From Bacteroidia bacterium (GTDB lineage Bacteria > Bacteroidota > Bacteroidia > SpSt-205), in NCBI GenBank assembly GCA_039630245.1, contig JBCNVK010000004.1, positions 5,403 through 69,402 of the forward strand: a stretch of DNA of 64,000 nt, written 5' to 3'. This document shows, piece by piece, positions 1-64,000 of this stretch (position 1 is its first letter; each line of letters starts with the position of its first letter). The translations under genes were made by a program, and so were the position numbers. The notes beneath the pieces were generated by a model that saw only the letters and a program-made list of their open reading frames with translations, did not search any database and was not told the origin of the DNA.

Positions 1-87
1 GGGCCGCCGCTTGGGCTTTTTGTATCCGCTGCAGCTCAGCTACCGCCGAAGGTGTAAGGTGGAGGCGCATAGCTACCCTTAACGCTT

Positions 88-3000
88 TTAGGGTCGTACC
101 AGAATAAAAGCCCCCCAGAAATAAGGGGCCGAGCGCTGCTCCCGCATGGCTTTCTGCGTATTCCAGAAGGCTTCCTCTAACGGTAATTTTTTGCGCAGCC
201 ATTCCTGGTAGAAGCGAATCATGAAGTCTCGCGTGGCCTCATCATCCACCTTCCATAGGCTTAGGAGGAGGTTCCGTGCCCCGGCTATGAGGAAGGCACG
301 CTGAAGCCCATAAACGCCTTCGCCATTTTGCACCTCACCGAGGCCAGTTTCACACGCTGAGAGGGCCACAAGTTCGGTATTTTGCAAGCGCAGGGAGATA
401 AGTTCGTAGGCGTTGGCAATTCCATCTCGGCTGACGTCGCTGCTTCCGTGCAGCATAGAGCGCCCCGACTCGGCCAGAAGTAGCGCCGAACGAAAGAGAG
501 GATTAGCCAAAGCACTACTCACCTGAATACCAACCAGCGCGCCGAGACGCTCATCATAAGGCAGGAAAAGCCCATGCGTGGCTATATGTAAAATGTAGGG
601 CGAGGTATATTGGTAGAGAAGCGGTTCGCTCGCCTGCCTTTCCAGATGAATCAGAGGGAGAATCCCTTCGCTGCGCAAAATGTCCTGAATCGCTTTGGCT
701 TCTTCGGCCGTACCAGGGAGGGGCGGTACGTAAACGCTGTCCTCAGGCATATCAGGCGCGAAAGTAGGATTAGCCAGGATGAGGGCCTTTCGCCCCTCCC
801 AGTTCCGAATAGGTGGGGCTGGCCGGAGAAGATTCGCCAGGCGCGTGTGATAGATGACCTGATATTTGTCGGCAAGGTAACCGCCTGTGGGCAGAGGCAA
901 AGTGGAGAGGTTAACCTGATTATAGACCCCATCGGCTGATACAAAGAGCTTTTGCACAGTAGGCGGAAGTACCTCAGCTACAGGAGCCCAAAAAGCCCTA
1001 TAGGAGATAGTGTCTTTTTCAAAGTTCAGTATGGATTGACTGTAGCGGAAAAAGGCGTAGGTTTCCATCCATCGGCCGCGTGGAAAACAGACTACCAGCG
1101 GTTCTTTAGCTTGGCGCGTAGTGATGATGGCATAATACAAAATGGAATCTGGGGCTAGAGGGCTGCGGAGACGCAACCAGTCCACGGCCGCCGCATCCGC
1201 TGGAAGGGCTTGACGAAGCTGCCTCCATTTAGCCTGAAAAAGGCGAATATCCCCGGCATACTGGGCGAGTTGCCTTTCCAGTTCATTCAGGCGGGCTTCC
1301 TCCTCAGCCAGATTAATGCCCATCGTACGCAGTTCCTCTGGGGAATAGGCGTAGAGGCGGGCCACGAATTCCTTTTGCTCCTGCCAGGCGTAGAAAGTAT
1401 GCTGCACCAAGGTATCGGGATGCGAAGCAAAGCGAGCCCGCAATTGAGCCGTCTCATTCAGAATAAAGGCCTTTGTAGCTAGATAGGTTTCATAGGCTTG
1501 TAGGCGGTCCGACTTGGTGCCTTGACTGAAGGCATAGGCGTAGTAGTGCTCCAGTACGCGGCGCACGCGCGCCCAGTAGCGGGCCTTTTCGCTTTCGCTG
1601 AAACCATTGAAGAGCTTATCCACCTGTTTGAGAATGAGAGAAGCGGCCTTTTTGTAGTTAGACTTAGCATCGGCGTAGCTTTGCGCCAGCCAGTGGAGAT
1701 CGGCCAGCTCAGCTAGGTAGAAGGGGTACTCGGGGTGCTGCGTGCCGTGAGCTTTGAGCCAAAGGTCAAGCCATTTACGGTATTCTCGGAGTGCGGTGAG
1801 GTGGTAGCCTTGGGCCCGATACAGGCGGGCTTGATAGAGGAAGGCCCGCAGACGATCTGGATGATACGCTGGCGCATCTACCTCTAAAATAGCGCGGGCG
1901 GCTGCGAGGCGCTCCTCAGCGCGGGCAAGGCTATCCAAGGCTAGCCAAGCCCCGCTCAGGTCCAGCGAAAGCGCCGCATATTCTAAAGGCGCGGAGTTCT
2001 GAGCTAGCTCGGCTATGGACGCACTGCGATGCAGGTGGTGCGTAGCGCTGTCCCGTTTGCCTTGAAGGAGGGCATTTTCGGCTAAAAGATAATGCGTGCG
2101 GGCAAGCGGAAGCGCTGGCTTGCTGCCGTAGAAGCTCTGTTGGGCTTGAAGGGCCTCTTGCAGGTAAGCCGCTTGGCGGTCATACCGGCCTAACGCCGCG
2201 GCGAGGCGTCCCGCCGCTAAAACCGCTTCCACATACCCCAGCGACGTCGGCCCCAAAAGCCGCTTATTGAGGTCCAAAGCCTTGCGAATAGTTTCTTCGG
2301 CCTTCGGGTAATCGCCCATTTCCAAATAGAATTCGCTAAGAGCGCTGTAGTAAGCTGCCGCTTCGGCATCCTCTCGAGCCCCTTGATAGAGCTTAGCCAA
2401 GCGGTTGTAGGTTTCTTTAGCCTGGGTGTAGCGACCAGTTTTCTGGTAGAGTATAGCTAAGCGCAGGAGGCTTAGACCTTCTTCGGTAGTTTCTTTGCTC
2501 TCTCGGCGCTGGAGGCTGCGCAGGCGCGTGGCACGCAGATAGTGACGCTCCGCTTCGCGAAATTGCCCCTTAAGCCGCGCCAAGTCCCCTAAAGCCTCCT
2601 CCAAGGTTATCTTTTCGCTTAGGTACGCATCGGGCAGGTGGCGGATAGGCTTATCTATAGCAAGGAGAAGTGTCTCCGCTGGCGCTGGCAAAAGTAGCGC
2701 TAAAGATACATTAGCCAGGGCTAGCGCCGTACGTAGGTAGGCAGGATTGGTCTGGGGTTTAGGGAGAAGCCGCTCATAGGCCGTCTTTTGGTAAATCAGG
2801 AGCGTTTCGGCCTGGGAGTAGTAGCCGCGGCGCAAGGTGTGCTGCGCCAAAACCTCCCACAGGCTAAAGGTACGCGGGCCTACAGGATCGCCCAGCGCAC
2901 TGAGGAGGCGCCGTACCTGAGCATAGGCCGAATCGGCCTGCTGCGGCCGAAAGAAGGCCAGATATGTCGTGCCCAATTCCGCCAGGCTGAGCGCCTGATC

Positions 3001-4122
3001 CAACGCAGGGGTAGGTAGGAATTCTTCGGCCCGAAGCACGCTCTGGGTAGCGTAGCCTAGAGCGATAGATTGTCGCCCCCTAAGGCGCCCCACCGCCGCT
3101 ACCTGACGCTGAAGCCGAAGAAGTAGAAGGCCCTGAGCCCCTTGAAGGCTAAGGCTTAGAAGATTTTCATATAGATTCTCACGGCGCGTAAGGCGGGTTA
3201 TATAACCCACATGTTCCAGACCTTCAATAGCTGGATAGGTAAGAGGAACCTTCCGGGCTTTATAGGCTCCTATAATAGAATTCATTTTGCGCAGGCGGCG
3301 CTCATAGCTGCGGCGGGAAGCGTGTTGAAACTCATCCAGTAGGAGGCGCGTCCGAGCCCGCAGGGCTAAATCCCGCCCCTTTTGAAAGGTGCGCCGGGCA
3401 AATCGACGGCTCTGGCTAAGGTATTTGCGGGCTTTTTGCCGATCACCCTGAAAGAAGGCCGCTTCCGCCAGTAGGTAGGCGTACTCGGATTGATAGCGGC
3501 GAAGGTGATTACTGGGAGGAAAGGGCGGAAAGGCGGCGGGAAGAGAATCCCAATATCCTCTTTCCCAAGCAAGCCAATACCCGAGGTAGGCAGCGCGAGC
3601 CTTTAGGTAGCCACCGTACGGGGGGGGGAAGCTCTCTAAGCCAGAGGAAGTGTTCAAATAAGTTTGCGCAGCGGACAGCTGGCCTAAGTGAAGGGCGTTT
3701 TCGGCCTGTTCTAAATTCAGCAGGGCTTTTTCCCAGGGCTGTTGGGTGTAGGGCTGAGCTTGGCGCAGCATTTCTTCGGATTCTTTGAGGCGGCCCAGCC
3801 CGCGCAGAATGCGGGCCCGCGTCCAGAAGTAGCGGAGCCGTAGCTCAGGTGTGGCTTCGCCGCGCGGGATGAAGCTAAACTGCTGAAGGAGCGATTCGGC
3901 CAGCGCATACTGATGGGCCTCAGCTAAAGCCAGTGCTTGGGCCACCCCGACCGCCCCATGAGCTTCTTCGGGCCTTAGGCCCTTCTTGAGCAGGCTTTTA
4001 TAAGCTGAAGCCGATTTTTTGGCAAAGGAACCTAGCTTGCCTTGAAAGTAGAGCGGTTCGTTGAGAAATCCTTGGGCGAAAAGGAGACTTAAGCCAAAGG
4101 CTAATCCAAATTTAGCCTTCAC
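88..4122 (-). CDS. Secreted TPR-repeat protein with a C-terminal CHAT (caspase-like) peptidase domain, 1344 aa. GTG start overlaps the rplS 3' end by 11 nt.
   Basis: N-terminal signal peptide [18 protein letters not shown]. Many TPR-like helical repeats follow. The C-terminus has the CHAT His/Cys dyad context (ILHIATHG ... [10 protein letters not shown]). Stop TAA at 88-90. Confidence 0.75.
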
Positions 4123-4471
4123 GACGCTTGAGCTTGAGGGCTTTACCTACCCGACCCCGCATGTAAAAGAGACGGGCTCGACGGGTGCGATTGGGCCGTA
4201 ATACTTCCACCTTCAGAAGAAAAGGAGAATGCAGCGGCACAATCCGTTCTACCCCTATCCCGCCGGATACCTTACGCACGGTTACGGTTTCGCTAATCCC
4301 TCTCCCTCGGCGCTGAATGACCATGCCCTCAAAAACCTGAATGCGTTCCTTGCCGCCTTCCACAATCCGAAGGTGTAGCCGAACCGTATCCCCAGCTCGG
4401 AAGGAGGGTAAATCAGCCTTATGGTAAGGCGCATTTATAAGGTACTCCACCTCCCGCAAAAGATGGCTCAT
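4112..4471 (-). CDS. rplS: 50S ribosomal protein L19
   Basis: The 119-aa translation shows the typical L19 core ([51 protein letters not shown]). Confidence 0.92.
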
Positions 4472-4475
4472 GCCG

Positions 4476-4483
4476 CAAAGGTA
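4476..4483 (-). promoter_or_regulatory. Bacteroidota sigma-A -7 element TACCTTTG, 4 nt upstream of the rplS ATG. It is embedded in a perfect 8-bp/4-nt-loop inverted repeat (4475-4494).
   Basis: Minus-strand read ...TACCTTTGcggcATG. The same motif-plus-spacer architecture recurs at many starts in this window. Confidence 0.6.
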
Positions 4484-4560
4484 TAAACCTTTGCCCTTCC
4501 CTCTGTCTGAAACCGACGGTTGGAATTATTTGACTGAAAGTAGCTATATTTGCCCGTGAT

Positions 4561-5403
4561 ATGAGCCAGACCACTACTTCTACCGTGACTTCTGGGGCAC
4601 CTCAGGTACGCTCAGCGGGTGCCGCCCTTAGAGAATTTTTCGCTACCATTGTAATAATTGTATGTATCACCATTGGCATTCTCATCTATGTTTTCATCTT
4701 GGGTAACCCCAACAATTTTGAGGGGGGCGATCCGCGGAATAACCCTCTACAGGGGAATTACTTAGGTATCGCTTACAAGGGCGGGGTGCTAGTTCCGATT
4801 GCTATAGGGCTTTTGCTTATTGCGATTACTATGTCTATAGAGCGAGCCATCACCCTAGCACGCGCAACAGGCAAGATGAGCATGGAAGCCTTTGTCCAGC
4901 AAATAGAATATCTTCTGGAGTATGACCGAATTGACGATGCGCTGGCCCTGTGCGACAAGCAGCGCGGCACCGTAGGCAACGTAGTGCGCGAAACCTTAGT
5001 GCGCCTCAAGCAGGTAAAAGACGACCCTAAAATGGATCGCGAGCAGAAAGTCGTAAGCATTCAGAAGGCCTTAGAGGAGTCGCTAGCGCTAGAGCTACCT
5101 ATGCTGGAAAAGCACATGACTATCATCGCAACGATTGTATCTATTGCCACTCTTATTGGTCTGATTGGTACGGTATTGGGTATGATTCGGGCCTTTGCGG
5201 CGCTGGCTACCTCGGGCGCACCCGACGCCGTTGCCCTCGCCACAGGGATTTCAGAAGCCTTGGTAAATACCGCGCTGGGCATTACCACTTCCACCATAGC
5301 GACAGTAATGTACAACTACTTTACCAGCCGAATAGATGACATTACTTATCGAATCGACGAAGCCGGTTATATTATCGTGCAGACCTTCCAAGCCAAAAAT
5401 TAG
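4561..5403 (+). CDS. exbB: MotA/TolQ/ExbB proton-channel protein (ExbB) with a long Bacteroidota-type N-terminal extension
   Basis: TM helices are present, and the C-terminal part matches the TolQ/ExbB family (GLIGTVLGMIRAF, ALVNTALGI). It is followed by two exbD genes and tonB. Confidence 0.85.
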   Translation: MSQTTTSTVTSGAPQVRSAGAALREFFATIVIIVCITIGILIYVFILGNPNNFEGGDPRNNPLQGNYLGIAYKGGVLVPIAIGLLLIAITMSIERAITLARATGKMSMEAFVQQIEYLLEYDRIDDALALCDKQRGTVGNVVRETLVRLKQVKDDPKMDREQKVVSIQKALEESLALELPMLEKHMTIIATIVSIATLIGLIGTVLGMIRAFAALATSGAPDAVALATGISEALVNTALGITTSTIATVMYNYFTSRIDDITYRIDEAGYIIVQTFQAKN

Positions 5404-5409
5404 GGGGTT

Positions 5410-6021
5410 ATGAGTAAATTCAAGGCTAAGAAGCAGAATATTGCGATAGACATGACCCCCATGGTGGATTTAGCCTTCTTGCTTATTACTTTCTTCATGC
5501 TTACGGTCAAGTTTCGTGCGCCAGAGGCGGTAGAGGTGGATTTGCCTTCCTCCATAGCCGATACGCCTCTGCCAGCGCAGGATATCCTCATGATTTCGGT
5601 CTCGGGGGATGGTCGGATATTTTTTGGGGTAGATAGCAAGCATGTACGGCTTGGAATTCTAGAGAAGATTAAGGAGCGGTATGGGTATAGCTTCAGTGAG
5701 GAGGAAATGCACCTTTTCTCTATCCTACCGGAAATCGGTGTGCCTTTTGAGCAGCTTAAGGGCTATTTGGCTTTACGGGAAGACGAGCGAAAGGCTATAG
5801 ACAAGCGAGCCTCTATACCCGTAGATAGCACAAATAACCAGCTCAAGCAGTGGATTCTTTTTGCGCGCTATAGCAATCCCAAGCTGCGGATAGTTATCCG
5901 AGCAGATGAACGGGCGCCCTACCCCGTCATCGCCCGCGTGATAGAGACGCTCAAGGAACAGAAGATACACCGATTTAATTTGATTACTACCTTTGAAGCG
6001 CGACCACAAAAAGTCTCTTAG
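5410..6021 (+). CDS. exbD: Biopolymer transport protein ExbD/TolR
   Basis: The N-terminus is DMTPMVDLAFLLITFFM, the ExbD signature. Confidence 0.85.
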   Translation: MSKFKAKKQNIAIDMTPMVDLAFLLITFFMLTVKFRAPEAVEVDLPSSIADTPLPAQDILMISVSGDGRIFFGVDSKHVRLGILEKIKERYGYSFSEEEMHLFSILPEIGVPFEQLKGYLALREDERKAIDKRASIPVDSTNNQLKQWILFARYSNPKLRIVIRADERAPYPVIARVIETLKEQKIHRFNLITTFEARPQKVS

Positions 6022-6024
6022 GGT

Positions 6025-6591
6025 ATGGCAGCGGAGGTAGGAGGTGATAGCGGGGCACCCAAAAAGGGCAAGAAGAAAGGGAAAGCCCGCAAGCCGCGTA
6101 AGCGCCCACGCATTGATATGACGCCCATGGTGGACTTGGGCTTCTTGCTGCTTACCTTCTTCGTGCTTACCACCACTATGTCTACCCCTAATACGATGCC
6201 TGTGGTAGTACCGCCTAAGATTACCGAGAAAGATGAGGTAGAACCGCCAAAGATTGCCGAGGGCAAGGTTATCACTTTGCTCGTAGGTCGAGGAAAAGTA
6301 TACCACTATACGGGCGTAGAAAAACCGGAACTCCATCAGACGGATTTCTCCTCTCAAGGCGGCATACGGCGGGTGCTTCTACAACGGCGTCAAGAAGTAG
6401 CCGCGCGCTACGGCAACCCCGACGAAATGATTGTCATAATCAAGATGCTGGACGAGGCGCAGTACAAGGACTTTGTGGATATCTTGGATGAGATGAATAT
6501 CATTCAGCAGCGCAAATATGCCTTGGTGGATATTACCAAGGAAGAAGTAGGAATGGTAGAGGATTACAAAAAGCAGATGAAATCCTCTTAG
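6025..6591 (+). CDS. exbD: Biopolymer transport protein ExbD/TolR (second copy, basic N-terminal tail)
   Basis: IDMTPMVDLGFLLLTFFVL motif. It is tandem with the first exbD. Confidence 0.85.
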   Translation: MAAEVGGDSGAPKKGKKKGKARKPRKRPRIDMTPMVDLGFLLLTFFVLTTTMSTPNTMPVVVPPKITEKDEVEPPKIAEGKVITLLVGRGKVYHYTGVEKPELHQTDFSSQGGIRRVLLQRRQEVAARYGNPDEMIVIIKMLDEAQYKDFVDILDEMNIIQQRKYALVDITKEEVGMVEDYKKQMKSS

Positions 6592-6594
6592 CCC

Positions 6595-7407
6595 ATGAAG
6601 GCGACGGTGTTCAATTGGGATGATCGGCTATTTGCGCATCGCAATAAGGAATACGGGGCTTACTTTCTGCGCAAAAACTATGTGCGCCATACCTTGGGGG
6701 CTTTGCTTATTGCAATCAGTGGCGTCGGTATAGGCATAGCCGTGCCCTTCGTAAAGGCCTATATAGAGGCAAAGCTCCATGGGCTCAAGCGGGAGAAGCG
6801 GCGCACGGTTATCACCGAGCTTATGGAGCCTCCTCCAATAGATAAGAAGAATGAGCCCCCACCACCTCCGATAGAGCAGCCTCCTCCTCCCCCCCAAAGG
6901 GCTCAAATTAAATTTGTACCCCCACAGGTAGTCAAAGAAGAAGAGGCGCGCAAAGAAGAAACTATCGCCAATATAGACACCCTAATGAAAGTAGACCCTG
7001 GCACCAAAGATGTACAAGGCGACCCCAACGCGATACCCGAAATAGGGGAAGTGGGTGGCACGGGCAATCAGCCCGTGGAAGTCGTAGAGAAAGAAGAGGA
7101 TCCAGACCCCACGGCTTTTGTAGCGGTTGAAAAGGAACCGCAGCCAGTAAATATGGACGATATTCGGCGTCGCATAGGCTATCCGCCCCTAGCCAAGGAA
7201 GCTGGTATACAGGGAAAGGTAATCGTGCGCGTTCTCGTAGGCAAAACCGGAAAGTATGAAAAGCACATGGTGTTACGCTCACCGCACAAAATACTCACAG
7301 AAGCGGTAGAGAAGGAGCTACCCAATCTGGAATTCACCCCGGGCATTCAAGCTGGCAAACCCATCAAAGTATGGGTTACCATTCCGTTTGACTTCCAGCT
7401 TAGATGA
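6595..7407 (+). CDS. tonB: Energy transducer TonB
   Basis: N-terminal TM anchor, a Pro-rich spacer (EPPPPPIEQPPPPP), and a C-terminal TonB domain (YPPLAKEAGIQGKVIVRVLV...GKPIKVWVTIPFDFQL). Confidence 0.88.
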   Translation: MKATVFNWDDRLFAHRNKEYGAYFLRKNYVRHTLGALLIAISGVGIGIAVPFVKAYIEAKLHGLKREKRRTVITELMEPPPIDKKNEPPPPPIEQPPPPPQRAQIKFVPPQVVKEEEARKEETIANIDTLMKVDPGTKDVQGDPNAIPEIGEVGGTGNQPVEVVEKEEDPDPTAFVAVEKEPQPVNMDDIRRRIGYPPLAKEAGIQGKVIVRVLVGKTGKYEKHMVLRSPHKILTEAVEKELPNLEFTPGIQAGKPIKVWVTIPFDFQLR

Positions 7408-7994
7408 GAGTTTCGCCCGGGCTCTTGGGGATTTTTTTTCTGTGGGGGTGTCGTTCTTCTGTTTCACCCGTTCCAAATCGGTCGGCGGATTCGCTGTATT
7501 CACCTGCGGCTGAGCCTTCCAAAGGGTTAGTAGAACGGATTGCCGATAGTTTAGAACAGCCCGAAAAAGAGTCCGCTCTCTCTTCACTGGCTTTGGCTGA
7601 GAGTACGTCTCGGGCTAAGCCAACGGCAGGCAGCCAGTTGCCTGCCCTCAAACGCGAGCCCTGGATGGATACCTTACTGGATTTGAGTCATGTACCGCCT
7701 CCTAATAGTGCGGTAGAATTAGAAGAGGAAGCTGTACCTCGTAACCTCTCGTCGGTAGAAATCCTCCTCAGCCATCGCCTGCGTCCCAAGGCCCCTCTGC
7801 GAGCTACCCTGCGCGCCTACGTAGGGGAAGAAGGGCGCGTGCGCCGCATCCAAATTTTAGAAACCAGCGACACCAACCTGCAAATACAGCATTTAGTGCC
7901 CCCCTTACTAGAACTGCAGTGCAGCCCCGCCACCAACCGGGGACGGAAGGTAGCCAGCTGGATTAAGGTTAAACTGCATATCAAGCCACTATGA
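7404..7994 (+). CDS. Putative lipoprotein with a TonB C-terminal-like domain (TonB2?). ATGA-coupled to tonB.
   Basis: Signal/lipobox LLGIFFLWGC. The C-terminal segment (GRKVASWIKVKL) weakly resembles a TonB C-terminal domain. The 4-nt start/stop overlap with the upstream gene supports a real gene. Confidence 0.4.
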   Translation: MRVSPGLLGIFFLWGCRSSVSPVPNRSADSLYSPAAEPSKGLVERIADSLEQPEKESALSSLALAESTSRAKPTAGSQLPALKREPWMDTLLDLSHVPPPNSAVELEEEAVPRNLSSVEILLSHRLRPKAPLRATLRAYVGEEGRVRRIQILETSDTNLQIQHLVPPLLELQCSPATNRGRKVASWIKVKLHIKPL

Positions 7995-8494
7995 AAATAC
8001 CTGCCGAAATCGTACAAAACCTCAACGAACAGCTCAACCGTGAGCTATACGCCCATTATCTGTATATCGTGATGGCGAGTTACTTTTTTGAACGCGAGCT
8101 AGCCGGCTTCGGCGCCTTCTTCCTCAAGCAGTCCGAAGAGGAACGGGAGCATGCCATGCGCCTCTTCCATTACCTCATGGAAAAAGGGGCCAACTTCAGT
8201 CCACTCCCTATTGAGATTCCGCCTAAGAATTATGACTCCCCCACGAGCTGTTTCCAACTAGCTTACGAATACGAGCAGAAAGTCACGCTGAGCTACTATA
8301 ATCTGCTCAAAAAGGCACGTGACCTAGGCGAGTATGACGTAGAGGAGTTTCTCTGGTGGTATATTCGGGAACAGCGTGAGGAAGAGGCCCTCATGCAATA
8401 CTGGCTTACGCGCACAGCTTTAGTGAAAGATAACCATGCTGGGCTTTTACTTTTGGATAAGGAGGCCCGCAAGCATGCCCGCAAGCGCGACTGA
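7991..8494 (+). CDS. ftn: Ferritin (non-heme, Ftn-like)
   Basis: Ferritin-like diiron motifs (ELYAHYLYIVMASYF ... EEEREHAMRLFHYL). ATGA-coupled to the upstream gene. Confidence 0.8.
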   Translation: MKIPAEIVQNLNEQLNRELYAHYLYIVMASYFFERELAGFGAFFLKQSEEEREHAMRLFHYLMEKGANFSPLPIEIPPKNYDSPTSCFQLAYEYEQKVTLSYYNLLKKARDLGEYDVEEFLWWYIREQREEEALMQYWLTRTALVKDNHAGLLLLDKEARKHARKRD

Positions 8495-9372
8495 TGCGGC
8501 GCGCGCGGCTGCTCCATAGCCCAGAAGTAGTAGAAATATTGAGCTTAGATACAGTTCAGGGGATAGCTACCATACGACGTCAGGGCTTTACCCAAAAGGT
8601 TCCCCTCAAGGATTTAGTATGGGAAGAGCCGCCTTTAGCCCCAGCTTCTGATGCAGGCAAAGCGCCTTTGGAGATTAGCTACCTCCAAATTTTCCCCCGA
8701 TTTGTTAGCGGCGAGGCCAGTCTTGAGATAGGCCATAGCGGGCCTTACTCGGCTTTTTATGTACTTTACTTTCGTCAGGGAACGGGCTTGTGGCAGGTTA
8801 TTTGGCAAGGCGTCCTTGCCACTGGGGAAATTTGTACGGAGGTTATTCGGCTTGCTGACTATCCACCCCCTTGGACGCTAAGGCTTCAGCGGGTGAGCTT
8901 ACCGGCGGCCGCCGTGCCCTATATAGACCCTCCTTTAGACCAAGTTTGGCATATACGCTATGCGGATCTTACCCGCGGCACCCCCTGGCAGGCTACTTTA
9001 GCTTCTCCCAAGCCGAGTCTCCCTTCTGCGCCGCTTCCCCTCCCTTCGCCTGAAGGCACCTCGCCCCACCCTGCCCTACCCAAGCTCACTCCAGCTGAAT
9101 TCATAGATTTACACATAGAAAAGTTAGCACCTCAGCTGAAAGAGGCTGAACCTGAAGTAATTTTTGCCTTTCAAGTGCGCTGCATGGAGAATTATCTGCA
9201 TGCATGCGCCCAAGATGGGCGCAGTTCTACTATAGTGATTCATGGGATTGGCCGAAAAAAACTTAGGGAAGCTCTCTTATGCCTTTGTGCGGAAAACGGC
9301 TGGACAGCAGAGCTTCTTCTTCTTCCTCCCTATAAAGGAGGGGCTACGCGGGTGCGTTTCGGGTCAGAATGA
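8494..9372 (+). CDS. Smr-domain protein (DUF2027-like N-terminal region plus C-terminal Smr)
   Basis: C-terminal Smr motif (FIDLHIEKL ... TIVIHGIGRKKLREAL). TGATG-type overlap with the ferritin gene. Confidence 0.65.
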   Translation: MRRARLLHSPEVVEILSLDTVQGIATIRRQGFTQKVPLKDLVWEEPPLAPASDAGKAPLEISYLQIFPRFVSGEASLEIGHSGPYSAFYVLYFRQGTGLWQVIWQGVLATGEICTEVIRLADYPPPWTLRLQRVSLPAAAVPYIDPPLDQVWHIRYADLTRGTPWQATLASPKPSLPSAPLPLPSPEGTSPHPALPKLTPAEFIDLHIEKLAPQLKEAEPEVIFAFQVRCMENYLHACAQDGRSSTIVIHGIGRKKLREALLCLCAENGWTAELLLLPPYKGGATRVRFGSE

Positions 9373-9601
9373 GGCGCTAAATAAGAGGCCCCTCTAGCCG
9401 CGTGGCTCGGTGGGGAGGCCTGTAGCTACTTTCCACTGCGAGGCACAAGGAAATCCTCTATATGGGTATTTTGTTGCCTTGAGTGTGGGTCGAGGAAGAA
9501 AACGGCGGCGTACTTTCAATATTCCCGAGGAGCTACAGGGTCTTTCGCCGCGCGTATTAGAGAACGGCACGGTAGACTTGGGCATACCTCGCGAAAAGCT
9601 T

Positions 9602-10228
9602 CTACATTTCTTGGAGCGGCTCCGTAGGGGGGAGGAAGGGGGATAGGTTTTCTATGGGCCCGCTGCCCCGCCGCAGAACGCGCAGGGCTCCTAGCCCTTC
9701 GCTCAGGTCTAAGACGGTGGTCTGATTAGGTGGTAGGGGGCCAGCATCGAGAACCTCATCCACCTGAGCCGCATAACTCGCCCACGACTCCAAAGGTACA
9801 CTGGCCGTAACGATAGGACAGCTTAGAGCCTCAAGCAAGGCCTCTACCACTGGATAAGCAGAGACGCGAAAGCCTATGGTTTTTCTATACCAGAGATGAC
9901 GGGGAATAGCTGGCCCAGCACGCAGGATGATGGTATAAGGACCGGGCCACAGCCGCCGCAGTAACCTATAGGTAGGCGTATCTACCCCCAGGGCATAGGT
10001 GCCTATTGCACTTACGCTGGGAAGGAATACGGAAAAGAGGCTTTTGTCGGGGCGTACCCCTTTGATGCGGCAGAGCCGTTCAAAGGCGGCTCTTTGTGAG
10101 ATAAGGCAGCCTATGGCATAGGTCGTATCCGTGGGGTAAAGTACGATTCCACCTCCTTCTAAGGCGCGCTGGGCACGCAGAATAGCGCGCTTGTGGGGTA
10201 TGCCCTCTCTAACCTCCCACCGGGCCAT
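9602..10228 (-). CDS. L-threonylcarbamoyladenylate synthase (Sua5/YwlC/YrdC family)
   Basis: YrdC fold motifs (GGIVLYPTDTTYAIGC; KGVRPDKSL). Confidence 0.8.
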   Translation of the reverse strand: MARWEVREGIPHKRAILRAQRALEGGGIVLYPTDTTYAIGCLISQRAAFERLCRIKGVRPDKSLFSVFLPSVSAIGTYALGVDTPTYRLLRRLWPGPYTIILRAGPAIPRHLWYRKTIGFRVSAYPVVEALLEALSCPIVTASVPLESWASYAAQVDEVLDAGPLPPNQTTVLDLSEGLGALRVLRRGSGPIENLSPFLPPTEPLQEM

Positions 10229-11010
10229 TAGAGCAGACCCAAGCGCTCCGCCAGCAGCTCAGCTATATCTTGGACGCGCACAGTGTCGTACTTCCCCGCA
10301 TGCTTTACCCCATCCGTAATCATCGTCATACAAAACGGGCAGCCTACGGCTATGCGCTGAGGTTGTAAGGCAAGCAGTTCTTCGGTGCGCTCAATATTGA
10401 TATCTTTTCGGCCGGGTTCAGGTTCTTTGAACATTTGGGCGCCGCCAGCCCCGCAGCACAGGGCAAAATCCCGATGGCGAGGCGGCTCCTGCAGTTCCAT
10501 ACCTGTATGGCGCAAGAGCTGGCGGGGGGCTTCGTACTCGCCATTGCCTCGGCCCAAGTAGCAAGGATCATGATATACGAGGCGGCCTTTTAGGTGCCCG
10601 TCCGCGGGCAAACGCAAACGCCCCTCGGCAATAAGCTTATAGAGGTACTGCGTATGATGCCACACCTCAAAATCTCCGCCCAGCAAGGGGTATTCGTTCT
10701 TGAGCGTGTTGAAGCAGTGGGGGCAGGTGGCTACTATGGTTTTTATCTCATAGGTCGTGAGTACCTGAATATTCTGTAGGGCTAGCATTTGGAAGAGGAA
10801 GTCGTTACCAGCCCGTTTGGCTGGGTCGCCAGTGCAGGATTCTTCGGTGCCTAAGATACCCCAGCGTACACCCGCAGCATCTAGGAGCCGTACAAAGGCC
10901 CGCGCCACGCGTTGGGCGCGATCATCAAAGCTAGCGGCGCAACCTACCCAATAGAGCACTTCTGGCTTTTCACCTGCTGCAGCCCAGACACTAAGCAGAC
11001 GTCCAGGCAT
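10228..11010 (-). CDS. Cysteine-rich CCG-domain Fe-S binding protein (HdrD/GlpC/LutA-like subunit)
   Basis: Two CCG-type Cys clusters (CPHCFNT ... CCGAGG ... CPFC). Confidence 0.65.
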   Translation of the reverse strand: MPGRLLSVWAAAGEKPEVLYWVGCAASFDDRAQRVARAFVRLLDAAGVRWGILGTEESCTGDPAKRAGNDFLFQMLALQNIQVLTTYEIKTIVATCPHCFNTLKNEYPLLGGDFEVWHHTQYLYKLIAEGRLRLPADGHLKGRLVYHDPCYLGRGNGEYEAPRQLLRHTGMELQEPPRHRDFALCCGAGGAQMFKEPEPGRKDINIERTEELLALQPQRIAVGCPFCMTMITDGVKHAGKYDTVRVQDIAELLAERLGLL

Positions 11011-11013
11011 AAC

Positions 11014-12321
11014 TTAGGCAGAAAGAAGGGGCTGGGCCCAGTTCGCCCTATCCGCCGCAGGTAAGGCCCAAGGCGAGCCGTTGTTCTCCAAATTCACGAA
11101 AAGGACATTTAGCGTTTCGGGGGCTTGGGCGGCTTCCATAGTCACATACTGGCGCAGAGCGAGAATAATCGCCAAAGGATTTATAAGCACGGGACAGGCC
11201 CGCACGCAGGCCCCACAGGTAGTGCAGGCCCATATCTCCTCAGGGGTAATGTAATCCCCCAGAAGGGCCTTACCGTCTGGCTCCCATTTGCCCGTGCGAT
11301 AGAGGGTGCGCTTGATTTCTTCTAGCCGATCGCGCGTATCCATGACAATTTTTCGGGGTGAGAGCTTTTTACCCGTGATATTCGCTGGGCATACCGCCGT
11401 ACAGCGCCCGCACTCTGTGCAGGTGTAGGCATCCAGCAGGCTCTTCCAAGGGAGGTCTGTAACATCCTTAGCCCCTAAGGTGCCATTTGCCTCGGCGGGC
11501 GCTTCGTTAGCCAGCCCCAGACTTTCTCGGACGATTGCGGTCACCTGCGGGAGGGAGTCTAATTTGCCTACCGGCTCCTCACGGGCATAATAGGTATTGG
11601 GAAAAGCCAAGAATATATGAAGGTGCTTAGAGAAGGGAATGTAATTTAGAAAGGCCAGAATGCCCAGAATGTGGGCCCACCAGGCGGCGCGTTCAATGAC
11701 TATGAGCGTATCATCGGAGAAAGCCGAAAAGAGAGGCGCAAGCCAGCGGCTAATTGGAAAGGTACCTGCCGACAGGTAGGGGCCTACCTGCCGGGCTTGC
11801 AAGAGCTGATCCGCTGCATTCATTACAAATAGGGCTACCACTAGCCCTATTTCCGTCCATAAGATTATGTTAGCGTCCAGGGGGGGCCACCCGCGCATCT
11901 CAGCTGTGTGGAAGCGCGGCACTTTAAGCACATTTCGGCGCCACAGAAAAATCACGGCCGCTAGGAAGACTAGCGCCATGAAGATTTCTGCAGCCACCGT
12001 CATAGCGTCATAAAAGACACCCAAGTAAGGGGCAAGAACCCGATGGGTGCCAGCAAGGCCATCCAGAATTATTTCAGCTACCTCTAAGTTTATCACAAAA
12101 AAACCTACATAAATCACCCAGTGCGCCGCAGCCGCCACGGGCTTATCTATCATGCGCTGTTGGAAAACCGCTACACGCAGCATGCGCAGCCAGCGCCGCA
12201 GCGGCGGATCCGCCGGCGTATATGGGCGCCCCAGCCGGATAGTCCGACTCAAGAGTCGTACGTGATAGACAAAAAGCCCTATGGCTAAAAAAAGGACTAG
12301 GGCAAAAATTATTTGGGCCAT
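11014..12321 (-). CDS. Membrane-anchored 4Fe-4S dicluster oxidoreductase subunit (NarI-like TM domain plus two ferredoxin motifs)
   Basis: The N-terminal half has multiple TM helices. The C-terminal half has two CxxCxxCxxxCP motifs (CTECGRCTAVCP, CTTCGACVRACP). Confidence 0.65.
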   Translation of the reverse strand: MAQIIFALVLFLAIGLFVYHVRLLSRTIRLGRPYTPADPPLRRWLRMLRVAVFQQRMIDKPVAAAAHWVIYVGFFVINLEVAEIILDGLAGTHRVLAPYLGVFYDAMTVAAEIFMALVFLAAVIFLWRRNVLKVPRFHTAEMRGWPPLDANIILWTEIGLVVALFVMNAADQLLQARQVGPYLSAGTFPISRWLAPLFSAFSDDTLIVIERAAWWAHILGILAFLNYIPFSKHLHIFLAFPNTYYAREEPVGKLDSLPQVTAIVRESLGLANEAPAEANGTLGAKDVTDLPWKSLLDAYTCTECGRCTAVCPANITGKKLSPRKIVMDTRDRLEEIKRTLYRTGKWEPDGKALLGDYITPEEIWACTTCGACVRACPVLINPLAIILALRQYVTMEAAQAPETLNVLFVNLENNGSPWALPAADRANWAQPLLSA

Positions 12322-12348
12322 CCGCTACCTAAACCTTTTTACCCCCCT

Positions 12349-12564
12349 TCATTCTTCCTCAAAGAGGAATTCCTCGCGGGAGGGATAGTCAGGCCAAATG
12401 TCTTCCATAGACTCGTAGAGGGTATCGTCATCGGGTAGCTCCCGCAAATTTTCCAGGACTTCTAAGGGCGCGCCGATCCGCTCGGCGTAGTCTATCAGTT
12501 CGTTTCGGGTAGCTGGCCACGGTGCATCCTCCAGATACGAGGCAAGCTCCAGCGTCCAGTACAT
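12349..12564 (-). CDS. Small acidic DUF2795-like protein. Start corrected to the internal Met (MYWTLEL...).
   Basis: About 71 aa from the corrected start. The TATATTTG promoter motif lies 9 nt upstream of this Met on the minus strand. The longer listed ORF would overlap the divergent rhomboid gene. Confidence 0.5.
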   Translation of the reverse strand: MYWTLELASYLEDAPWPATRNELIDYAERIGAPLEVLENLRELPDDDTLYESMEDIWPDYPSREEFLFEEE

Positions 12565-12586
12565 ACCAAAGGCAAATATACAGAAT

Positions 12587-13171
12587 TTGCCTGGGCTGAG
12601 TTGGTATTTTCGCGGCATGGGCCTTACCGAGGGGGTAATAGGCGCCTGTATCCTCCTCTCCTTTTGGGCATGGGCTCAGGAAGAGCCGGACACTTTATGG
12701 ATCAAATGGGGCCTCAGCCCGTATGCCGTATGGGACTATAGCGAATGGTACCGGCTCTTCACCTCCGTATTCTTTCACGACGGAATTCTACATCTTTTGG
12801 TAAATAGCCTCGTATTCTACTCTTTTGGGCGTCCCGTGGAGTTGTATTACGGCTGGAAGGTTTATCTGGCTCTTCTTATTACGGGCGCACTCGCAAGCGG
12901 GCTTCTGACGCTCTGGATGTACAAAAAGGACCCCCGCCACCTCAGCATAGGCCTCTCGGGGGTAGTAAATGCGGTCCTTTTTGCCTATATCCTCAATTAT
13001 CCCTGGGCCACGCTGCTCCTATTTGGTCTTCTACCTCTGCCCGCCTGGGTATTTGCGCTACTTTATGTGGGCTACAGCCTGTATGCGGCCCTTCAGGAGA
13101 GGAGCTTTGTGAATCACTGGGCCCACTTAGGAGGAGCTTTAGGCGGATTGGCCTTTGCCTATCTAGTCTAA
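12587..13171 (+). CDS. Rhomboid family intramembrane serine protease
   Basis: Six TM helices. Catalytic GxSG (GLSGVV) and His (AHLGGALGG) motifs are present. Confidence 0.75.
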   Translation: MPGLSWYFRGMGLTEGVIGACILLSFWAWAQEEPDTLWIKWGLSPYAVWDYSEWYRLFTSVFFHDGILHLLVNSLVFYSFGRPVELYYGWKVYLALLITGALASGLLTLWMYKKDPRHLSIGLSGVVNAVLFAYILNYPWATLLLFGLLPLPAWVFALLYVGYSLYAALQERSFVNHWAHLGGALGGLAFAYLV

Positions 13172-13771
13172 GTGCGATACACGCTTATACCTCCAGAGTT
13201 TTTCCTGCAGGATGTATGGACAGTGAGCCGAGCGCTACTGGGTAAAATCCTGATAGTAAGTTCGGCGGAGGGCGAAGTGGCGGTGCGCCTCACCGAGGTA
13301 GAGGCTTATGCGGGCGTTTCGGATCGGGCCTGCCATGCGTATGGCGGACGCTACACGGCCCGCACCGCCCCAATGTTCCAAATTGGTGGTACGCTCTACA
13401 TCTACAAATGCTATGGTCTGCACCACATGCTCAACCTGGTCACAGGCCCAGAAGGTGACCCCTGTGCCGTACTTATACGGGCTGGCGAACCTCTCTGGGG
13501 AATCCCCCTCATGCAGGCGCGGCGCAAGGTTAAGGACCTTTACCGCCTCACCGTCGGACCGGGGAATTTCACCCAAGCCCTGGGGATTCCTCTAAGCTGG
13601 TCTGGGCAAAGCCTTTTCGGCCACCCCGCCATAAGGCTGGTAGATGATGGATATGTGCCTTCGGAAATTGCTACTGGGCCACGCATCGGTGTGGCCTATG
13701 CTGGTCCGGATGCCCATCATCCTTGGCGCTACTGGATAAAGGACTCCCCCTTCGTATCGCGCCCTTCTTAG
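13172..13771 (+). CDS. mpg: DNA-3-methyladenine glycosylase (Mpg/AAG family)
   Basis: EVEAYAG ... DRACHAYGGRYTARTAPMF ... GTLYIYKCYGLHHMLNLV, the classic Mpg motif block. Confidence 0.85.
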   Translation: MRYTLIPPEFFLQDVWTVSRALLGKILIVSSAEGEVAVRLTEVEAYAGVSDRACHAYGGRYTARTAPMFQIGGTLYIYKCYGLHHMLNLVTGPEGDPCAVLIRAGEPLWGIPLMQARRKVKDLYRLTVGPGNFTQALGIPLSWSGQSLFGHPAIRLVDDGYVPSEIATGPRIGVAYAGPDAHHPWRYWIKDSPFVSRPS

Positions 13772-13778
13772 GCCTTTT

Positions 13779-13786
13779 TACCTTTG
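13779..13786 (+). promoter_or_regulatory. TACCTTTG -7 element, 4 nt upstream of the valS ATG
   Basis: TTTACCTTTGccttATG. Confidence 0.6.
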
Positions 13787-13790
13787 CCTT

Positions 13791-16400
13791 ATGGAGAAAA
13801 ACTATACGGCCTTGCCGGTGGAAGCTCGCTGGCAAGCCGTGTGGGAAAGTCATAACCTCTACCGAAGCCTTCCCGATAACCGGCCAGCCTACGCTATCGT
13901 TATGCCGCCTCCTAATGTAACCGGCATCCTTCACATAGGCCATGTACTCAACAATACCATCCAGGATGTGCTGGCGCGCTACTACCGCCTCAAGGGCTAC
14001 AACGTCTGCTGGGTACCCGGTACGGATCACGCCTCCATCGCCACCGAAGCTAAGGTAGTAGCTCGCCTGGCGCAGGCGGGCTTAGACAAGCGCCAGCTGG
14101 GCCGAGAAAAGTTTCTGGAAAAAGCCTGGGAATGGACGCATGAGCATGGACAGATCATCGTTACGCAGCTCAAACGCTTGGGCGTGAGCGCCGACTGGAG
14201 CCGCTACCGCTTCACCTTAGACCCGCCTCTCTACCGCGCCGTACTGATGGCTTTCGTGCGCCTCTACCACGATGGGCTAATCTACCGTGGCAAGCGCCTC
14301 ATCCACTGGGACCCTGTAGCCCTCACGGCCCTCTCCGATGAAGAAGTCCTTTACAAAGAGCGCTCGGATAACCTTTACTATGTGCGTTACCCTTTGGAAG
14401 GGGGAGGCTACCTCGTGGTAGCCACCGTACGCCCTGAAACTATCCTTGCGGATGTGGCGGTAGCGGTACATCCAGCCGATGAACGTTACCAAGGCCTTAT
14501 AGGCCGGCGTGTGCGAGTGCCCCTTACAGACCGCTGGGTACCTATTATCGCCGATGAGGCCGTCGATCCAGAATTTGGTACAGGCTGCCTGAAGGTTACC
14601 CCTGCCCATGACCCAAAGGACTATGAAATAGGCCAGCGTCATGGGCTTCCGATTATAGACATTTTCACACCTGAGGCCTACCTCTCTGAGGCAGCGGGTA
14701 GGTATGCGGGCCTTTCCCGTGAAGCCGCACGCACCCGGCTGGTAGAAGACTTAGCTCGGGAGGGCCTGCTGGAGAAAGTAGTCCCCTATACCCACAAAGT
14801 AGGCCATTCCGAGCGTACGGATGCAATTGTAGAGCCGCGCCTTTCCGAGCAGTGGTTTGTACGGATGAAGCCTTTAGCCGAGCTGGCTTTACGCGCTGTG
14901 GAAAAGGGCGAAATCACGCTTGTGCCCGATCGCTTCTTAGGCACTTACCAGCACTGGCTAGAGCATGTGCGCGACTGGTGTATCTCGCGCCAGCTCTGGT
15001 GGGGCCATCGTATCCCGGCTTGGTATGCGCCGGATGGGAAGGTATTCGTGGCGCTTACGGTGGAAGAGGCCCAGGCCCAAGCCCAAGCGGCTGGCTATGA
15101 CCCCACCACTCTTCGCCAAGACGAGGATGTCTTAGATACCTGGTTTTCCTCTTGGCTCTGGCCGCTCAGCGTGTTTGATTTCTTTGAAGACCCCAAAAAC
15201 CCCGATTTCGCCTACTACTATCCCACGCAGGTCCTCGTTACGGCGCCAGAGATCCTCTTCTTCTGGGTAGCGCGCATGATTATGGCGGGGTACTACTTTG
15301 CCGGGAGAAAGCCTTTCTCGGTAGTGTACCTTCACGGAATTGTACGCGATAGGCAGCGCCGCAAAATGAGCAAATCCTTGGGCAATTCGCCTGACCCACT
15401 GGAGCTTATGGACCGCTATGGTACGGATGCCCTACGGCTGGGCATCCTCCTAAGTGCCCCCGCGGGTAATGACCTTCTTTTTGACGAGAGCCTCTGCGAA
15501 CAGGGACGCAACTTCTGCAATAAGCTGTGGAATAGCTTTCGCCTGCTGGCGAGCTGGGGGGAAAAAGGCAGTGAAGACTCCCCCACCCCGCTTCAGCAAA
15601 TGGCTGTTGCTTGGTTTTCGGCGCGCCTGCGCCAGCTTCAGGGTCAGGTAGAGACGCTCTTAGCCAGCTACCGCTTCTATGAAGCGGCTCATGAGCTGTA
15701 CCACGGGATTTGGGAGGACTTTTGCAGCTGGTATTTGGAGGCCCTCAAGCCCGCTCCTCCGAAAAGCCTCTTAGCCGAAGTAGAAGCCCAGGCCCTTCGG
15801 CTTCTCCAGCTTCTTCACCCCTTCGTGCCTTTTATTACGGAGGAGCTATGGCACCAGCGCACGGGTGCACCTCCTGAGGAAAGTATCGGTTTCACCGCCC
15901 TACCCGCAGCCGAGCCGCTAACCCCAGAGGAAACGGCACTCCTTACGCAAGTAGCACACGCTCAGCGCGTAATTTCGCGCCTGCGCGGCCTGCGGCAAAC
16001 CTTTGGGCTCTCGGGCCCGCTTCAGGTAGCCGTGCAAACCCCTTCACCCCAACCGAATGCCCTCGTCGCTGAATGGGCCCACCATTTCCTGCCCATCCAG
16101 AGCTGGACGTATGTGGATAAGCCTCTCCCTCAAGCGCTGCGTTTCGTTCTCCAGCAGGAAGCCTACTACATCCGCCTAGAGGGGACGCCCACCGAATGGA
16201 CTACCCTCCGAGAAAAGCTTCAAAAAGAGCTGGCCCAAGTAGAAAATTTTCTCCGCACAATTGAGGCGAAACTTTCTAATCCGGCCTTCCTCAGCCGGGC
16301 AGCACCCGAAATCGTAGCACGCGAAGAGAAAAAGTATGCCGATGTGCGGGCGCGCCACCAGCTTTTGTTAGAGCAATTAGCCGTAATGGAAAGCCTATGA
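13791..16400 (+). CDS. valS: Valine--tRNA ligase
   Basis: Class-I HIGH (PPPNVTGILHIGH) and KMSKS (KMSKSLGN) motifs. 869 aa with a C-terminal coiled coil. Confidence 0.95.
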   Translation: MEKNYTALPVEARWQAVWESHNLYRSLPDNRPAYAIVMPPPNVTGILHIGHVLNNTIQDVLARYYRLKGYNVCWVPGTDHASIATEAKVVARLAQAGLDKRQLGREKFLEKAWEWTHEHGQIIVTQLKRLGVSADWSRYRFTLDPPLYRAVLMAFVRLYHDGLIYRGKRLIHWDPVALTALSDEEVLYKERSDNLYYVRYPLEGGGYLVVATVRPETILADVAVAVHPADERYQGLIGRRVRVPLTDRWVPIIADEAVDPEFGTGCLKVTPAHDPKDYEIGQRHGLPIIDIFTPEAYLSEAAGRYAGLSREAARTRLVEDLAREGLLEKVVPYTHKVGHSERTDAIVEPRLSEQWFVRMKPLAELALRAVEKGEITLVPDRFLGTYQHWLEHVRDWCISRQLWWGHRIPAWYAPDGKVFVALTVEEAQAQAQAAGYDPTTLRQDEDVLDTWFSSWLWPLSVFDFFEDPKNPDFAYYYPTQVLVTAPEILFFWVARMIMAGYYFAGRKPFSVVYLHGIVRDRQRRKMSKSLGNSPDPLELMDRYGTDALRLGILLSAPAGNDLLFDESLCEQGRNFCNKLWNSFRLLASWGEKGSEDSPTPLQQMAVAWFSARLRQLQGQVETLLASYRFYEAAHELYHGIWEDFCSWYLEALKPAPPKSLLAEVEAQALRLLQLLHPFVPFITEELWHQRTGAPPEESIGFTALPAAEPLTPEETALLTQVAHAQRVISRLRGLRQTFGLSGPLQVAVQTPSPQPNALVAEWAHHFLPIQSWTYVDKPLPQALRFVLQQEAYYIRLEGTPTEWTTLREKLQKELAQVENFLRTIEAKLSNPAFLSRAAPEIVAREEKKYADVRARHQLLLEQLAVMESL

Positions 16401-17602
16401 GCATTTTGCATGCGGCTACGGGCCTAGATTTAGACGATACGGCAGTAGGCTATGCCTATCGCTCTACGGCGGATTTACGGCTAGCGTATTGGCTTTTTCG
16501 GCTGCTGCGACTGGGATGGGTGGTGCGTTGGGCTAATTGGAGCGGCGCTAAAGCCCTAAGCTGGCGCCTGCCAGTAGAACCTCTGCTGCGTCAAACTCTC
16601 GGGCGACTCTTTTTGGGTGGTGAAACTCTGGAAGCCACGCTACCTATTCTAGCCAATCTCCGGCAGTTTGGCGTAGAGGCTATGCTAGACTTTGCCGTAG
16701 AGGCTGCCCAGACGGAAAAGGAAGCCGAAACCGCCTTCCAAGAGTATCAGAGGCTTTTGCGCTTTGCCAGCCAGCATCGGGAGCAGGTGCCTTTTGTGGC
16801 TATCAAGCTCACGGCCCTTGCCCCACCCTTACTCTTCCAAAAGCTCAGCCAGGAAGAACCTTTATCCCCTAATCTGGAAGCCTTTCTTGGGAAGCTGCAC
16901 GAGCGTTTGGAGGCGCTTTGCCAGCAGGCCACCACAGCGGGCATCGGCCTTATGATAGATGCCGAGGAAAGCTGGCTTCAGAACGCTATAGATACTATCG
17001 CCGAAACCTATATGGCCCGCTACAATACGCGGTTCCCATGGATTTACACTAGCGTTCAGATGTATCGCCGGGACCGTCTGGATTACCTCAAGGGCCTTTT
17101 GGCGCGAGCGGTAAATTACCTGCCTGGCATCAAGCTTGTGCGCGGCGCCTATGTGGAGAAAGAGCGGGCCCATGCGGCGGCCCACAATCAGCCTGACCCT
17201 ATCCACCCCACAAAAGCCGCCACCGATATAGCCTATGATGCAGCCCTGATGTACTGTTTAGAACGCCTAGACCGCCTAGGCCTCTGCGTAGCCACGCATA
17301 ACCGCCTTAGCTGCATGAAAGCCGCCCAGCACCTAATCCTAAAGAATTGGGACCGCAGACATCCCCATCTTTCTTTTTCTCAGCTTTATGGCATGGCGGA
17401 TCCGCTCTCATTTGGCCTGGCCAAAGGTGGCTTTCGGGTAATCAAGTATTTACCCTATGGACCTTTGCGGCAGGCTTTTCCCTACCTCGCTCGGCGTGCG
17501 GAGGAGAATTCCAGCCTCTCCGACCAAAGCGGCCGTGAGCTTCAGTGGATAGCGGCCGAATTGGAACGCCGCCGACAAACCGCTAAAAGACTTTCTCCTT
17601 GA
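16397..17602 (+). CDS. Proline dehydrogenase family protein
   Basis: ATGA-coupled to valS. TIM-barrel PRODH-type sequence (VEAMLDFAVEAAQ ... KLVRGAYVEKER). Confidence 0.7.
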   Translation: MSILHAATGLDLDDTAVGYAYRSTADLRLAYWLFRLLRLGWVVRWANWSGAKALSWRLPVEPLLRQTLGRLFLGGETLEATLPILANLRQFGVEAMLDFAVEAAQTEKEAETAFQEYQRLLRFASQHREQVPFVAIKLTALAPPLLFQKLSQEEPLSPNLEAFLGKLHERLEALCQQATTAGIGLMIDAEESWLQNAIDTIAETYMARYNTRFPWIYTSVQMYRRDRLDYLKGLLARAVNYLPGIKLVRGAYVEKERAHAAAHNQPDPIHPTKAATDIAYDAALMYCLERLDRLGLCVATHNRLSCMKAAQHLILKNWDRRHPHLSFSQLYGMADPLSFGLAKGGFRVIKYLPYGPLRQAFPYLARRAEENSSLSDQSGRELQWIAAELERRRQTAKRLSP

Positions 17603-17629
17603 AACGTTTCCCCGGCCTTCCTGGGGCCT

Positions 17630-19060
17630 TCAGCGGTCGTCGCGCGTAAAGCCTATCGTCTGGTCATCCCGAAAGATAAACGCCCCTCCGCTGCCAAAGC
17701 GCTGAAAGGCCTCGGTCTCGCCCGTAGCGGCTGCCCGCGCCCGCAAAAGAAAAGCCCGCCAATTCCGATTCTGAAGCTCCCCAATCTTATTGGAGTGAAG
17801 CAGCGGATATTCGCCCGTGATTAGGTCAGGATCGTAGAAAACAAAGATAACCGAGCCCTGCGCCCCAATCTGGTTATACACCCATATTTGGTAGGGGTAT
17901 TTGTCCGGCTCGTTGAAATAGAACTGCATGTCGTTGGGTGGGCCGTACTGAATGAATACCCGTCCGCGGTCGGTACGCCAGCCTGGACGGATAGAGGATT
18001 TGAAATGCTGCCGAGCATACTCAAAACGCTGCCGAAATTCTTGAAAGGAAATGCTACCTGGCCGCGCAGCCCGTTTCTTCCAAAAGGCTACAAAGTAGAC
18101 CTTCTTTTCGGCAAAGCTCTTTAGGGCTTTTTGGAAGCTGCGCTCGGTGGGCGTGGCTAAGTAATAGAGACCTTCTAAATACTCATCCAGCAGCTTTTCG
18201 GGAAAGCCATACTGGGTATCGTATTCGGCCTCGCTGGCTTGGGGCAGAGGCTCTCGGGTAGTGAAAAGGTGGAAACGGCGGTACCAGCTTGCAAGCACTT
18301 CACCCGTATTACGGCACAGCTCTATTTGCGTTAGGTAGATGCCAGAAGGCAGCTGAAGCACAGGAAGGTGAAAGCTAAAAGCCTCAAAGGGTCCAGGTCG
18401 GCGAGGTCGCCGCTGAAAGGTAAAACCCGGTACTTCCAAGCCAGTCTGGGCATCTATTAGACGCAATCGCAGATAGTAGGGCTCGCCGCCCGTCAGGCTA
18501 TCCACTCGGTAGATTTCCCCATATAACCGTAGCGTGTCGGGGTCGGTGAAAAACCCATTAGTTATCCACAGGTCTAAGGTCAGTCCGTGGCGCTCATACC
18601 CTTTAGCGGTGGAAGTCTGCCCCCCGCGCGCATACAGGAGATCGCTGTAGCAAAAGCCAGCTGACTTGGCTGGTACTTCAAACTGCGTAACCGCCTTAAC
18701 CTTCTGCGGACGCGGCTGCTGGTAGGGGTCCAGGCCTTCTACTTCTAAGGTATAGACCCCTTGAGGCAGGCGCAGCCGCCGCACATCCACATACAGCCGC
18801 TGGCGCTCCGGCGCCAGCGTATCTCGCACCGAGGGAAGAACGAAGCGAAATTTATCCGCATACACCGCCTCATCCAGCTGATTCTTGAGAAGGAGGAGAA
18901 AATCTACCTGAGCGCTGTAGCCGTCGCCTTGCGGCACGTAGCGGACGCTTGTAGCATCCACCCCTAAGAAAAGCTCCACATAGGGCTCTCCTTCTAAGGT
19001 AAAGAAGCGCACGGGCTCTATGTAAAAGAGAACCTGAAGCCAGAAGAGGGCCGCTAGCAT
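17630..19060 (-). CDS. GWxTD domain-containing protein
   Basis: Contains GWRTDRGRVFIQYGPPNDMQFY. The N-terminus is hydrophobic. Confidence 0.8.
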   Translation of the reverse strand: MLAALFWLQVLFYIEPVRFFTLEGEPYVELFLGVDATSVRYVPQGDGYSAQVDFLLLLKNQLDEAVYADKFRFVLPSVRDTLAPERQRLYVDVRRLRLPQGVYTLEVEGLDPYQQPRPQKVKAVTQFEVPAKSAGFCYSDLLYARGGQTSTAKGYERHGLTLDLWITNGFFTDPDTLRLYGEIYRVDSLTGGEPYYLRLRLIDAQTGLEVPGFTFQRRPRRPGPFEAFSFHLPVLQLPSGIYLTQIELCRNTGEVLASWYRRFHLFTTREPLPQASEAEYDTQYGFPEKLLDEYLEGLYYLATPTERSFQKALKSFAEKKVYFVAFWKKRAARPGSISFQEFRQRFEYARQHFKSSIRPGWRTDRGRVFIQYGPPNDMQFYFNEPDKYPYQIWVYNQIGAQGSVIFVFYDPDLITGEYPLLHSNKIGELQNRNWRAFLLRARAAATGETEAFQRFGSGGAFIFRDDQTIGFTRDDR

Positions 19061-19073
19061 CTAACAAAGATAC

Positions 19074-19910
19074 CTAACGGTTTGCTTTACGCCACAGCCA
19101 GAAGCCCAAGCCGAAGGTGAGGAGCCATACGCCCAATTCGGCCCAGCTCATAGTCGCACGCCAGCCGAGGAGGGCATGGAAAATTCCTCCCAACCAGCCT
19201 TTATGGTGTAGAAGAGGGTAGTAAAGCCCTTCGTGGAAAGTGTAAGTCCAGGCATGGGCCGCAGGAGGCGTGGAAGTGGGGGGGAAAAGCCTCCAAGCCT
19301 TAGCTTCCTCTAAGGCCTCGGCCCACGCCCAGCGGCTGGAAAGAAGCTCTAAAAGTTCATGGGCGCCGTAGGCGGCCATCCCCGCCGCCATAAGAAGCAG
19401 CAAAACCGAGGTAATACGGAAAAATGGCCGCAGAGGCACGCGCCGACCATAGAGGAAAAGGGAAAGGCCTAACAGTACCGCTACCAAAAGCCCAGCAATC
19501 CCGCCTACCCAGGAGAGACTTTGCTGCATTTGCCATAGGGCGCGCAGGAAAATCGCCGTCTCTAAGCCTTCTCGTAGCACGGCGAAGAGGCTGGTGCCGA
19601 AAAGGAGCCAGCCTTCCGTAACCTGAGCCGCCGTCTGCAGCTCTTGGCGAAGGGTACCACTGCGCCTCTGCATCCACACCACCATGGAAATAAGAAGTAC
19701 CGCCGCACTAAAGGAGAGGGCTATCTCCCACACCACGTGGGCAGAGGCTACTCTATGTAAGACCCAGGCTCCCGCTATACTCAATACGACCGCGCTACCC
19801 ACACCCGCCCATATAAAGCCGCGCAGCGCTGGCGCCGCATACCGAGCTAAGATGCCTACTACAAGCGCCGCCTCCAGCGTCTCGCGAAACGTCACAAACC
19901 CCTCACCCAT
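19074..19910 (-). CDS. FTR1-family high-affinity iron permease (EfeU-like)
   Basis: Two REGLE-type motifs (RETLEAAL; LREGLETAIFL) in a 7-TM protein. Confidence 0.75.
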   Translation of the reverse strand: MGEGFVTFRETLEAALVVGILARYAAPALRGFIWAGVGSAVVLSIAGAWVLHRVASAHVVWEIALSFSAAVLLISMVVWMQRRSGTLRQELQTAAQVTEGWLLFGTSLFAVLREGLETAIFLRALWQMQQSLSWVGGIAGLLVAVLLGLSLFLYGRRVPLRPFFRITSVLLLLMAAGMAAYGAHELLELLSSRWAWAEALEEAKAWRLFPPTSTPPAAHAWTYTFHEGLYYPLLHHKGWLGGIFHALLGWRATMSWAELGVWLLTFGLGFWLWRKANR

Positions 19911-19943
19911 CCAGCAAAGGTAGCTATTTGGAATGAATACAAA

Positions 19944-21992
19944 CTACGGCCTAGGGCCGATACGCTCCAGAAAACGCTCTATCTCTAAAAAGACCTGGTA
20001 GCGATACCCGCCCAGGCCGTGATTCTGGTTGGGGAAGATGCGCCATTCCACGGGGGCATCGGGCTGCGTGCGCCACAGCCGCTCTAAAAAGCGGTAGGTG
20101 TGCTGCACATGCACATTATCGTCAGCCTCGCCATGGATAAGAAGCAGAGGTAGGCGCAAGGACTTATCGGACGGGGGAAGGGCGGTGCGGAGATAGCCCT
20201 CGGGATTAGCGCTAAGAAGGTCCATGAAGCGTTCGGTATAGGCCGTGTCGTAGAGGCGCCAGTCGGTCACGGGAGCTACGGCTATCGCCGCACGCAAGCC
20301 TTCGGGCGCTAGGAAGGCCAGCCGTATCGCTAGGTAGCCGCCATAGCTCCAGCCAAAAGCCACTACCGGCCCGCCGTAAGGCCGGGACGTAAGCCAGCGA
20401 ACAAAGTCGGCCAGCTCCTGAGCTTCCGCCTCACCCAGCCGCCGGTAGGTAGCGAAGCGCTCCGCCGAATAGAGCGCCGTGCCTACCCCATCCATACAGG
20501 CCACCAAAAAGCCCTTTTGGACTAGGTAAGCGTACCAGGCGAGGTAAGTCCCGCCGAAGGCCTCCTTGACCTGCTGCGAACCTGGACCCCCATAAAAAGT
20601 AAGTAGAATTGGATGCGAGCGGGTGGAGTCCCACTGTTCGGGAATTACCAGATAGGCCCAGCGCCGTTTCCCCGCCGAAGTGGTAAACTCCATAAAACGC
20701 ACTTGAATGGGAAGCTTTTGGCGGCGCAGCTCCGCGTTTAGGTCTGGCAGAGGAAGGCGCTGCATGGGCTGCCGAGCGGCGCGCAGCTCCTCCTGCGGCG
20801 GCGTTAGGAAGGTACCATACCGCAAGTGGAGCACTTCCCCCATTAGCTCACCCTCGGCCCAGCCCTCTGGGGGCGTAAGCCACTCTACGCGCCCTTTAGG
20901 GAGATGCAGGTAGCCCACGCGCTGGTCCTTAGGCGTCTGCCCCGCCGCATGAAAGAATACCTTATCCCCCACAAACCCAATTAGGCTTCGCAGGCCGGCT
21001 ACGGTATAGGTGCCTAAGCGCCGGCCCTTATAGTCCAGCCGCCACAGCTCTACGGCCGGGCGTCCCGCCGCCCGATAAATTAGCTCTGGCCTGTCCTCGG
21101 CAAAAACTACAAGCTGCCGGTCATCCCACGAGAAATACCCCACCGTAGAATCAGAGAAAAAGGGGGCTATCCCCTCTTCTGGCGTGTAGCGGTAAAGTAC
21201 AAAGCGATTCTGGGCACGGACCAGATGGGTAAAGTAGAGCGCATCACCCATGGGGCTCCAGCTAAACCACGGTATGTAGCCTCCCGTGGTATCCTGCCAG
21301 AGGTACTCTAAGGTGCGAGTGGGAAGGTGAAGCAGGCATAGGGCCACTTTAGGGTTAGGCTCACCTACGCGCGGGTAGCTGATTTTCTGAAGGGCTGGGT
21401 AACCAGCGCCGTAAAATAGAAGCGGATAAGTAGGCAGCGCAGCCCCGTCTAGGAGCAGGAAGGCCACATAGGTGCCTGAGGGAGAAATCGCAAAGGCCTG
21501 TGTAAAGCTAAATTCCTCTTCGTATAGCCAGTCGGTTGTGCCGGCCTGTTTGGGAGCGGTGTAACGGGTGAGCGTATCCCAGGCTCCTTTGGTTAGGGTG
21601 TAGGCGTAGAGGTTATAGTCGTCGGCGGCGATGAGGGTGGCGCCATCTGGGGTAAAAGCGGCTTCCCGCCAGCGCTGGCCGGGTAAGCGGTAGGTTTGCT
21701 GGCCTTCCTGCCACACCAGCCTACCGGCGCTGGAGTGGCGAAAGCCGCGCTGAAGCTCCTCCCAGAAAAGCCAGCCGCGTCCAGCCGGATGGGGTAGCCA
21801 GCGATAGAGCGGCCGCGATCGGCCCAGCGTTTCCGGCCTGAGATTGGCGCCTACTTTTAGGAGCCAGCCGTCGGGCGCCTGCGCGTACCAGCCCCCCGAT
21901 CCCCGCACCCCCTCCCACTGCGCCGCATGATAGCCATACCGCTGCCAGATGCCTGCCAAATCCAAAACCTGAAGCCACCAGAAGCCCCACAT
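19944..21992 (-). CDS. S9-family serine peptidase (prolyl oligopeptidase/DPP-like) with an N-terminal beta-propeller
   Basis: Catalytic GWSYGGY nucleophile elbow. Asp/His are in the C-terminal alpha/beta-hydrolase domain (IHGEADDNVHVQH). Confidence 0.8.
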   Translation of the reverse strand: MWGFWWLQVLDLAGIWQRYGYHAAQWEGVRGSGGWYAQAPDGWLLKVGANLRPETLGRSRPLYRWLPHPAGRGWLFWEELQRGFRHSSAGRLVWQEGQQTYRLPGQRWREAAFTPDGATLIAADDYNLYAYTLTKGAWDTLTRYTAPKQAGTTDWLYEEEFSFTQAFAISPSGTYVAFLLLDGAALPTYPLLFYGAGYPALQKISYPRVGEPNPKVALCLLHLPTRTLEYLWQDTTGGYIPWFSWSPMGDALYFTHLVRAQNRFVLYRYTPEEGIAPFFSDSTVGYFSWDDRQLVVFAEDRPELIYRAAGRPAVELWRLDYKGRRLGTYTVAGLRSLIGFVGDKVFFHAAGQTPKDQRVGYLHLPKGRVEWLTPPEGWAEGELMGEVLHLRYGTFLTPPQEELRAARQPMQRLPLPDLNAELRRQKLPIQVRFMEFTTSAGKRRWAYLVIPEQWDSTRSHPILLTFYGGPGSQQVKEAFGGTYLAWYAYLVQKGFLVACMDGVGTALYSAERFATYRRLGEAEAQELADFVRWLTSRPYGGPVVAFGWSYGGYLAIRLAFLAPEGLRAAIAVAPVTDWRLYDTAYTERFMDLLSANPEGYLRTALPPSDKSLRLPLLLIHGEADDNVHVQHTYRFLERLWRTQPDAPVEWRIFPNQNHGLGGYRYQVFLEIERFLERIGPRP

Positions 21993-22100
21993 GCTCCAAA
22001 AGTACGGCTCAACCCCCTTTTTCCACAGCTTAAACCAGTTTTCCTAACCAATTCTGCCTACTTTCCTTGGCTGATGCGAAGTAGTTCATACCTTTGCTAA

Positions 22101-24131
22101 ATGCGAGGGATACAGGCGGCTGGGCTATTCTGCATGGGCCTCCTGCTGGCTCAGCAGCATCGTCCCGAGTCCGACTGCAGCGGCGCTATACGAATATGTC
22201 AGGATGTCTATTCCTACCCTGGCGGCATCCCCTCTTACGGCACGGTGCAGGAGATAACTCCAGGAGGTAGAGGCACCTGCCTCACCGGAGGAGAACACCA
22301 GACAGCCTGGTTCATTTTCACCGTCCAGCGGAGTGGGACGATGGGATTTGTTATCTGCCCTGCAGCGGCTTGGGGTGGACGCGACTATGATTTTGCCCTT
22401 TGGGATGTTACCGACCTTCCGAATCCTTGTAGTATCTTTCAGGGCTCGGGCAATCTTTCACTCCTTCCCATCCGGTGTAACTTCTCTGGCGACCAGGGTG
22501 AAACCTCCTGCTGCGGTGGCGTTACCTGTGCCAATCCAGGCCTTACGGGGCTAGATCATACTGATGTGGATCCCGGTCCTATTTCTATTCCCGCAGGTGG
22601 AGACCCCGTCATGCCTGGCCTACCGGTTCAGCGCGGGCGTACCTATCTGCTGCTCGTAGATAACTTCAGCAATAATAATGTCGGCTTCACGATAAGGTTT
22701 TATGGCACGGCGGAGTATATTGACAACCGACCGCCGCAGATGGACAGCGTGCTTTTCACCTGCAGCCCTCTCTATGAGAACCAGCTACCCCTGCTGGAGC
22801 GCTTCCGCGTCCGGTTCAATGAGGTGATAAACCCCACCACGGTAGCCCAAGATGGGAGTGATTTTAGGCTTTTAGAGGAAAGTACGGGTAATGTGATAAC
22901 TTTCACGCGTGCAGTGCCTATCAATCCGCCTCAGACCCGCTTCGTAGACCTTGTACCGGCTCAGCCGCTGCGGCCAGCCCAGCGCTATAAGCTTTTCATA
23001 AGCTATCAGGGACAGAATGCAAGTGATGGAAACACTATCATAGATGGCTGTGGTAATGCCATACCTCCTGGGGGTGGGACTACCGCAGGCGATACCTTAG
23101 AATTTGAGACGCCGGACACGATGGTGGTAGAAGTTACGACGCAGCCGCCGCGCTGCGCGCGCACGGCCACTGGCGTAATCCAAGTAAATGTAGGCGGAAG
23201 CAGTGGGCCGTACGAGTATGCCTTAGTGACAGGGAATAGCGGCGCGCCGCCGGCTACAGGTTGGGGGACTACCGCCAGCTGGAACGACCGTCCCGCGGGC
23301 ACTTACACGATATGGATACGCAATAGGTTTGGTTGCGTCCAGCGTCGCATAGTGGATCTGGCCGATCCCCAGCCCGTGCGCCTTACCGTGGTAGACTCGC
23401 AATATGTAGCCTGTGGCGGTGAGCCTATCGGCTTTGTGCGCAGCCGCGCCGAAGGTGGTGCACCCCCCTACTTCTATGGCCTTTCCTCTGCACCGGGGGA
23501 TACCATCTGGCAGCGCGACAGCCTCTTCCAGAATTTAGGCGCTGGGCAGTATCAGCTTTTTGCGCGCGACCAGTTTGGCTGCCTAAGCCGCCCCTATAGC
23601 TTCCGGGTGGATATTTACCCTTCCGTACGGCTTGTCTCGGTAGATGCGGACTCCGCCTACTGCAATGAAGCGGATGGTCGCCTGCGCGTAGAGGCTACAG
23701 GCGGCGTAGGCGCACCCTATACCTATACCCTGAATGGTATCTCTAATACTACAGGCGACTTTCCTGGTCTAGCCGCTGGCCGCTATCGCATCACTGTCCA
23801 GAGCGGCCCCTGCCAAGGCGATAGCCTCCTTGAAGTAGGACGCTTGCCCTGCATATTTATAAATGTTCCAACTGCCTTTACTCCTAATGGCGACGGAATC
23901 AATGACCAGTGGGTGATTAGGGGACGAGGCATTCAACGCATAGAAGCGACCGTATGGGACCGCTGGGGCAACCAAATCTGGAGTAATAACGGCGAAATGA
24001 CGCGCTTCTGGGATGGCACTACTAAGAGTGGCCAGCCTGTCCCAGAAGGCGTCTATACTTTCATCATACGTGTGGTGGATGTAAGAGGTCAAGAGACGAT
24101 TCGGACGGGCACGGTTACGGTTGTCCGTTAG
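22101..24131 (+). CDS. T9SS type-B C-terminal sorting domain (gliding-motility-associated CTD) surface protein
   Basis: Signal peptide. The C-terminal block is FTPNGDGINDQWVI ... the CHU_C/type-B CTD. Internal Ig/SprB-like repeats are also present. Confidence 0.8.
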   Translation: MRGIQAAGLFCMGLLLAQQHRPESDCSGAIRICQDVYSYPGGIPSYGTVQEITPGGRGTCLTGGEHQTAWFIFTVQRSGTMGFVICPAAAWGGRDYDFALWDVTDLPNPCSIFQGSGNLSLLPIRCNFSGDQGETSCCGGVTCANPGLTGLDHTDVDPGPISIPAGGDPVMPGLPVQRGRTYLLLVDNFSNNNVGFTIRFYGTAEYIDNRPPQMDSVLFTCSPLYENQLPLLERFRVRFNEVINPTTVAQDGSDFRLLEESTGNVITFTRAVPINPPQTRFVDLVPAQPLRPAQRYKLFISYQGQNASDGNTIIDGCGNAIPPGGGTTAGDTLEFETPDTMVVEVTTQPPRCARTATGVIQVNVGGSSGPYEYALVTGNSGAPPATGWGTTASWNDRPAGTYTIWIRNRFGCVQRRIVDLADPQPVRLTVVDSQYVACGGEPIGFVRSRAEGGAPPYFYGLSSAPGDTIWQRDSLFQNLGAGQYQLFARDQFGCLSRPYSFRVDIYPSVRLVSVDADSAYCNEADGRLRVEATGGVGAPYTYTLNGISNTTGDFPGLAAGRYRITVQSGPCQGDSLLEVGRLPCIFINVPTAFTPNGDGINDQWVIRGRGIQRIEATVWDRWGNQIWSNNGEMTRFWDGTTKSGQPVPEGVYTFIIRVVDVRGQETIRTGTVTVVR

Positions 24132-24151
24132 GCTTTCTACCTTTGCGGCCG

Positions 24152-24448
24152 ATGGCAGCACCAGCGAAAAAGAAAAAACGCACGCGCTCGCGCACGGCTC
24201 TAAGACGCCAGCGCAAAAGCGAGCGGCGCCGTCTGCGGAATTTAGCCTGGAAAGCCCGTTATAGGCAAGCCCTGCGAGCCCTGCGGAACGAAACCGACCC
24301 GGCACGCCTTCCCGAACGTCTGCGGGCGGTACATTCCGTTTTAGATCGCCTAGGGCGGCGACGCATCTTCCACCCGAATAAAGTCGGTCGGCTCAAAGCG
24401 CGGCTGGCCCGTTGGGTAGCGGCTCGCCTAAGCGGAAAGCCCTCCTAA
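24152..24448 (+). CDS. Small Arg/Lys-rich basic protein of unknown function (98 aa from the ATG). The listed TTG start at 24143 is unlikely.
   Basis: An exact TACCTTTG promoter motif sits at 24138-24145 with a 6-nt spacer to the ATG. The ORF fills the gap between the flanking genes and ends 3 nt before the POT transporter start. Confidence 0.45.
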   Translation: MAAPAKKKKRTRSRTALRRQRKSERRRLRNLAWKARYRQALRALRNETDPARLPERLRAVHSVLDRLGRRRIFHPNKVGRLKARLARWVAARLSGKPS

Positions 24449-24451
24449 AGC

Positions 24452-25912
24452 GTGGCTAAACCGCTACTGGGGCGACACCCGCCCGGCCTCTATGTGCTCT
24501 TTTTTTCTGAAATGTGGGAGCGGTTTAGCTACTATGGCATGCGGGCCATCTTGGTCTTGTACCTCACCCTTTACCTCCCCTATACCCGTCAGGCCGCCTT
24601 AGAGATCTATGGACTTTATACTGGGCTAGTTTATCTTACCCCGCTTCTGGGGGGCTTTTTGGCGGACCGCTGGCTGGGCTATCGGGGCACCGTCTTAGCG
24701 GGCGCTTTCCTCATGATGGTAGGCCACTTCGCCATGGCCTTCCCTAACCTCCTCTTTCCCGCCCTCGCCCTCCTCATTCTCGGAAATGGCCTCTTCAAGC
24801 CAAATATCTCTACAATTGTAGGATCTCTTTACCTTTTAGGCGATCCCCGGCGCGATGCGGCCTTTACCATTTTTTACATGGGCATCAACTTAGGCGCTTT
24901 TTTTTCGCCGCTGGTGTGCGGCACCCTAGCGGATAGGTTTACACCGCACTGGGGATTCGGGGCGGCTGGGGTTGGGATGCTGATTAGCCTAATAATCTTT
25001 TTAGGTGGCCTTCGCACCCTTCGGCCAGCCGTAGGGAGCTGGCAGCCGCTCAGCCAGTCAGAAATAGGTCGGATCGCCTTAGTTACGGTCCTCGGAATAG
25101 GCGTGGCATTTTCGGGGGGACTTTTGGCACCCGTTATAGGGCGCAGTTTTCTGTCCCTCCTCTATAAGTGGCTGGTTCTGAGTGCTTTGGCAGCTACCCT
25201 CCTCTACCTGAGCCTGCGGCTTCGACACCAAGCCGAATGGCAACGAACCGCCGCCATCCTCCTCTTAGCTGGCTTTACGGCTATTTTCTGGATGGGTTTT
25301 GAACAGGCCGGCGGCACCTTGAACCTTTTCGCCCAGGAAAAAACCCAGCGCGAATTTCACCTAGCTGGGCGGCACTGGGAATTTCCTGCGCCTTACTTTC
25401 AGTCGCTCAATCCCCTCTTGATATTCATTCTGGCGCCGCTCTTTTCTCTCTTGTGGGTGCGTTTAGCGGCTCAGGGCCGAGAACCTTCTACGCCTACCAA
25501 AATGGGCCTGGGTCTTTTGCTGCTTTCGGCGGGATTCTTAGTGATGAGCTTAGCCGAGTGGCGCGCGCACCTTACTAAGGTAAGCCCGCTCTGGCTAGTA
25601 GGCGTATACCTTCTCCATACGTTGGGGGAGCTGTGCCTCTCACCCGTAGGGCTGTCCATGGTCACGCGGGTAGCACCACCTGCAGTAGCTGCGCTTATGA
25701 TGGGGGTATGGTTTTTGGCTTCCTCATTTGGTAATTACATGGCCGGGGTTTCCGAGGAGGTTCTTCAGCGGCGGGCTTTACCTCTGTATCCCACACTTAT
25801 GGGGATAAGCGGAGGGGCTGGGCTGATGCTCCTACTGGGCGCGCGCTGGATTCATCGCTGGATGACGGCGCCCCTGCCTTCGCCCGAGCTTACTGCGCAC
25901 CAGAAAGAATAA
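24452..25912 (+). CDS. POT/PTR2 family proton-dependent oligopeptide transporter
   Basis: PTR2 signature at the N-terminus (FFSEMWERFSYYGMRAILVLYL) and 12-14 TM helices. Confidence 0.85.
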   Translation: MAKPLLGRHPPGLYVLFFSEMWERFSYYGMRAILVLYLTLYLPYTRQAALEIYGLYTGLVYLTPLLGGFLADRWLGYRGTVLAGAFLMMVGHFAMAFPNLLFPALALLILGNGLFKPNISTIVGSLYLLGDPRRDAAFTIFYMGINLGAFFSPLVCGTLADRFTPHWGFGAAGVGMLISLIIFLGGLRTLRPAVGSWQPLSQSEIGRIALVTVLGIGVAFSGGLLAPVIGRSFLSLLYKWLVLSALAATLLYLSLRLRHQAEWQRTAAILLLAGFTAIFWMGFEQAGGTLNLFAQEKTQREFHLAGRHWEFPAPYFQSLNPLLIFILAPLFSLLWVRLAAQGREPSTPTKMGLGLLLLSAGFLVMSLAEWRAHLTKVSPLWLVGVYLLHTLGELCLSPVGLSMVTRVAPPAVAALMMGVWFLASSFGNYMAGVSEEVLQRRALPLYPTLMGISGGAGLMLLLGARWIHRWMTAPLPSPELTAHQKE

Positions 25913-27145
25913 GCGACGGCCTTGGTAGCGCAGCGCATGGATAATCCGCTGCCCCAAAGGAAGGCGCTGCCGCAGCGGTAAGCGTATCCGAATAGTGGTG
26001 CCCTTTCCTACCTCACTCTGATAGACAAAGATTTCCCCACCATGATAGCTTTCAATTACCCGCCGGGCCAGCGCTAGACCTATGCCCCACCCGCGCGGCT
26101 TAGTGGAAAAACCGGGCCGAAAAATCTCCTCCCAATCGGCTGGGCTGATGCCCTTGCCCGTATCCTCCACATCCAGCCATACCTCTGTTTTCCGCACCTG
26201 TAGACGCAGGGTGATCTGGCCTTCCTCGGCGGGCGAAAGCGCATCCAGGCTATTGCGAAGGAGGTTTTCAATCACCCACTTAAGCAAAGTGGCGTTGAGC
26301 GGCAAGGCTGGCGAAAGGTCCTCGGGATAGATAAAGCTGATTTTTACGCTAGGCGGTACACGCAGGTGGTAGTAGGCCACTACTTCCTGGATGATAGGGA
26401 TAATCGGCTGGACTTGGAGGCGGGGAGCCACACCGATTTTAGCGAAGCGGTCCGCTACTTCTTCCAGACGGCGAAGGTCAGCCTCCATACGAGGTAAGAG
26501 CCGCGGAAGGTGGGAAGGCGTCTCCTTGATAAGCTCTATGGCCCCTACCAAGCCAGAGAGCGGCGTGCCCAGCTGATGGGCGGTCTCCCGGGCCAGGCCC
26601 ATCCAGAGCTTATCCTGCCGGTAGCGATAGGCTGTATAAAGGAAAGAAAGACCTATCACCGCCATAAGCACAATAAGAGCCGAACTTAGGGCGGGCATCC
26701 AGCGAATATGGCGCAGTAAAATCGGTTCGCCATAATAAATCTTCAGGCTGCGGCCGGGGGCATAGGGTACTTGGATAGGCGGAAAACGCACGGTATCCGC
26801 CCGCAGCACGCGCAGAAACCCCTCTATCCTTCTCTCCTCTGGAAAGGTCAAGCGCAGCTCGCGGAGATTGTGGCTAAGGACAGTACCCCGCCCATCCGTA
26901 AGGACCATCGGAATAAGAAACAACTGCGCCCTAGCTTGCCGGTCGGGGAAGATGTATTCCCAGAAAAATTCGCGCAGGCACTCTTGGGGTGCGCGCGAGG
27001 TATATTCCAAGGCACGGGCGTAGAAGCGCACGAGCGCAATCTGCTGCTCTAAAAGCCGCTGAGCTAGAACATGCGCATAGAAGGAGATACCCACAAGGAC
27101 TAAAAGCACGGCCGAAACCATTAGAAAAATCCAGCGCAGCCGCAT
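25832..27145 (-). CDS. Sensor histidine kinase (2 TM, periplasmic domain, HisKA plus HATPase_c)
   Basis: H-box (ETAHQLGTPLSGL) and G-box (GWGIGLALA) motifs. The C-terminus overlaps the convergent POT gene by 81 nt. Confidence 0.8.
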   Translation of the reverse strand: MRLRWIFLMVSAVLLVLVGISFYAHVLAQRLLEQQIALVRFYARALEYTSRAPQECLREFFWEYIFPDRQARAQLFLIPMVLTDGRGTVLSHNLRELRLTFPEERRIEGFLRVLRADTVRFPPIQVPYAPGRSLKIYYGEPILLRHIRWMPALSSALIVLMAVIGLSFLYTAYRYRQDKLWMGLARETAHQLGTPLSGLVGAIELIKETPSHLPRLLPRMEADLRRLEEVADRFAKIGVAPRLQVQPIIPIIQEVVAYYHLRVPPSVKISFIYPEDLSPALPLNATLLKWVIENLLRNSLDALSPAEEGQITLRLQVRKTEVWLDVEDTGKGISPADWEEIFRPGFSTKPRGWGIGLALARRVIESYHGGEIFVYQSEVGKGTTIRIRLPLRQRLPLGQRIIHALRYQGRRLFFLVRSKLGRRQGRRHPAMNPARAQ

Positions 27146-28150
27146 CTAATCCTCTAATTTGCACGGGTAAGGGGGGGGTGGCGCGTTGTTGAGACGCAGA
27201 AGATAACGGCTGCAGTCATCTATACGAAAAAACCGCCGGCTGGTAGCCACAGCGCCAAAAATCCCCAATCCATTGCGAATGTTGGTATATTCGGGCTTTA
27301 CGGTAGTAAAGTCTGTAGTGCCAGGGGAGTTAATGCGGATATAATTATAGAGCGGGGTATCTAAAGCCGTAACGGTGAGCGACCAAGCCTGGCTGAAGGG
27401 GCTTTCGTCATATACATATGGCTGGCTGAAAGGGTAGAGGTTGCTATATACGGTCCGTAGCAGCTGCTTTTCTCGGAGAGTGAAGACCTGAGCATTTTCC
27501 GCCCTTGCTGGTACTAAATAGGGGCCTATGGGAAGGGTGCGCCAGAGGGTATCTGAGCCTTGGAGGGTACCGTAGCGGAAAGTAAAGCCGATTTCGTAGC
27601 CCGCTGCGGCCGCAGGCGTACTACCTATCCGGGCAAAATACTGGATATCGTAGGGGCGCATTAGGTCTATTATGGGATAAGCCGGCTGGCCCTGAAATAA
27701 CGCTACGGTCTCAGGCCGGGCTATATACGGCGGCGCAGGTACGAGCGCCATGGCACTTACATTCAGGCTGGGATTCTCGGGTACATTTATGGTGAGGAAG
27801 TAGCGCTGGCGGGGCCGAGGACGCAAAAGCAGCCGATATACCACTTGGACGGGGTAAAACGGCTGATTGGGTATCTTCAGTACAGTCTCGGGCTGGGCTA
27901 GCCAGGTAGTGTTTCCATCCGAAAGGCGCACTTCCGCCTGCACGCTAAGGTCCGTACGCGCCGCATAAGCCATAGCATCCTCACGCGTTACGAAGAGGCG
28001 TCCCACTCGGATATACTGTGTGTCCCGGTCAGGATAGAGAATGCCATACACTACCAGCTGTTCCCGTGCCTGCGGCGCAATAAGCTCCACCTCCGTACGA
28101 CAACCTACCCCAAGAAATATGAGGCCAATTGCGTATTTTTGCTTCCGCAC
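27146..28150 (-). CDS. Lipoprotein of unknown function, immediately upstream of the histidine kinase with zero spacing (GTG start)
   Basis: Lipobox GLIFLGVGC. The stop codon abuts the kinase ATG. A TACATTTG promoter motif lies 5 nt upstream of the GTG. Confidence 0.55.
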   Translation of the reverse strand: MRKQKYAIGLIFLGVGCRTEVELIAPQAREQLVVYGILYPDRDTQYIRVGRLFVTREDAMAYAARTDLSVQAEVRLSDGNTTWLAQPETVLKIPNQPFYPVQVVYRLLLRPRPRQRYFLTINVPENPSLNVSAMALVPAPPYIARPETVALFQGQPAYPIIDLMRPYDIQYFARIGSTPAAAAGYEIGFTFRYGTLQGSDTLWRTLPIGPYLVPARAENAQVFTLREKQLLRTVYSNLYPFSQPYVYDESPFSQAWSLTVTALDTPLYNYIRINSPGTTDFTTVKPEYTNIRNGLGIFGAVATSRRFFRIDDCSRYLLRLNNAPPPPYPCKLED

Positions 28151-28158
28151 TTCTGCAA

Positions 28159-28749
28159 ATGTATCAGTCTAAAGGTATTTCCCTCACCCCGGCTCAGCAA
28201 AAGCTGATAGAGCTTTGGGGCAAGCTGGCCCATGCCTGGGGTGTAGGTCCTACTATGGCTCAGCTGTTTGCCCTTCTCTATGTCTATCCCGAACCTTTGG
28301 ACACCGACACGCTCATAGAAGTGCTCCAGATTAGCCGAGGGAATGTAAGCATAAACCTGCGCAAGCTTCTAGACTGGAAGCTCATTCATAAGATAGATCT
28401 TCCGAGTACACGGCGCGCGCTTTATACAGCCGAACGGGATATTTGGCTAATTGCGACACGGATCATTCAGAGGCGCTTAGAACGGGAAATCACGCCTATC
28501 CAGCATCTTCTCAAAGACCTTTTAGAAAACCAGGCGACTACGCTCGATGCCCACACTACCCATTCCCTCAGCCAGATGCTGGAAGTAGTGGAGGCGATTC
28601 ATTTAGTTACGCAGGTCGCTATACCTGTTCTCGTAACAAATGAACGGCAGCGTGTGGTGAATCTGCTTGCCCACTGGCAGCGCCGTTTCGGAAGAGAAAA
28701 AGGCAGTGGAAATAATACACCAGGACCAAACTCTGGCAGCTCTTTATAA
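28159..28749 (+). CDS. Winged-helix transcriptional regulator (MarR/GbsR-like). Start moved to ATG 28159.
   Basis: wHTH-like segment (MAQLFALLYVYPEPLDTDTLIEVLQISRGNVSINLRKL). The listed 28129 start is a TTG inside the divergent lipoprotein gene. Confidence 0.45.
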   Translation: MYQSKGISLTPAQQKLIELWGKLAHAWGVGPTMAQLFALLYVYPEPLDTDTLIEVLQISRGNVSINLRKLLDWKLIHKIDLPSTRRALYTAERDIWLIATRIIQRRLEREITPIQHLLKDLLENQATTLDAHTTHSLSQMLEVVEAIHLVTQVAIPVLVTNERQRVVNLLAHWQRRFGREKGSGNNTPGPNSGSSL

Positions 28750-29422
28750 GCCAGCAGGGGTGCCAGCTTTACCTGAGCGGCATTCCTCTTCCCAGATGGA
28801 TGTGCTTACGTGGGCGCGCCGGCACCTTCACCCAGAAGCTCGCCTCGTACACCGGCTGGATAAACCCACCTCAGGTATTCTCCTAGTGGCTTGGGATTCA
28901 GCTACTTTTTCCCACCTGTATGCGCAGTTTGCCGAGCATCGCGTGGAGAAGAAGTACTGGGCCCTTGTAGAAGGAGAACCGAATTTTGAGGGGGCCGAGC
29001 TATCAGCCCCCATAGCCGCAAGTCCCCCGCGCGTAGATCCCTACGCGGGCAAGCCAGCTCTTACTATTGCCCATACTATAGAAACTTTTCGCGGGTACGC
29101 GCTGGTAGCCTGTGTGCCTGTCACGGGAAGGATGCACCAAGTGCGCTTGCACCTGGCCCATTATGGCTTTCCCGTCGTAGGAGATACGGCCTATGGCGGT
29201 AAGCCGCTTTACCTCTCGGCTTTTCATCCTCGCTATAAGCCTTCGCACCGGCACCCTGAGCGTCCACTTCATCCAGAGACAGCTATCTTTCTGCATGCGG
29301 GCTACTTGGCTTTCCTACACCCTGTCCAGCAGAAGAAAATCTACCTAGAAGCGGCGCTACCGGAGTATTTTGTCATAGCGCTGCGGCAATTGCGCAAGTG
29401 GGCGGCTCGGGTGCGCCCCTAG
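28667..29422 (+). CDS. RluA-family pseudouridine synthase
   Basis: Catalytic motif HRLDKPTSGILLVA. The true start may be GTG 28706, which would reduce the overlap with the upstream gene. Confidence 0.8.
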   Translation: MPTGSAVSEEKKAVEIIHQDQTLAALYKPAGVPALPERHSSSQMDVLTWARRHLHPEARLVHRLDKPTSGILLVAWDSATFSHLYAQFAEHRVEKKYWALVEGEPNFEGAELSAPIAASPPRVDPYAGKPALTIAHTIETFRGYALVACVPVTGRMHQVRLHLAHYGFPVVGDTAYGGKPLYLSAFHPRYKPSHRHPERPLHPETAIFLHAGYLAFLHPVQQKKIYLEAALPEYFVIALRQLRKWAARVRP

Positions 29423-30252
29423 CGCCGCTTCGTGCCTGCAAGCCAAAATCGCTTTTCTACCCTACTCTCGGCAAGCTCCTCTACCGCATCAGGCAAAGCC
29501 GGATAAAAGTCTATCTGCGTAAGGCGCTCCACCGAATCTACCGATACCAGAAAGTCCGTAGGCGGCCGCTCGGAGGGCGCATGCGGCACAAGAAAGGCCA
29601 CCGCCTTAGTCTCATTCCCCGAGGCCGAATAGACTATTTTGTAAAAAGCACGGGGGATGCTCACCCGACTGGCGCCGATTTTCCCCTGAATTTGGTCCAA
29701 TACTGGCCCTGTATAGACTAGGAGGCGGCCTTTTTGCTTGGCCCACTCCCGCACGGTACGCTCCACCGCCTCCCAAATGCCGGCATTGAATTCGTGCAAT
29801 TGAGGGCTCATATTGGACAGGAAGAAGGTTTCGCTCATGCCGAGGGAGTCCCATTTGAAGTCACCGGCTGGCACGAGGTGGCCTCGGTCGTAACCCGAGC
29901 CACGGTAATCGGCCAGCTGAGCCGAGGCAGAAGCCACCTGAGGGTCTGGCCGAAAATCCTGCGTGCGCCGCACACGGCCAGCTTTCAGGCGCTGGCCCTC
30001 GAGTAAATGGACCGTCCAGCGCGGCTGCTCATGCTCCTCATCGTAGCAAAGCGCATAATACGCATGCACCACAATCTGACAGGCATGGGTACTGCGGGGA
30101 TAGTACATGCTTAGGGAGTCCTTGGGAGGCGGCGGCGAGGCAGCAGGCGGATTCGGAATTCGTGGCTCAGGCCCAGGGGGCAGTTTCTTCCACACCAGCC
30201 ACCCCGCTAGCCCCGCAAGCAAAAGCAGCAGCAGAAGGGAAAATGGGCGCAT
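29419..30252 (-). CDS. Secreted DNA/RNA non-specific endonuclease (Serratia NucA-like)
   Basis: Signal peptide and the active-site DRGHLVPAGD motif. Confidence 0.8.
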   Translation of the reverse strand: MRPFSLLLLLLLAGLAGWLVWKKLPPGPEPRIPNPPAASPPPPKDSLSMYYPRSTHACQIVVHAYYALCYDEEHEQPRWTVHLLEGQRLKAGRVRRTQDFRPDPQVASASAQLADYRGSGYDRGHLVPAGDFKWDSLGMSETFFLSNMSPQLHEFNAGIWEAVERTVREWAKQKGRLLVYTGPVLDQIQGKIGASRVSIPRAFYKIVYSASGNETKAVAFLVPHAPSERPPTDFLVSVDSVERLTQIDFYPALPDAVEELAESRVEKRFWLAGTKRR

Positions 30253-30266
30253 AGAATAAACTTACG

Positions 30267-30998
30267 CTACTCGCGCAATCCTACGGCACGCAGAAGCTGC
30301 GGCGCATGCTCCCGACTGCACATATACACGCTGCCCGTAGTCAGGAGCACTTTATAGCGGCCAGAGAGCCAAGGCAGTACCTCCCGAACTGCGTCTAGGT
30401 TGATGAGCGCATCGCGGGCAATCCGAAGGAAGGGGGGCTGCGGCAGCTTTTCGGCTAGCTCTTGGAGAGTGTAGGCTCGGGTGCTATGCCGCTGTCCATC
30501 CCGCACTTCTACGTACAAGGTGCGCTCCTCTATGCAGACGCCTACTATCTCCTGCACGTTGAGAATGATATGGCCTTCTCGTCGGGGCAGGGCTATCTTG
30601 CCAGTCGGGGTCAGGGTGTTTGGCCGTTCCATCAGTCGCTGAAAAGCTCGCTGCAGCGCCTGCCGCAGCCGTTCCAAGGAAAAAGGCTTGAGGAGGTAAT
30701 CTACGGCCCCCCCTTCAAACGCTTTGACCGCATGTTCGGCATAGGCGGTAGTGAAAATCACTACTGGCGGATTAGGCAGGCTCTGCGCCGCATGCATGAG
30801 AGAGATACCATCTAAGCCAGGCATTTCAATATCTAGAAGGACTATGTCCCAGGGCTGCTCTTGGAGGTAGCGCAGGGCGGCCTCCCCATCTGGGGCTTCG
30901 GTAACCGCTAGCTCGCCTATTTGGCTGAGGTAGCGCTGGAGGAGGCGGCGCGCCGGCGCCTCATCCTCTACGACAAGTACCCGATAAGGTTTCACCAC
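30267..30998 (-). CDS. LytTR-family two-component response regulator
   Basis: REC domain (VLVVEDE ... DIVLLDIEMPGLDG) plus a C-terminal LytTR DNA-binding domain. Confidence 0.85.
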   Translation of the reverse strand: MVKPYRVLVVEDEAPARRLLQRYLSQIGELAVTEAPDGEAALRYLQEQPWDIVLLDIEMPGLDGISLMHAAQSLPNPPVVIFTTAYAEHAVKAFEGGAVDYLLKPFSLERLRQALQRAFQRLMERPNTLTPTGKIALPRREGHIILNVQEIVGVCIEERTLYVEVRDGQRHSTRAYTLQELAEKLPQPPFLRIARDALINLDAVREVLPWLSGRYKVLLTTGSVYMCSREHAPQLLRAVGLRE

Positions 30999-31565
30999 CT
31001 ATAATATACCGATTTCGGCTGGAAATGCAACTCCCAAAAGCCAGCCGCTTGTTTCCCGAAAGATTAGTCGGATGCGGCGCTGAGCACCTGCGCGCGTGAA
31101 ATGTATCTCTTTGCCGGTGAAAAACATATCACGGCAAAATGATATGGAGTCAAATTCAGAGCTCAAAAGCTTGTAGGCGGCTTCTTTAGCACACCAGAAG
31201 TGCCATTCTGTAACATAAGGAGGGCTAAGTATTTGGCGTTCGTGGTATTCGGTAAAGTAGAGCCATACATGGGGGGGAAAGGGGCGTTTTCTTTCTAGGT
31301 CTAGAGCGATGGGGAAAGAAGCGCAAGCCGCAGCAGCCCAGGGAAAGCTGTGACTAAGCGAAAAGTTAGGCAAAGGGGGCAAAGCAGTGCGAGCGGCGCG
31401 AGCGGCCAAAGCTTCTAACCGGCGGCGCGCATGCGTAATCTGGCGCATCCGGCTAGCTTCGGCAGGGGATAAATCCGCTTTTTTCCACAGCACCTCCTCG
31501 CGCTCTGTAATTTCCCACACGGCCCAAAAGGCCTCATTATAGGCTTCCCGGTATCTTAAAGGCAT
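30999..31565 (-). CDS. 4'-phosphopantetheinyl transferase (Sfp/EntD-type)
   Basis: WxxKEAxxK motif (FWCAKEAAYK). The gene runs straight into the response-regulator gene. Confidence 0.65.
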   Translation of the reverse strand: MPLRYREAYNEAFWAVWEITEREEVLWKKADLSPAEASRMRQITHARRRLEALAARAARTALPPLPNFSLSHSFPWAAAACASFPIALDLERKRPFPPHVWLYFTEYHERQILSPPYVTEWHFWCAKEAAYKLLSSEFDSISFCRDMFFTGKEIHFTRAGAQRRIRLIFRETSGWLLGVAFPAEIGIL

Positions 31566-31992
31566 GGCGCAAAAGTGGCACTTTCTACTCAGTGCGCCCT
31601 TGGAAGCCTCGCAGAGGGCAGCCCTAGCTGAAGCTTTAAGGGCTCACCTTGCCGACTGGCGGGCCCATGGACGGCCCGTAAGCTACACCCTGGCTTTTCC
31701 ATATGGGTGGTTTATAGAGGTGGCGGTGGAGGACCCGCTGACGGGCTGCGCCATAGACGCACTTTTTCGGCGGGTGCAATCCGCCACGGCTGTAGTGGGG
31801 CTTAGCCTCTGCTCTAGCGAATGGGTACTGGTAGTAGATGGAGATAATACTTTTATAGAAAAATTTTACGAAATAGTAAAAAAGTATCGCCTAGGCCAGT
31901 GGCCTCCTGAGCGCAAAGTGGTGGAGGTTCGGCCGGAGGGGCTGCGGTGCTGTGCGCTAGAGGCCAGCTATCTTGCCATTCACCTTAGGTAA
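31564..31992 (+). CDS. Hypothetical protein (142 aa). Its start codon overlaps the divergent PPTase start (CATG).
   Basis: Clean ORF. TAATG-coupled to the downstream glycosyltransferase. Confidence 0.45.
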   Translation: MAQKWHFLLSAPLEASQRAALAEALRAHLADWRAHGRPVSYTLAFPYGWFIEVAVEDPLTGCAIDALFRRVQSATAVVGLSLCSSEWVLVVDGDNTFIEKFYEIVKKYRLGQWPPERKVVEVRPEGLRCCALEASYLAIHLR

Positions 31993-33158
31993 TGCGCTTG
32001 GCCGTAATAGGTCCGCCGCGGGATGTGCATCTACGCCGGTGGGGAGAGGCGCTTCGGGCGGCGGGAGCCGAGGTGCTTTTCGTAGGGGTGGAGAAAGCCC
32101 CACCCGACCTAATTCCCTACCACTGTATAGGCCCTCCCGTAGAAAAGCCCAGCTTCTGGACTTTTTGGCAGCGCCGTCGGGCGCTCAGGGCTTTCCTAGT
32201 AGCGCAGCGCGTGGATTTGGCCCATCCCATTCATCTTACACCTTCAGGGGTGTGGGTGTGGCTTAGTGGCTTCCGCCCTTACCTGCCTTATGTGATGGGA
32301 GCGGACGTACTGGAGTATGGGCCTAGGCGACCGGCCTTAGGACGCAGCTGGAGCCTCCAGAGTGTGTCGCCCTCCCCTCTCCTTTACCTGCGCACCTTCC
32401 TGCGCCGGAAACTTATGCCACCGCTTTTACGGGCTACGCTAAGGCAGAGCCTAGCGGTAGCAGCCGATAACTACGAGCTTAGTTTTACATGCAAATTTTT
32501 TGTAAAAAGAAAAAAAATTATTGAACTCCCAGCTGGTATACGGGTGGTGGAGGGGGCGGCGCCTGAGCGGCGCGGCATTCTAGTAGGGCGCGGGACTACT
32601 TCCCTATACCAAGCGGACATTATTCTGGAGGGGGTGCGTCGCTACCTAGCGGAGGGGGGACGGCAGCCTATCTACTGGCTCAGGGGCCTCTACCCGCCCC
32701 ATCCTACTCTCCTGCGCCAAATCCGTCAAATAAGCCAGAAGTACGAAAATAGGTTTTATTTTTTTGAAAACATACTATCGCCGGCACGCCTTTGGCAGCT
32801 TTGGCAAGAGGTGGCAGCCTTTATCTCAGCCCCTGTGTATGACGGCTACAGCTACGCCGTAGCGGAAGGGCGCCTAGCTGGAAGCCTGCCAATTGTGAAC
32901 GCTATACCCGCCCATCTGGAAATTCTGACCCACGGCTATAACGCTTACATTGTAGAGCCTTTTACGGCGGTGCGTTTGGCTCAAGCCCTCCATGAAGTGG
33001 AGGAATGGCTAGCCGGTCCGCCCTTTTGGGCGGGTCCTAACGCCGAATGGGTGCGACGCTTCTCCGACTTAGCCCAGTCGGCCCGCTGGTTTCTCAGCTT
33101 TGTCCAAGAGAATTTACTACCTTTGCACAGGAACGGCGGGTATAGCTCAGGTGGTTAG
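31992..33158 (+). CDS. Glycosyltransferase (GT4-like). The 3' end overlaps tRNA-His by 24 nt.
   Basis: GT-B fold features with an EX7E-like region (AEGRLAGSLPIVNAIPAHLEILTHGYNAYIVEP). Confidence 0.55.
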   Translation: MRLAVIGPPRDVHLRRWGEALRAAGAEVLFVGVEKAPPDLIPYHCIGPPVEKPSFWTFWQRRRALRAFLVAQRVDLAHPIHLTPSGVWVWLSGFRPYLPYVMGADVLEYGPRRPALGRSWSLQSVSPSPLLYLRTFLRRKLMPPLLRATLRQSLAVAADNYELSFTCKFFVKRKKIIELPAGIRVVEGAAPERRGILVGRGTTSLYQADIILEGVRRYLAEGGRQPIYWLRGLYPPHPTLLRQIRQISQKYENRFYFFENILSPARLWQLWQEVAAFISAPVYDGYSYAVAEGRLAGSLPIVNAIPAHLEILTHGYNAYIVEPFTAVRLAQALHEVEEWLAGPPFWAGPNAEWVRRFSDLAQSARWFLSFVQENLLPLHRNGGYSSGG

Positions 33159-33211
33159 AGCGTCTGACTGTGGCTCAGAAGGTCGTCGGTTCGAATCCGA
33201 CTGCCCGCCCA
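33135..33211 (+). tRNA. trnH: tRNA-His (anticodon GTG) with the encoded G-1
   Basis: Manual fold of the 7-bp acceptor GCGGGTA/TGCCCGC. D arm GCTC-AGGTGGTTA-GAGC. Anticodon stem TCTGA/TCAGA with loop CTGTGGC. T arm GTCGG-TTCGAAT-CCGAC. Discriminator C73 and an extra 5' G-1, diagnostic of tRNA-His. Confidence 0.93.
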
Positions 33212-33708
33212 TGGGGGCCCCCCTCAACCGCGTAGAAGCGGCAGGGCTTCACACCATAGATGTGACCCAGCTGCTCCCCCTACCCCCCATACGCCCGTTG
33301 GATTTAGCCCAGTTTCTGGAAGAAGGTTTGATTCTACGGGAAAAGGTCTTTCGTGCCGCTCTGGCCCAGCACGACTGGCAAACCTACCAGGATGCCCTTG
33401 TACCTATCTTCGTCAGTACAGAGGCTATAGTTCCGCCTTGGGGCTTTCTCCTTGTTGGGATGTACTTGGCCCCTTACGCCCGCTACTACGGCGTAGGCCC
33501 CCCCGAAGCCCTCATAGAGCGCTACCAGCTCCTCCAGCTCCAAGAGCTTCCCTTAGAACCCTTTCGGGATCAGAAAATCCTCCTCAAGGGCTGCGCTAAT
33601 CTGTCCCCGGCCGTTCTTACTGAATTTTTTCGGCGCGTGATGCCAGTGGCACGCCTGGTCTTCTACGGCGAAGCCTGCTCCAGCGTGCCTATTTACAAGC
33701 GTAAATAA
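33211..33708 (+). CDS. Hypothetical protein (165 aa). Its ATG overlaps the tRNA-His 3' CA.
   Basis: The ORF track's longer start (33100) would run through the tRNA. The first in-frame ATG after the tRNA body is 33211. Confidence 0.5.
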   Translation: MGAPLNRVEAAGLHTIDVTQLLPLPPIRPLDLAQFLEEGLILREKVFRAALAQHDWQTYQDALVPIFVSTEAIVPPWGFLLVGMYLAPYARYYGVGPPEALIERYQLLQLQELPLEPFRDQKILLKGCANLSPAVLTEFFRRVMPVARLVFYGEACSSVPIYKRK

Positions 33709-33722
33709 ACCACTTCAAACCT

Positions 33723-34271
33723 ATGGGGAAAACCTTGCGACTTTTTTTGGTAGGTCTGATTGCCGCTGCGGGCTGCTTGCGTGAGCGGCGAGAGGGCGAC
33801 GAAACCGTAGGCCATGGCACTGTAACTACCCTTGAGTTGGGCCTTGTGAAAGGAAATGACACGATTTGGGGGCGATACAAAGACCCCGATGGGTATGGAG
33901 GTCGCCGGCCCTCCGTAGATACGCTACGCCCAGCCCCAAACACCGAGTACAGCTACTTTATCCGTCTGCGTAATGAAAGCGGCAACCCTCCCGAAGACCT
34001 TACCCAAGCCATAATAGAAGGCCAGAAAGATTACCACCGTTTCTTTTTCCTTTTTGAGCCGGAGGCCCTTGCGCAGGTGACCCCTCAGGATCAGGACAGC
34101 CGAGGCAAGCCTATAGGAGCACGGGGGAAATGGGTGCAGGGCCCCTCTTCCATCCCTTCTGGCCGGGTTCGGATCGTTTTGCGGCATTATCTCAGCGCAG
34201 CGGATAAAGATTACGGCCTTGAGCGTGGGAATACCGACATAGACGCTGTCATTTCAGTAAAAGCCCTTTAG
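33723..34271 (+). CDS. Lipoprotein of unknown function
   Basis: Signal peptide with lipobox (LIAAAGC). Confidence 0.5.
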   Translation: MGKTLRLFLVGLIAAAGCLRERREGDETVGHGTVTTLELGLVKGNDTIWGRYKDPDGYGGRRPSVDTLRPAPNTEYSYFIRLRNESGNPPEDLTQAIIEGQKDYHRFFFLFEPEALAQVTPQDQDSRGKPIGARGKWVQGPSSIPSGRVRIVLRHYLSAADKDYGLERGNTDIDAVISVKAL

Positions 34272-34274
34272 GTC

Positions 34275-34652
34275 ATGAGCCTTTCTACCCAGCGACACCT
34301 TCGTTCGCATGGGCTGCGCTGCACGGAGCCGCGCCGCTGCATAGTAGAGGCCCTCCGCAGCGGCCCTAAAACGCATGCAGAGCTCCTATGCCTCACACGG
34401 TTAGATCGGGTAACCGTGTATCGCAACCTGGTTACCCTACAACGAGTAGGCCTTGTGTATCGGGTGTATTTTCCAGGAAAACCCTCTCTCTACGTACTTT
34501 GCCAGCAGGGGCAGGGTACCCATGCGCATTTTTTTTGCCAGAAGTGTCATAAGGCGTTTTGCCTCCCCTCGGAAGCCGTCCAGCTAACGGGGGTTTGGGC
34601 GGGCCGTACCGAGCGGATTATCCTATTCGGGCAGTGCCCGGAGTGCGGCTAA
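34275..34652 (+). CDS. Fur-family metalloregulator (Fur/Zur/PerR-like)
   Basis: LRSHGLRCTEPRRCIVEAL ... TVYRNLVTL ... HAHFFCQKCHK ... CPEC, i.e. Fur DNA-binding and metal-site Cys/His pattern. Confidence 0.65.
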   Translation: MSLSTQRHLRSHGLRCTEPRRCIVEALRSGPKTHAELLCLTRLDRVTVYRNLVTLQRVGLVYRVYFPGKPSLYVLCQQGQGTHAHFFCQKCHKAFCLPSEAVQLTGVWAGRTERIILFGQCPECG

Positions 34653-35933
34653 AGCCTCCGCTACGAGAAAGAGGCTACCCGTCACCAATATGCCAGCGTA
34701 CTTCTCTAAGGCGGCTCGGACAGCTACCTCCACCGAGGGGTACACGGCGCCTAGATAGCCTAGAGGTTCCGCAAGAGCCCTGAGCCGCTCAGGGGGTAAA
34801 GCGCGCGGCGTCTGAGCGGCCGTAAAAAATACCTCTCCTGGCCAACCGCCCAGCGCCTTTAGCGCCGCCTCTACGGCTTTTTCGCGCGAAAAGCCTAGTA
34901 CCAGCGCCTGCGGCTTCATCGGTACATGCGAAAGGAACTGCCGTAAAGCCCAGAAAGCCGATTCGTTATGGGCCACATCGAGGAGAATCCAACGGTCTTT
35001 CTTTCGCACCCACTGCCCACGGCCATACAGAGGGGCTTCTCGGGCTGCCTGGCGAATCCCTCGGCGTAAAGCCATATCGGAAATCCTCCATCCCATCAGA
35101 CGCAGTACCTCTACGACCTGAAGAACTGTGGCAAGGTTATAGCCCTGATAGTCCCCCGTAAGGTCGCATTCCCATAGCGTGCCTGCTTTAGGGTCTCGAA
35201 AGAGCCGATACAGCGCGGCGCCCGATTCTACCCACCCTTCGGCTAGCAGGGGATAAGGGGTGATATAAAGTGGGGCCTGCCTGAGGGCTGCGGCCCGCCG
35301 GCAAGCCGTCAGCGCCGCTGGGGGTAACTCTGGCCCCAACACTACCGGCCGAAAAGGCTTTATAATCCCTGCTTTCTGAGCCGCGATGGCCTCAAGGGAG
35401 TGGCCCAGCACCTCCATGTGGTCCCATCCAATGGAAGTGATGACCGACAGAAGCGGGGAAACGATATTCGTAGCATCCCAAGTGCCCCCTAAGCCTACCT
35501 CTACTACTGCAATATCCACTGCCGCCTCGGCAAACCAGGCAAGGCTCAGGCCAACCGTGACCTCAAAAAAGGAGAGATTTTCAGCAGTTATGAAGTTTGC
35601 CCACCGCTCCAGAAAGGCATCTACCCAAGCGGCGGGCGGCTCCGCCCCATTTACCCGAAGCCGCTCGGTGAAGGTGAAGAAATGCGGCGAGGTATGAAAG
35701 CCTACTTTATAGCCGGCCTGGCGCAGGATATTGGCCAGCAGGGCAGCGACGGAGCCCTTCCCATTCGTGCCCGCTATGTGGAGGATAGGGTAGCGGCGAT
35801 GGGGATGGCCAAGGGCGGCATCCCATTTCTCTATGAAGGCTAGGGTTGGGTGGAGCGCTTTTCGGCCAGCCTGCTCATAAGCCTGCAAGCGCTCATACAG
35901 CCAGGCCTGCCACTCCGCTAGGGTGCGTGGCAC
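34623..35933 (-). CDS. folC: Folylpolyglutamate synthase/dihydrofolate synthase (Mur ligase family)
   Basis: P-loop HIAGTNGKGS and Mur-ligase middle/C-terminal domains. GTG start. Confidence 0.8.
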   Translation of the reverse strand: MPRTLAEWQAWLYERLQAYEQAGRKALHPTLAFIEKWDAALGHPHRRYPILHIAGTNGKGSVAALLANILRQAGYKVGFHTSPHFFTFTERLRVNGAEPPAAWVDAFLERWANFITAENLSFFEVTVGLSLAWFAEAAVDIAVVEVGLGGTWDATNIVSPLLSVITSIGWDHMEVLGHSLEAIAAQKAGIIKPFRPVVLGPELPPAALTACRRAAALRQAPLYITPYPLLAEGWVESGAALYRLFRDPKAGTLWECDLTGDYQGYNLATVLQVVEVLRLMGWRISDMALRRGIRQAAREAPLYGRGQWVRKKDRWILLDVAHNESAFWALRQFLSHVPMKPQALVLGFSREKAVEAALKALGGWPGEVFFTAAQTPRALPPERLRALAEPLGYLGAVYPSVEVAVRAALEKYAGILVTGSLFLVAEALAALRALPE

Positions 35934-35966
35934 CCTGCGAAGGTAGAGAAAGGCTACCTTTGTGGC

Positions 35967-37655
35967 ATGGAGCTTTTCCTTTCAGCCGCACAACGAGCTG
36001 AGCTATGGACTAAGCACCAGCCCCGCCTTCTTGCTGCGCGCAAAGCTTGGCAGCAGCGCACCTTTTGGGCCGCCTACCCCGAAGACCCCAAAAGCTACCC
36101 TGAAACAGCGGCCGCTCAGGGCGAAGCCGACTTTCAAGCTCAACTCCAAAAGCCCTTCCAAAGGCTTCTGCAGGAAAGTTCTACTTGGCTTACCTCCGAT
36201 GAAGTTTCTCCCTATACGCAAGTGCCCTTAGGCATAAGCTACCCCCAACCTTCACCTGATCGCCTTATCCAAAAGGCTGAAGCCGCTTTAGCCGTATGGC
36301 GCTGGGTACCTTGGAATGAACGGCTAGGGGTTCTTATGGAAAGCTTAGAGCGATTTGCTGAGCGGTTCTTTGAGGTAGCGCACGCCACGCTTCACACGAC
36401 AGGGCAAGCCTGGATGATGGCCTTTCAGGCCTCTGGTCCCCATGCGGCAGACCGGGCCATGGAAGCCCTAGCCGTGGCCTACCACGAGCTAGAGGCCATT
36501 CCCCCCCACGTCCGATGGGAAAAAGAAGCTGGCCGCAGCCGCATCGTCATAGAGAAATACTTTTTCCCTCAGCCGGAGGGGATCTCGCTTCACATTGGTG
36601 TCTCTACTTTTCCGGTTTGGAATACTTTGCCGGGCCTTTATGCCAGCTTAGCGGTGGGCAGCCCGGTTATCCTTAAGCCGCATCCGCGCGCCATATACCC
36701 TATCGCTATTGTAGTAGCGGTGCTTCAGCAAACCTTTGCGGACTATGGTCTGCCGCCCGAGATCGTCCAGCTTGCTGTGGATACCGTGGCCGCCCCTATC
36801 ACGAAGCTGCTCGCCGAACACCCCGCCATACGAATTATAGATTACACGGGCGGGCCAGAATTTGGGGCCTACTTGGAAAGCCTTCCAGGTAAAATCACCT
36901 TTCTAGAAAAAGCCGGCGTAAATGGCGTGCTTTTAGAAAGCGTAACCGACCTAGAGGCCGTGGCAAAGAATATAGCCTTTTCAGCCAGCCTTTACAGCGG
37001 GCAGATGTGCACCGCTCCGCAAAATGTGTATATCCCCCGCACAGGTGTGCGAACGCCGCAAGGCGTAGTTTCGTATGAGACCGTTACGGAAACGCTGCAA
37101 AAGGCCGTAGACGATTTAGCCGGTCATCCTAAGGCTGCGCCAGCCATTTTGGGGGCTTTGCAAAATGCTGGGGTGGCGGAGCGCATTGCACGCCTAAGCC
37201 AGCAGGTGCAGGTGCGCCGGCCAGCGCAGGCTTACGCTCATCCGCAGTTTGCTCAGGCACGCACCCTTACGCCTTTAGTGGCTGAGGTGGCGCAGCCAGA
37301 GGCTCCCGCCGCTCTCCACGAGCACTTCGGCCCTCGGCTCCTCTTTATCCCTGTCCGCAGCGCCGAGGAAGGCGTAGAAGCGCTCTGCCAGCTGGCGCGC
37401 ACGAAAGGCATGCTGGCCTGTGCCCTCTACACAACCGACCCTAGCTTTCAGACCCGAGCGGTTCGCCAGCTTGCCGAGGCTGGCGTAGCCCCGAGCCTCA
37501 ACTTCCATGGCCAGGCCTTCATCAACCAGAGCGTAGCATTTTCGGATTTTCACGGGACGGGAGCTAACCCAGCTGGTAACGCCTCCTTCACTGATACCAG
37601 CTTTATTGTCAAGCGCTTCCGCTGGCTGCAGGTGCGCCACTGCCTGGCCGGTTAG
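35967..37655 (+). CDS. Aldehyde dehydrogenase family protein (PaaN/PaaZ-like)
   Basis: ALDH catalytic Cys context (GQMCTAPQNVYIP). About 560 aa, as in PaaN-type enzymes. Confidence 0.55.
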   Translation: MELFLSAAQRAELWTKHQPRLLAARKAWQQRTFWAAYPEDPKSYPETAAAQGEADFQAQLQKPFQRLLQESSTWLTSDEVSPYTQVPLGISYPQPSPDRLIQKAEAALAVWRWVPWNERLGVLMESLERFAERFFEVAHATLHTTGQAWMMAFQASGPHAADRAMEALAVAYHELEAIPPHVRWEKEAGRSRIVIEKYFFPQPEGISLHIGVSTFPVWNTLPGLYASLAVGSPVILKPHPRAIYPIAIVVAVLQQTFADYGLPPEIVQLAVDTVAAPITKLLAEHPAIRIIDYTGGPEFGAYLESLPGKITFLEKAGVNGVLLESVTDLEAVAKNIAFSASLYSGQMCTAPQNVYIPRTGVRTPQGVVSYETVTETLQKAVDDLAGHPKAAPAILGALQNAGVAERIARLSQQVQVRRPAQAYAHPQFAQARTLTPLVAEVAQPEAPAALHEHFGPRLLFIPVRSAEEGVEALCQLARTKGMLACALYTTDPSFQTRAVRQLAEAGVAPSLNFHGQAFINQSVAFSDFHGTGANPAGNASFTDTSFIVKRFRWLQVRHCLAG

Positions 37656-38756
37656 CTATACGGCGAAGCGGAAATAAATAATATCCCCATCCTGCACGAT
37701 GTAATCTTTGCCTTCTAGGCGGCGTTTGCCAGCCGCTTGGGCCCCCATCTCACCTCCATAGGCAACGAAATCGGCGAAGGCTGTTACTTCCGCCCGAATG
37801 AAGCCCTGTTCCATATCCGAGTGGATACGGCCGGCAGCTTGAGGGGCCCGCGAACCCTGCGGTAAGGTCCAGGCACGGATTTCCTTAGGCCCTACGGTAA
37901 AGAACGTAATAAGCCCCAGCAATTTATAGGCTGCGCGTATAAGCTGATTTAGCGCAGGTTCCCTAAGGCCGTACAGGCGGAGGAATTCGGTTCTTTCTTC
38001 AGGGGGGAGCTGAGCTATCTGCGCCTCTAAGGCTGCGCACAGGGTGAGCGCAGGGGCGCCTTCGGCTGCGGCGAGGGCAGCCACCGCCTCGCTGAATGCA
38101 TTTCCCTCAGGCAAACTGGCCTCAGCTACATTCGCTACATACAGCACCGGCTTAAGGGTAAGGAATTGGAAAGGGGCTAAGAGGCTCCGCTCCTCTGCGT
38201 CTAAGGGAAGTGTGCGAAGGGGCCGGGCTGCTTGAAGATGGGCTTCGGCGCGCTGGAGAAGCTCCCAGCGCTTTACCTCCTCAGGGGAGGCCTGAAGGCG
38301 AGCCACCTTCTCGGCCTTTTGAAGGGCTCGCTGAAGCGTCTCTAGATCCTTGAGCTGAAGTTCTAAATCCACTATTTCTTTATCGCGCACAGGGTCTGGC
38401 GCACCCTCTACATGGATAATCTCAGGATCCTCAAAGCAACGGAGCACATGGATAATAGCATCTACCGTGCGGATGTGCGCCAGAAACTGATTGCCTAAAC
38501 CAGCTCCAGCGTGGGCGCCCCGAACTAGCCCTGCAATATCTACTATGGTGAGGCTTGCTGGGGTAACCTTCTGCGTGGGCACTAAAGCAGCCAGCTGGTC
38601 TAGCCGTGGATCTGGCACGGGTACAATGGCCCGATTAGGTTCTACTGTGCAGAAGGGGAAATTAGCTGCAGCGGCTAGCGCACTGCCAGCCAGCGCATTG
38701 AATAGGGTGGATTTTCCTACGTTTGGCAGGCCTACTATTCCACAGGCTAAGCCCAT
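37656..38756 (-). CDS. ychF: Ribosome-binding ATPase YchF (Obg-family GTPase)
   Basis: N-terminal [19 protein letters not shown] and C-terminal TGS domain. Start trimmed to the conserved Met (366 aa). Confidence 0.9.
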
Positions 38757-38776
38757 GCGGGCAAATTTGGCGGCTC

Positions 38777-39244
38777 TTATTGGACGATGAGGGGGACGCG
38801 CGGACCATTTGGGAGGAAGCCATGCTTGCGCGACCAAAACCCAAATTGCACCCAGTAACGACCCTTTCGGTTAGGGGCCACCACAAAAACCCCCTGGACA
38901 TACTGGCGCGGCAAATCTCGCTCCCAGTTGTTGAAGGGATAGTGCTGCATAACTTTCCGGCCTGCCTTGTCATAAATTTCATAGCTCACGCCTACTGCTA
39001 CCGAGTCGGTACTTAGGGAGGGAAGGCGTGCGGCGTAATCCTGAAAGATATAGACCTCGGCTACGGTATAGCCATTACTCCAGCCAGCTTGTCGCGAAAC
39101 CCGCAGGAGGGTGTCTTTGGGCCAGAGGCGTAGCTTGCCAGCCTCTAGGGCCCGATAGACTACGGAAGTTTGAGGATGCGTAAGGATTTGGTAAGGCCCT
39201 TCAGGTACGCGAAAGTAGCGCGGGTTGAGCTGCCTAAATTGCAC
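38777..39244 (-). CDS. Hypothetical protein (155 aa)
   Basis: Clean ORF in an operon between the membrane protein and ychF. Confidence 0.4.
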   Translation of the reverse strand: MQFRQLNPRYFRVPEGPYQILTHPQTSVVYRALEAGKLRLWPKDTLLRVSRQAGWSNGYTVAEVYIFQDYAARLPSLSTDSVAVGVSYEIYDKAGRKVMQHYPFNNWERDLPRQYVQGVFVVAPNRKGRYWVQFGFWSRKHGFLPNGPRVPLIVQ

Positions 39245-39246
39245 CT

Positions 39247-40644
39247 CTATAGAACGTAGGCATGCTGCGTGGCCTGCGCCAGCGAATCCAAGTAGGCCAT
39301 GTCCCCTACAAGGGTAAAAAGCGCCGTACTATCTCGGCCTAAGCTGGCGGCATAAAGGAGGCTACTCATAGGCCAGGCGTAGGCGGTCCACACGTAGTAG
39401 TTGAATTCGGGTGTTAGACTAGCAAAATGAAGTATGGCCTTGAATTCGCCCTCTTGGCGGCAGCTTTCTACCAGACGGCGGGTATGCCCTAGGCTTAGCT
39501 CGAGCGTGCGTGCGGAATAGCCAATCCGAAGCGCATTTTCCATTATCAGGCCTGCGGCTAAGAGGCTTCCTACTATTTTTTCGCTGGGCCTTTTCAGCCA
39601 GGCGAGGCCCGTGAAGGTGCCTACGCCGAGGGGGACGATTACGCCGAGCCCATAAAACTCCATGGCGGCGGGATGTTCGCCCTGCCAGAGGTAAATGGTG
39701 AGGTATAGCGCCGCTGCTAGGCTTGCGCTCACCACCGCTAAGAGGAGGCCCACCCCGCTCCAGCCATAACCTATGGGAAGGTAAAACCCTACTAGAGCTG
39801 TAACCATCAAGGTAAAGGGGTGATGGAAGGGGTAGAAATTCTTAAGATAGATACCCATGCGTGAGGCCCCAAAGCCTTGGCTGAAGAGTGTGCGAAGCTT
39901 AGTCAGGAGCTCACTCAGCGGCACGGCCTTCGTAGCTTCATAGCCGGTCAGAAATACAAAGTACTTCAGAGCGACTAAGGTGAGGCTCAAGCCTACTAGG
40001 CTAGCGCTGAGCCAGAGGTCTTTTCGGCGGCTGAGAAAAAAGACCAGCAAAGCTCCTTCTAAAAGTACAAAACCGCTTATAGGGTGCGCAAAGAAGAGCC
40101 CAGCGATGGCTAAGCTAAGCCCCAGCGCTAAGTAAAAGTAGCGCACACGTGAGGTCCTTTGAAGGGCCATAAGCCAAATCGCCGTACTACTCCCAGCTAA
40201 AGAGAGAGCCAGCGTAGCGGAATTTGTACTGTAAAACACATCGCGCGAAAGAAGATACGGTAGAGTAGGCAGAAAAGCCAGGCATTTTTCTTCCAAAGCA
40301 TCCGCCAGTCTATACACCACTATGAATCCCAAGAGCCCGACCAGAAGGTAGCCCAAGGAAAATAGAGCTAAGACGGCGTGGAAAGGCAGGCCCAGCTTTA
40401 CGCCTAGCCAGGTAGGGCCATGCGCTAGAAGATGCGCATACCGCTGGTGGTAAATAGCTATATCTCCTAACCCTACAAGGCGATAAAAAAGGTAAGCCCA
40501 GTCGTACCAAAAGGCCCTTTCCTGAGCAAAGACCAGAGAAAGAAGGGCAAAATAGATCCATACTCCCCAGCCTAGGTGCAGGAGAAATTTCTGAAAAATC
40601 CTACTCAGATCTTCTTGGGCTGGTGCAGAAAGGGGGAATCGCAT
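39247..40644 (-). CDS. Polytopic membrane protein (possible GT39/83-like glycosyltransferase or DUF2079). Start moved to ATG 40644.
   Basis: About 12 TM helices. A TATCTTTG motif lies 6 nt upstream of the ATG on the minus strand. Confidence 0.5.
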   Translation of the reverse strand: MRFPLSAPAQEDLSRIFQKFLLHLGWGVWIYFALLSLVFAQERAFWYDWAYLFYRLVGLGDIAIYHQRYAHLLAHGPTWLGVKLGLPFHAVLALFSLGYLLVGLLGFIVVYRLADALEEKCLAFLPTLPYLLSRDVFYSTNSATLALSLAGSSTAIWLMALQRTSRVRYFYLALGLSLAIAGLFFAHPISGFVLLEGALLVFFLSRRKDLWLSASLVGLSLTLVALKYFVFLTGYEATKAVPLSELLTKLRTLFSQGFGASRMGIYLKNFYPFHHPFTLMVTALVGFYLPIGYGWSGVGLLLAVVSASLAAALYLTIYLWQGEHPAAMEFYGLGVIVPLGVGTFTGLAWLKRPSEKIVGSLLAAGLIMENALRIGYSARTLELSLGHTRRLVESCRQEGEFKAILHFASLTPEFNYYVWTAYAWPMSSLLYAASLGRDSTALFTLVGDMAYLDSLAQATQHAYVL

Positions 40645-40701
40645 CGCCGCCAAAGATAGCGGGAAGCTATAAGGGATAGGCGTTTCACCGTATTTTTGGC
40701 C

Positions 40702-43700
40702 ATGCGCCGGCTTTTATATGGTCTGGCGGGAGGGCTGGGAATTCTCCTTCTACTGGCCCTGGTTATACCCTTTTTCCTGCGCGATAAGGTGGATGCGCTC
40801 CTGAAAGCCCAGATAAATAAAAGTCTCAACGCCGTAGTAGATTACAATCGGCTGAGCCTTTCTTTCTTTCGGCACTTTCCAGCCCTTACTCTACGGCTAG
40901 AGGGGCTTAGAGTCGTCAATAAAGCTCCTTTTACCGGAGATACGCTGCTGGCCTGTGAGGCCCTTGACGTGGGAGTGAATGTGTGGAAGGCTCTGAAAGG
41001 GGAGGTAGAAGTTACGCGGTTTTACCTTATTCGGCCGCGCATACTTGCTCAGGTACGCCGCGATGGTCAGGCCAGCTGGGCGATTACCTTGCCCGATACG
41101 ACGGCTGCGCCAAAGGCCGCTGAGCCAGCTGATACAGGCGCTTTTCGCCTAGCGCTTCATCGCTATGTCATTCAGGACGGCTGGGTGGCTTACCATGACT
41201 CCGCCGCAGGCCTCTTTGCCCGACTGGAAGGCCTCACCCACACGGGCCAAGGCGACTTCAGCCAAAAGGAATTACAGCTGGAAACCGACACGCGCATTGC
41301 GCGCACTTTCTTCACTATGGGCGAGACAAGCTATCTCACAGGCCAAACGCTGGCGGCAGGCATAGATTTAGACATAGACTTTCCGAATGCCCGCTACACC
41401 CTTCGACGAGGCCTAGTGCAGCTAAATGACCTCAGGCTGGAGCTTAGCGGTAAGATCAGCCGGCCTGATACCCTCACTACCCTATTGGACTTGCGCTTTG
41501 CGGCGCCGAAAGCCTCCCTAAAGGAGCTTCTCTCACTCATACCTGCCGTTTTTCGGAAGGGTTATGAGAGCCTTTCCACGGAAGGCGCTTTGACGCTGGA
41601 GGGGTATGTACAAGGGGAGCTACGGGATTCCCTTTTGCCGGCTTTCGGGCTTTCCTTGCGTGTGGAAAAAGGCAAGGTAATCTACAAAGACCTACCTAAG
41701 CCGCTGGAGGATGTGGAAATACGCCTCAAGGTGGAAAATCCCGCCTCTACCTTGGAAAGCCTACAGGTAGCCTTAGACACTTTTCACCTACGCGCAGGGA
41801 GTACACGGCTTAGCCTACGCTACCGTAGCCGAGGCTTACGCACCCTCAATCTAGAAGCTATCGCCACGGGCCAAGGTAATTTAGCCGACTTTGCCAGCGC
41901 TCTGCCTTTGGGCTACGAATTGCGCGGAAACTTTGACTTAGGCCTGAATATCCAAGGCACCTATGCCAAAAATCGCCTCCCGGCTATTGCGGGCCGCTTC
42001 AGCCTGCAAGAGGGGTATGTCAAAGCTGCAGCTTTTCCTACGGCCGCCGAAAATATCGCCATAGAGTTTGCGGCGGAAAGTCCTGATGCCTCACCGGCCC
42101 GCACCACAGCCACCCTACGGCGCCTCTATGCCGTAGTCGCAGGCGAACCCATAGAAGCCAACCTCAGCGTACAGAATTTAGAGGCCCTCAATTACCAAGC
42201 CGAAATAAAAGCCCGGGCGGACTTGGAGAAGCTGGCGCACCTTTTACCCTTGGACAGCACCCAGCTGGCGGGTAAAGTGGCGCTGCAGCTCAGTACGCGT
42301 GGCAGCCGTGAGGCCTTAGAAAAGCACGATTACACCCGCCTGCCTACTCAGGGGTCTCTGGCGATTCAAAATTTAGCCTACCGCAGTCCGGCTCTGCCCC
42401 AAGGCCTAAATATCCAGCAGGCCAATTTTAGCTTCACGCCGCGGTATGCAGAACTGCAAGGCTACAAAGGGACCATAGGAAACTCGGATATTGCGCTGGA
42501 TGGCCGCCTAGAAAACTACCTAGGCTACCTCCTAAAAGATGAGAAGATCATAGGCCAGCTCAGCCTGAGAAGTAATCATCTGGACCTCAACCAGTGGGTT
42601 TCCAAAGAGCCTGCGCCCCAGCCCCAGCAGCCAGCCGACACCAGCGCGCCCTTAGAAGTAGTAGTGCTTCCCGCCAATATTGACTTCACCTTTGAGGCCC
42701 AGATAGGCGAAATGCTGTATGAAAAAATGCGGTTTCGGAACGCGCGCGGGCGCATTATTCTGCGTGACCAGGCACTGAAATTAGAAGGTTTTGAAATGGA
42801 AGGCTTTGGGGGTAAGTTTGCGCTGGAGGGCAAATATATCGCCCCGGATAAGCAAAATGCCCGCTGGGACATGGGATTTGAACTGCGTGGCGTACAGGTA
42901 GAGGAGGTAGTGCCCCATTTTCCTACTATCCAGAAGCTAAGCCCGATTGTAAAGCGTACCCGAGGTCAAGTTAGCCTTTCGCTTAAGGCAGCCAGTGCTT
43001 TGAAGCCTGACCTTACGCCCGATTTAGCGACGCTCTCGGGAAGCGGTTTAGTGGAGGTTTTACAAGCCACTGTAGAGGGTTCTACAGCCCTCTCGGCCTT
43101 TTCGGCCGCGGCTAAGTTGCCGGCTCTCACGCCCATGCAGCTGAGTAACACCCGCATTCGCTTCCAGCTGCGTAATGGCGAGCTTTTGGTAGAGCCTTTT
43201 ACCGTAGCCGCTGGCCAATACAAGCTGGAAGTAGGCGGCGTAACCCGCTTAGACCAAACGATAGACTATGTGATGGGGCTGGAAGTGCCGGCGAGCTGGG
43301 CGCAAGGTGCGCTTCAAGCCCTAGGCCTGCCCTTAGCCGAGGGAACTACCGTGCGGCTTTTGGCGGATGTAGGCGGTAGCGTAACTCAGCCGAAAGTAAA
43401 AGGCATTCGGCCCGCCCAAGGGCGCGGCGGGGGCGTTTCCGAAGCCGCTACGGCACGCTTAGAAGCCGAAAAGCAGCGTTTGGAAGCCGAGCTGCGTGCG
43501 CGAGAGGATAGCCTACGCCGAGCCTTAGAGCAAAAGCAGCGCGAGGAGGCCGAGCGGCTGCGTCGTGAGGCGGAAGAGCGTGCCCGTCAGGAGCAAGAGC
43601 GCCTCCGCCGCGAAGCCGAAGAGCGCGCCCGCCAAGAGCAAGAACGCCTCCAACGCGAGGCCGAAGAACGCGCCCGCCAGCTGGAGGAGGAAAAACGCAA

Positions 43701-43743
43701 AAAGGAAGAAGAGCTGCGCCGGCACCTTCCCTTCGGTCGCTGA
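40702..43743 (+). CDS. AsmA-family outer-membrane assembly/lipid-transport-like protein with a C-terminal EAEERARQEQERLRR coiled-coil repeat
   Basis: N-terminal TM anchor, a long beta-rich AsmA/DUF748-like body, and a C-terminal charged repeat. Start ATG 40702 is preceded by a TATTTTTG motif. Confidence 0.6.
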   Translation: MRRLLYGLAGGLGILLLLALVIPFFLRDKVDALLKAQINKSLNAVVDYNRLSLSFFRHFPALTLRLEGLRVVNKAPFTGDTLLACEALDVGVNVWKALKGEVEVTRFYLIRPRILAQVRRDGQASWAITLPDTTAAPKAAEPADTGAFRLALHRYVIQDGWVAYHDSAAGLFARLEGLTHTGQGDFSQKELQLETDTRIARTFFTMGETSYLTGQTLAAGIDLDIDFPNARYTLRRGLVQLNDLRLELSGKISRPDTLTTLLDLRFAAPKASLKELLSLIPAVFRKGYESLSTEGALTLEGYVQGELRDSLLPAFGLSLRVEKGKVIYKDLPKPLEDVEIRLKVENPASTLESLQVALDTFHLRAGSTRLSLRYRSRGLRTLNLEAIATGQGNLADFASALPLGYELRGNFDLGLNIQGTYAKNRLPAIAGRFSLQEGYVKAAAFPTAAENIAIEFAAESPDASPARTTATLRRLYAVVAGEPIEANLSVQNLEALNYQAEIKARADLEKLAHLLPLDSTQLAGKVALQLSTRGSREALEKHDYTRLPTQGSLAIQNLAYRSPALPQGLNIQQANFSFTPRYAELQGYKGTIGNSDIALDGRLENYLGYLLKDEKIIGQLSLRSNHLDLNQWVSKEPAPQPQQPADTSAPLEVVVLPANIDFTFEAQIGEMLYEKMRFRNARGRIILRDQALKLEGFEMEGFGGKFALEGKYIAPDKQNARWDMGFELRGVQVEEVVPHFPTIQKLSPIVKRTRGQVSLSLKAASALKPDLTPDLATLSGSGLVEVLQATVEGSTALSAFSAAAKLPALTPMQLSNTRIRFQLRNGELLVEPFTVAAGQYKLEVGGVTRLDQTIDYVMGLEVPASWAQGALQALGLPLAEGTTVRLLADVGGSVTQPKVKGIRPAQGRGGGVSEAATARLEAEKQRLEAELRAREDSLRRALEQKQREEAERLRREAEERARQEQERLRREAEERARQEQERLQREAEERARQLEEEKRKKEEELRRHLPFGR
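43564..43680 (+). repeat. About 2.6 imperfect tandem copies of a 45-bp unit inside the AsmA-family gene (encodes EAEERARQEQERLRR)
   Basis: The units at 43564-43608, 43609-43653 and 43654-43680 differ mostly at synonymous positions. Confidence 0.7.
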
Positions 43744-44033
43744 TGGCTATCTGGCGATGGGTGGAGCTTCCCATCCGAACTGAAAGCGTGGAGTTTGTAC
43801 AGGGCCTTCTGGCCCAGCATGCACCCAAGGTACGGGCCTTTCCAGGCTGCCAAGCCCTTCACCTCTACGCCGGCGAGGGCCCTACCTTTTACTCCTTCAG
43901 CCAGTGGGCTACCTCCACCGATTTAGAAACTTACCGCCAGAGCTCCCTCTTTCGGACTTTTTGGGAGCAGCTCCGACCGCATTTTCGGGCGCAGCCGCGT
44001 GCCTTTAGCCTCACCCTTCTTGCCAGCTACTGA
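43743..44033 (+). CDS. ABM (antibiotic biosynthesis monooxygenase / Dabb, IsdG-like fold) family protein, 96 aa
   Basis: ABM pattern (VRAFPGCQALHLYAGEGPTFYSFSQWATSTDLETYRQS). TGATG-coupled on both sides. Confidence 0.6.
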   Translation: MAIWRWVELPIRTESVEFVQGLLAQHAPKVRAFPGCQALHLYAGEGPTFYSFSQWATSTDLETYRQSSLFRTFWEQLRPHFRAQPRAFSLTLLASY

Positions 44034-45124
44034 TGCCCTGGCGCCTCTACCGTCGGCCCATCTTAGCGAACTACTACCTAACCTACCGCTGTAATGCTGC
44101 CTGCTCCTTCTGCAATATCTGGCAGAAGCCATCCCCTTACGCCGATGTACCTACGGTACTTGAAAACCTGCGCGCCCTGCGCCGGCTGGGCGTGCGGATT
44201 ATTGACTTTACCGGTGGGGAGCCGCTCCTTCACAGAGCTCTTCCCCTTTTCTTAGAGGCGGCTCAGCGCTTAGGCTTCCTTACCACCGTAACGACCAACG
44301 GCCTCCTCTACCCCAAGCGAGCCCGAGAGCTCCAAGGGAAGGTAGACCTTCTCCATTTCTCTCTGGATGCCGCCACACCCGCAGGCCATAATACCCTGCG
44401 CGGGGGCGTACCTTGCTTTGAATTCATCCAAGAAAGCCTGAAAATAGCCCAAAAGCTTGGTGAAAAGCCTGACATCCTATTCACCGTTTCTAACGAAAAT
44501 TGGCAGGACATAGAGGAAGTCTATGCCAGATTTGTGCGGCCTTACGGGCTTATCCTGATACTCAATCCTATTTTTGCTTACAGCGAGGTTGGCACAAATA
44601 GCCTTTCGCCTGAGGTGGTGGCATTTCTCCGCCAGTGGGCGCGCAAGAAAGCCGACGTCTACCTGAATGAAGCCTTTCTACGGCTGCGTGCGGCTGGGGG
44701 GAATAGCCCCTACCGGCCCGTATGCCGAGCCAGCTCCGTGGCCGTAGTAATTTCGCCCGACAATCAGCTACTGCTGCCCTGCTACCATGCGCAGGAACGC
44801 GGCTATGCCTTCCCTATAAACGGCCAGCTCGAGAAGCTCTACTACAGTCCGCCTGTTCAGCACCTGCGGGCTTTAGAGGGGCGATTTAGCTTTTGCCAGG
44901 GATGTGCTATCAATTGCTATATGGAGCCCAGCTTTGCGGTAGAGCTAAACTCTTACTTTTGGGCTTCGCTACCCAGTACGCTGCGGTACATGCGCCGCAA
45001 ATGGGGTGTCGCAGGCGTACTACGGCTTTGGTGGCGCGTGACTTTCCCGCCTGGCTGGCGCTCAGCGGATAAGCTGGAAACGCTCACCCAAATAAACCCG
45101 CCGCACCTCGGGGTCCTGCGCTAA
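44033..45124 (+). CDS. Radical SAM protein with a C-terminal Cys cluster (SPASM/twitch-like)
   Basis: CxxxCxxC ([10 protein letters not shown]), [10 protein letters not shown] glycine-rich SAM motif, and C-terminal FCQGCAINC. Confidence 0.75.
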
Positions 45125-45790
45125 GGCTTCGGCGGCACCCTCGCGCAGGATCCGACCCCCATGGAGAAGGTAGGCCCGCTGCGTAATGCTCAAGGTCTCA
45201 TGCACATTATGGTCGGTGATAAGAATGCCTATGCCCCGTTGAGCCAGACGCACAATAATCCCCTGTATCTCTTCCACAGCAATCGGGTCTACGCCCGCGA
45301 AGGGCTCATCCAAAAGCAGGAAACGCGGTTCTACGGCCAGAGCGCGCGCAATTTCGGTTCGGCGGCGCTCTCCCCCCGAAAGCTGCTGGCCTAGCGAATG
45401 CCGCACCCGCTGCAGGCTAAACTCCTCCAAAAGCGCCTCTATACGCTCCCGAATCTGCTTTCGGCTTAGCCCCGGACGCAGCTCAAGCACCGTGCGCAGA
45501 TTATCCTCTACGCTCATGCGCCGAAATACCGAAGCCTCCTGCGGCAGGTAGCCGATGCCCATTTGGGCCCGCTTGTACATAGGTAGGTGGGTAATGCGCT
45601 CCGCCCCTAAATAAATCTCGCCCGCATCCGGCCGAATAAAGCCCACAATCATGTAGAAGGTCGTAGTTTTTCCTGCGCCATTGGGGCCCAGCAGCCCCAC
45701 GATTTCCCCGGGCGCCAGCTGAAGGGAGACCTGATCCACTACCTTGCGCTTGCCATAAGTTTTCTGGAGGTTCTCAGCGCGCAGAAGCAT
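45062..45790 (-). CDS. lptB: LPS export ABC transporter ATP-binding protein
   Basis: Walker [10 protein letters not shown], signature LSGGERRR, Walker [12 protein letters not shown]. Start set to the ATG preceded by TATTTTTG. Confidence 0.85.
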
Positions 45791-45824
45791 GTGCAAAAAT
45801 AGGCGCAGAGGACCTGGGGTAGGC

Positions 45825-45832
45825 TACCTTTG
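45825..45832 (+). promoter_or_regulatory. TACCTTTG -7 element, 4 nt upstream of the carB GTG. The divergent lptB element TATTTTTG (minus strand, plus-strand 45794-45801) is 3 nt upstream of its ATG.
   Basis: A 46-bp divergent intergenic region holds both motifs. Confidence 0.55.
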
Positions 45833-45836
45833 TAGC

Positions 45837-48653
45837 GTGGCACACCTCCTCATCTTAGGCAGCGGGCCTATTGTAATCGGGCAGGCGGCGGAGTTTGACT
45901 ATTCGGGCTCGCAGGCGGCTCGGGCCCTGCGCGCTGAGGGCTATACGGTTCATCTCCTCAATTCCAACCCTGCCACGATTATGACGGATCCGATTACGGC
46001 TGACTATGTGCATCTACTTCCGCTCACGCCAGAGAGCGTGGAGGCTATTCTTCAACGCTACCCCATAGAGGCGGTGCTCCCTACGATGGGCGGGCAGACA
46101 GCCCTCAATCTCGCCATGGAATGCGCCCGATTAGGTCTGTGGGAGCGGTACGGGGTGCGGGTAATAGGGGCTTCCCTGCTCGCCATAGAGGTAGCCGAAG
46201 ACAGGGAGAAGTTCCGGCAGTGGGGTGAGAGTTTAGGCCTTCCCATGCTGCCATCAGGCATAGCTCGCTCCTATTTAGAGGCTAAGGATCTGGCTCAGCG
46301 CATAGGGTATCCCGTAGTACTGCGACCTTCCTTCACCTTAGGGGGCGCTGGGGCCCAAATCGTCCATAACAAAAGCGAGCTGGAGCGCGCCATCGGCCGC
46401 GCGCTGGCTCTCAGCCCCATCCATGAAGTGCTTGTAGAAAAAAGCGTAGCCGGCTGGAAGGAATTTGAGCTTGAGGTCATGCGCGATAAAGATGGCAACT
46501 TCATCGTGGTCTGTACGATAGAAAACCTTGATCCCATGGGCATCCATACGGGCGACTCCATAACGGTGGCGCCAGCGCTTACTCTCCCCGACTACCTCAT
46601 GCAGCGCATGCGGAACTACGCTAAAAAGCTCTTGGGCTCTTTTCCAGATTTTGCCGGCGGCTGTAATGTGCAATTCGCCCTCAGCCCCCACTCGGATGAG
46701 CTATGCGTGATAGAAATCAATCCGCGCGTGTCCCGCTCTTCGGCCCTGGCCTCAAAGGCTACGGGCTACCCTATTGCGCGCATTGCGGCCCTCTTGGCCG
46801 TAGGTAAGCGGCTGGACGAAATCACCAATCCCATCACGGGCACTACTTCGGCCTTTTTTGAGCCCAGCCTGGATTATGTGGTGGTCAAGGTGCCCCGCTG
46901 GAATTTTGACAAGTTTCCGGGGGCTAATCGCCAGCTTGGAATGCAAATGCGCAGCGTCGGCGAAGCGATGGGGATTGGACGTTCCTTCATAGAGGCCTTG
47001 CAAAAGGCCATTCAGTCCTTAGAGCTGCGGCGGAATGGACTGGGCGCCGATGGCCGCGAGGTACAGGACTTGGGTCAGCTTCTGCATAGCTTAGAGCACC
47101 CTTCCTGGCACCGCATCTTCCATATCCACGATGCGATTTTGGCCGGCATCCCCATCCGCACTATTCATAAGCTTACGGGCATAGATGAATGGTTCCTTCA
47201 TGAAATTCAGGCGCTTGTGGATCTAGAGCGGGAGCTAAGCCAGCACACTCTGGAAACTCTTACACCGGAGCTTCTCTGGAGGGCTAAGCAAATGGGCCTC
47301 GGGGATCGGCAAATTGCCCACCTGGTCCAAGCCTTAGAAAGCCAGGTTTATGCCCTACGGCAGAAATGGGGGATACGGCGCGTCTACAAGCGCGTGGACA
47401 CCTGTGCGGCGGAGTTTGAGGCCCAAACGCCCTACTACTACTCCACCTTTGAGCCCCAAGGGGAGGATGAGGGGGTTACCTTCCCCGCCGCCGATGTAGG
47501 CAAGCCGCGCCTTCTTATCCTGGGCTCAGGCCCCAACCGAATCGGCCAAGGCATAGAATTTGACTACTGCTGCGTACACGGCGCCTTAGCCGCCCGGCAG
47601 CTAGGCTATGAAGCCCTCATGCTCAACTGCAACCCCGAAACCGTCTCCACCGACCCCGACATTTCGGACCGGCTCTACTTTGAGCCCGTCTTTTGGGAGC
47701 ACGTGTATGAGGTCATAGTGCGGGAAAAGCCAATAGGCGTAGTGGTTCAACTGGGCGGCCAGACACCTCTCAAACTGGCTGAAAAGCTTCACCGCTATGG
47801 CATCCCCCTTATTGGAACCTCGTACGAAAGCATTGATATCTCCGAGGACCGAGGAAAATTCTCAGAGCTCTTAAGGGATTTAGGCATTCCCTATCCGCCT
47901 TTTGGTGTAGTGCGCAGCCCAGACGAGGCTTTAGCGCTGGCCGAAAAGCTCGGCTACCCCGTCTTAGTACGCCCCAGCTACGTACTGGGTGGGCAGCATA
48001 TGCGCATCGTGGTTGATGAAGAGGAGCTAGTAGAACAAATCGTGGCCATCCTCCGCAATATGCCGGGCAACCGCATTCTGATAGATCGCTTTCTGTATGG
48101 GGCTATTGAGGCTGAGCTGGATGCTCTTTCCGATGGGGAAGCTATAGGCGTGATGGGGATTATGGAGCACATTGAGCCGGTGGGGGTGCATTCGGGCGAC
48201 TCTACGGCGGTGCTGCCGCCCTTCTCCCTTTCGCCCGAGAAGCAGGCCATAATGCGCCATTATGCCGAGCAGATCGCCCGCGCGCTGAGTGTCAAGGGCT
48301 TCCTAAATGTCCAGTATGCCATCCACGAGGATACGGTCTATGTGATAGAAGCGAATCTACGCGCCTCTCGCACCGTACCTTTTCTCTGCAAGGCCCAGGA
48401 TAAGCCTTTCGTTCAGTGGGCCATGGAAATCCTTCTGGGACGCAAGCGGATAGAGGATTTCAACTTTCCCGGCCCACGTCGCCGCTATGCCCTCAAGCTG
48501 CCTGTGTTTTCGTTTGAGCGCTTCCCGGAGGTAGAGAAAACGCTAGGCCCTGAGATGCGCTCTACGGGGGAGGAGATTCGCTTCATAGAAGGGCTGGACG
48601 ATCCGCTCTTTCAAAAGCTCTATGCGCAGCGCAGCCTTTACCTGAGCCGATAG
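45837..48653 (+). CDS. carB: Carbamoyl-phosphate synthase large subunit, short form lacking the C-terminal MGS-like domain. GTG start.
   Basis: Two ATP-grasp halves (ILGSGPIVIGQAAEFDYSGSQA ... ILGSGPNRIGQGIEFDYCCVH). The ORF-track N-terminal extension overlaps lptB and is spurious. Confidence 0.9.
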   Translation: MAHLLILGSGPIVIGQAAEFDYSGSQAARALRAEGYTVHLLNSNPATIMTDPITADYVHLLPLTPESVEAILQRYPIEAVLPTMGGQTALNLAMECARLGLWERYGVRVIGASLLAIEVAEDREKFRQWGESLGLPMLPSGIARSYLEAKDLAQRIGYPVVLRPSFTLGGAGAQIVHNKSELERAIGRALALSPIHEVLVEKSVAGWKEFELEVMRDKDGNFIVVCTIENLDPMGIHTGDSITVAPALTLPDYLMQRMRNYAKKLLGSFPDFAGGCNVQFALSPHSDELCVIEINPRVSRSSALASKATGYPIARIAALLAVGKRLDEITNPITGTTSAFFEPSLDYVVVKVPRWNFDKFPGANRQLGMQMRSVGEAMGIGRSFIEALQKAIQSLELRRNGLGADGREVQDLGQLLHSLEHPSWHRIFHIHDAILAGIPIRTIHKLTGIDEWFLHEIQALVDLERELSQHTLETLTPELLWRAKQMGLGDRQIAHLVQALESQVYALRQKWGIRRVYKRVDTCAAEFEAQTPYYYSTFEPQGEDEGVTFPAADVGKPRLLILGSGPNRIGQGIEFDYCCVHGALAARQLGYEALMLNCNPETVSTDPDISDRLYFEPVFWEHVYEVIVREKPIGVVVQLGGQTPLKLAEKLHRYGIPLIGTSYESIDISEDRGKFSELLRDLGIPYPPFGVVRSPDEALALAEKLGYPVLVRPSYVLGGQHMRIVVDEEELVEQIVAILRNMPGNRILIDRFLYGAIEAELDALSDGEAIGVMGIMEHIEPVGVHSGDSTAVLPPFSLSPEKQAIMRHYAEQIARALSVKGFLNVQYAIHEDTVYVIEANLRASRTVPFLCKAQDKPFVQWAMEILLGRKRIEDFNFPGPRRRYALKLPVFSFERFPEVEKTLGPEMRSTGEEIRFIEGLDDPLFQKLYAQRSLYLSR

Positions 48654-48658
48654 ATAGG

Positions 48659-49657
48659 CTATAGGTTCCAGGTATAGGCTATGAGTTGCCACCCGCGGGC
48701 GGCCCGCCGAAGCTCTTTAGGGGAAAGCGTGGGGATAGCGGTGGGCAGCTGGGGAATTTGCCAAAGGCAGGCCCACCACCCCGCGAGGAGAAAGTTTTCC
48801 GCCCGATGAATCCAAGTAAAGAAGGCCGGTAGGCGTTGGGGCGAGGGCCGGAAAGGGCGGCTGAGAAAATCCTGAGCGGCTTGGTAGGTAGCGTAGGGCA
48901 GTCCCGTCTCTATCCAGAGTTCTAATCCTTTCGCAAAAGGCACCCATTGCGCCTGGCAGGCTATTTGACGCTCGGCGCAGAGATAGTGTAGGAGGGCGTC
49001 GGCCTGCTGCCACAAGGCGGCCCAGGCGGCCAGAGAAGGAGAGCCGTTCAGCTGCCAGCGTATATACACCACCCCGGGCCCTTGATGGGCAGGCGAAGAA
49101 AGCGTAGGAGGCGGTTGCGGAGGCCAATACGCCTCTGAGACGCTGCCCGCCACTACCTCCCGCCCCAAATGCAAAAGCGGCATGGGGATTTTTCCCCGCA
49201 GCACCCCTCCTACCCCCCCAGCCTGCCAGTAGCGCGTAAAGTACTGCGTGAGCGCCAAAGGCGATAAATCCACTGGCAGAGTATCCTCGTAGGCTACTTG
49301 GAAGCTGCGGCTGAGTTCTGGCGGATTTTCTACTAGGGGTATAGCATTCTGCTGGAGGCGCTGCGGAAAGCGCTGAATAGCCCCGCGTAGAACATGGAAA
49401 AAAGTAAAAAGGCCTTCGGGTGTAGCTTCGCCTTCAACGCAAAACCACTGGCCGCGGCGCCGAAACCTATACCGCACCCCGTGGGTATAGGCCACCTGAC
49501 GCAGGAGCGAATCCGCAAAAAGGCCCTCCGCTACCGTGCGCGCTACGGCTTCCCCACGCCCACGTTCTAATGGGTGAAAAAGAAGCCACTGGATATAGCC
49601 CGTTTCCTGAGTATAGGCGCAGAGGGCTTGGGCCCACAAGCCTAACAGCTGAAACAT
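48659..49657 (-). CDS. Hypothetical Trp/Arg/Leu-rich protein (332 aa)
   Basis: Long clean ORF with host-like codon usage. It overlaps the upstream gene's end by 16 nt. Confidence 0.45.
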   Translation of the reverse strand: MFQLLGLWAQALCAYTQETGYIQWLLFHPLERGRGEAVARTVAEGLFADSLLRQVAYTHGVRYRFRRRGQWFCVEGEATPEGLFTFFHVLRGAIQRFPQRLQQNAIPLVENPPELSRSFQVAYEDTLPVDLSPLALTQYFTRYWQAGGVGGVLRGKIPMPLLHLGREVVAGSVSEAYWPPQPPPTLSSPAHQGPGVVYIRWQLNGSPSLAAWAALWQQADALLHYLCAERQIACQAQWVPFAKGLELWIETGLPYATYQAAQDFLSRPFRPSPQRLPAFFTWIHRAENFLLAGWWACLWQIPQLPTAIPTLSPKELRRAARGWQLIAYTWNL

Positions 49658-51087
49658 CGGAAGCGAATAGCTTTTGGGGGAAAACCCGCCGGCAAAGGGC
49701 GCAGATAGATCTCAAGGGCTTCAGGCGGAATCTGGTGGGTCTGGATGAGTTCCAGCCGAAGCTGGTGAAGATACTGGGTAAGGCGTTTGCGCTCGCGTGC
49801 CGTGCGATAGTACGCGCTAAGCTCGCAGGGTCGGCTGCAGCCTGGCTTCCAGAAAAGCCGAAAGGCAGCAGCCCATTCCCCTAAAGGCGGTAGGCCTGGC
49901 CCTGTCCAAAGAAAATCAGGCACCGCTACGGCCGGCGGGCGCGCCGGAGGCGGTGCAAAAACCACCGTATCTGAAGCTAAGCTTTCATTTCCCATCCATA
50001 TTCCCCGAGCCCTGAAAGGCCAGCCGCTCTGCCAGACCTGCGCCGGCAGACTATCACTGAGCCCCAGCGTATCCCCCATCAGCACTGGCGTGATCCAAAG
50101 ATCAGGATATTCCTCGGGATGGGCGCACACCTTGCGAAAAAAGAGCTCAAATGCCGCTTGCCATGCTCGCGCTTCTAAGGAGTCTTGCGCTGCAAGTGTG
50201 CTCAGGCGCCGAAGGAAAGCGTAGCTGCGTCCATCTACGCGCGCCTGAAGCAGCAGGTGCGTCCTGCCTTTTAGCTGCATGGACCATTGCAGGGGGGGAG
50301 CCTCGCGCTGCCACCGGCTGAGGAAAGCCTCCCGAAAAGCCAGCCGTTCCTTCCAACTCAGGGGCCCTTCCACAGCAAGCCCTACATAACCTGGATAGGC
50401 CCAGAGATTTTGTATCAGCGTATCCGGGAGGGGAGGCGTAACGAGGGAAGGAAGCGAGTCACTCACCGACTTAAGAGATATTTTCAACGGGAGGCGGCCG
50501 ATTTGGAATTTTTCCCGAAAGGATAAGCCGCCCCCAAAAATAATATGCAAGGATTCTGGTGCTAGGTAGCGCTGGATGTAGGCTAGGGCTTGCGGCCAGT
50601 CTAGGCTGGGCGGAAGGAGGGGACGACCTCGCAAAAGCCATTCCACTTCTTGCCTTAGGGAGAAGCCGATCCAGGCCTTGGCAGCCCGCTGGCGCAGGCG
50701 CTGCCAGGCCAGGCTATCCTGAAGGGGGAGAGCCCGCAAAGCGGCATAAAGCCAGCCTACCGCTTCCACCGCCATACTGCGCGGTACCGTCAGGCATACC
50801 GCCGCCCCCTCTGGCATACTCCAAAGGCTCAAATGCCCGCCTAGGCTTCCAAGCTGACGACGAAGCGCCGCTGAGGAAGGATTTATCGTGTCCTCCTGCG
50901 CTACTAAGAAGGCTACGATGCGCCCCAGCTCTTGATACGCTGGGGGGTGGCGCCACGCCAAAGCTACCCAGAGCAAAGGACGCTTACTGCCCAGCTCAGG
51001 AAACGTGACTAAGCGCGGCTTTCCACTCTGTAGGTCAATAACTTGACCGTAAATAAGCCCTAAGAGCCCCCAGAGGGAGGTACCCAT
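49642..51087 (-). CDS. Hypothetical Trp-rich protein (481 aa)
   Basis: Long clean ORF. It overlaps the ppx/gppA 3' end by 28 nt. Confidence 0.45.
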   Translation of the reverse strand: MGTSLWGLLGLIYGQVIDLQSGKPRLVTFPELGSKRPLLWVALAWRHPPAYQELGRIVAFLVAQEDTINPSSAALRRQLGSLGGHLSLWSMPEGAAVCLTVPRSMAVEAVGWLYAALRALPLQDSLAWQRLRQRAAKAWIGFSLRQEVEWLLRGRPLLPPSLDWPQALAYIQRYLAPESLHIIFGGGLSFREKFQIGRLPLKISLKSVSDSLPSLVTPPLPDTLIQNLWAYPGYVGLAVEGPLSWKERLAFREAFLSRWQREAPPLQWSMQLKGRTHLLLQARVDGRSYAFLRRLSTLAAQDSLEARAWQAAFELFFRKVCAHPEEYPDLWITPVLMGDTLGLSDSLPAQVWQSGWPFRARGIWMGNESLASDTVVFAPPPARPPAVAVPDFLWTGPGLPPLGEWAAAFRLFWKPGCSRPCELSAYYRTARERKRLTQYLHQLRLELIQTHQIPPEALEIYLRPLPAGFPPKAIRFRCFSC

Positions 51088-52631
51088 GCGAGCCGAAGCT
51101 GGAGCCGACGACCATAGCTGCGCTCAAAAAAGTCTTCCACCTCAGCGTATATGGAACTCAAAAAGCGCGTCGCACCGGCCTCCGTGGTATCTACGATAAG
51201 CTCAACCTGCTTATCATTCCAACTGCACCGCACCCCAAGGGGGTCGTGGCGCAGGTATTTAGCCAGTTGATCGGCCAGCCGCACAAGCGGCGCTAAAAGG
51301 CCCACCAGTTTTTTCTGAGCTCGGGGCAGCGTAGCATAATGAAAGTGCTCAGAAGAGGGAAGGCTCTTGCGATGGTAGCGCACGAGGTTAGCCATAAGGA
51401 GCAGCTCCTCCTGCGTAAAGCCGGGCATAGGCGTATTGAGGAGAATGTAGAGCCCATGCTTGTGATGACCGCTGGGGTTTATGAAGTGGCCAATATCGTG
51501 GAGGTAAGCCGCATAGGCCACCCATTCTTTTTCCTGCTTGCTAAGGTGGTGGAGGGGCGCCAGAAGGTCAAAAAGCTTCTCGGCCCAGCGGCGCGTTTGC
51601 TGGGCATGTAGAAGGGAAAGCTGGTACTTCTGGGCCAAAGCGCTTATGGTACGCTCCCGAAGCGGCTGTACGGTCAGGCCGGGTAAGTTAAAAAGGCGTC
51701 CCGCATACTCATACACTAGCCCTTCCCGCAAGGCATACTCGCTAATCGTAATGGTCTGAATAGGAAAAAGCTGGAGCACTTCATAGACGAGCGCGGCGCC
51801 ATAGGGCATGTAGGGGGCGCGTTCAGCCTGCATCCCCTTAAGACGCACTCGGTCTACAAGGGGCAGCGTAGTAAGCTTCTGGTAAACGGGATAAAAGACC
51901 ATAGGGCTGAAGCGATAGCCATGCAGGGCCGGCTCCCCCGAGTCTCCATTGCTGCTGTAGGCTACCAAGCGCCCCAGGGTCTTGAAAGTGCCAGCCGTAC
52001 CGATGAGGTGACGCACCCGCAGCGTTTCTACCGCTTCACGCAGCGGCTCTAAGGTAGTACGAATGTACCGATGCAGGGCCTGTAGCTGGGCCGGCGAAAG
52101 GGGATCAGGTTCAGGAAACTGGCGCTGAAGTACACTTACTCCCAGCGGAAAGCTATGGAGATAAAGGATTTCTCCCTTTTGGCCCCAGATGAACTCCACC
52201 GATCCGCCCCCGATGTCCATGACTAAGTAGGGCTCCTCAGGCAGAGGCAGACCATGCCGCACCCCTAAATGAATCAGGCGGGCTTCTTCTACACCCGAAA
52301 GGATGCGCACTTCTACACCCAGTTCGTGGCGGATAGTTTCTTGAAGCAAAGCGGCATTCTGGGCAAGGCGGAAGGCCTCCGTCGCACAGGCTAAAAAGAC
52401 CTCTGCGCCGTGTTGGCGGGCCTCTTCCACCAGAGAGCGCAGCACCTCTACGGCCCGCTGCATACCCAAGTCAGAAAAAGCCGGCGGGGAGCCTTCCAGC
52501 TCCCGACCTAAGAAGACAAACTCCCGGCGGCGGCGCTCTAAATATACCTCTTGCTGCGCCATGTCCAGCCGGGCCAGCAAAAGATGGAAGGAATTCGTCC
52601 CTAAATCTAAAGCGGCGATACGTTTATGCAT
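51060..52631 (-). CDS. Ppx/GppA-family exopolyphosphatase / pppGpp phosphohydrolase with a C-terminal HD domain
   Basis: N-terminal ALDLGTNSFHLLLA actin-like ATPase fold. The C-terminal HD motif is LHDIGHFI. Confidence 0.8.
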   Translation of the reverse strand: MHKRIAALDLGTNSFHLLLARLDMAQQEVYLERRRREFVFLGRELEGSPPAFSDLGMQRAVEVLRSLVEEARQHGAEVFLACATEAFRLAQNAALLQETIRHELGVEVRILSGVEEARLIHLGVRHGLPLPEEPYLVMDIGGGSVEFIWGQKGEILYLHSFPLGVSVLQRQFPEPDPLSPAQLQALHRYIRTTLEPLREAVETLRVRHLIGTAGTFKTLGRLVAYSSNGDSGEPALHGYRFSPMVFYPVYQKLTTLPLVDRVRLKGMQAERAPYMPYGAALVYEVLQLFPIQTITISEYALREGLVYEYAGRLFNLPGLTVQPLRERTISALAQKYQLSLLHAQQTRRWAEKLFDLLAPLHHLSKQEKEWVAYAAYLHDIGHFINPSGHHKHGLYILLNTPMPGFTQEELLLMANLVRYHRKSLPSSEHFHYATLPRAQKKLVGLLAPLVRLADQLAKYLRHDPLGVRCSWNDKQVELIVDTTEAGATRFLSSIYAEVEDFFERSYGRRLQLRLAWVPPSGGS

Positions 52632-53175
52632 ATTTGCCCTCTAAAAGAGCCTGAAGGTACGCTAAGGCCTCTGGGGCTTCATCAAAATGCAGCTCCTGAG
52701 TTATGCGCTGAATTTCCCGCCGCTCCTCTCCCGAAATAAGCTCAGGGACAGCCCCTGCCCCAGCCTCTATCCGCCGCAAACGCAGAAGTAGATTCTTGAC
52801 AATATCCCCCGTACTGGCAGCCGCCGTGGCGTAAAGAAACTCCGCCTGCTCCTTGTACATTTCCGGGTTTTCCTGAAGAAAGGCATACAGCACTTTCATG
52901 AAGCGCTCTCGCCAGAAAGCCGCATCTATGGCGAGATAGCGAAGCTCAGCCCGCCAATCCAACTCCGTAGGCGATACCGATTCGTGGCGGCAAAGGAAAG
53001 CGACAATCTCATCCAGCCGATGCACCTCCGACGTATCGGTAAAGCCGTCCGCCTGCGCTACCAGCACGGCGGGAAATACCCGCAGAAGAATTTCAAATGC
53101 CTTTCGGTCTATCTGCATGCGGCGCTCACGCTGGTAATCGCTCCACAGAGCGTCGCACAGTTCGGCATATCCCAT
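52624..53175 (-). CDS. Hypothetical protein (183 aa, TerB/DjlA-N-like helical protein?)
   Basis: Clean ORF between lepA and ppx with 4- and 8-nt overlaps. Confidence 0.4.
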   Translation of the reverse strand: MGYAELCDALWSDYQRERRMQIDRKAFEILLRVFPAVLVAQADGFTDTSEVHRLDEIVAFLCRHESVSPTELDWRAELRYLAIDAAFWRERFMKVLYAFLQENPEMYKEQAEFLYATAAASTGDIVKNLLLRLRRIEAGAGAVPELISGEERREIQRITQELHFDEAPEALAYLQALLEGKYA

Positions 53176-53177
53176 GG

Positions 53178-54959
53178 CTAATCTAATTTCAATACGGCTA
53201 TGAAGGCCTCCTGCGGCACCTCTACCGACCCCACCTGACGCATGCGCTTTTTGCCTTCCTTCTGACGCTCCAGAAGTTTGCGCTTACGCGTGATGTCTCC
53301 ACCGTAGCACTTAGCCGTGACGTCCTTGCGCAGCGCCCGAAGGGTCTCCCGCGCAATCACCCGTCCATAAATAGCCGCCTGGATAGCTACCTCAAACTGC
53401 TGGCGCGGAATAAGCTCCTTGAGCTTCTGGCACAGCCGCCGACCCCAATCGTAGGCCTTGTCCCGGTGAATAATGCAGCTTAGCGCATCCACTCGCTCGC
53501 CATTCAAAAGAATGTCCATCCGAACCAGATCACTCGGCCTATAGCCAATAACCTCATAGTCCAGCGAGGCATACCCGCGCGAGAGCGACTTGAGCCGATC
53601 ATAGAAGTCAAAAATGATTTCAGCCAAAGGCATCTCAAATACCAGCTCCACCCGATTAGAGGCTAAGTAGGTTTGACTTTTGAAAATGCCTCGCCGACCG
53701 ATGCACAGCTCCATTAGAGGCCCTATGAAAGCGGCATCCGTAATAATCTGGGCCCGCACATACGGCTCTTCTAAATGGTCCAGCTTAGCCGGATCGGGGA
53801 GCTGAGCGGGATTGATGACTACGACCTTCTCGCCAGTGCGCAGGTAGGCGTGGTAAGGCACATTTGGCACCGTAGCCACCACTTCCATCCCAAACTCGCG
53901 CGCTAAGCGCTCCTGCACAATCTCCATGTGCAGAAGGCCTAAGAATCCCACCCGAAAGCCAAACCCCAGCGCAGCCGACGTCTCAGGCTCAAATCGGATG
54001 GCCGCATCATTGAGCCGCAGCTTCTCCAGCGCCTCCCGCAAGTCTTCAAACTGGTCTGCCTGTACTGGATAAAAGCCCGCAAATACCATTGGCTTCATTT
54101 CTCGAAAGCCCTTCAGCGGCTCTCGTGCAGGCCGTGAGGCGTCCGTAATCGTATCCCCTACCTTGATTTCCTGGATGTTTTTTATCCCAGCAATCACATA
54201 CCCCACCGAACCGCAGGGGATGAACGGCTGGAGCTGGCGCTGCGGCCTGAAGACGCCCACTTCTTCTACCACGTACTCCGCACCCGTAGCCATGAGCCTA
54301 ATCCGCATGCCCGGCTGCAAGACCCCTTCCTTGACGCGCACATACGCTACCGCTCCGCGATACGGATCAAACTGCGAGTCAAAAATAAGCGCCCGCAGGC
54401 TCTCCTGGGACTTATCCGCTGGCGGCGGGATGCGTGTCAAAATCGCCTTCAAAATCTCTTCTACCCCAATCCCCATTTTAGCGCTGGCGTAGATTACCTC
54501 CTCAGGGCGACAGCCTAGCAGTTCTACTAAATGCTCGCGCACCGCCTCCGGACGCGCCGCCGGCAGGTCAATCTTATTGATCACGGGAATAATCTCTAAA
54601 TCCTGCTCAATGGCCAGATAGAGGTTAGCTAGGGTTTGGGCCTGTACGCCCTGCGTGGCATCTACGACTAAAAGCGCGCCTTCGCAAGCCGCAATCGCCC
54701 GCGAAACCTCATAGGAAAAATCCACATGGCCCGGGGTATCTATGAGATTTAGGGTGTAGCCTTGATAGTGCATTTGGACCGGGTGGCTCTTGATAGTGAT
54801 GCCCTTTTCCCGTTCTAAGTCCATGCTATCCAGCACTTGCTCCATCATCTGGCGTGGGGGAATCGTAGCCGTAGCCTCTAATAGACGATCGGCTAAGGTG
54901 CTCTTGCCATGGTCTATGTGGGCAATAATGCAAAAATTCCGAATGGTCTCTGCCCCCAT
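53178..54959 (-). CDS. lepA: Elongation factor 4 (LepA)
   Basis: [23 protein letters not shown]1 motif, DTPGHVDF, and the LepA C-terminal domain. Confidence 0.95.
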
Positions 54960-54983
54960 GGGTCAAGCAAAGATAAGGACATG

Positions 54984-56060
54984 CTAGGAGTAAGTGCGCC
55001 CTTTCCAGCTAAAGGAAGGGCGAATAAGAGCAATAAGAGCCACGCTGGTCATATAGACTGGATAGACGAGAGCCGTAAAGAGCCAAGCCTTCCAGTGAGG
55101 CAAAGGGCTGCGCATCTGACCAAAACTTCGGTAGGCTATCCAGACCTGCCCAGCACTTAGGCTGAGCCAAGCTAAAACGGCGGGAAGGGGATATAGGAAG
55201 AGGCCAAGGAGCAATCCCATTTGGGCTAGGGCTACCAGACGCAGGCCCCAAGGCGTCCAGAAGGTGGGGTACATCCGCCGCTTGGAAAGCCAGCGCAGAC
55301 GCTGATGAAGTAGAGCCGACCAAGTAGGCATAGGCCTAGTGGTAACAACAGCCGGGCTGAAAGCAAGGGCTTTTTTCCCGTAATGGAGGCAAATGCGCTG
55401 TACGAGAAGGTCGTCATCGCCGCTTGGGGAAGCGTGAGCCGGGCCCCATCCGCCCACGGCTTCAAACGCTGCGCGGCGATAGGCTAAAAGCGCGCCATTC
55501 GCCGTAATAGGCTCGCCGCGCTGCCAACTGCCTGCTGTAAGCCCCATCAGCCCCGCCAGCTCAATCCGCTGAAGCTCCCCCAACCACCCCCCCACCGGCC
55601 TAAGCCGAACCCACCCCCCCACCACCTGCACGGCCGAATCCCCGAAATACGCCACTATCTTAGCCAAGGTATCTGGCTCATGCTCCGTATCCGCATCGGT
55701 TGTAAGAATAATATCCGCCGTCGTGCGACTAATTGCATGGCGAAGTGCGGCCTTCTTGCCTTTTTCGGTAGGCGGGAGCTGGCAGGGATAGATAAAGGCG
55801 TAGCGGGCTGCCCACGCACAGGCTACCAGCCAGGTATCGTCCTCGCTATGATCATCTACAATCCAGATTTCGTCGGGGAGGCGGCTCTGACGAAGCAGGC
55901 TAGCCAGGCACAGGGGTAAGTTCAAGGCCTCATTCCGAGCCGGGATAACTACCGCTACGCGCAAGGCCGCTGGAGAAGGCGCCGCCCGAAGGCGCCAGCG
56001 CCCCCACCGCCACAAAAGATACCCATAGCCGCCCCACATTAGGAGGAGCAGGTAGAGCAT
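54984..56060 (-). CDS. Family-2 glycosyltransferase (membrane)
   Basis: VVIPARNEALNL ... DAD motif (TDADTEH) ... C-terminal TM helices. Confidence 0.75.
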   Translation of the reverse strand: MLYLLLLMWGGYGYLLWRWGRWRLRAAPSPAALRVAVVIPARNEALNLPLCLASLLRQSRLPDEIWIVDDHSEDDTWLVACAWAARYAFIYPCQLPPTEKGKKAALRHAISRTTADIILTTDADTEHEPDTLAKIVAYFGDSAVQVVGGWVRLRPVGGWLGELQRIELAGLMGLTAGSWQRGEPITANGALLAYRRAAFEAVGGWGPAHASPSGDDDLLVQRICLHYGKKALAFSPAVVTTRPMPTWSALLHQRLRWLSKRRMYPTFWTPWGLRLVALAQMGLLLGLFLYPLPAVLAWLSLSAGQVWIAYRSFGQMRSPLPHWKAWLFTALVYPVYMTSVALIALIRPSFSWKGRTYS

Positions 56061-56065
56061 TTTTG

Positions 56066-56073
56066 TACCTTTG
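56066..56073 (+). promoter_or_regulatory. TACCTTTG -7 element, 5 nt upstream of the bifunctional-nuclease ATG. It is half of the palindrome TACCTTTG-N9-CAAAGGTA (56066-56090).
   Basis: TACCTTTGaactaATGgCAAAGGTA. The downstream half, read on the minus strand, is a second TACCTTTG pointing toward the divergent GT2 gene. Confidence 0.55.
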
Positions 56074-56078
56074 AACTA

Positions 56079-56666
56079 ATGGCAAAGGTAGAAATGGAGG
56101 TTGTGGGCCTCCACCGCTCGCCTACGGAGTCTTACAATGCCTTCATTCTGGTGCTTAAGGAGCGCTACGGCGCGCGCCGCCTACCCATCGTCATCGGTCT
56201 GCCCGAGGCCCACGCTATCAATATCCACATGGAAAAAATCCAGCACCCCCGCCCACTTACCCATGACCTTTTTGTGAATGTGATGAACGAACTGAACGTG
56301 CGCCTTTTAGAGGTAGTTATTCACAAGCTGCAGGACTCTACTTTTTTCGCCTACCTTCTCTTGGAAAATAGCGAGGGCCAAATAGTGGAGGTAGATTGCC
56401 GGCCGAGTGATGGTGTAGCTTTGGCGCTGCGGGCCCGGGCTGCCATTTTCTGTGAAGAGGAAGTGCTTCAGAAAGCCGGTCAGCCTGGCCCAGAGGAAGA
56501 AGAAGAGTCGCCGTCCACTCGCCGTGCGCCGCGCAGCGTATCCGCCTTGCGTGAAGAGCTACAAAGGCAGCTGGAAGAGGCCCTGGCCCGAGAAGATTAC
56601 GAAAAAGCCGCAGAAATTCGAGACAAGCTCAAAAAGCTAGGCTTGGGCGGTTCAGAGTCCACCTGA
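56079..56666 (+). CDS. Bifunctional nuclease (DUF151) family protein with a C-terminal UVR motif
   Basis: DUF151 core (AFILVLKE ... RPSDGVALALR) and a UvrB/C-like EDYEKAAEIRDKLKKL. Confidence 0.7.
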   Translation: MAKVEMEVVGLHRSPTESYNAFILVLKERYGARRLPIVIGLPEAHAINIHMEKIQHPRPLTHDLFVNVMNELNVRLLEVVIHKLQDSTFFAYLLLENSEGQIVEVDCRPSDGVALALRARAAIFCEEEVLQKAGQPGPEEEEESPSTRRAPRSVSALREELQRQLEEALAREDYEKAAEIRDKLKKLGLGGSEST

Positions 56667-57940
56667 TGCAGGCGCTCTTAGGTATCCCAATTCTGCTGGC
56701 GCTGGCATGGCTTTTCGCCGAGCGGCGCCAGCCTATCATGTACCGCGTGCTGATTGGGGGCCTCTTCCTTCAAGCCGTAGTGGGCCTACTTATCCTCCGT
56801 GTGCCTGGTACCCATGAAGCTTTCAAATGGCTCAGTCGGGCCTTCGTCAAACTGCTGGACTTCTCCCACGAAGGCTCTCTCTTTCTCTTTGGCAACCTCG
56901 TAAAACCCGAATACGCCCAGACCTTCGGCTACATATTTGTCCTGCAAGTACTCCCAACTGTAGTATTTTTTGCGGCGCTGACTTCGGCCCTCTATCACTT
57001 AGGGGTGCTTCAGCGGGTAGTCCAGGCCGTGGCCTGGGTCATGCGGCGTACCTTAGGCACCTCAGGCCCCGAGAGCCTCTGCGTAGCGTCCAATATTTTC
57101 CTTGGGCAAACCGAAGCGCCACTGCTTATTCGGCCATTTTTAGCGGACCTTTCGCGTTCGGAGCTCTTAGCTGTGATGGTAGGCGGCATGGCCACCTTAG
57201 CGGGTGGGGTTTTGGCGGCCTATGTGGGCTTCTTAGGCGGGCAAGACCCAAGCCTGCGCCAGCAGTACGCCCTCCACCTCCTCACAGCCTCGGTTATGAA
57301 TGCCCCAGCAGCTCTGATTTTCGCCAAGCTTCTTCTACCCGAAACCGATAAGAGCGTACTGAGTAAGCCCCTACAGGTACCACCCTCAGTTCGCGCAGCC
57401 AATCTCTTAGAAGCCCTTGCGCAAGGGGCTGCCGACGGCGTGCGCCTAGCAGCCAATATCGCCGCCATGCTCCTGGCCTTTATCGCTACGATTGCCCTGC
57501 TGAATTACCTCCTTCACAAGCTGGGTGCTTGGCTTCACTTAAACCCCTGGATAGTCCGCAGCTCGGCCGGCGTGTATTCAGGGCTTTCTTTGGAATGGCT
57601 ATTAGGGCAGGCTTTCCGCCCGATTGCTTGGCTGGTAGGCGTAGACTGGCAAGAAAGCCTAAGCGTAGGCGCCCTCATAGGCCAAAAAGTAGTCATAAAC
57701 GAGTTTATCGCCTACACTCGTTTGGCCTCTATGCCTGCGCTAAGCGAAAAGGCACGCATTTTGGCTACGTATGCGCTAAGCGGTTTTGCTAATTTCAGCT
57801 CTATAGCCATTCAGCTGGGCGGGATTGGCACCCTTGTGCCGCACCGGCGCGGCGAGCTGGCCGAATTAGGCCTGCGGGCCGTGCTGGGAGGCACGCTGGC
57901 CTCACTTCTTTCTGCGGCCTGGGCTAGCCTTTTTATATGA
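56666..57940 (+). CDS. NupC/CNT-family concentrative nucleoside transporter
   Basis: CNT N-terminal and C-terminal domains (LFLFGNLV ... GFANFSSIAIQLGGIG). Confidence 0.8.
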   Translation: MQALLGIPILLALAWLFAERRQPIMYRVLIGGLFLQAVVGLLILRVPGTHEAFKWLSRAFVKLLDFSHEGSLFLFGNLVKPEYAQTFGYIFVLQVLPTVVFFAALTSALYHLGVLQRVVQAVAWVMRRTLGTSGPESLCVASNIFLGQTEAPLLIRPFLADLSRSELLAVMVGGMATLAGGVLAAYVGFLGGQDPSLRQQYALHLLTASVMNAPAALIFAKLLLPETDKSVLSKPLQVPPSVRAANLLEALAQGAADGVRLAANIAAMLLAFIATIALLNYLLHKLGAWLHLNPWIVRSSAGVYSGLSLEWLLGQAFRPIAWLVGVDWQESLSVGALIGQKVVINEFIAYTRLASMPALSEKARILATYALSGFANFSSIAIQLGGIGTLVPHRRGELAELGLRAVLGGTLASLLSAAWASLFI

Positions 57941-57967
57941 GGCTCATGTACACTACCTTTGCGCCGT

Positions 57968-58132
57968 ATGGCCCGTAAGCCTGACAAGCGCGTCTATGTG
58001 CGACTTAACCGAGCGCGCAAACGAATCCAACGCTGCCGCGTCTGGTCGCCCATCCGAAGCCCGAGAGCAAATGCCCTCCAAGAAGCCAACCTTAAGCTCC
58101 TGAACACCCTGAAGCAATCGCTCCAGCAATGA
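57968..58132 (+). CDS. Small highly basic protein, 54 aa (MARKPDKRVYVRLNRARKRIQRC...). Not in the ORF track. ATGA-coupled to the downstream oxidoreductase.
   Basis: An exact TACCTTTG motif at 57954-57961 lies 6 nt upstream of the ATG. The reading frame ends in a TGA overlapping the next gene's ATG. Confidence 0.4.
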   Translation: MARKPDKRVYVRLNRARKRIQRCRVWSPIRSPRANALQEANLKLLNTLKQSLQQ

Positions 58133-59061
58133 GTCGACGGGTCCGCGTGGGACTCGTCGGCCTGGGCCACATGGGCCGCCTCCACCTAAAACACCTATTG
58201 GAGCTACCCCTCGCTGAAGTAGTGGCGCTTTTAGACACCGACCCGGCGGTGCAGCAGGACCTTCAGGCCCAGGGCTTGCCGGTAGTACCCTCCTACGAGG
58301 CCCTCTTAGAGGCTAGCGAGGCGGTAATTATTGCTTCCCCTACTCCTACGCACGCGGCCTACGCCGAAGCAGCTCTGCGGGCCCGACGCCATGTACTGAT
58401 TGAGAAGCCCGTTACTACAAGCTTAGAGGCCCTTGAGCGCCTCCTTACCCTTCAAGACGAAGCCGGCGTGGTAGCCTTAGTAGGACACATAGAGCGTTTC
58501 AATCCGGCCTTTCAAGCCCTGTGGCCCCTCCGCCAGCAGTTTCATCACTTTACCTTTGAGCGCCTAGCGCCCTGGAGCCCCCGCGGCAGTGAGGTCTCCG
58601 TGGTACTGGACCTGTTAGTGCATGATTTAGACCTTTTTTGGGCCCTTACAGAGGGCTGCGTAGCGGATCTGAGGACGGTGGCCTACCGCACTTTCACCGA
58701 AAAGGCCGATACGGTACAAGTCTGGATAGACCTCGTAGATGGACGCGGCGCAAGCTTTAGTATAAGTCGGAATGCGCCTTATCGTCAGCGGCGCCTCTTA
58801 GCCCATGGCCCAACCCTCTGGGCCGAGGCGAACCTCCTCACACGCACCGTACAACTTTGGGATATTACCTCAAATCCACCCCAGCCTTTACCCCTCACCG
58901 TCCCCTCTTCCGATGCCTTACAGGCAGAGCTGGAACACTTTTTGCTGGCGATTACGGAGGGTTTCTCTTCCCCCCTGTCCTTGGAACATGTATATGGTGT
59001 CATGCTGTGGGCGTGGAAAGTGGAGGCTTTGGCTGAGCAGCGCTTGGTATTTGCTCCTTAG
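58129..59061 (+). CDS. Gfo/Idh/MocA-family NAD(P)-dependent oxidoreductase
   Basis: Rossmann N-terminus VRVGLVGLGHMGRLH and a C-terminal Gfo/Idh/MocA domain. Confidence 0.75.
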   Translation: MSRRVRVGLVGLGHMGRLHLKHLLELPLAEVVALLDTDPAVQQDLQAQGLPVVPSYEALLEASEAVIIASPTPTHAAYAEAALRARRHVLIEKPVTTSLEALERLLTLQDEAGVVALVGHIERFNPAFQALWPLRQQFHHFTFERLAPWSPRGSEVSVVLDLLVHDLDLFWALTEGCVADLRTVAYRTFTEKADTVQVWIDLVDGRGASFSISRNAPYRQRRLLAHGPTLWAEANLLTRTVQLWDITSNPPQPLPLTVPSSDALQAELEHFLLAITEGFSSPLSLEHVYGVMLWAWKVEALAEQRLVFAP

Positions 59062-59875
59062 CTGCTCCTCGCCTAAAGCTCTACCCCCCGCCTACCTCCA
59101 GCTAGACTCGGCGCGCGTAGTTTTAGAGCGTGACACACTCCAAATAGAAGCCCCGATAGATGCGTGGGTTTATCCGCAAGGGCGCTTCCTGAGCGTAGTG
59201 GAACCGGGCGAATACCTTCCGATTGTGCCTGCTACGCAACAGCCTATTCTCTTGGCCGGGGGCGTGCGCGTGAATGGCCTCGGTGCGGTGCGCCGGCCTT
59301 ACCCCTTCTGGCAATTTGACACCTTACCCTATCCCTTAGCCCCTGAACAAACCTACACCTACCGACCTACCTACACCTATTTCCCCGATACCCTTTTAGA
59401 ATACCTTCTTCGGGAAGATTTTGAGAGTCCTCAGATGGCACTCCGGGTGCTACCGGGAGAGCCGCCGGGGCGTGCTACGCTGCGCCGATTACCAAACCAC
59501 CCCCGGCGCGGCTTCTGGGCCGCTGAAATTAGCCTACCTCCAGCCACTACTTTCCAGGCTGAAGCCGCTACACCCTTTGAGTTTCCTAAAAACGAACTCT
59601 GGGCCGAAATCTCCCTTCGCGGCGACCGAAACCTGGGAGTGGGCCTCACCGTAGAAAACCGCCAAACTGGAGCCGTAATAGAGCGGCAGGTACAGCTTAT
59701 CCTCCGTCCGCCGGATGTGGGATGGGGCACATTTTACATTGACCTTTTGCCTTGGCTTCGTCAGAAAGGCACGTTGTACCGCTACCGTCTCTACCTTACA
59801 AGCCAAAGCGATAGCACGCGCCCCGCTACCCTTTACTTAGACGACCTGCGCCTAATAACCTTCCGGTCCAGATGA
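58994..59875 (+). CDS. Putative lipoprotein of unknown function. Start uncertain: the ORF-track start at 58805 lies inside the upstream gene.
   Basis: An internal Met is followed by a signal/lipobox-like LWLSSAWYLLLSCSS. ATGA-coupled to the downstream sugar transferase. Confidence 0.35.
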   Translation: MVSCCGRGKWRLWLSSAWYLLLSCSSPKALPPAYLQLDSARVVLERDTLQIEAPIDAWVYPQGRFLSVVEPGEYLPIVPATQQPILLAGGVRVNGLGAVRRPYPFWQFDTLPYPLAPEQTYTYRPTYTYFPDTLLEYLLREDFESPQMALRVLPGEPPGRATLRRLPNHPRRGFWAAEISLPPATTFQAEAATPFEFPKNELWAEISLRGDRNLGVGLTVENRQTGAVIERQVQLILRPPDVGWGTFYIDLLPWLRQKGTLYRYRLYLTSQSDSTRPATLYLDDLRLITFRSR

Positions 59876-61275
59876 GGCGGCAGCTGTTAGGCCTCTTCTT
59901 TGCGGTGACGGATTTCCTTCTAGCGTATGCAGGGTGGGTAGCTTTTTATTGGATACGACGCTTTTACCTCTACAACGACCCAGCCACTACCGGCACGCTA
60001 TGGGAGTACCTTTGGGCCCCCCTTTTAGTAGCCTCTTACTGGGTGGTGTTGTATGGGCTGCAGGGAAGCTATAGCGATCCCATCCGCCAATCTATCCTCC
60101 GCGAGCTTTTCGCTCGGGCTTGGATTACAGCCTTGGGAAGTTTGGCCTTATTTTTTCTGGCCTTTTTAGATGACCCTATCCCAAACTACAAGGCCTACCG
60201 ACTGGCTTTGGGTGGTTATTTAGGGCTGCAATGGGGCTGTAGCTGGCTGGCCCTTCTGCTTCTCCGCTTAGGGCTGATTCATGTGCTGCGGCGGCGTCTT
60301 TTCTACTTTCCTACGGTAATTGTAGGAAATGGGCCGCGCGCCCTTCAGCTTATAAAGGAGCTTACCACACATGGAAAAGAGCTGGGCTACGACCTGATAG
60401 GCTATATAACCCCTTCAGCGAATAGCCCAAATCTACTCCAAGGAAAGGCCAAAAAACTAGGCACCATTGAGGATATGGAGCGTATCTTACAGCAGCGCCA
60501 GCCGCACTATCTCATCCTCGCTACCGAACCGCAGGACGAGCACATTTTACCCCACGTCTTAGCTCAAGTAAATGGCTATCCAGTGGAGGTATATCTCGTA
60601 CCGGCTCTGCGGGACGTATTAGCTGGTGGGGTACGGTTAGGAAGTCCTATAGAGATTCCGCTGGTAGCGGTCTCGCCTGGCCCGCCCTCACCGTGGTATG
60701 AGGTCATAAAGCGGGGGATGGACATAGTTTTTTCCATTCTAGCGCTTATTTTCTTAGCGCCGGTTATGGCTATTATTGCGGTGCTGGTGCGGCTTTCCTC
60801 GCCAGGGCCTATTATTTTTCGGCAGGAGCGGATTGGCAAGCATGGGCGGCCATTCATTATGTATAAGTTCCGTACCATGTACCAGGATGCGGAAAAGGAT
60901 GGGCCGGCGCTTAGTCGGGCGGGCGATCCGCGAATTACCCCGATCGGACGCTGGCTGCGTAAAATGCGCCTGGATGAGCTACCGCAATTCTGGAACGTCC
61001 TGAAGGGGGAGATGAGCCTCGTCGGTCCTCGGCCTGAGCGCCAGTACTATATCCAACAAATCGTAGCCCGCGCGCCCGAGTACAAGCAGCTCCTCAAAAT
61101 CCGCCCGGGCATCACCAGCCTCGGGATGGTCCAATACGGCTACGCCTCCTCGGTGGAGGAGATGATAGAGCGCATGCGGTACGACCTTATCTACCTCGCC
61201 AACCGCTCACTGCTTCTGGACATAAAGATTCTCTTCTACACGATCCTGCGCGTACTGCAGGCGCGCGGAAAGTAG
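59872..61275 (+). CDS. Polyprenyl-phosphate sugar phosphotransferase (WbaP/bacterial sugar transferase family)
   Basis: N-terminal TM helices and a C-terminal bacterial sugar transferase domain ([24 protein letters not shown]). Confidence 0.85.
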
Positions 61276-61288
61276 TACCTTTGCACCT

Positions 61289-61540
61289 GTGAAAAAAGGG
61301 ATTCATCCAGAGTATCGCTTAGTCGTTTTCAAGGACGCTTCGGCGGATTTTGCCTTCCTTACGCGCTCCTGCGTCCGCACGAAGGAGACCATTGTATGGG
61401 AGGATGGAAAGGAGTACCCTTTGGTCAAGCTGGAAATCTCCAGCGCTTCGCATCCGTTCTTTACGGGTAAGCAGAAGTTTGTAGATACGGCGCGGCGCGT
61501 GGATAAGTTTATGGCGCGTTACGCGAAAAAGTCTAAGTAG
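61289..61540 (+). CDS. rpmE: 50S ribosomal protein L31, type B (no zinc-ribbon Cys)
   Basis: [16 protein letters not shown] ... [23 protein letters not shown] start 5 nt after a TACCTTTG motif. Confidence 0.9.
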
Positions 61541-61550
61541 CCCCTCTCAA

Positions 61551-63812
61551 GTGCCCACGATTGGGCCCGGGTTGTATCTTAAGAGGGTGCCGATCGTTGG
61601 AAAGCTTACATTTACGGAAGAGGAGAAGCGGCATATTCTAAGAGCCTACAGGCGCCTTTTGCGGGCGTGTGCGGAATTTTTAGACCGTCCAGGCAAAGGG
61701 GAGCTGCGGCGCGCCTTCCGGCTTGCGCTGGAGCGCCATGGCGATATGCGACGGCGCACGGGTGAGCCCTACATCCTGCACCCGCTCGCTGTAGCCCACA
61801 TCCTCGTAAAAGAAATCGGCCTCAAGGATAAAGGGGCGGTCATAGCGGCCTTGTTGCACGATCTGGTAGAGGATACGGATACCTCCCTTGAGCTGATTAC
61901 CCAAGAGTTTGGCCCTACGATAGCGCGCCTTGTAGAGGCTCTGACGAAGATTCAGCGAGTACGCAGCCCCCTTGACTCCGAGCAGGCCGAAACCTTTCGC
62001 AAAATTCTTCTTACCATGGCCGATGACATTCGCGTGGCCCTCATCAAGCTAGCCGACCGCCTACATAATCTGCGCACACTTCAGGGCCTCCACCCCGACA
62101 AGCAGGCGAAAATCTTAGCCGAAACCGAATATATCTACATACCGATAGCGCACCGCTTGGGACTGTATGAAATCCGCAGCGAAATGGAGGATATCATCCT
62201 ACAGCTGCGTGAACCTGAGGCCTATCAGGAAATTGCCCAGAAGCTCCAGGAAACGGCGCGGGAGCGGGAGAAGTACATTCAGCGGTTTATTCAGCCGATA
62301 GAGCAGCGCCTGCGAGCCGAGCTAGCCGTACCTTACAAAATAGAAAGCCGTGTCAAAAGCATCAGCTCTATTTATCAGAAAATGAAGCGGCAGGGGGTGC
62401 GCTTTGAAGAGGTTTATGATATTTTTGCCGTGCGTTTGATTTTAGATTCGCCCCTTGAGACAGAGAAGGCGGACTGCTGGCGGGCCTATTCCATCATTAC
62501 TAGTCTATACCGACCTAATCTAAATAGGCTGCGCGACTGGATATCCCAGCCCAAACCCACGGGGTACGAGGCCCTACATGTTACGGTCATGGGGCCAGAG
62601 GGGAAGTGGGTGGAAGTGCAGATTCGCTCGCGCCGTATGCACGAGGCGGCGGAATACGGGATCGTGGCGCACTGGCGCTACAAACAAGTCCAAAATGGCC
62701 GCTCCACTCCTCGCTCGGACGAAGCCTTAGAAGCCTGGCTCAACCGTATCCGAAGCCTACTGGAAAATCCCGAGCTTTCCAGCATAGACCTTCTGAGCGA
62801 ACTTCATCCCGACATCACCCACGAGGAGGTGTACGTATTTACGCCGAAAGGGGACCTCAAGGTGCTGCCTGCGGGGGCTACGGTGCTGGATTTTGCTTAT
62901 GAAATCCATTCGGAGATTGGCCGTCATGCCATAGCGGCTAAAGTAAATGGCAAGCCAGTTCTTTTGAATTATGTGCTGCAAAATGCCGATCAGGTGGAGG
63001 TTATTACAAGCGAGCGAGCGGAACCTACGGAAGAGCAGCTGACCTTTGTACGCACAGGGCGGGCCCGCCTCAAGATTCGGGAATACCTCAAGCAGCAGCG
63101 CCGCCAAGCAATTGAGAAGGGACGAGAAATTTTTGAGTGGCGTTTACGGCATTTGGGCCTGCGGGCCGACGACCCTATCATTCGGGAGCTTCTGTGGTAC
63201 CTGCGCTTACCCTCTCTAGAAGAGCTGTGGTACCGCTTGGGTACGCATGGGCTAGACCTAGCGCGCGTGCAAGAATTCATCCGGCTCAAAAGGCTGGCGC
63301 AGGGCACAAGTATCGTAGACCAGCTCTCTCAGCAGTTAGGCTTGCTCAGTGGCGCTCCCGAAGTAGGCCTAGAGGAAGAGCCGCATACCTATGCTACCTG
63401 CTGCTACCCTGTGCCTTTTGACTCCGTTATGGGGTACGTAAGTGCGGAGGGCTTGGTGATTCATCGCACGACCTGCAAGGAGATTCACCGGCTACTTTCC
63501 TTAGATAGCAGCAAGGTTCGCCCTTTACGCTGGACCGCCACGCCGCGCAAAACCTTCCTCGCCGCTCTCCTTCTAGAGGGGGAGGACCGCCAAGGAATGC
63601 TCTTAGATATTGTCAAGGTAATCTCGCTGCGCAAACGCAAAAATATCCGCTCTATCCGCATAGAGGGTAAGGCTTCTTACTTTCAAGGCATAATGGAGCT
63701 GTATGTGTATAATGAGCAGGAGCTGATAGGAATTATGCGGGCCCTTTCAGAGGTGCGCGGCCTTCTGCGGGTACAACGCTACCAAGCCGGCCTAAACGGC
63801 CAAAACTTATAA
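61551..63812 (+). CDS. Bifunctional (p)ppGpp synthetase/hydrolase, RelA/SpoT family
   Basis: HD hydrolase domain (HPLAVAHIL ... LHDLVEDT), synthetase domain (RVKSISSIYQKM), and TGS/ACT C-terminal domains. Confidence 0.92.
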   Translation: MPTIGPGLYLKRVPIVGKLTFTEEEKRHILRAYRRLLRACAEFLDRPGKGELRRAFRLALERHGDMRRRTGEPYILHPLAVAHILVKEIGLKDKGAVIAALLHDLVEDTDTSLELITQEFGPTIARLVEALTKIQRVRSPLDSEQAETFRKILLTMADDIRVALIKLADRLHNLRTLQGLHPDKQAKILAETEYIYIPIAHRLGLYEIRSEMEDIILQLREPEAYQEIAQKLQETAREREKYIQRFIQPIEQRLRAELAVPYKIESRVKSISSIYQKMKRQGVRFEEVYDIFAVRLILDSPLETEKADCWRAYSIITSLYRPNLNRLRDWISQPKPTGYEALHVTVMGPEGKWVEVQIRSRRMHEAAEYGIVAHWRYKQVQNGRSTPRSDEALEAWLNRIRSLLENPELSSIDLLSELHPDITHEEVYVFTPKGDLKVLPAGATVLDFAYEIHSEIGRHAIAAKVNGKPVLLNYVLQNADQVEVITSERAEPTEEQLTFVRTGRARLKIREYLKQQRRQAIEKGREIFEWRLRHLGLRADDPIIRELLWYLRLPSLEELWYRLGTHGLDLARVQEFIRLKRLAQGTSIVDQLSQQLGLLSGAPEVGLEEEPHTYATCCYPVPFDSVMGYVSAEGLVIHRTTCKEIHRLLSLDSSKVRPLRWTATPRKTFLAALLLEGEDRQGMLLDIVKVISLRKRKNIRSIRIEGKASYFQGIMELYVYNEQELIGIMRALSEVRGLLRVQRYQAGLNGQNL

Positions 63813-63825
63813 CCCATGCAGGCCG

Positions 63826-64000
63826 TTTTGCTAGATAGTCTTATTCGGACGCTGGCCTATTTTGTTCTGCACGGCAGCTTCTCAGCTAAAGAAGAAGCGG
63901 TTTTGCGCCAGCTTCTCTTAGAGCTTGGGGTAGATCCGCAGCAGGAGCTGAGTCGGCTCCAGCGGTATTTAGCCACTCCTTCGCAGCTGCGGCCGGAGTT
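63826..64000 (+). CDS. Partial ORF, hypothetical, running off the window end
   Basis: An ATG 14 nt after the relA/spoT stop, with open frame to the window end (MQAVLLDSLIRTLAYFVLHGSF...). Confidence 0.3.

Follow-up and report, generated by a model that had tools for sequence, protein, structure and literature searches.

The locus considered here raises the question of whether three genes that follow one another without a gap, and that run into a gene for lipopolysaccharide export, make up a dedicated system or have simply come to lie side by side. They are found in a stretch of 64,000 nucleotides from a Bacteroidia bacterium (the whole of which is called the window below), where an AsmA-like envelope protein gene is followed by the gene of a small ABM-fold protein and by that of a radical SAM enzyme, with lptB facing them on the other strand. 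The original prediction, made from the sequence, took them for an uncharacterised envelope-modification or maturation module wedged against lptB.

Layout of the locus

The features on which the argument depends are the following:

40702..43743, + strand: AsmA-like envelope protein gene (1013 aa from the ATG; the TTG at 40696 is an alternative start)
43552..43680, + strand: 45-nt tandem repeat in the AsmA-like gene (2.9 copies, units ERLRREAEERARQEQ; Tandem Repeats Finder)
43741..43745, + strand: TGATG stop/start overlap of the AsmA-like and ABM genes (direct sequence read)
43743..44033, + strand: ABM-fold protein gene (96 aa ORF)
44031..44035, + strand: TGATG stop/start overlap of the ABM and radical SAM genes (direct sequence read)
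44033..45124, + strand: radical SAM gene (363 aa ORF)
45062..45124, no strand: convergent overlap of the radical SAM tail and the lptB 3′ end (63 nt, ORF coordinates)
45062..45796, − strand: lptB, LPS export ABC transporter ATPase (ORF, TIGR04406)

The chaining of the three same-strand genes by TGATG had been placed exactly, and the lengths given for the ABM and radical SAM proteins agreed with the ORFs, as did the 63-nt convergent overlap with the ORF coordinates. The AsmA-like gene had been assigned to the right family, whereas its length of 1014 aa and its start at 40691 had to be corrected, since there is no start codon at 40691. The convergent overlap sets a poorly conserved radical SAM tail against a conserved lptB 3′ end, and is shared by the corresponding locus of a second, near-identical genome (L081).

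By crude longest-ORF calls, 10 of the 39 same-strand neighbour pairs in the window have an overlap of exactly 1 or 4 nt and 17 of the 39 overlap to some extent, as do four of the eight convergent pairs. The TGATG overlaps of the trio are therefore nothing unusual for the window, and a caution applies more generally, i.e., TGATG and ATGA overlaps routinely link unrelated genes in compact genomes. In such a compact, overlap-rich genome the three genes would have come together in one lineage.

There is no intergenic space between the trio genes, and the Bacteroidota-type motif TAnnTTTG is absent from positions 43300–44100, which makes a single transcript plausible; one site with this motif was found 3 nt upstream of the ATG of the AsmA-like gene. 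Co-transcription of the trio, as the original prediction had supposed, is thus plausible and even probable, the motif scan lending weak backing to a single transcript, and translation would re-initiate at the TGATG junctions. A scan for sigma-70 promoters and terminators over 40400–45900, using a consensus unsuited to Bacteroidota, gave counts at the level of shuffled sequence, and Rfam returned zero matches across 36000–50000.

The encoded proteins

The family assignments of all three proteins were borne out by Pfam scores above the cutoffs (AsmA, ABM and Radical_SAM). For the AsmA-like protein, Pfam AsmA (PF05170) gave 33.3 bits (cutoff 29.8) over residues 4–171, and DUF748 scored 30.4 bits, which is under the cutoff of that model. 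A 100% identical protein (P0122) carries the NCBI name “AsmA-like C-terminal region-containing protein”. The AF2 model (pLDDT 82.2) consists of a helix at residues 2–41, strands between 44 and 904 and a helix at 915–1008, and its top Foldseek matches were LPD-3, LptD, ApoB100 and TamB, with low TM scores throughout. The tandem repeat (score 167, 82% matches) encodes part of the C-terminal helical tail. With its PF05170 domain, N-terminal anchor helix and elongated beta-groove body, and with Foldseek matches that are consistent with the family at low TM, this is an ordinary Bacteroidota AsmA/TamB-like envelope protein. It would be held in the inner membrane by its N-terminal helix, from which the long beta-groove body would extend and, by analogy with characterised relatives, would ferry lipid across the periplasm; the charged helical tail is clade-specific.

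The identity of lptB is clear, as TIGR04406 scored 367.8 bits against an equivalog cutoff of 240 over residues 5–242 of 244.

The 96-aa protein scored 30.4 bits with Pfam ABM (PF03992; cutoff 23.1). When a single sequence was used to search the PDB, a spurious match to a ribosomal protein was the sole result, whereas a profile of 23 relatives matched the ABM-fold entries PA3566, TT1380 and HmoB; the Pfam score and these profile matches place the protein in the ABM superfamily on the basis of sequence. A word-indexed search had given one near-identical protein only, and an exhaustive search of 1.84 billion representatives was used instead, which yielded 277 matches at E ≤ 1e-3, 13 of them within E ≤ 1e-10 and one within E ≤ 1e-30; the subfamily is narrow. 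The residues invariant among the 23 relatives are G35, S53, W55, L61, Y64, F70 and W74. The heme-degrading ABM oxygenases of the IsdG/IsdI/MhuD type have a conserved Asn-Trp-His catalytic triad; judged from the invariant residues of its own family, which include no Asn and no His, the window protein was rejected as an IsdG-type heme oxygenase, and its profile matched IsdI and MhuD in the PDB weakly (E 2e-3 to 3e-2). It would be a small, cytoplasmic, ferredoxin-like protein.

The radical SAM enzyme belongs clearly to its superfamily, with a cluster motif, a GGE-type motif and a PF04055 score of 80.8 bits against a cutoff of 29.5. The CxxxCxxC, GGEPLL and C-terminal CxxCxxxC motifs that had been pointed out are all present and are invariant across 14 orthologues, in the form of CNAACSFC (C20/C24/C27), GGEPLL (61–66) and CQGCAINC (C288/C291/C295). 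Besides CxxxCxxC there are five invariant C-terminal cysteines (C231-x18-C250 ... C288-x2-C291-x3-C295), an invariant IW(E/Q)(K/R)PSPY follows the cluster loop, and altogether about 100 positions are invariant in the 14 sequences. The conserved core ends at about residue 325, and the roughly 35 aa beyond it form a clade-specific tail. From these motifs, the enzyme would bind a [4Fe-4S]/SAM cluster and yield a 5′-deoxyadenosyl radical.

It had been described as SPASM/twitch-type, and the SPASM part of this description did not hold. Canonical SPASM domains carry a C-terminal seven-Cys motif that includes CX2CX5CX3C, whereas the five-cysteine pattern given above differs and Radical_SAM was the sole Pfam match at E ≤ 0.1, so that membership of the SPASM-domain enzymes (PF13186) was rejected. 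The twitch domain is a shortened C-terminal beta-hairpin plus helix, and many of its members bind one auxiliary [4Fe-4S] cluster. What was observed here is the five invariant C-terminal cysteines, the short strands at 237–261 followed by helices in the AF2 model (pLDDT 83.5), and the nearest folds found with Foldseek, of which BlsE (7vob) was the closest (TM 0.64/0.70), followed by SkfB, SpeY and MoaA. The five cysteines probably hold one putative auxiliary cluster.

Among curated NCBIfam models the best match was TIGR03961, the PTO1314 family (84.7 bits, E 7e-24), and membership was rejected because the cutoff lies at 306. Other candidates that were rejected include Viperin/pVip (NF038283, 59.8 bits against 180, residues 11–118 only), a defence system (PADLOC pVip matches of about 65 bits, confined to a partial core at residues 10–122) and MoaA (TIGR02666, 49.3 bits against 284, core only). 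The HMM placement called for earlier thus leaves the superfamily clear and the protein in an uncurated family, and the known housekeeping family that the original prediction had allowed for was not encountered, this family being uncharacterised. At least 584 genome stretches, from Cytophagales and allied groups, gave matches to it, and its orthologues share 55–60% identity across an order. The radical SAM protein is probably an enzyme that stands alone, and its family is strongly conserved. No paper found mentions PTO1314 or TIGR03961, and a literature search joining radical SAM, Cytophagales and uncharacterized found nothing. Archaeal calditol synthase is a sugar-cyclising radical SAM enzyme, to which the PTO1314-like family might be related, a candidate lead.

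Neighbourhoods across genomes and their explanation

Recurrence in independent lineages, by which a conserved AsmA + ABM + radical SAM operon would be recognised, was not found. Radical SAM neighbourhoods were compared in 80 species-level genomes, mostly of one order (Cytophagales, heavily Hymenobacter), within 8 kb and with crude longest-ORF calls. Neither an AsmA gene nor lptB was found within 8 kb of the radical SAM orthologue at any of the 80 loci, and neither an ABM nor a radical SAM gene lay downstream of the AsmA orthologue in any of six genomes, where the next genes (the orthologues being 29–63% identical) were unrelated and encoded a TPR protein, a hypothetical protein, an ABC exporter, a P-type ATPase and an H+-PPase. 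In the sister genome GCA_026414975.1 the three genes lie on contigs 4 (AsmA), 9 (ABM) and 11 (radical SAM). These counts contradict a dedicated module set against lptB, and the search for conservation across Bacteroidota ended with the trio in the window and in L081, a near-identical MAG whose proteins are 91%, 89% and 95% identical, too close a relative to count as independent conservation. A search of the 80 loci for lptB found no close orthologue beside the radical SAM gene, the hits being limited to ABC ATPases at three loci (27–29% identity, more than 1 kb away); lptB is a neighbour, outside any conserved unit. The one paper found with both an AsmA-like protein and a radical SAM enzyme was an unrelated annotation survey.

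Elsewhere the radical SAM gene keeps other company. In Hymenobacteraceae an nth-like gene lies upstream and a gamma-CA-like gene downstream; at L014, L016 and L065 fbaB-accD lies directly upstream, with spacings of 2, 0 and −14 nt; and at L001, L005 and L006 a Mpl-like ligase gene lies upstream, i.e., the radical SAM gene is packed as tightly behind accD or the Mpl-like ligase as it is behind the ABM gene.

Of the adjacencies in the trio, only that of ABM and radical SAM predates this genome. An ABM gene upstream of the radical SAM gene was detected at three of the 80 loci (phmmer and a 52-sequence HMM), namely L003, L004 and L008; there, as in the window and L081, it lies directly upstream, 2 nt apart or overlapping. 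All of these belong to one thermophilic clade of Bacteroidia, in which they represent four separate branches (the window with L081, L003, L004 and L008), and in a neighbour-joining tree the pair-bearing genomes fall on both deep branches. The adjacency is probably ancestral to this clade and was broken several times.

The trio is most probably made up of three functionally independent genes that came to lie side by side in one lineage, without a dedicated system; outside this genome it was met only in the near-identical L081, so that it looks like the usual packing of compact genomes. Against this view, a pair that is tightly joined in four branches of the clade goes beyond a single chance event and may have a functional basis, and the radical SAM and ABM proteins, whose functions are uncharacterised, may share a pathway. 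A true two-enzyme unit of the thermophilic clade, with AsmA and lptB as bystanders, in which the ABM protein might, for example, act on what the radical SAM enzyme takes up or releases, by oxidising, isomerising or presenting it, would fit both this recurrence and the narrowness of the ABM subfamily, but is nevertheless unlikely. The adjacency is missing in five of the nine clade genomes (L001, L002, L005, L006 and L007); the genome of L006 has its ABM orthologue elsewhere, between an M28 peptidase gene and that for ArgRS; the closest ABM cluster (57% identity) is likewise unlinked, after LpxK and a PNP-family gene; and no ABM gene was found within 8 kb of the radical SAM gene at the other 72 loci, which are mostly from Cytophagales. 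It is a bolder and rather improbable step to take the pair of this hot-spring clade for a real two-protein unit that performs radical chemistry on an envelope-relevant sugar- or lipid-linked metabolite, with the ABM protein as a thermophile-only accessory; such a substrate could apply since the closest folds are sugar- or nucleotide-acting enzymes such as BlsE.

Two wider readings carry very little weight beside the independence of the three genes. That the AsmA-like protein carries a lipid or LPS species which the other two proteins modify, and that the genes lie beside lptB for this reason, would agree with the gap-free chaining and its retention in L081, and a weak hint of lipid metabolism might be seen in accD, present inside the roughly 17-kb radical SAM locus in 32 of 77 cases, and fabH (5 of 77). 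Where accD lies nearby, the unrelated fbaB accompanies it, and this looks like gene order that has been preserved; L081 is related too closely to add to the argument, and the comparison of neighbourhoods already contradicts this highly improbable module. Scarcely any chance can be given either to a cassette for the maturation of a peptide (RiPP) or cofactor, in which the radical SAM enzyme would be the SPASM/twitch maturase. The Foldseek neighbours do include the RiPP maturases SuiB, SkfB and CteB as well as anSME, and NCBIfam models for sactipeptide maturation, PqqE and NirJ gave weak matches, but these are confined to the core (residues ~10–170) and far under the cutoffs, the Pfam SPASM domain is absent at the threshold given above, no recurrent small precursor ORF or transporter was seen beside the orthologues, and the level of identity retained across an order with shifting context is typical of a stand-alone enzyme rather than of a RiPP cassette.

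The proposed new envelope-modification system is thus unsupported and should not be pursued as such. The remaining value lies in the radical SAM family, large, highly conserved and without a curated model, which is a reasonable target for enzymology in the cultivable Hymenobacter, Pontibacter and Marivirga.

Comparison with known systems

The AsmA-like protein resembles the AsmA/TamB-like proteins (AsmA, YhdP, TamB and YdbH in E. coli) in its N-terminal AsmA domain, in a predicted N-terminal helix, after which come about 860 residues in beta structure, and in Foldseek matches that point to bridge-like lipid-transfer or beta-groove proteins. It differs from them in a predicted single C-terminal helix of about 95 residues, E/R-rich and with a 15-aa tandem repeat, and the equivalog model for E. 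coli AsmA hardly matches it (12.8 bits, with the cutoff at 412). The ABM protein is close to PA3566 (1x7v), TT1380 (1iuj) and the YgiN/HmoB type in size, Pfam domain and profile matches (E 2e-7 to 1e-3), and is set apart from the IsdG-type heme oxygenases by having no invariant Asn or His with which to form their triad.

For the radical SAM enzyme, TIGR03961 was the sole curated model to align near full length (residues 7–301 with profile positions 20–308 of 332), and its score makes the enzyme a distant relative of the PTO1314 family rather than a member. BlsE, a cytosylglucuronate decarboxylase, came first in the fold comparison (314 columns) as well as in the profile search of PDB sequences (E 1.8e-15) and shares the CxxxCxxC and GGE motifs, whereas identity is 20% and the sequence match covers the core residues 17–162 only. 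Compared with BlsE and the SPASM/twitch group, the window family has its own invariant set of cysteines, C231, C250, C288, C291 and C295, together with IW(E/Q)(K/R)PSPY.

Gene order and packing around the three genes

Features of the AsmA-like, ABM and radical SAM genes and of the convergent lptB
40702-43743, plus strand: AsmA-like ORF, ATG start, 1013 aa, with an in-frame TTG at 40696
43552-43680: 45-nt tandem repeat, 2.9 copies, encoding ERLRREAEERARQEQ units in the AsmA-like helical tail
43743-44033, plus strand: ABM ORF, 96 aa
44033-45124, plus strand: radical SAM ORF, 363 aa
43741-43745 and 44031-44035, plus strand: TGATG stop/start junctions, read from the sequence
45062-45796, minus strand: lptB ORF, matching TIGR04406

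The original prediction was of a dedicated AsmA/ABM/radical SAM module for envelope modification or maturation beside lptB, with the three ORFs chained by TGATG at 43741-43745 and 44031-44035. This chaining was confirmed by the sequence, as was the 63-nt convergent overlap of the radical SAM gene with lptB by the ORF coordinates, and the family labels proved correct, each protein exceeding its Pfam cutoff (AsmA, 33.3 bits vs. 29.8; ABM, 30.4 vs. 23.1; Radical_SAM, 80.8 vs. 29.5). The AsmA-like ORF itself also stands, but no start codon lies at 40691, where it was proposed to begin, and the proposed length of 1014 aa is off by one, counting from the ATG. A TIGR04406 match of 367.8 bits (cutoff 240) spans residues 5-242 of the 244-residue lptB product. 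The 3′ end of lptB is thus real, and on the radical SAM side it is the protein's tail that the overlap covers. The ~35-aa tail lying over lptB occurs only in the thermophilic clade (the hot-spring Bacteroidia that comprise the window, the near-identical MAG locus L081 and loci L001-L008), is poorly conserved and is of low confidence in AF2.

Crude longest-ORF calls over the whole window gave overlaps of exactly 1 or 4 nt in 10 of 39 same-strand neighbour pairs and overlaps of any length in 17 of them, while half of the convergent pairs (4/8) overlap. Because overlaps are so frequent, the tight chaining of the trio is not unusual; genes in this genome are by default packed with stop/start overlaps, and such a junction says little about shared function. 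The sequence TATTTTTG at 40691-40698 matches the Bacteroidota -7 promoter consensus TAnnTTTG and stops 3 nt short of the AsmA ATG (40702), and this motif is absent between 43300 and 44100. Such a pattern, which is a consensus match only, would be compatible with co-transcription, and the leader would be very short or absent if the site is functional. The plus strand of the window contains 28 matches to TAnnTTTG, and the site before AsmA may thus be there by chance. No Rfam family was matched within 36000-50000.

Two other groups of minus-strand ORFs may be mentioned here. The ORFs at 39247-40653 (468 aa) and 38777-39244 (155 aa) are one 629-aa gene in L081 (5010-6899), the window carrying a frameshift near 39245 that could reflect misassembly, pseudogene formation or recoding; the protein of this split gene (38777-40653) resembles a multi-pass membrane protein, with no match in Pfam or NCBIfam. 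At 48659-51087, two ORFs (332 and 481 aa) that overlap each other lie downstream of a Ppx/GppA-HD gene, with a 28-nt overlap with it; neither has a Pfam or NCBIfam match, and both are kept in L081.

Neighbourhoods of the orthologous genes

The complete trio, with the identical lptB overlap, was found again only in L081 (GCA_033581135.1), where identity to the window proteins is 91%, 89% and 95%, so that this does not amount to independent conservation. Radical SAM relatives are abundant (>3000 in a word-indexed search), with orthologues at 65-76% identity in a group of MAGs of hot-spring Bacteroidia and at 54-61% identity in Thermonema, Hymenobacter, Pontibacter, Solirubrum, Marivirga, Reichenbachiella and Microscillaceae. 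When a single genome from each species was scanned, at least 584 stretches proved to encode a relative, and 80 loci with 8 kb flanks were retained from these and queried with the window proteins. Neither AsmA nor a close lptB orthologue was detected in any of the 80 using tblastn, the lptB query matching only ABC ATPases (27-29% identity, >1 kb away) in 3 of them, and ABM-like ORFs were confined to L003, L004 and L008 (phmmer, and an HMM of 52 ABM relatives, E<=1).

The neighbours of the radical SAM orthologue vary by lineage: Hymenobacteraceae carry an nth-like gene upstream in 28 loci and a gamma-carbonic-anhydrase-like gene downstream in 31, Marivirga and Reichenbachiella have nqrF downstream, and a Mpl-like ligase is directly upstream in L001, L005 and L006. 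Directly upstream in three other loci is accD (L014, 4553-7469; L016, 2479-5423; L065, 6189-8019), at spacings of 2, 0 and -14 nt, respectively, accompanied by fbaB in L014 and L016. Elsewhere, therefore, the orthologue is equally tightly packed behind unrelated housekeeping genes. Within the ~17-kb loci, accD is present in 32/77 and fabH in 5, with fabH directly upstream of the ABM gene in L004; this nearness may reflect gene order that was retained, or may faintly point to a link with fatty acids. The nth-like, that is endonuclease-III-like (HhH-GPD), gene is immediately upstream in its 28 loci, which are L009 and other Hymenobacteraceae loci, and in L002, a distant clade member, such a gene (5769-6434) lies two genes from the radical SAM gene on the opposite strand.

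Viewed from the AsmA side, a 100% identical protein (P0122) is encoded on a 206-kb Bacteroidia MAG contig, and orthologues are 51-63% identical in the same hot-spring clade and 27-30% in Cytophagales/Sphingobacteriales-type genomes. Six contexts were examined, and downstream of AsmA these contained a TPR protein, a 404-aa hypothetical protein (twice), an ABC exporter, a P-type ATPase and an H+-PPase, with ABM or radical SAM in none. The AsmA orthologue of KatS3mg026 is on contig 3 and its ABM-radical SAM pair on contig 1 (L003), and in GCA_026414975.1, the genome of L006, the three orthologues are split over contigs 4, 9 and 11. The proposed module is thus not conserved, with AsmA and close lptB in 0/80 radical SAM loci and ABM or radical SAM in 0/6 AsmA contexts; the trio came to lie side by side in a single lineage whose genome is compact.

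The ABM-radical SAM pair

The sole part of the proposed unit with evolutionary depth is the ABM-radical SAM pair. ABM is directly upstream of radical SAM in the window and L081, L003, L004 and L008, at junctions that are all very tight (2 nt apart or overlapping). In a neighbor-joining tree of radical SAM cores, the window and L081 group with L002, L003, L004, the set L001/L005/L006 and the pair L007/L008, and, judging from the positions of the pair-bearing genomes, the thermophilic clade probably inherited the pair from its common ancestor, with at least three later breaks. This adjacency could simply be retained gene order, and a functional link is a rather unlikely reading of it. In GCA_026414975.1, the ABM protein P0181 (47% identity) is encoded between an M28 peptidase and an arginyl-tRNA synthetase, with radical SAM unlinked, and the closest ABM cluster (P0180/P0330, 57% identity) follows LpxK and a PNP-family gene, beside a BioB-type radical SAM of another family. 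The order LpxK, PNP-family, ABM was seen in L090 (1253-4488) and L091 (840-4075), loci of these closest relatives outside the clade, where the BioB-type neighbour is divergent. Of the leads that remain, the best is the uncharacterised radical SAM family, together with the ABM neighbour that is limited to this clade.

Comparison with known protein families

The AF2 model of the AsmA-like protein (pLDDT 82.2) consists of an N-terminal helix (2-41), beta structure (44-904) and a tail forming one long charged helix (915-1008); the clade-homologue consensus of this tail also has EEERLRREAEER-type sequence. Its best Foldseek matches were the bridge-like lipid-transfer protein LPD-3, LptD, ApoB100 and TamB, at the low TM scores expected for long flexible proteins, and by analogy with characterised family members it may act in lipid transport.

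The ABM protein belongs to a narrow subfamily: of 1.84 billion representatives, 277 match it at E<=1e-3, 13 do so at E<=1e-10 and a single one at E<=1e-30. In a profile search it hit ABM-fold structures of unknown function and gave weaker hits to HmoB, IsdI and MhuD. The invariant residues are G35, S53, W55, L61, Y64, F70 and W74; since neither Asn nor His is invariant among the aligned relatives, an IsdG-type heme oxygenase is unlikely.

The radical SAM protein has invariant cysteines C20/C24/C27, C128, C231, C250, C288, C291 and C295, and no SPASM domain was detected in it by Pfam search. Viperin, MoaA, sactipeptide maturases, NirJ/Ahb and PqqE matched the core only, far below curated cutoffs, and the PADLOC matches to pVip were likewise restricted to the core. 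A RiPP role is unlikely because neither a small ORF nor a transporter recurs beside the orthologues. We take the protein to be a stand-alone enzyme, from a family that is uncurated and has a C-terminus rich in Cys. The best curated family, TIGR03961 (PTO1314), aligns over nearly the full length, yet at 84.7 bits against a cutoff of 306. A PDB profile search matched the core only, with BlsE on top, and the AF2 model (pLDDT 83.5) is also nearest to BlsE (TM 0.64/0.70), followed by SuiB, SkfB, anSME, viperin and MoaA.

Follow-up and report, generated by a model that had tools for sequence, protein, structure and literature searches.

Why should a gene for a translation factor be followed, on the same strand and almost without intervening DNA, by a gene for a polyphosphate or pppGpp hydrolase and by three genes of unfamiliar type? 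This question is raised by positions 48,659 to 54,959 of the window, a stretch of 64,000 nucleotides from an uncultured member of the Bacteroidia. A sequence-only reading of the locus had offered an answer, namely that all five products make up an unexplored stress or stringent-response module. Here we describe the layout of the cluster, its conservation in related genomes and the probable nature of its products, and we arrive at a different reading, in which the five genes share regulation rather than a pathway and the last two encode very divergent M16-like proteins.

A tightly packed gene cluster behind one promoter box

The cluster comprises five ORFs on the minus strand, all at the positions given by the sequence-only reading. 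In order of transcription these are lepA (53178-54959, 593 aa), p183 (52624-53175, 183 aa), ppx/gppA (51060-52631, 523 aa), p481 (49642-51087, 481 aa) and p332 (48659-49657, 332 aa). Between lepA and p183 lies a gap of 2 nt, previously counted as 3; the subsequent overlaps of 8 nt (p183/ppx), 28 nt (ppx/p481) and 16 nt (p481/p332) are as first described. Since start and stop codons overlap, any independent promoter would have to lie within coding sequence.

The single promoter motif noted before lepA was recovered as a TAnnTTTG box (TATCTTTG, 54968-54975, minus strand), which corresponds to the Bacteroidetes -7 element (PMC9723704, PMC6847099). It begins 16 nt 5' of the lepA ATG, a position that would imply a very short leader, and none of the other four start codons in this locus has such a box within 60 nt upstream. 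The window contains 52 copies of the motif, a number reached in 0 of 100 shuffles, where 26.8 are expected; three additional minus-strand matches fall inside lepA and p481, so internal promoters are possible. A scan for generic sigma-70 promoters and intrinsic terminators gave nothing above chance, and Rfam and tRNA scans of the region gave no matches. The preceding gene, likewise on the minus strand, encodes a GT2 glycosyltransferase (54984-56060; Glycos_transf_2, E 7.7e-27); it ends 24 nt before lepA and has a TAnnTTTG box of its own (56083-56090, 30 nt 5' of its ATG). Read-through from this gene could create a six-gene unit in this genome, making GT2 a possible partner outside the conserved core.

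The linkage of lepA and ppx to these partners, whose synteny the earlier reading proposed to check, is conserved: gene order, junction lengths and promoter box are repeated in 15 related species-level GTDB genomes wherever the contig reaches, and three metagenome loci (L001-L003) have the same gene order as far as their contigs extend. The lepA/p183 junction ranges from +1 to +7 nt in relatives, p183/ppx is -8 in most, ppx/p481 mostly -22 to -28 and p481/p332 mostly -16 to -19, the exceptions being a frameshifted locus (L015) and a few start calls. In 12 relatives the TAnnTTTG box stands 15-16 nt before lepA, and no box directly precedes the four downstream genes except in four relatives with one 52 nt before p332. 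Flanking genes vary from one relative to another. GT2 precedes lepA in about half of them and was not detected upstream of lepA in L010-L013, L017 and L018; downstream, the cluster is followed either by carB or by p345, a TetR gene and pst genes. All of these relatives are metagenome-assembled genomes of uncultured Bacteroidia, many of them labelled as hot-spring.

The five genes share one orientation, a kept order and a single promoter box, and their junctions are minimal or overlapping; together these features suggest that they constitute one conserved operon. It is restricted to this clade and combines the housekeeping genes lepA and ppx with accessory genes particular to the lineage. With lepA 82-88% identical among relatives the clade is a shallow one, and common descent, not selection, may account for part of the kept synteny.

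Two housekeeping proteins and an acidic companion

The first cistron encodes elongation factor 4 (EF4; TIGR01393, 963 bits against a cut-off of 533.9), with the Pfam domains GTP_EFTU, EFG_C and LepA_C (the last at E 1.3e-51) and a dN/dS of 0.03. The 523-aa protein is, by its domain content, a standard long-form Ppx/GppA phosphohydrolase with an ASKHA N-terminal half and an HD-like domain III; its Ppx-GppA, Ppx-GppA_III and HD domains all score above cut-off (PF02541, 167.8 bits, E 4.6e-49; PF21447, 106.2 bits, E 2.3e-30; PF01966, 31 bits, E 3.4e-07). This architecture is that of E. coli PPX (1U6Z), GppA (6PBZ) and the exopolyphosphatase 8JGO, and solved structures are matched over about 450 residues (exopolyphosphatases at E 4.6e-52, GppA at E 2e-39). 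The genomic context differs from that of other long-form enzymes, in that the gene is flanked by lepA/p183 and the M16-like pair and does not lie beside ppk. Because the protein falls below every NCBIfam equivalog cut-off (TIGR03706, 224 bits against 307; PRK10854, 177.6 against 864; PRK11031, 169.1 against 624), Ppx and GppA substrates, polyphosphate (polyP) and pppGpp respectively, are not told apart.

Between these two lies p183, an acidic cytoplasmic protein (pI 4.9) with an invariant AQADGFxDxxE motif. Its 32 homologues all come from the same group of Bacteroidia genomes and from metagenome contigs, its dN/dS is 0.08, and the 8-nt overlap with ppx is found in 13 of the 16 distinct relatives in which both starts could be read. 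In small size and in an A-x-A-D-G-x-x-D-x-x-E motif it is like TerB-like proteins (PF05099, DjlA N-terminal domain). PF05099 matches stayed below threshold, in 11 of the 32 members and at best E 0.062; the family consensus gave no TerB match in Pfam and NCBIfam scans, a PDB profile search returned no TerB and only calbindin at E 0.92, and hhalign against the DjlA N-terminal domain gave a probability of 1.5%. On these insignificant matches p183 is left unassigned, with no more than a weak TerB-like signal. Conserved and apparently coupled to ppx in translation, p183 is a reasonable candidate for a Ppx partner, possibly a metal-binding accessory.

A pair of divergent M16-like proteins

Scans of p183, p481 and p332, of all family members and of consensus sequences against Pfam and NCBIfam yielded no significant family, and Peptidase_M16 and Peptidase_M16_C were not matched even at E<=10 by the window proteins, the members or the consensus sequences. 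Profile and structure comparison, recommended by the sequence-only reading for the three unrecognised proteins, placed two of them and left p183 without a significant family. For p332, fold comparison of the predicted structure points clearly to a compact two-domain M16 (alpha/beta LuxS/MPP-like) fold; a PDB profile search with p332 found nothing. For p481 the evidence comes from a profile of 14 homologues, which matched cytochrome bc1 core 1 and MPP-beta in the PDB at E 5e-4 to 1e-3, with profile positions 39-126 aligned to chain positions 38-125, in register at the N-terminal domain. This signal spans only about 90 residues, and the middle domain gave no match in the PDB profile search. An AF2 model of p481, built on an alignment of three sequences, was poor (pLDDT 41.5), and core-protein structures matched this low-confidence model at E 0.04.

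The predicted layout of p481 consists of a signal peptide (residues 1-14, with Gln15 at +1), an M16-like body and a C-terminal alpha/beta domain of ~90 aa. A PDB profile search with this last domain was empty, and on the low-confidence model Foldseek matched it to the SiiA peptidoglycan-binding domain (probability 0.99, E 0.055). An OmpA/MotB-like identity for the C-terminus was rejected: hhalign comparison with Pal, OmpA and MotB yielded a probability of 0.06%, and the residues of a TD..G..YN..LS..RA pattern are unconserved. Both proteins are basic (pI 9.8 for p481, 9.2 for p332). The richness in Trp, Arg, Leu and Pro previously ascribed to them applies to Trp (4.8% and 4.4%; window mean 2.2, sd 1.5) and to Pro, both of them moderately high, and not to Arg and Leu, whose content is ordinary; Trp is more abundant still in three other proteins of the window. 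A direct hhalign comparison of p481 with p332 was insignificant, so that sequence does not reveal them as paralogues.

The sequence-only reading had allowed that the two large ORFs might turn out to be degraded M16-like or other well-known housekeeping paralogues, or to be confined to this strain. Half of this was borne out: both are M16-like, but neither is degraded or an ordinary housekeeping paralogue, and both, like p183, are conserved beyond this strain, with homologues found only in this Bacteroidia group (a search of 1.84 billion representatives with p481 gave only 9 matches). With dN/dS of 0.08-0.13 at dS of about 0.5-0.7, p183, p481 and p332 are real genes under purifying selection. 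Decay of p481 and p332 into pseudogenes is rejected by their values of 0.11 for p481 and 0.11-0.13 for the two together, and by ORFs that are intact in well-assembled relatives.

Among 17 p481 and 16 p332 sequences there is no conserved HxxEH or HExxH. The p481 columns at the HxxEH position of core 1 read I57-V58-A59-F60-L61 and are hydrophobic. In p332 the corresponding helix reads R40-T41-V42-A43-E44, the loss of HxxEH here being based on absence of the motif and manual alignment. The proteins p481 and p332 appear to be very divergent M16-like proteins lacking the catalytic zinc site, p332 by predicted fold and p481 by profile, and we infer that the pair has no peptidase activity.

In both families an invariant Gln follows an N-terminal hydrophobic stretch, the pattern of signal peptidase I cleavage with Gln at +1. 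This is the Q-rule of Bacteroidetes (PMC5837995, PMC10653852). M1 and Q15 are invariant in 14 aligned p481 sequences; in p332 the hydrophobic stretch is short, Q10 is invariant in 9 aligned sequences and four Cys are also invariant. A type IX secretion cargo protein and other exported-looking proteins of the window also show a hydrophobic stretch followed by Gln. Several p481 and p332 N-regions have no positive charge, and in this genome just 9 residues precede Gln10 of p332, fewer than a Sec signal usually has. Both proteins are probably exported, and these signals would place them outside the cytoplasm, the compartment in which EF4 and Ppx act.

Discussion

The best explanation of the locus, to which we assign a probability of about 0.6, is a clade-specific five-cistron operon that combines cytoplasmic genes with an exported, non-proteolytic M16-like pair. 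The Bacteroidetes -7 box upstream of lepA would drive one mRNA, and the downstream cistrons are probably coupled in translation through the 2-nt gap and the 8-28-nt overlaps, as the conserved junctions suggest. The products would be EF4, the small acidic cytoplasmic p183, a long-form Ppx/GppA and two basic M16-fold proteins exported through Sec with cleavage by signal peptidase I. The latter would most likely form a periplasmic heterodimeric clamshell that binds or scaffolds rather than cleaves, by analogy with M16B pairs and with bc1 core 1/core 2; the proposed pairing is suggested by gene adjacency and the 16-nt overlap. Cytoplasmic genes and periplasmic pair would have only their regulation in common, growth-linked through the lepA promoter, with no joint complex or pathway. 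A precedent for such shared regulation is found in E. coli, whose lepA-lepB operon has lepA next to the promoter and, downstream, a gene that serves the envelope or export rather than translation. Here, by comparison, lepA is followed by p183, ppx and the M16-like pair and not by signal peptidase I, in an arrangement seen only in this Bacteroidia group.

The relatives of such a pair among M16B and inactive proteins include Thermus TTHA1264/1265, Sphingomonas A1 Sph2681/2682, MPP alpha/beta, bc1 core 1/core 2 and AlbE/AlbF. In contrast to these pairs, p481 and p332 have similarity below every Pfam M16 threshold, and both partners, not one, are without the zinc motif; p332 is also short (332 aa against about 410), and p481 carries an extra ~90-aa C-terminal domain.

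Of the alternatives, a module for phosphate or polyP and the envelope survives best, though it too is unlikely. In it, polyP would be mobilised by Ppx, aided by a metal-binding p183, and the basic periplasmic pair would bind an anionic ligand, for instance polyP, a phosphate-metal complex or a polymer of the cell wall. In many relatives p345, the TetR gene and pstSCAB-phoU do follow the cluster (L001, 11032-16950); the charges of the products (basic p481 and p332, acidic p183) would suit such roles, as would the weak TerB matches and acidic DG..D..E motif of p183 and the weak likeness of the p481 C-terminal domain to a peptidoglycan-binding domain. However, pst genes do not adjoin the cluster in this window or in the closest relative, and p345 carries its own TAnnTTTG box in relatives, which marks it as a separate unit. 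The TerB-like and OmpA-like assignments, moreover, failed statistical tests. A related and rather unlikely proposal is a lineage-specific module in which p183, a new acidic helper, tunes Ppx/GppA in the cytoplasm and the doubly inactivated, basic M16-like heterodimer serves as a periplasmic binder or scaffold whose ligands might be polyP, complexes of phosphate and metal, or cell-wall polymers, all of it co-expressed with EF4.

The stringent-response module of the sequence-only reading, with p183, p481 and p332 as direct partners of EF4 and of the pppGpp/polyP hydrolase, we regard as improbable. The tight and conserved operon, including the 8-nt p183/ppx overlap in most relatives, is in its favour, and a lepA-gppA link has some logic from E. 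coli, where LepA binds (p)ppGpp, ppGpp more tightly than pppGpp, and GppA turns pppGpp into ppGpp (PMC5845004). Against it, export signals and conserved Cys put the two M16-like proteins, which have no HxxEH, in another compartment than EF4 and Ppx, making a joint role with these enzymes unlikely, and the hydrolase itself is not resolved as GppA by NCBIfam cut-offs. The relA/spoT gene (61551-63812, plus strand) does lie nearby, at about 6.6 kb where about 7 kb had been reported, but five unrelated plus-strand genes intervene and distance is its only tie to the cluster. A literature search found no description of lepA and an exopolyphosphatase gene joined in an operon.

It is also quite doubtful that the pair is an active, divergent periplasmic processing protease with a non-canonical metal site. 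The clear predicted M16 fold of p332, its invariant H28, E36, H59, E124 and D125 near the expected site, and the HPLEH or HLLEH found at residues 28-32 in two relatives would favour activity; yet across the family the fifth position of this segment may be R, H, L, V, W, N or S, secondary-structure prediction gives strand or loop there and not the zinc helix, p481 has I-V-A-F-L in the HxxEH columns, and no member of either family reaches any Pfam M16 model. Finally, a historical accident of gene order in a shallow clade, with adjacent co-oriented genes independent in function and transcription, would fit the closeness of the relatives, the restriction of p183, p481 and p332 to this group and the often mixed function of Bacteroidota operons, but is hardly to be expected where both flanks have been rearranged repeatedly around a fixed five-gene core with fixed overlap lengths and a single promoter box, and where overlapping codons leave no non-coding space for other promoters.

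The preferred reading, a co-regulated operon with an exported non-proteolytic pair, documents a stable lepA-ppx operon and leaves the understanding of the stringent response unchanged. Were the lineage-specific module to hold instead, translation state, (p)ppGpp/polyP turnover and the envelope would be linked in thermophilic Bacteroidia. The use of the finding lies mainly in annotation: two orphan proteins found only in a small group of uncultured Bacteroidia can now be placed, with the qualifications given, in a known fold. It also provides a modest lead on M16 pseudoenzymes, by adding what appears to be a bacterial M16 pair in which both zinc sites have been lost, as in the mitochondrial bc1 core proteins.

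Organization and conservation of the lepA cluster

Five consecutive minus-strand ORFs form the cluster, as the sequence-only reading had it: lepA (53178-54959), encoding elongation factor 4 (EF4), p183 (52624-53175), the Ppx/GppA phosphohydrolase gene ppx (51060-52631), p481 (49642-51087) and p332 (48659-49657), the numbered genes being named after the lengths of their products in amino acids. From lepA to p332, a 2-nt gap is followed by overlaps of 8, 28 and 16 nt. The lepA product is an unambiguous EF4 (TIGR01393, 963 bits), and the 523-aa ppx product has a Ppx-GppA, domain III and HD architecture (Pfam) and matches solved exopolyphosphatases and GppA (E 4.6e-52 to 2e-39), Ppx and GppA specificity not being separable by the NCBIfam scan. 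Pfam and NCBIfam scans of p183, p481 and p332 gave no match. A GT2 glycosyltransferase gene on the same strand stops 24 nt upstream of lepA, and relA/spoT (61551-63812) lies on the plus strand, opposite to the cluster.

The Bacteroidetes -7 promoter element TAnnTTTG (PMC9723704, PMC6847099) occurs 52 times in the window versus 26.8 expected, a count reached in 0 of 100 shuffles, and many copies lie directly upstream of ORF starts. One such box (54968-54975, minus strand) begins 16 nt upstream of the lepA start codon; the four downstream genes, p183 to p332, have no box within 60 nt of their starts. A generic sigma-70 promoter and terminator scan was uninformative. Across the whole window, the boxes that were checked begin ~15-30 nt upstream of a start codon (such as those of the ORFs starting at 4561, 13791, 19060, 19910, 21992, 22101, 35967, 40653, 45796, 54959 and 56079), a spacing that suggests very short leaders in the host organism.

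The p183 sequence has a 100% identical counterpart in a "Bacteroidia bacterium" MAG, and a scan for p183 in one genome per GTDB species yielded 15 loci. The relatives are, without exception, MAGs of uncultured Bacteroidia or Bacteroidota, or metagenome contigs, and many have names pointing to hot springs. Synteny is conserved, with the order lepA-p183-ppx-p481-p332 kept in every locus on a long enough contig. Identities are ~82-88% for lepA, 52-67% for p183, 57-69% for ppx, 34-45% for p481 and 34-52% for p332, and higher in the closest relative, L004 (91-96% and about 90%). Junctions in relatives are +1 to +7 for lepA-p183, -8 in most loci for p183-ppx, mostly -22 to -28 for ppx-p481 and mostly -16 to -19 for p481-p332; the lepA box keeps its distance from the start in 12 relatives. 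Upstream, GT2 is present or absent; downstream lies either convergent carB (window and L004) or p345, a gene for a 345-aa protein without a Pfam match, which has its own TAnnTTTG box and is followed by a TetR gene and pstSCAB-phoU. Because order, junctions and lepA box are kept while the flanks vary, these comparisons support a selected five-gene transcription unit with putative translational coupling; the operon itself is real.

The p345-TetR-pstSCAB-phoU (phosphate uptake) arrangement follows p332 in L001 (11032-16950), L009-L012, L015 and L018, and none of these genes is in the window. In L015 (9135-16746, KatS3mg026), matches to lepA, ppx, p481, p345 and TetR are broken into fragments, which looks like a frameshift-rich assembly, not gene decay. 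The window's carB (45789-48653, plus strand) encodes only 954 aa, matching positions 8-920 of a 1058-position NCBIfam model; its Pfam list holds no MGS-like domain, so the protein seems to lack a C-terminal allosteric domain. The stop codons of carB and p332 are 5 nt apart, and L004 shows the same arrangement. Elsewhere, a GFO/IDH/MocA oxidoreductase ORF (58129-59061, plus strand) overlaps by 257 nt a 356-aa ORF without a Pfam match (58805-59875, plus strand), whose start is probably over-called.

The large ORFs proved neither degraded nor confined to one strain. In comparisons with the closest relative, at a dS of about 0.5-0.7, the dN/dS values were 0.03 (lepA), 0.08 (p183), 0.04 (ppx), 0.11 (p481) and 0.13 (p332), and a pseudogene reading was rejected on these low values. 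Among 1.84 billion representatives, a full HMMER search retrieved only 9 matches to the p481 family; word-based searches returned 2 clusters for p481, 8 for p332 and 32 for p183.

Identity and location of the uncharacterized products

An M16-like identity of the large proteins was borne out for the fold. A p481 profile, built from a 14-sequence alignment of related loci, matched bc1 core protein 1 and MPP-beta in the PDB (E 5e-4 to 1e-3), in register (profile positions 39-126 versus chain 38-125) and across the region holding HxxEH in active M16 enzymes. Core proteins were also the best Foldseek matches (E 0.04) of a low-confidence model from three sequences (pLDDT 41.5). The middle and C-terminal parts of p481 had no matches in sequence searches. 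Its last ~90 residues are predicted as beta-alpha-beta-alpha-beta-beta, and in the low-confidence model this domain resembled the SiiA peptidoglycan-binding domain (probability 0.99, E 0.055); a peptidoglycan-binding role was not supported, as hhalign against Pal, OmpA and MotB gave no significant score and the domain lacks the binding residues.

No member of either family has a conserved HxxEH or HExxH. The p481 columns aligned to YFVEH of core 1 read I57-V58-A59-F60-L61, and the first helix of p332, aligned manually, reads R40-T41-V42-A43-E44; in the p332 segment HPLE(R/H/...) (residues 28-32), the fifth residue is variable and the segment is predicted outside the helix. Since a conserved zinc motif is lacking and the HxxEH columns are replaced, both proteins are most likely non-proteolytic.

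We infer that p481 and p332 are exported. Members of both families begin with a short hydrophobic stretch, and the Gln that comes next is invariant (Q15 in p481, Q10 in p332), which fits the "Q-rule" of Bacteroidetes signal peptidase I (PMC5837995, PMC10653852). The pattern recurs in the window in a type IX secretion cargo protein and in further proteins that look exported. The p332 signal is short in this genome (9 residues), and four Cys are invariant in p332. With pI values of 9.8 (p481) and 9.2 (p332), both proteins are basic, and they are moderately rich in Trp (4.4% and 4.8%, against a mean of 2.2, sd 1.5); the Arg and Leu enrichment claimed alongside did not hold, both being ordinary.

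Very short hydrophobic N-termini ending in Gln, like that of p332, also occur in a DPP-IV/S9 peptidase (19944-21992, minus strand; MWGFWWLQ) and a GWxTD-domain protein (17630-19060, minus strand; MLAALFWLQ), reflecting either under-called start codons or a lineage with unusually short signal peptides. A 468-aa ORF without a Pfam match (39247-40653, minus strand), adjoining a YchF GTPase gene (37656-38837) and an AsmA-like gene (40696-43743), has an N-terminal hydrophobic stretch ending FAQE.

The acidic p183 protein (pI 4.9) lacks a signal peptide and carries an invariant AQADGF-D--E motif. Of 32 members, 11 gave TerB matches, all below threshold (best E 0.062), and PDB profile search, consensus search and hhalign against DjlA were all insignificant. 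Our best guess is a role related to Ppx, because of the near-constant 8-nt overlap with ppx.

Functional interpretation

The two large proteins had been proposed as partners of EF4 and Ppx in a stress or stringent-response module. This was not supported: p481 and p332 are a divergent, most likely inactivated and probably periplasmic M16-like pair, and therefore unlikely to be direct partners of either. A loose functional logic joining lepA and gppA is conceivable, because E. coli LepA binds (p)ppGpp (PMC5845004). A literature search found no paper joining lepA and ppx in one operon. The most economical reading is shared regulation from the lepA promoter, in which respect the cluster is likened to the lepA-lepB operon of E. 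coli.

Follow-up and report, generated by a model that had tools for sequence, protein, structure and literature searches.

One system with which the locus described here can be compared is the capsule locus of Bacteroides, whose first genes encode the regulators UpxY and UpxZ. UpxY is NusG-like and about 170 aa long, and UpxZ, too, greatly exceeds 54 aa. A second point of comparison is provided by the ribosomal proteins bTHX, bS22, bS21 and bL36, which are small, very basic and restricted to particular lineages. In terms of gene starts, leaderless small ORFs heading operons have been described in mycobacteria (Shell et al. 2015, PMC4633059, as cited by PMC6847099), and the 'group C' of GeneMarkS-2 (PMC6028130) is a related case. 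Finally, ATGA and TGATG junctions between consecutive genes are known from termination-reinitiation (PMC6728339, PMC12548453, PMC10666635).

Within the window (the entire 64,000-nt stretch of Bacteroidia DNA that was analyzed), a gene for a 54-aa protein shares features with each of these systems. As in the mycobacterial and group C cases, a box lies a few nucleotides before an AUG that we infer to be the mRNA 5′ end, the small first cistron abuts the next gene, and the layout is found genome-wide. Unlike those cases, the element is the Bacteroidetes -7 box TAnnTTTG rather than a Pribnow box, and the host belongs to the Bacteroidia, described as mostly leadered (PMC9723704, PMC6847099); the peptide, unlike the mycobacterial small ORFs, is also strongly conserved. 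The conserved 4-nt overlap or 0-1 nt gap to the downstream gene matches the ATGA/TGATG pattern, although the upstream gene in this case encodes an orphan protein of 54 aa and not an established complex subunit, and the coupling is a predicted one. With bTHX and its counterparts the protein has in common its size, charge, extended conserved tail, narrow range and ribosomal-gene neighbors, but no sequence or fold similarity was detected. As with UpxY and UpxZ, the gene stands first in a polysaccharide locus, where a regulator dedicated to that locus would be well placed, whereas its product is without any Pfam match. The account that best explains the whole, and in which we have good confidence, is that of a real gene forming a predicted leaderless first cistron, which would be coupled by reinitiation to the gene that follows and may have a role in envelope-glycan assembly.

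The 54-residue gene and its relatives

A reading made from the sequence alone had proposed a 54-aa ORF at 57968..58132 of the forward strand, and both its coordinates and its peptide proved to be exact, with an ATG start and a TGA stop at 58130-58132. The same sequence-only reading had called the ORF unlisted, which holds for the ORF track it worked from and not for GenBank, where an identical 54-aa product is already predicted as 'hypothetical protein ABDH91_04435'; this product belongs to no described family. In an ORF listing with a 30-aa threshold, the frame appears as 57959..58132 and measures 57 aa from a TTG, which is why it went unlisted at the default cutoff of 60 aa. The TTG at 57959 was rejected as the start, because it falls inside the -7 box and the ATG marks the exact point where conservation sets in. 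This start codon is ATG in 42/42 loci examined.

Searches for relatives point to a family that is real but narrow. Specifically, a word-index search returned 10 homologues of 53-55 aa and 54-100% identity, all from metagenome-assembled genomes labelled Bacteroidia bacterium, and a second such search with a distant member as query added one more protein. The narrowness follows from an HMM scan of 1.84 billion representatives, which gave only two clusters (at 50% identity). Scans at the DNA level contributed a further 14 species-representative genomes and 20 metagenome loci. The related loci number about 40, all from uncultured Bacteroidia. Judged by these hits, the family occurs only in one group of uncultured Bacteroidia, mostly from hot springs. 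Its members comprise a core clade and a distant clade, in which the protein is about 40% identical and retains the same invariant tail. No paralogue of the 54-aa protein was found within the window.

The substitution pattern among these relatives carries the case for a protein product. Pairwise dN/dS is 0.08-0.2 in the core clade (for pairs with unsaturated dS), and pN/pS in the distant clade is 0.15-0.45. Third codon positions vary in 48/54 codons versus 22/54 for second positions, and the first eight residues, MARKPDKR, are invariant over 28 distinct coding sequences even as each residue is encoded by 2-6 synonymous codons. The forward frame is open in 16/16 loci tested, with stops in every other frame in most loci, and the length of the protein is kept at 53-55 aa. 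By this evolutionary signature, ORF 57968-58132 is a genuine conserved protein-coding gene under strong purifying selection. A frame not conserved in relatives had been named beforehand as the observation that would count against a real protein gene; the frame was found to be conserved. The gene adds a member, verified by its evolutionary signature, to the poorly charted bacterial proteins shorter than 60 aa, whose genes escape any ORF track or gene finder that applies a cutoff of 60 aa.

The ORF occupies a 188-nt gap between annotated long genes in which antisense frames are also open in this one sequence, and the gap might instead hold a riboregulator or structured 5′ UTR belonging to the downstream oxidoreductase operon, or the antisense 63-aa ORF (57994..58185) might be the real gene. 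We consider this so improbable as to be negligible, as the folding energy of 57966-58140 equals that of shuffled sequences (z = 0.09) and variation is concentrated at synonymous sites of the forward frame. In Rfam searches of the window, the sole hit passing the gathering threshold was a tRNA elsewhere, and relaxing the limit to E = 10 added nothing above chance level. The antisense ORFs at 57994..58185 and 57953..58129 were both discarded: in most of the relatives, the 89%-identical locus L012 among them, the antisense frames contain 1-4 stops. Both the structured leader and the antisense frame had been raised in the sequence-only reading as matters to check, and on both counts the coding signal was found to lie on the forward frame. 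A regulatory leader peptide or attenuator uORF was likewise rejected, given a dN/dS of about 0.1 over the full length and the same folding z value.

The -7 box and the predicted leaderless start

The small ORF is preceded by an exact TACCTTTG at 57954..57961 on the forward strand, a putative Bacteroidetes-type -7 promoter box that starts 13 nt past the stop codon of the upstream nucleoside-transporter gene. Box, 6-nt spacer (CGCCGT) and ATG at 57968 are all as had been described. Across the window, TAnnTTTG occurs 52 times versus an expectation of 26.8 +/- 4.6, an approximately twofold enrichment that was reached in 0/100 shuffles, and 16 of the 52 occurrences are exact matches to TACCTTTG. 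In the core clade, 36/36 loci carry TAnnTT[T/C]G at a distance of 4-6 nt upstream of the ATG (4 nt in 22 loci, 5 nt in 11 and 6 nt in 3), and this box is mostly TACCTTTG, rarely TACTTTTG or TACCTTCG.

The claim that the small ORF has a promoter of its own is supported by this conservation, which extends to a locus with a divergent neighbor. The upstream gene differs among relatives, being a co-directional NupC gene (as in the window), a co-directional AhpC/TSA gene or, in locus L048, a divergent IleRS gene, and the box, the small ORF and the operon are unchanged across all three. In L048, both back-to-back boxes fit within a 59-nt spacer, and since the upstream gene there is divergent, the promoter must lie within that spacer. 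The constancy of the box beside changing upstream neighbors, together with the L048 layout, indicates that the small ORF belongs with the genes downstream of it and possesses its own promoter-like element. At positions 1870-1950 of L048, the IleRS gene and the small ORF each display the arrangement TACCTTTG, 5 nt, ATG.

In Flavobacterium, the -7 box has been placed 4-5 nt from the transcription start (PMC6847099) and at positions -12 to -5 (PMC9723704). Taken with a box that ends 4-6 nt before the ATG, this spacing predicts an mRNA 5′ end at the A of the AUG or 1-2 nt before it. In the window, we infer GUAUG as the likely 5′ end; with its 6-nt spacer, this transcript may carry a leader of 1-2 nt rather than none. 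In mechanistic terms, the sigma-A-type box TACCTTTG would start transcription at the AUG or 1-2 nt upstream, and the resulting mRNA would be leaderless like most transcription units of this genome. A scan for sigma-70 promoters and intrinsic terminators found nothing relevant, including no terminator between the transporter gene and the small ORF. Read-through transcripts in which the small ORF is internal are consequently possible.

The oxidoreductase junction and the downstream operon

The TGA of the small ORF overlaps the ATG of the oxidoreductase gene (58129), as the sequence-only reading had claimed, and the resulting ATGA at 58129..58132 (forward strand) is a putative termination-reinitiation site. 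Among 32 distinct core-clade loci, the distance from stop to start is -4 nt in 14, 0 in 7 and +1 nt in 11, values of a kind reported to allow termination-reinitiation (PMC6728339, PMC10666635). Inspection of the sequence in the window revealed no GGAGG-like or Shine-Dalgarno-like element before the oxidoreductase start. The conserved junction and the lack of a Shine-Dalgarno-like element fit coupling by termination-reinitiation, in which ribosomes terminating on the small ORF would resume at the Gfo/Idh/MocA start codon that overlaps its TGA. Translation would thus yield the mini-protein alongside three other products, namely a sugar oxidoreductase, a lipoprotein of carbohydrate-binding-like fold and a polyprenyl glycosylphosphotransferase of the EPS type.

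The identities of these neighbors, also put forward previously, were corroborated by profile searches. The gene at 58129..59061 (forward strand) encodes a Gfo/Idh/MocA NAD-dependent oxidoreductase (PF01408, 9.5e-26) that is probably a sugar or nucleotide-sugar dehydrogenase; its best NCBIfam match is UDP-GlcNAc 3-dehydrogenase at 1.7e-33, a score under the family cutoff. It is followed on the same strand by a lineage-restricted lipoprotein gene (58988..59875), whose product has a conserved signal peptide and lipobox and, in its C-terminal half, a beta-sandwich resembling carbohydrate-binding modules (CBM-like fold). A search for distant lipoprotein homologues, made in order to find operons without the small ORF, gave none outside the same lineage. 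The last of the three, at 59872..61275 (forward strand), is an initiating polyprenyl glycosylphosphotransferase with CoA_binding_3 and Bac_transf domains (PF02397, 4.7e-68), which scores 386.7 bits against TIGR03025 (cutoff 295.55). The predicted functions of its partners place the small ORF at the head of an operon for a cell-envelope sugar polymer.

The suggestion that an ATGA links every junction of this operon holds for the lipoprotein and transferase genes (59872-59875) and fails for the oxidoreductase and lipoprotein genes. The oxidoreductase stops at a TAG (59059-59061), and the lipoprotein start that keeps the signal peptide is at 58988 or 58994, so that the two genes overlap by about 70 nt in different frames (58988-59061). 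The GenBank model of an identical lipoprotein (274 aa) appears to begin at a TTG at 59051, a start that would lose the signal peptide and lipobox conserved in homologues. Gene finders can mis-assign starts, and the lipoprotein gene of this operon is a case in point.

The tight junction between the first two genes invites two further explanations. The small protein could be a subunit or chaperone of the Gfo/Idh/MocA oxidoreductase, held at a fixed ratio by the stop/start overlap; the junction is kept between -4 and +1 nt in all 32 loci, and tightly coupled pairs often encode subunits of heteromeric complexes, as stated in PMC10666635. Members of the distant clade, however, are encoded without an adjacent Gfo/Idh/MocA gene. 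Gfo/Idh/MocA enzymes are also not known to require small basic subunits, which counts against such a partnership, and we regard it as quite unlikely. Alternatively, in an organism without Shine-Dalgarno sites, the ORF could be a mere ribosome entry ramp for the oxidoreductase with a functionless peptide, an idea in keeping with a predicted leaderless first cistron and a conserved stop/start overlap. This idea is largely refuted by a dN/dS of about 0.1 along the whole peptide; the length fixed at 53-55 aa and the persistence of a stand-alone, leadered gene in the distant clade also speak against it, and we consider it very improbable.

The surroundings of the distant-clade gene bear on what this protein may do. 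There, the gene has a leader of 20-30 nt, and in one case its stop is followed by a hairpin. A gene for a WecA/MraY-family transferase is immediately downstream of it in L025, L046 and L047, an RmlA-like gene is found 1.4 kb downstream in L021, and the neighbors in L010 are genes for cytochrome c and molybdopterin instead of glycan genes. In two arrangements, the small gene is therefore next to transferases that initiate glycan synthesis and belong to unrelated superfamilies, which suggests a role at that step, with the qualification that only two independent arrangements underlie the link to glycan genes and that this link was recognized post hoc. Of the roles weighed, the likeliest, which we advance tentatively from gene context, is that the small protein takes part in initiating envelope-glycan assembly or regulates this step. 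Its binding partner may be one of the enzymes or a polyanion (nucleic acid, anionic lipid or polyprenyl phosphate). Purifying selection is strongest on its N-terminal tail, ARKPDKR. The recurrent position beside glycan-initiating enzymes offers a testable lead for a protein without a family.

In physical terms, the protein has a mass of 6.5 kDa, a pI of 12, 15 Lys and Arg versus 2 Asp and Glu residues and a net charge of about +13. AlphaFold2, run with a 12-sequence alignment (mean pLDDT 83), places helices at residues 7-25 and 32-53 and an unstructured tail at residues 1-6, so that the protein is predicted to be a strongly basic two-helix protein with an invariant N-terminal tail. Pfam returned only chance matches at E up to 10, NCBIfam, PHROGs and PADLOC held no family for the protein, and the best hits of a PDB profile search were unrelated helix-like proteins (best E = 0.64). 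In the PDB profile search, helix 2 also weakly resembled sigma-70 region 2.1 (E = 0.75), which was not counted as evidence.

This composition is typical of small ribosomal proteins, and the invariant, extended N-terminal tail would fit a lineage-specific ribosomal, ribosome-associated or general RNA/DNA-binding protein whose place in a glycan operon is incidental. The other small basic genes of the window with a predicted leaderless start encode bS20, bL19 and bL31. In the core clade, the small ORF is invariably followed by the oxidoreductase, lipoprotein and glycosylphosphotransferase genes, after which bL31, preceded by a box of its own, ends the same cluster in all core loci. In the distant clade, the small ORF is a stand-alone gene that has a leader and, in one case, a hairpin past its stop, which would also suit such a protein. 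On the other hand, no ribosomal family in Pfam or NCBIfam and no chain in the PDB set searched was matched, and fold comparison detected no similarity to small basic ribosomal proteins. The family is also very narrow, with its two clusters in 1.84 billion representatives, and glycan-initiating enzymes recur as neighbors in two unrelated arrangements. On balance, we judge a ribosomal or nucleic-acid-binding identity to be somewhat unlikely.

Within the glycan-linked role that we favor, a more specific proposal can be formulated. The mini-protein might serve as a dedicated partner or regulator of the opening, membrane-committed reaction in envelope-glycan synthesis, and it would work with both unrelated phosphoglycosyl transferase superfamilies, namely Bac_transf in the core clade and the WecA/MraY type in the distant clade. 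Here the ARKPDKR tail would bind the enzyme or a polyprenyl-phosphate/anionic membrane surface. In this specific form the proposal is unlikely; if true, it would represent a previously unknown control point for undecaprenyl-phosphate use.

Gene starts across the window

The sequence-only reading had also grouped the small ORF with an Arg-rich ORF at 24152 into a recurring class of small basic first-cistron proteins, and this claim did not survive. ORF 24152-24448 encodes ribosomal protein bS20 (PF01649, 5.5e-14, 53 bits versus a cutoff of 29.5; TIGR00029, 48.7 bits versus a cutoff of 33), and the window holds no paralogue of the 54-aa protein. The other small genes with the same start layout encode bL19 and bL31, which are basic, and an acidic DUF2795 protein. 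More broadly, a TAnnTTTG box lies 2-8 nt (mode 4) before the start in 17/55 crude genes of at least 100 aa and in 13/21 crude first-in-unit genes, or roughly 60%, with products of up to 1013 aa. What the small ORF shares with the ORF at 24152 is the general leaderless gene-start design of this genome and not a protein class.

With respect to leaderless starts in related bacteria, 5.5% of transcripts in F. psychrophilum are leaderless (PMC9723704), and 87% of leaders in F. johnsoniae are longer than 10 nt (PMC6847099). A wider survey found leaderless genes in 1/37 Bacteroidetes/Chlorobi genomes with a method limited to Pribnow-like boxes (PMC3160421). As Flavobacterium is mostly leadered, the present Bacteroidia lineage looks unusual. 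Leaderless starts apparently dominate in it, to go by the distribution of boxes, and this is a more unusual point than the small ORF itself. If true, the lineage would be useful for the study of Shine-Dalgarno-free and leaderless initiation in this phylum.

Several individual loci illustrate the variety of these starts. Further boxes are found at 4476-4483(-), 13779-13786, 19915-19922(-), 22089-22096, 35955-35962, 40691-40698, 45825-45832 and 56066-56073, and divergent gene pairs in which both members start in the leaderless manner share intergenic regions of 46-108 nt. The bS20 gene (24138-24448, box included) has TACCTTTG and a 6-nt spacer before its ATG, and a POT-family peptide transporter gene (24452-25912) has a candidate GTG start 3 nt after the bS20 stop, an odd pairing. 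The DUF2795 protein (12349-12580, reverse strand) has 71 aa, close to the 60-aa cutoff, and a pI of 4.1, and it starts 8 nt after a TATATTTG box.

Leaderless transcripts with a non-AUG start are poorly translated in model bacteria. At 61273-61291, the bL31 gene has an apparent GTG start 5 nt after a TACCTTTG box that directly abuts the TAG stop of the transferase gene, and would be leaderless with a non-AUG start; other predicted leaderless GTG starts are at 28150 (reverse strand) and 45837 (forward strand). The window's single tRNA gene (33136-33209) has TACCTTTG at 33118-33125, 10 nt upstream of it, so that boxes of this type apparently promote tRNA transcription as well, leaving a short leader at the 5′ end.
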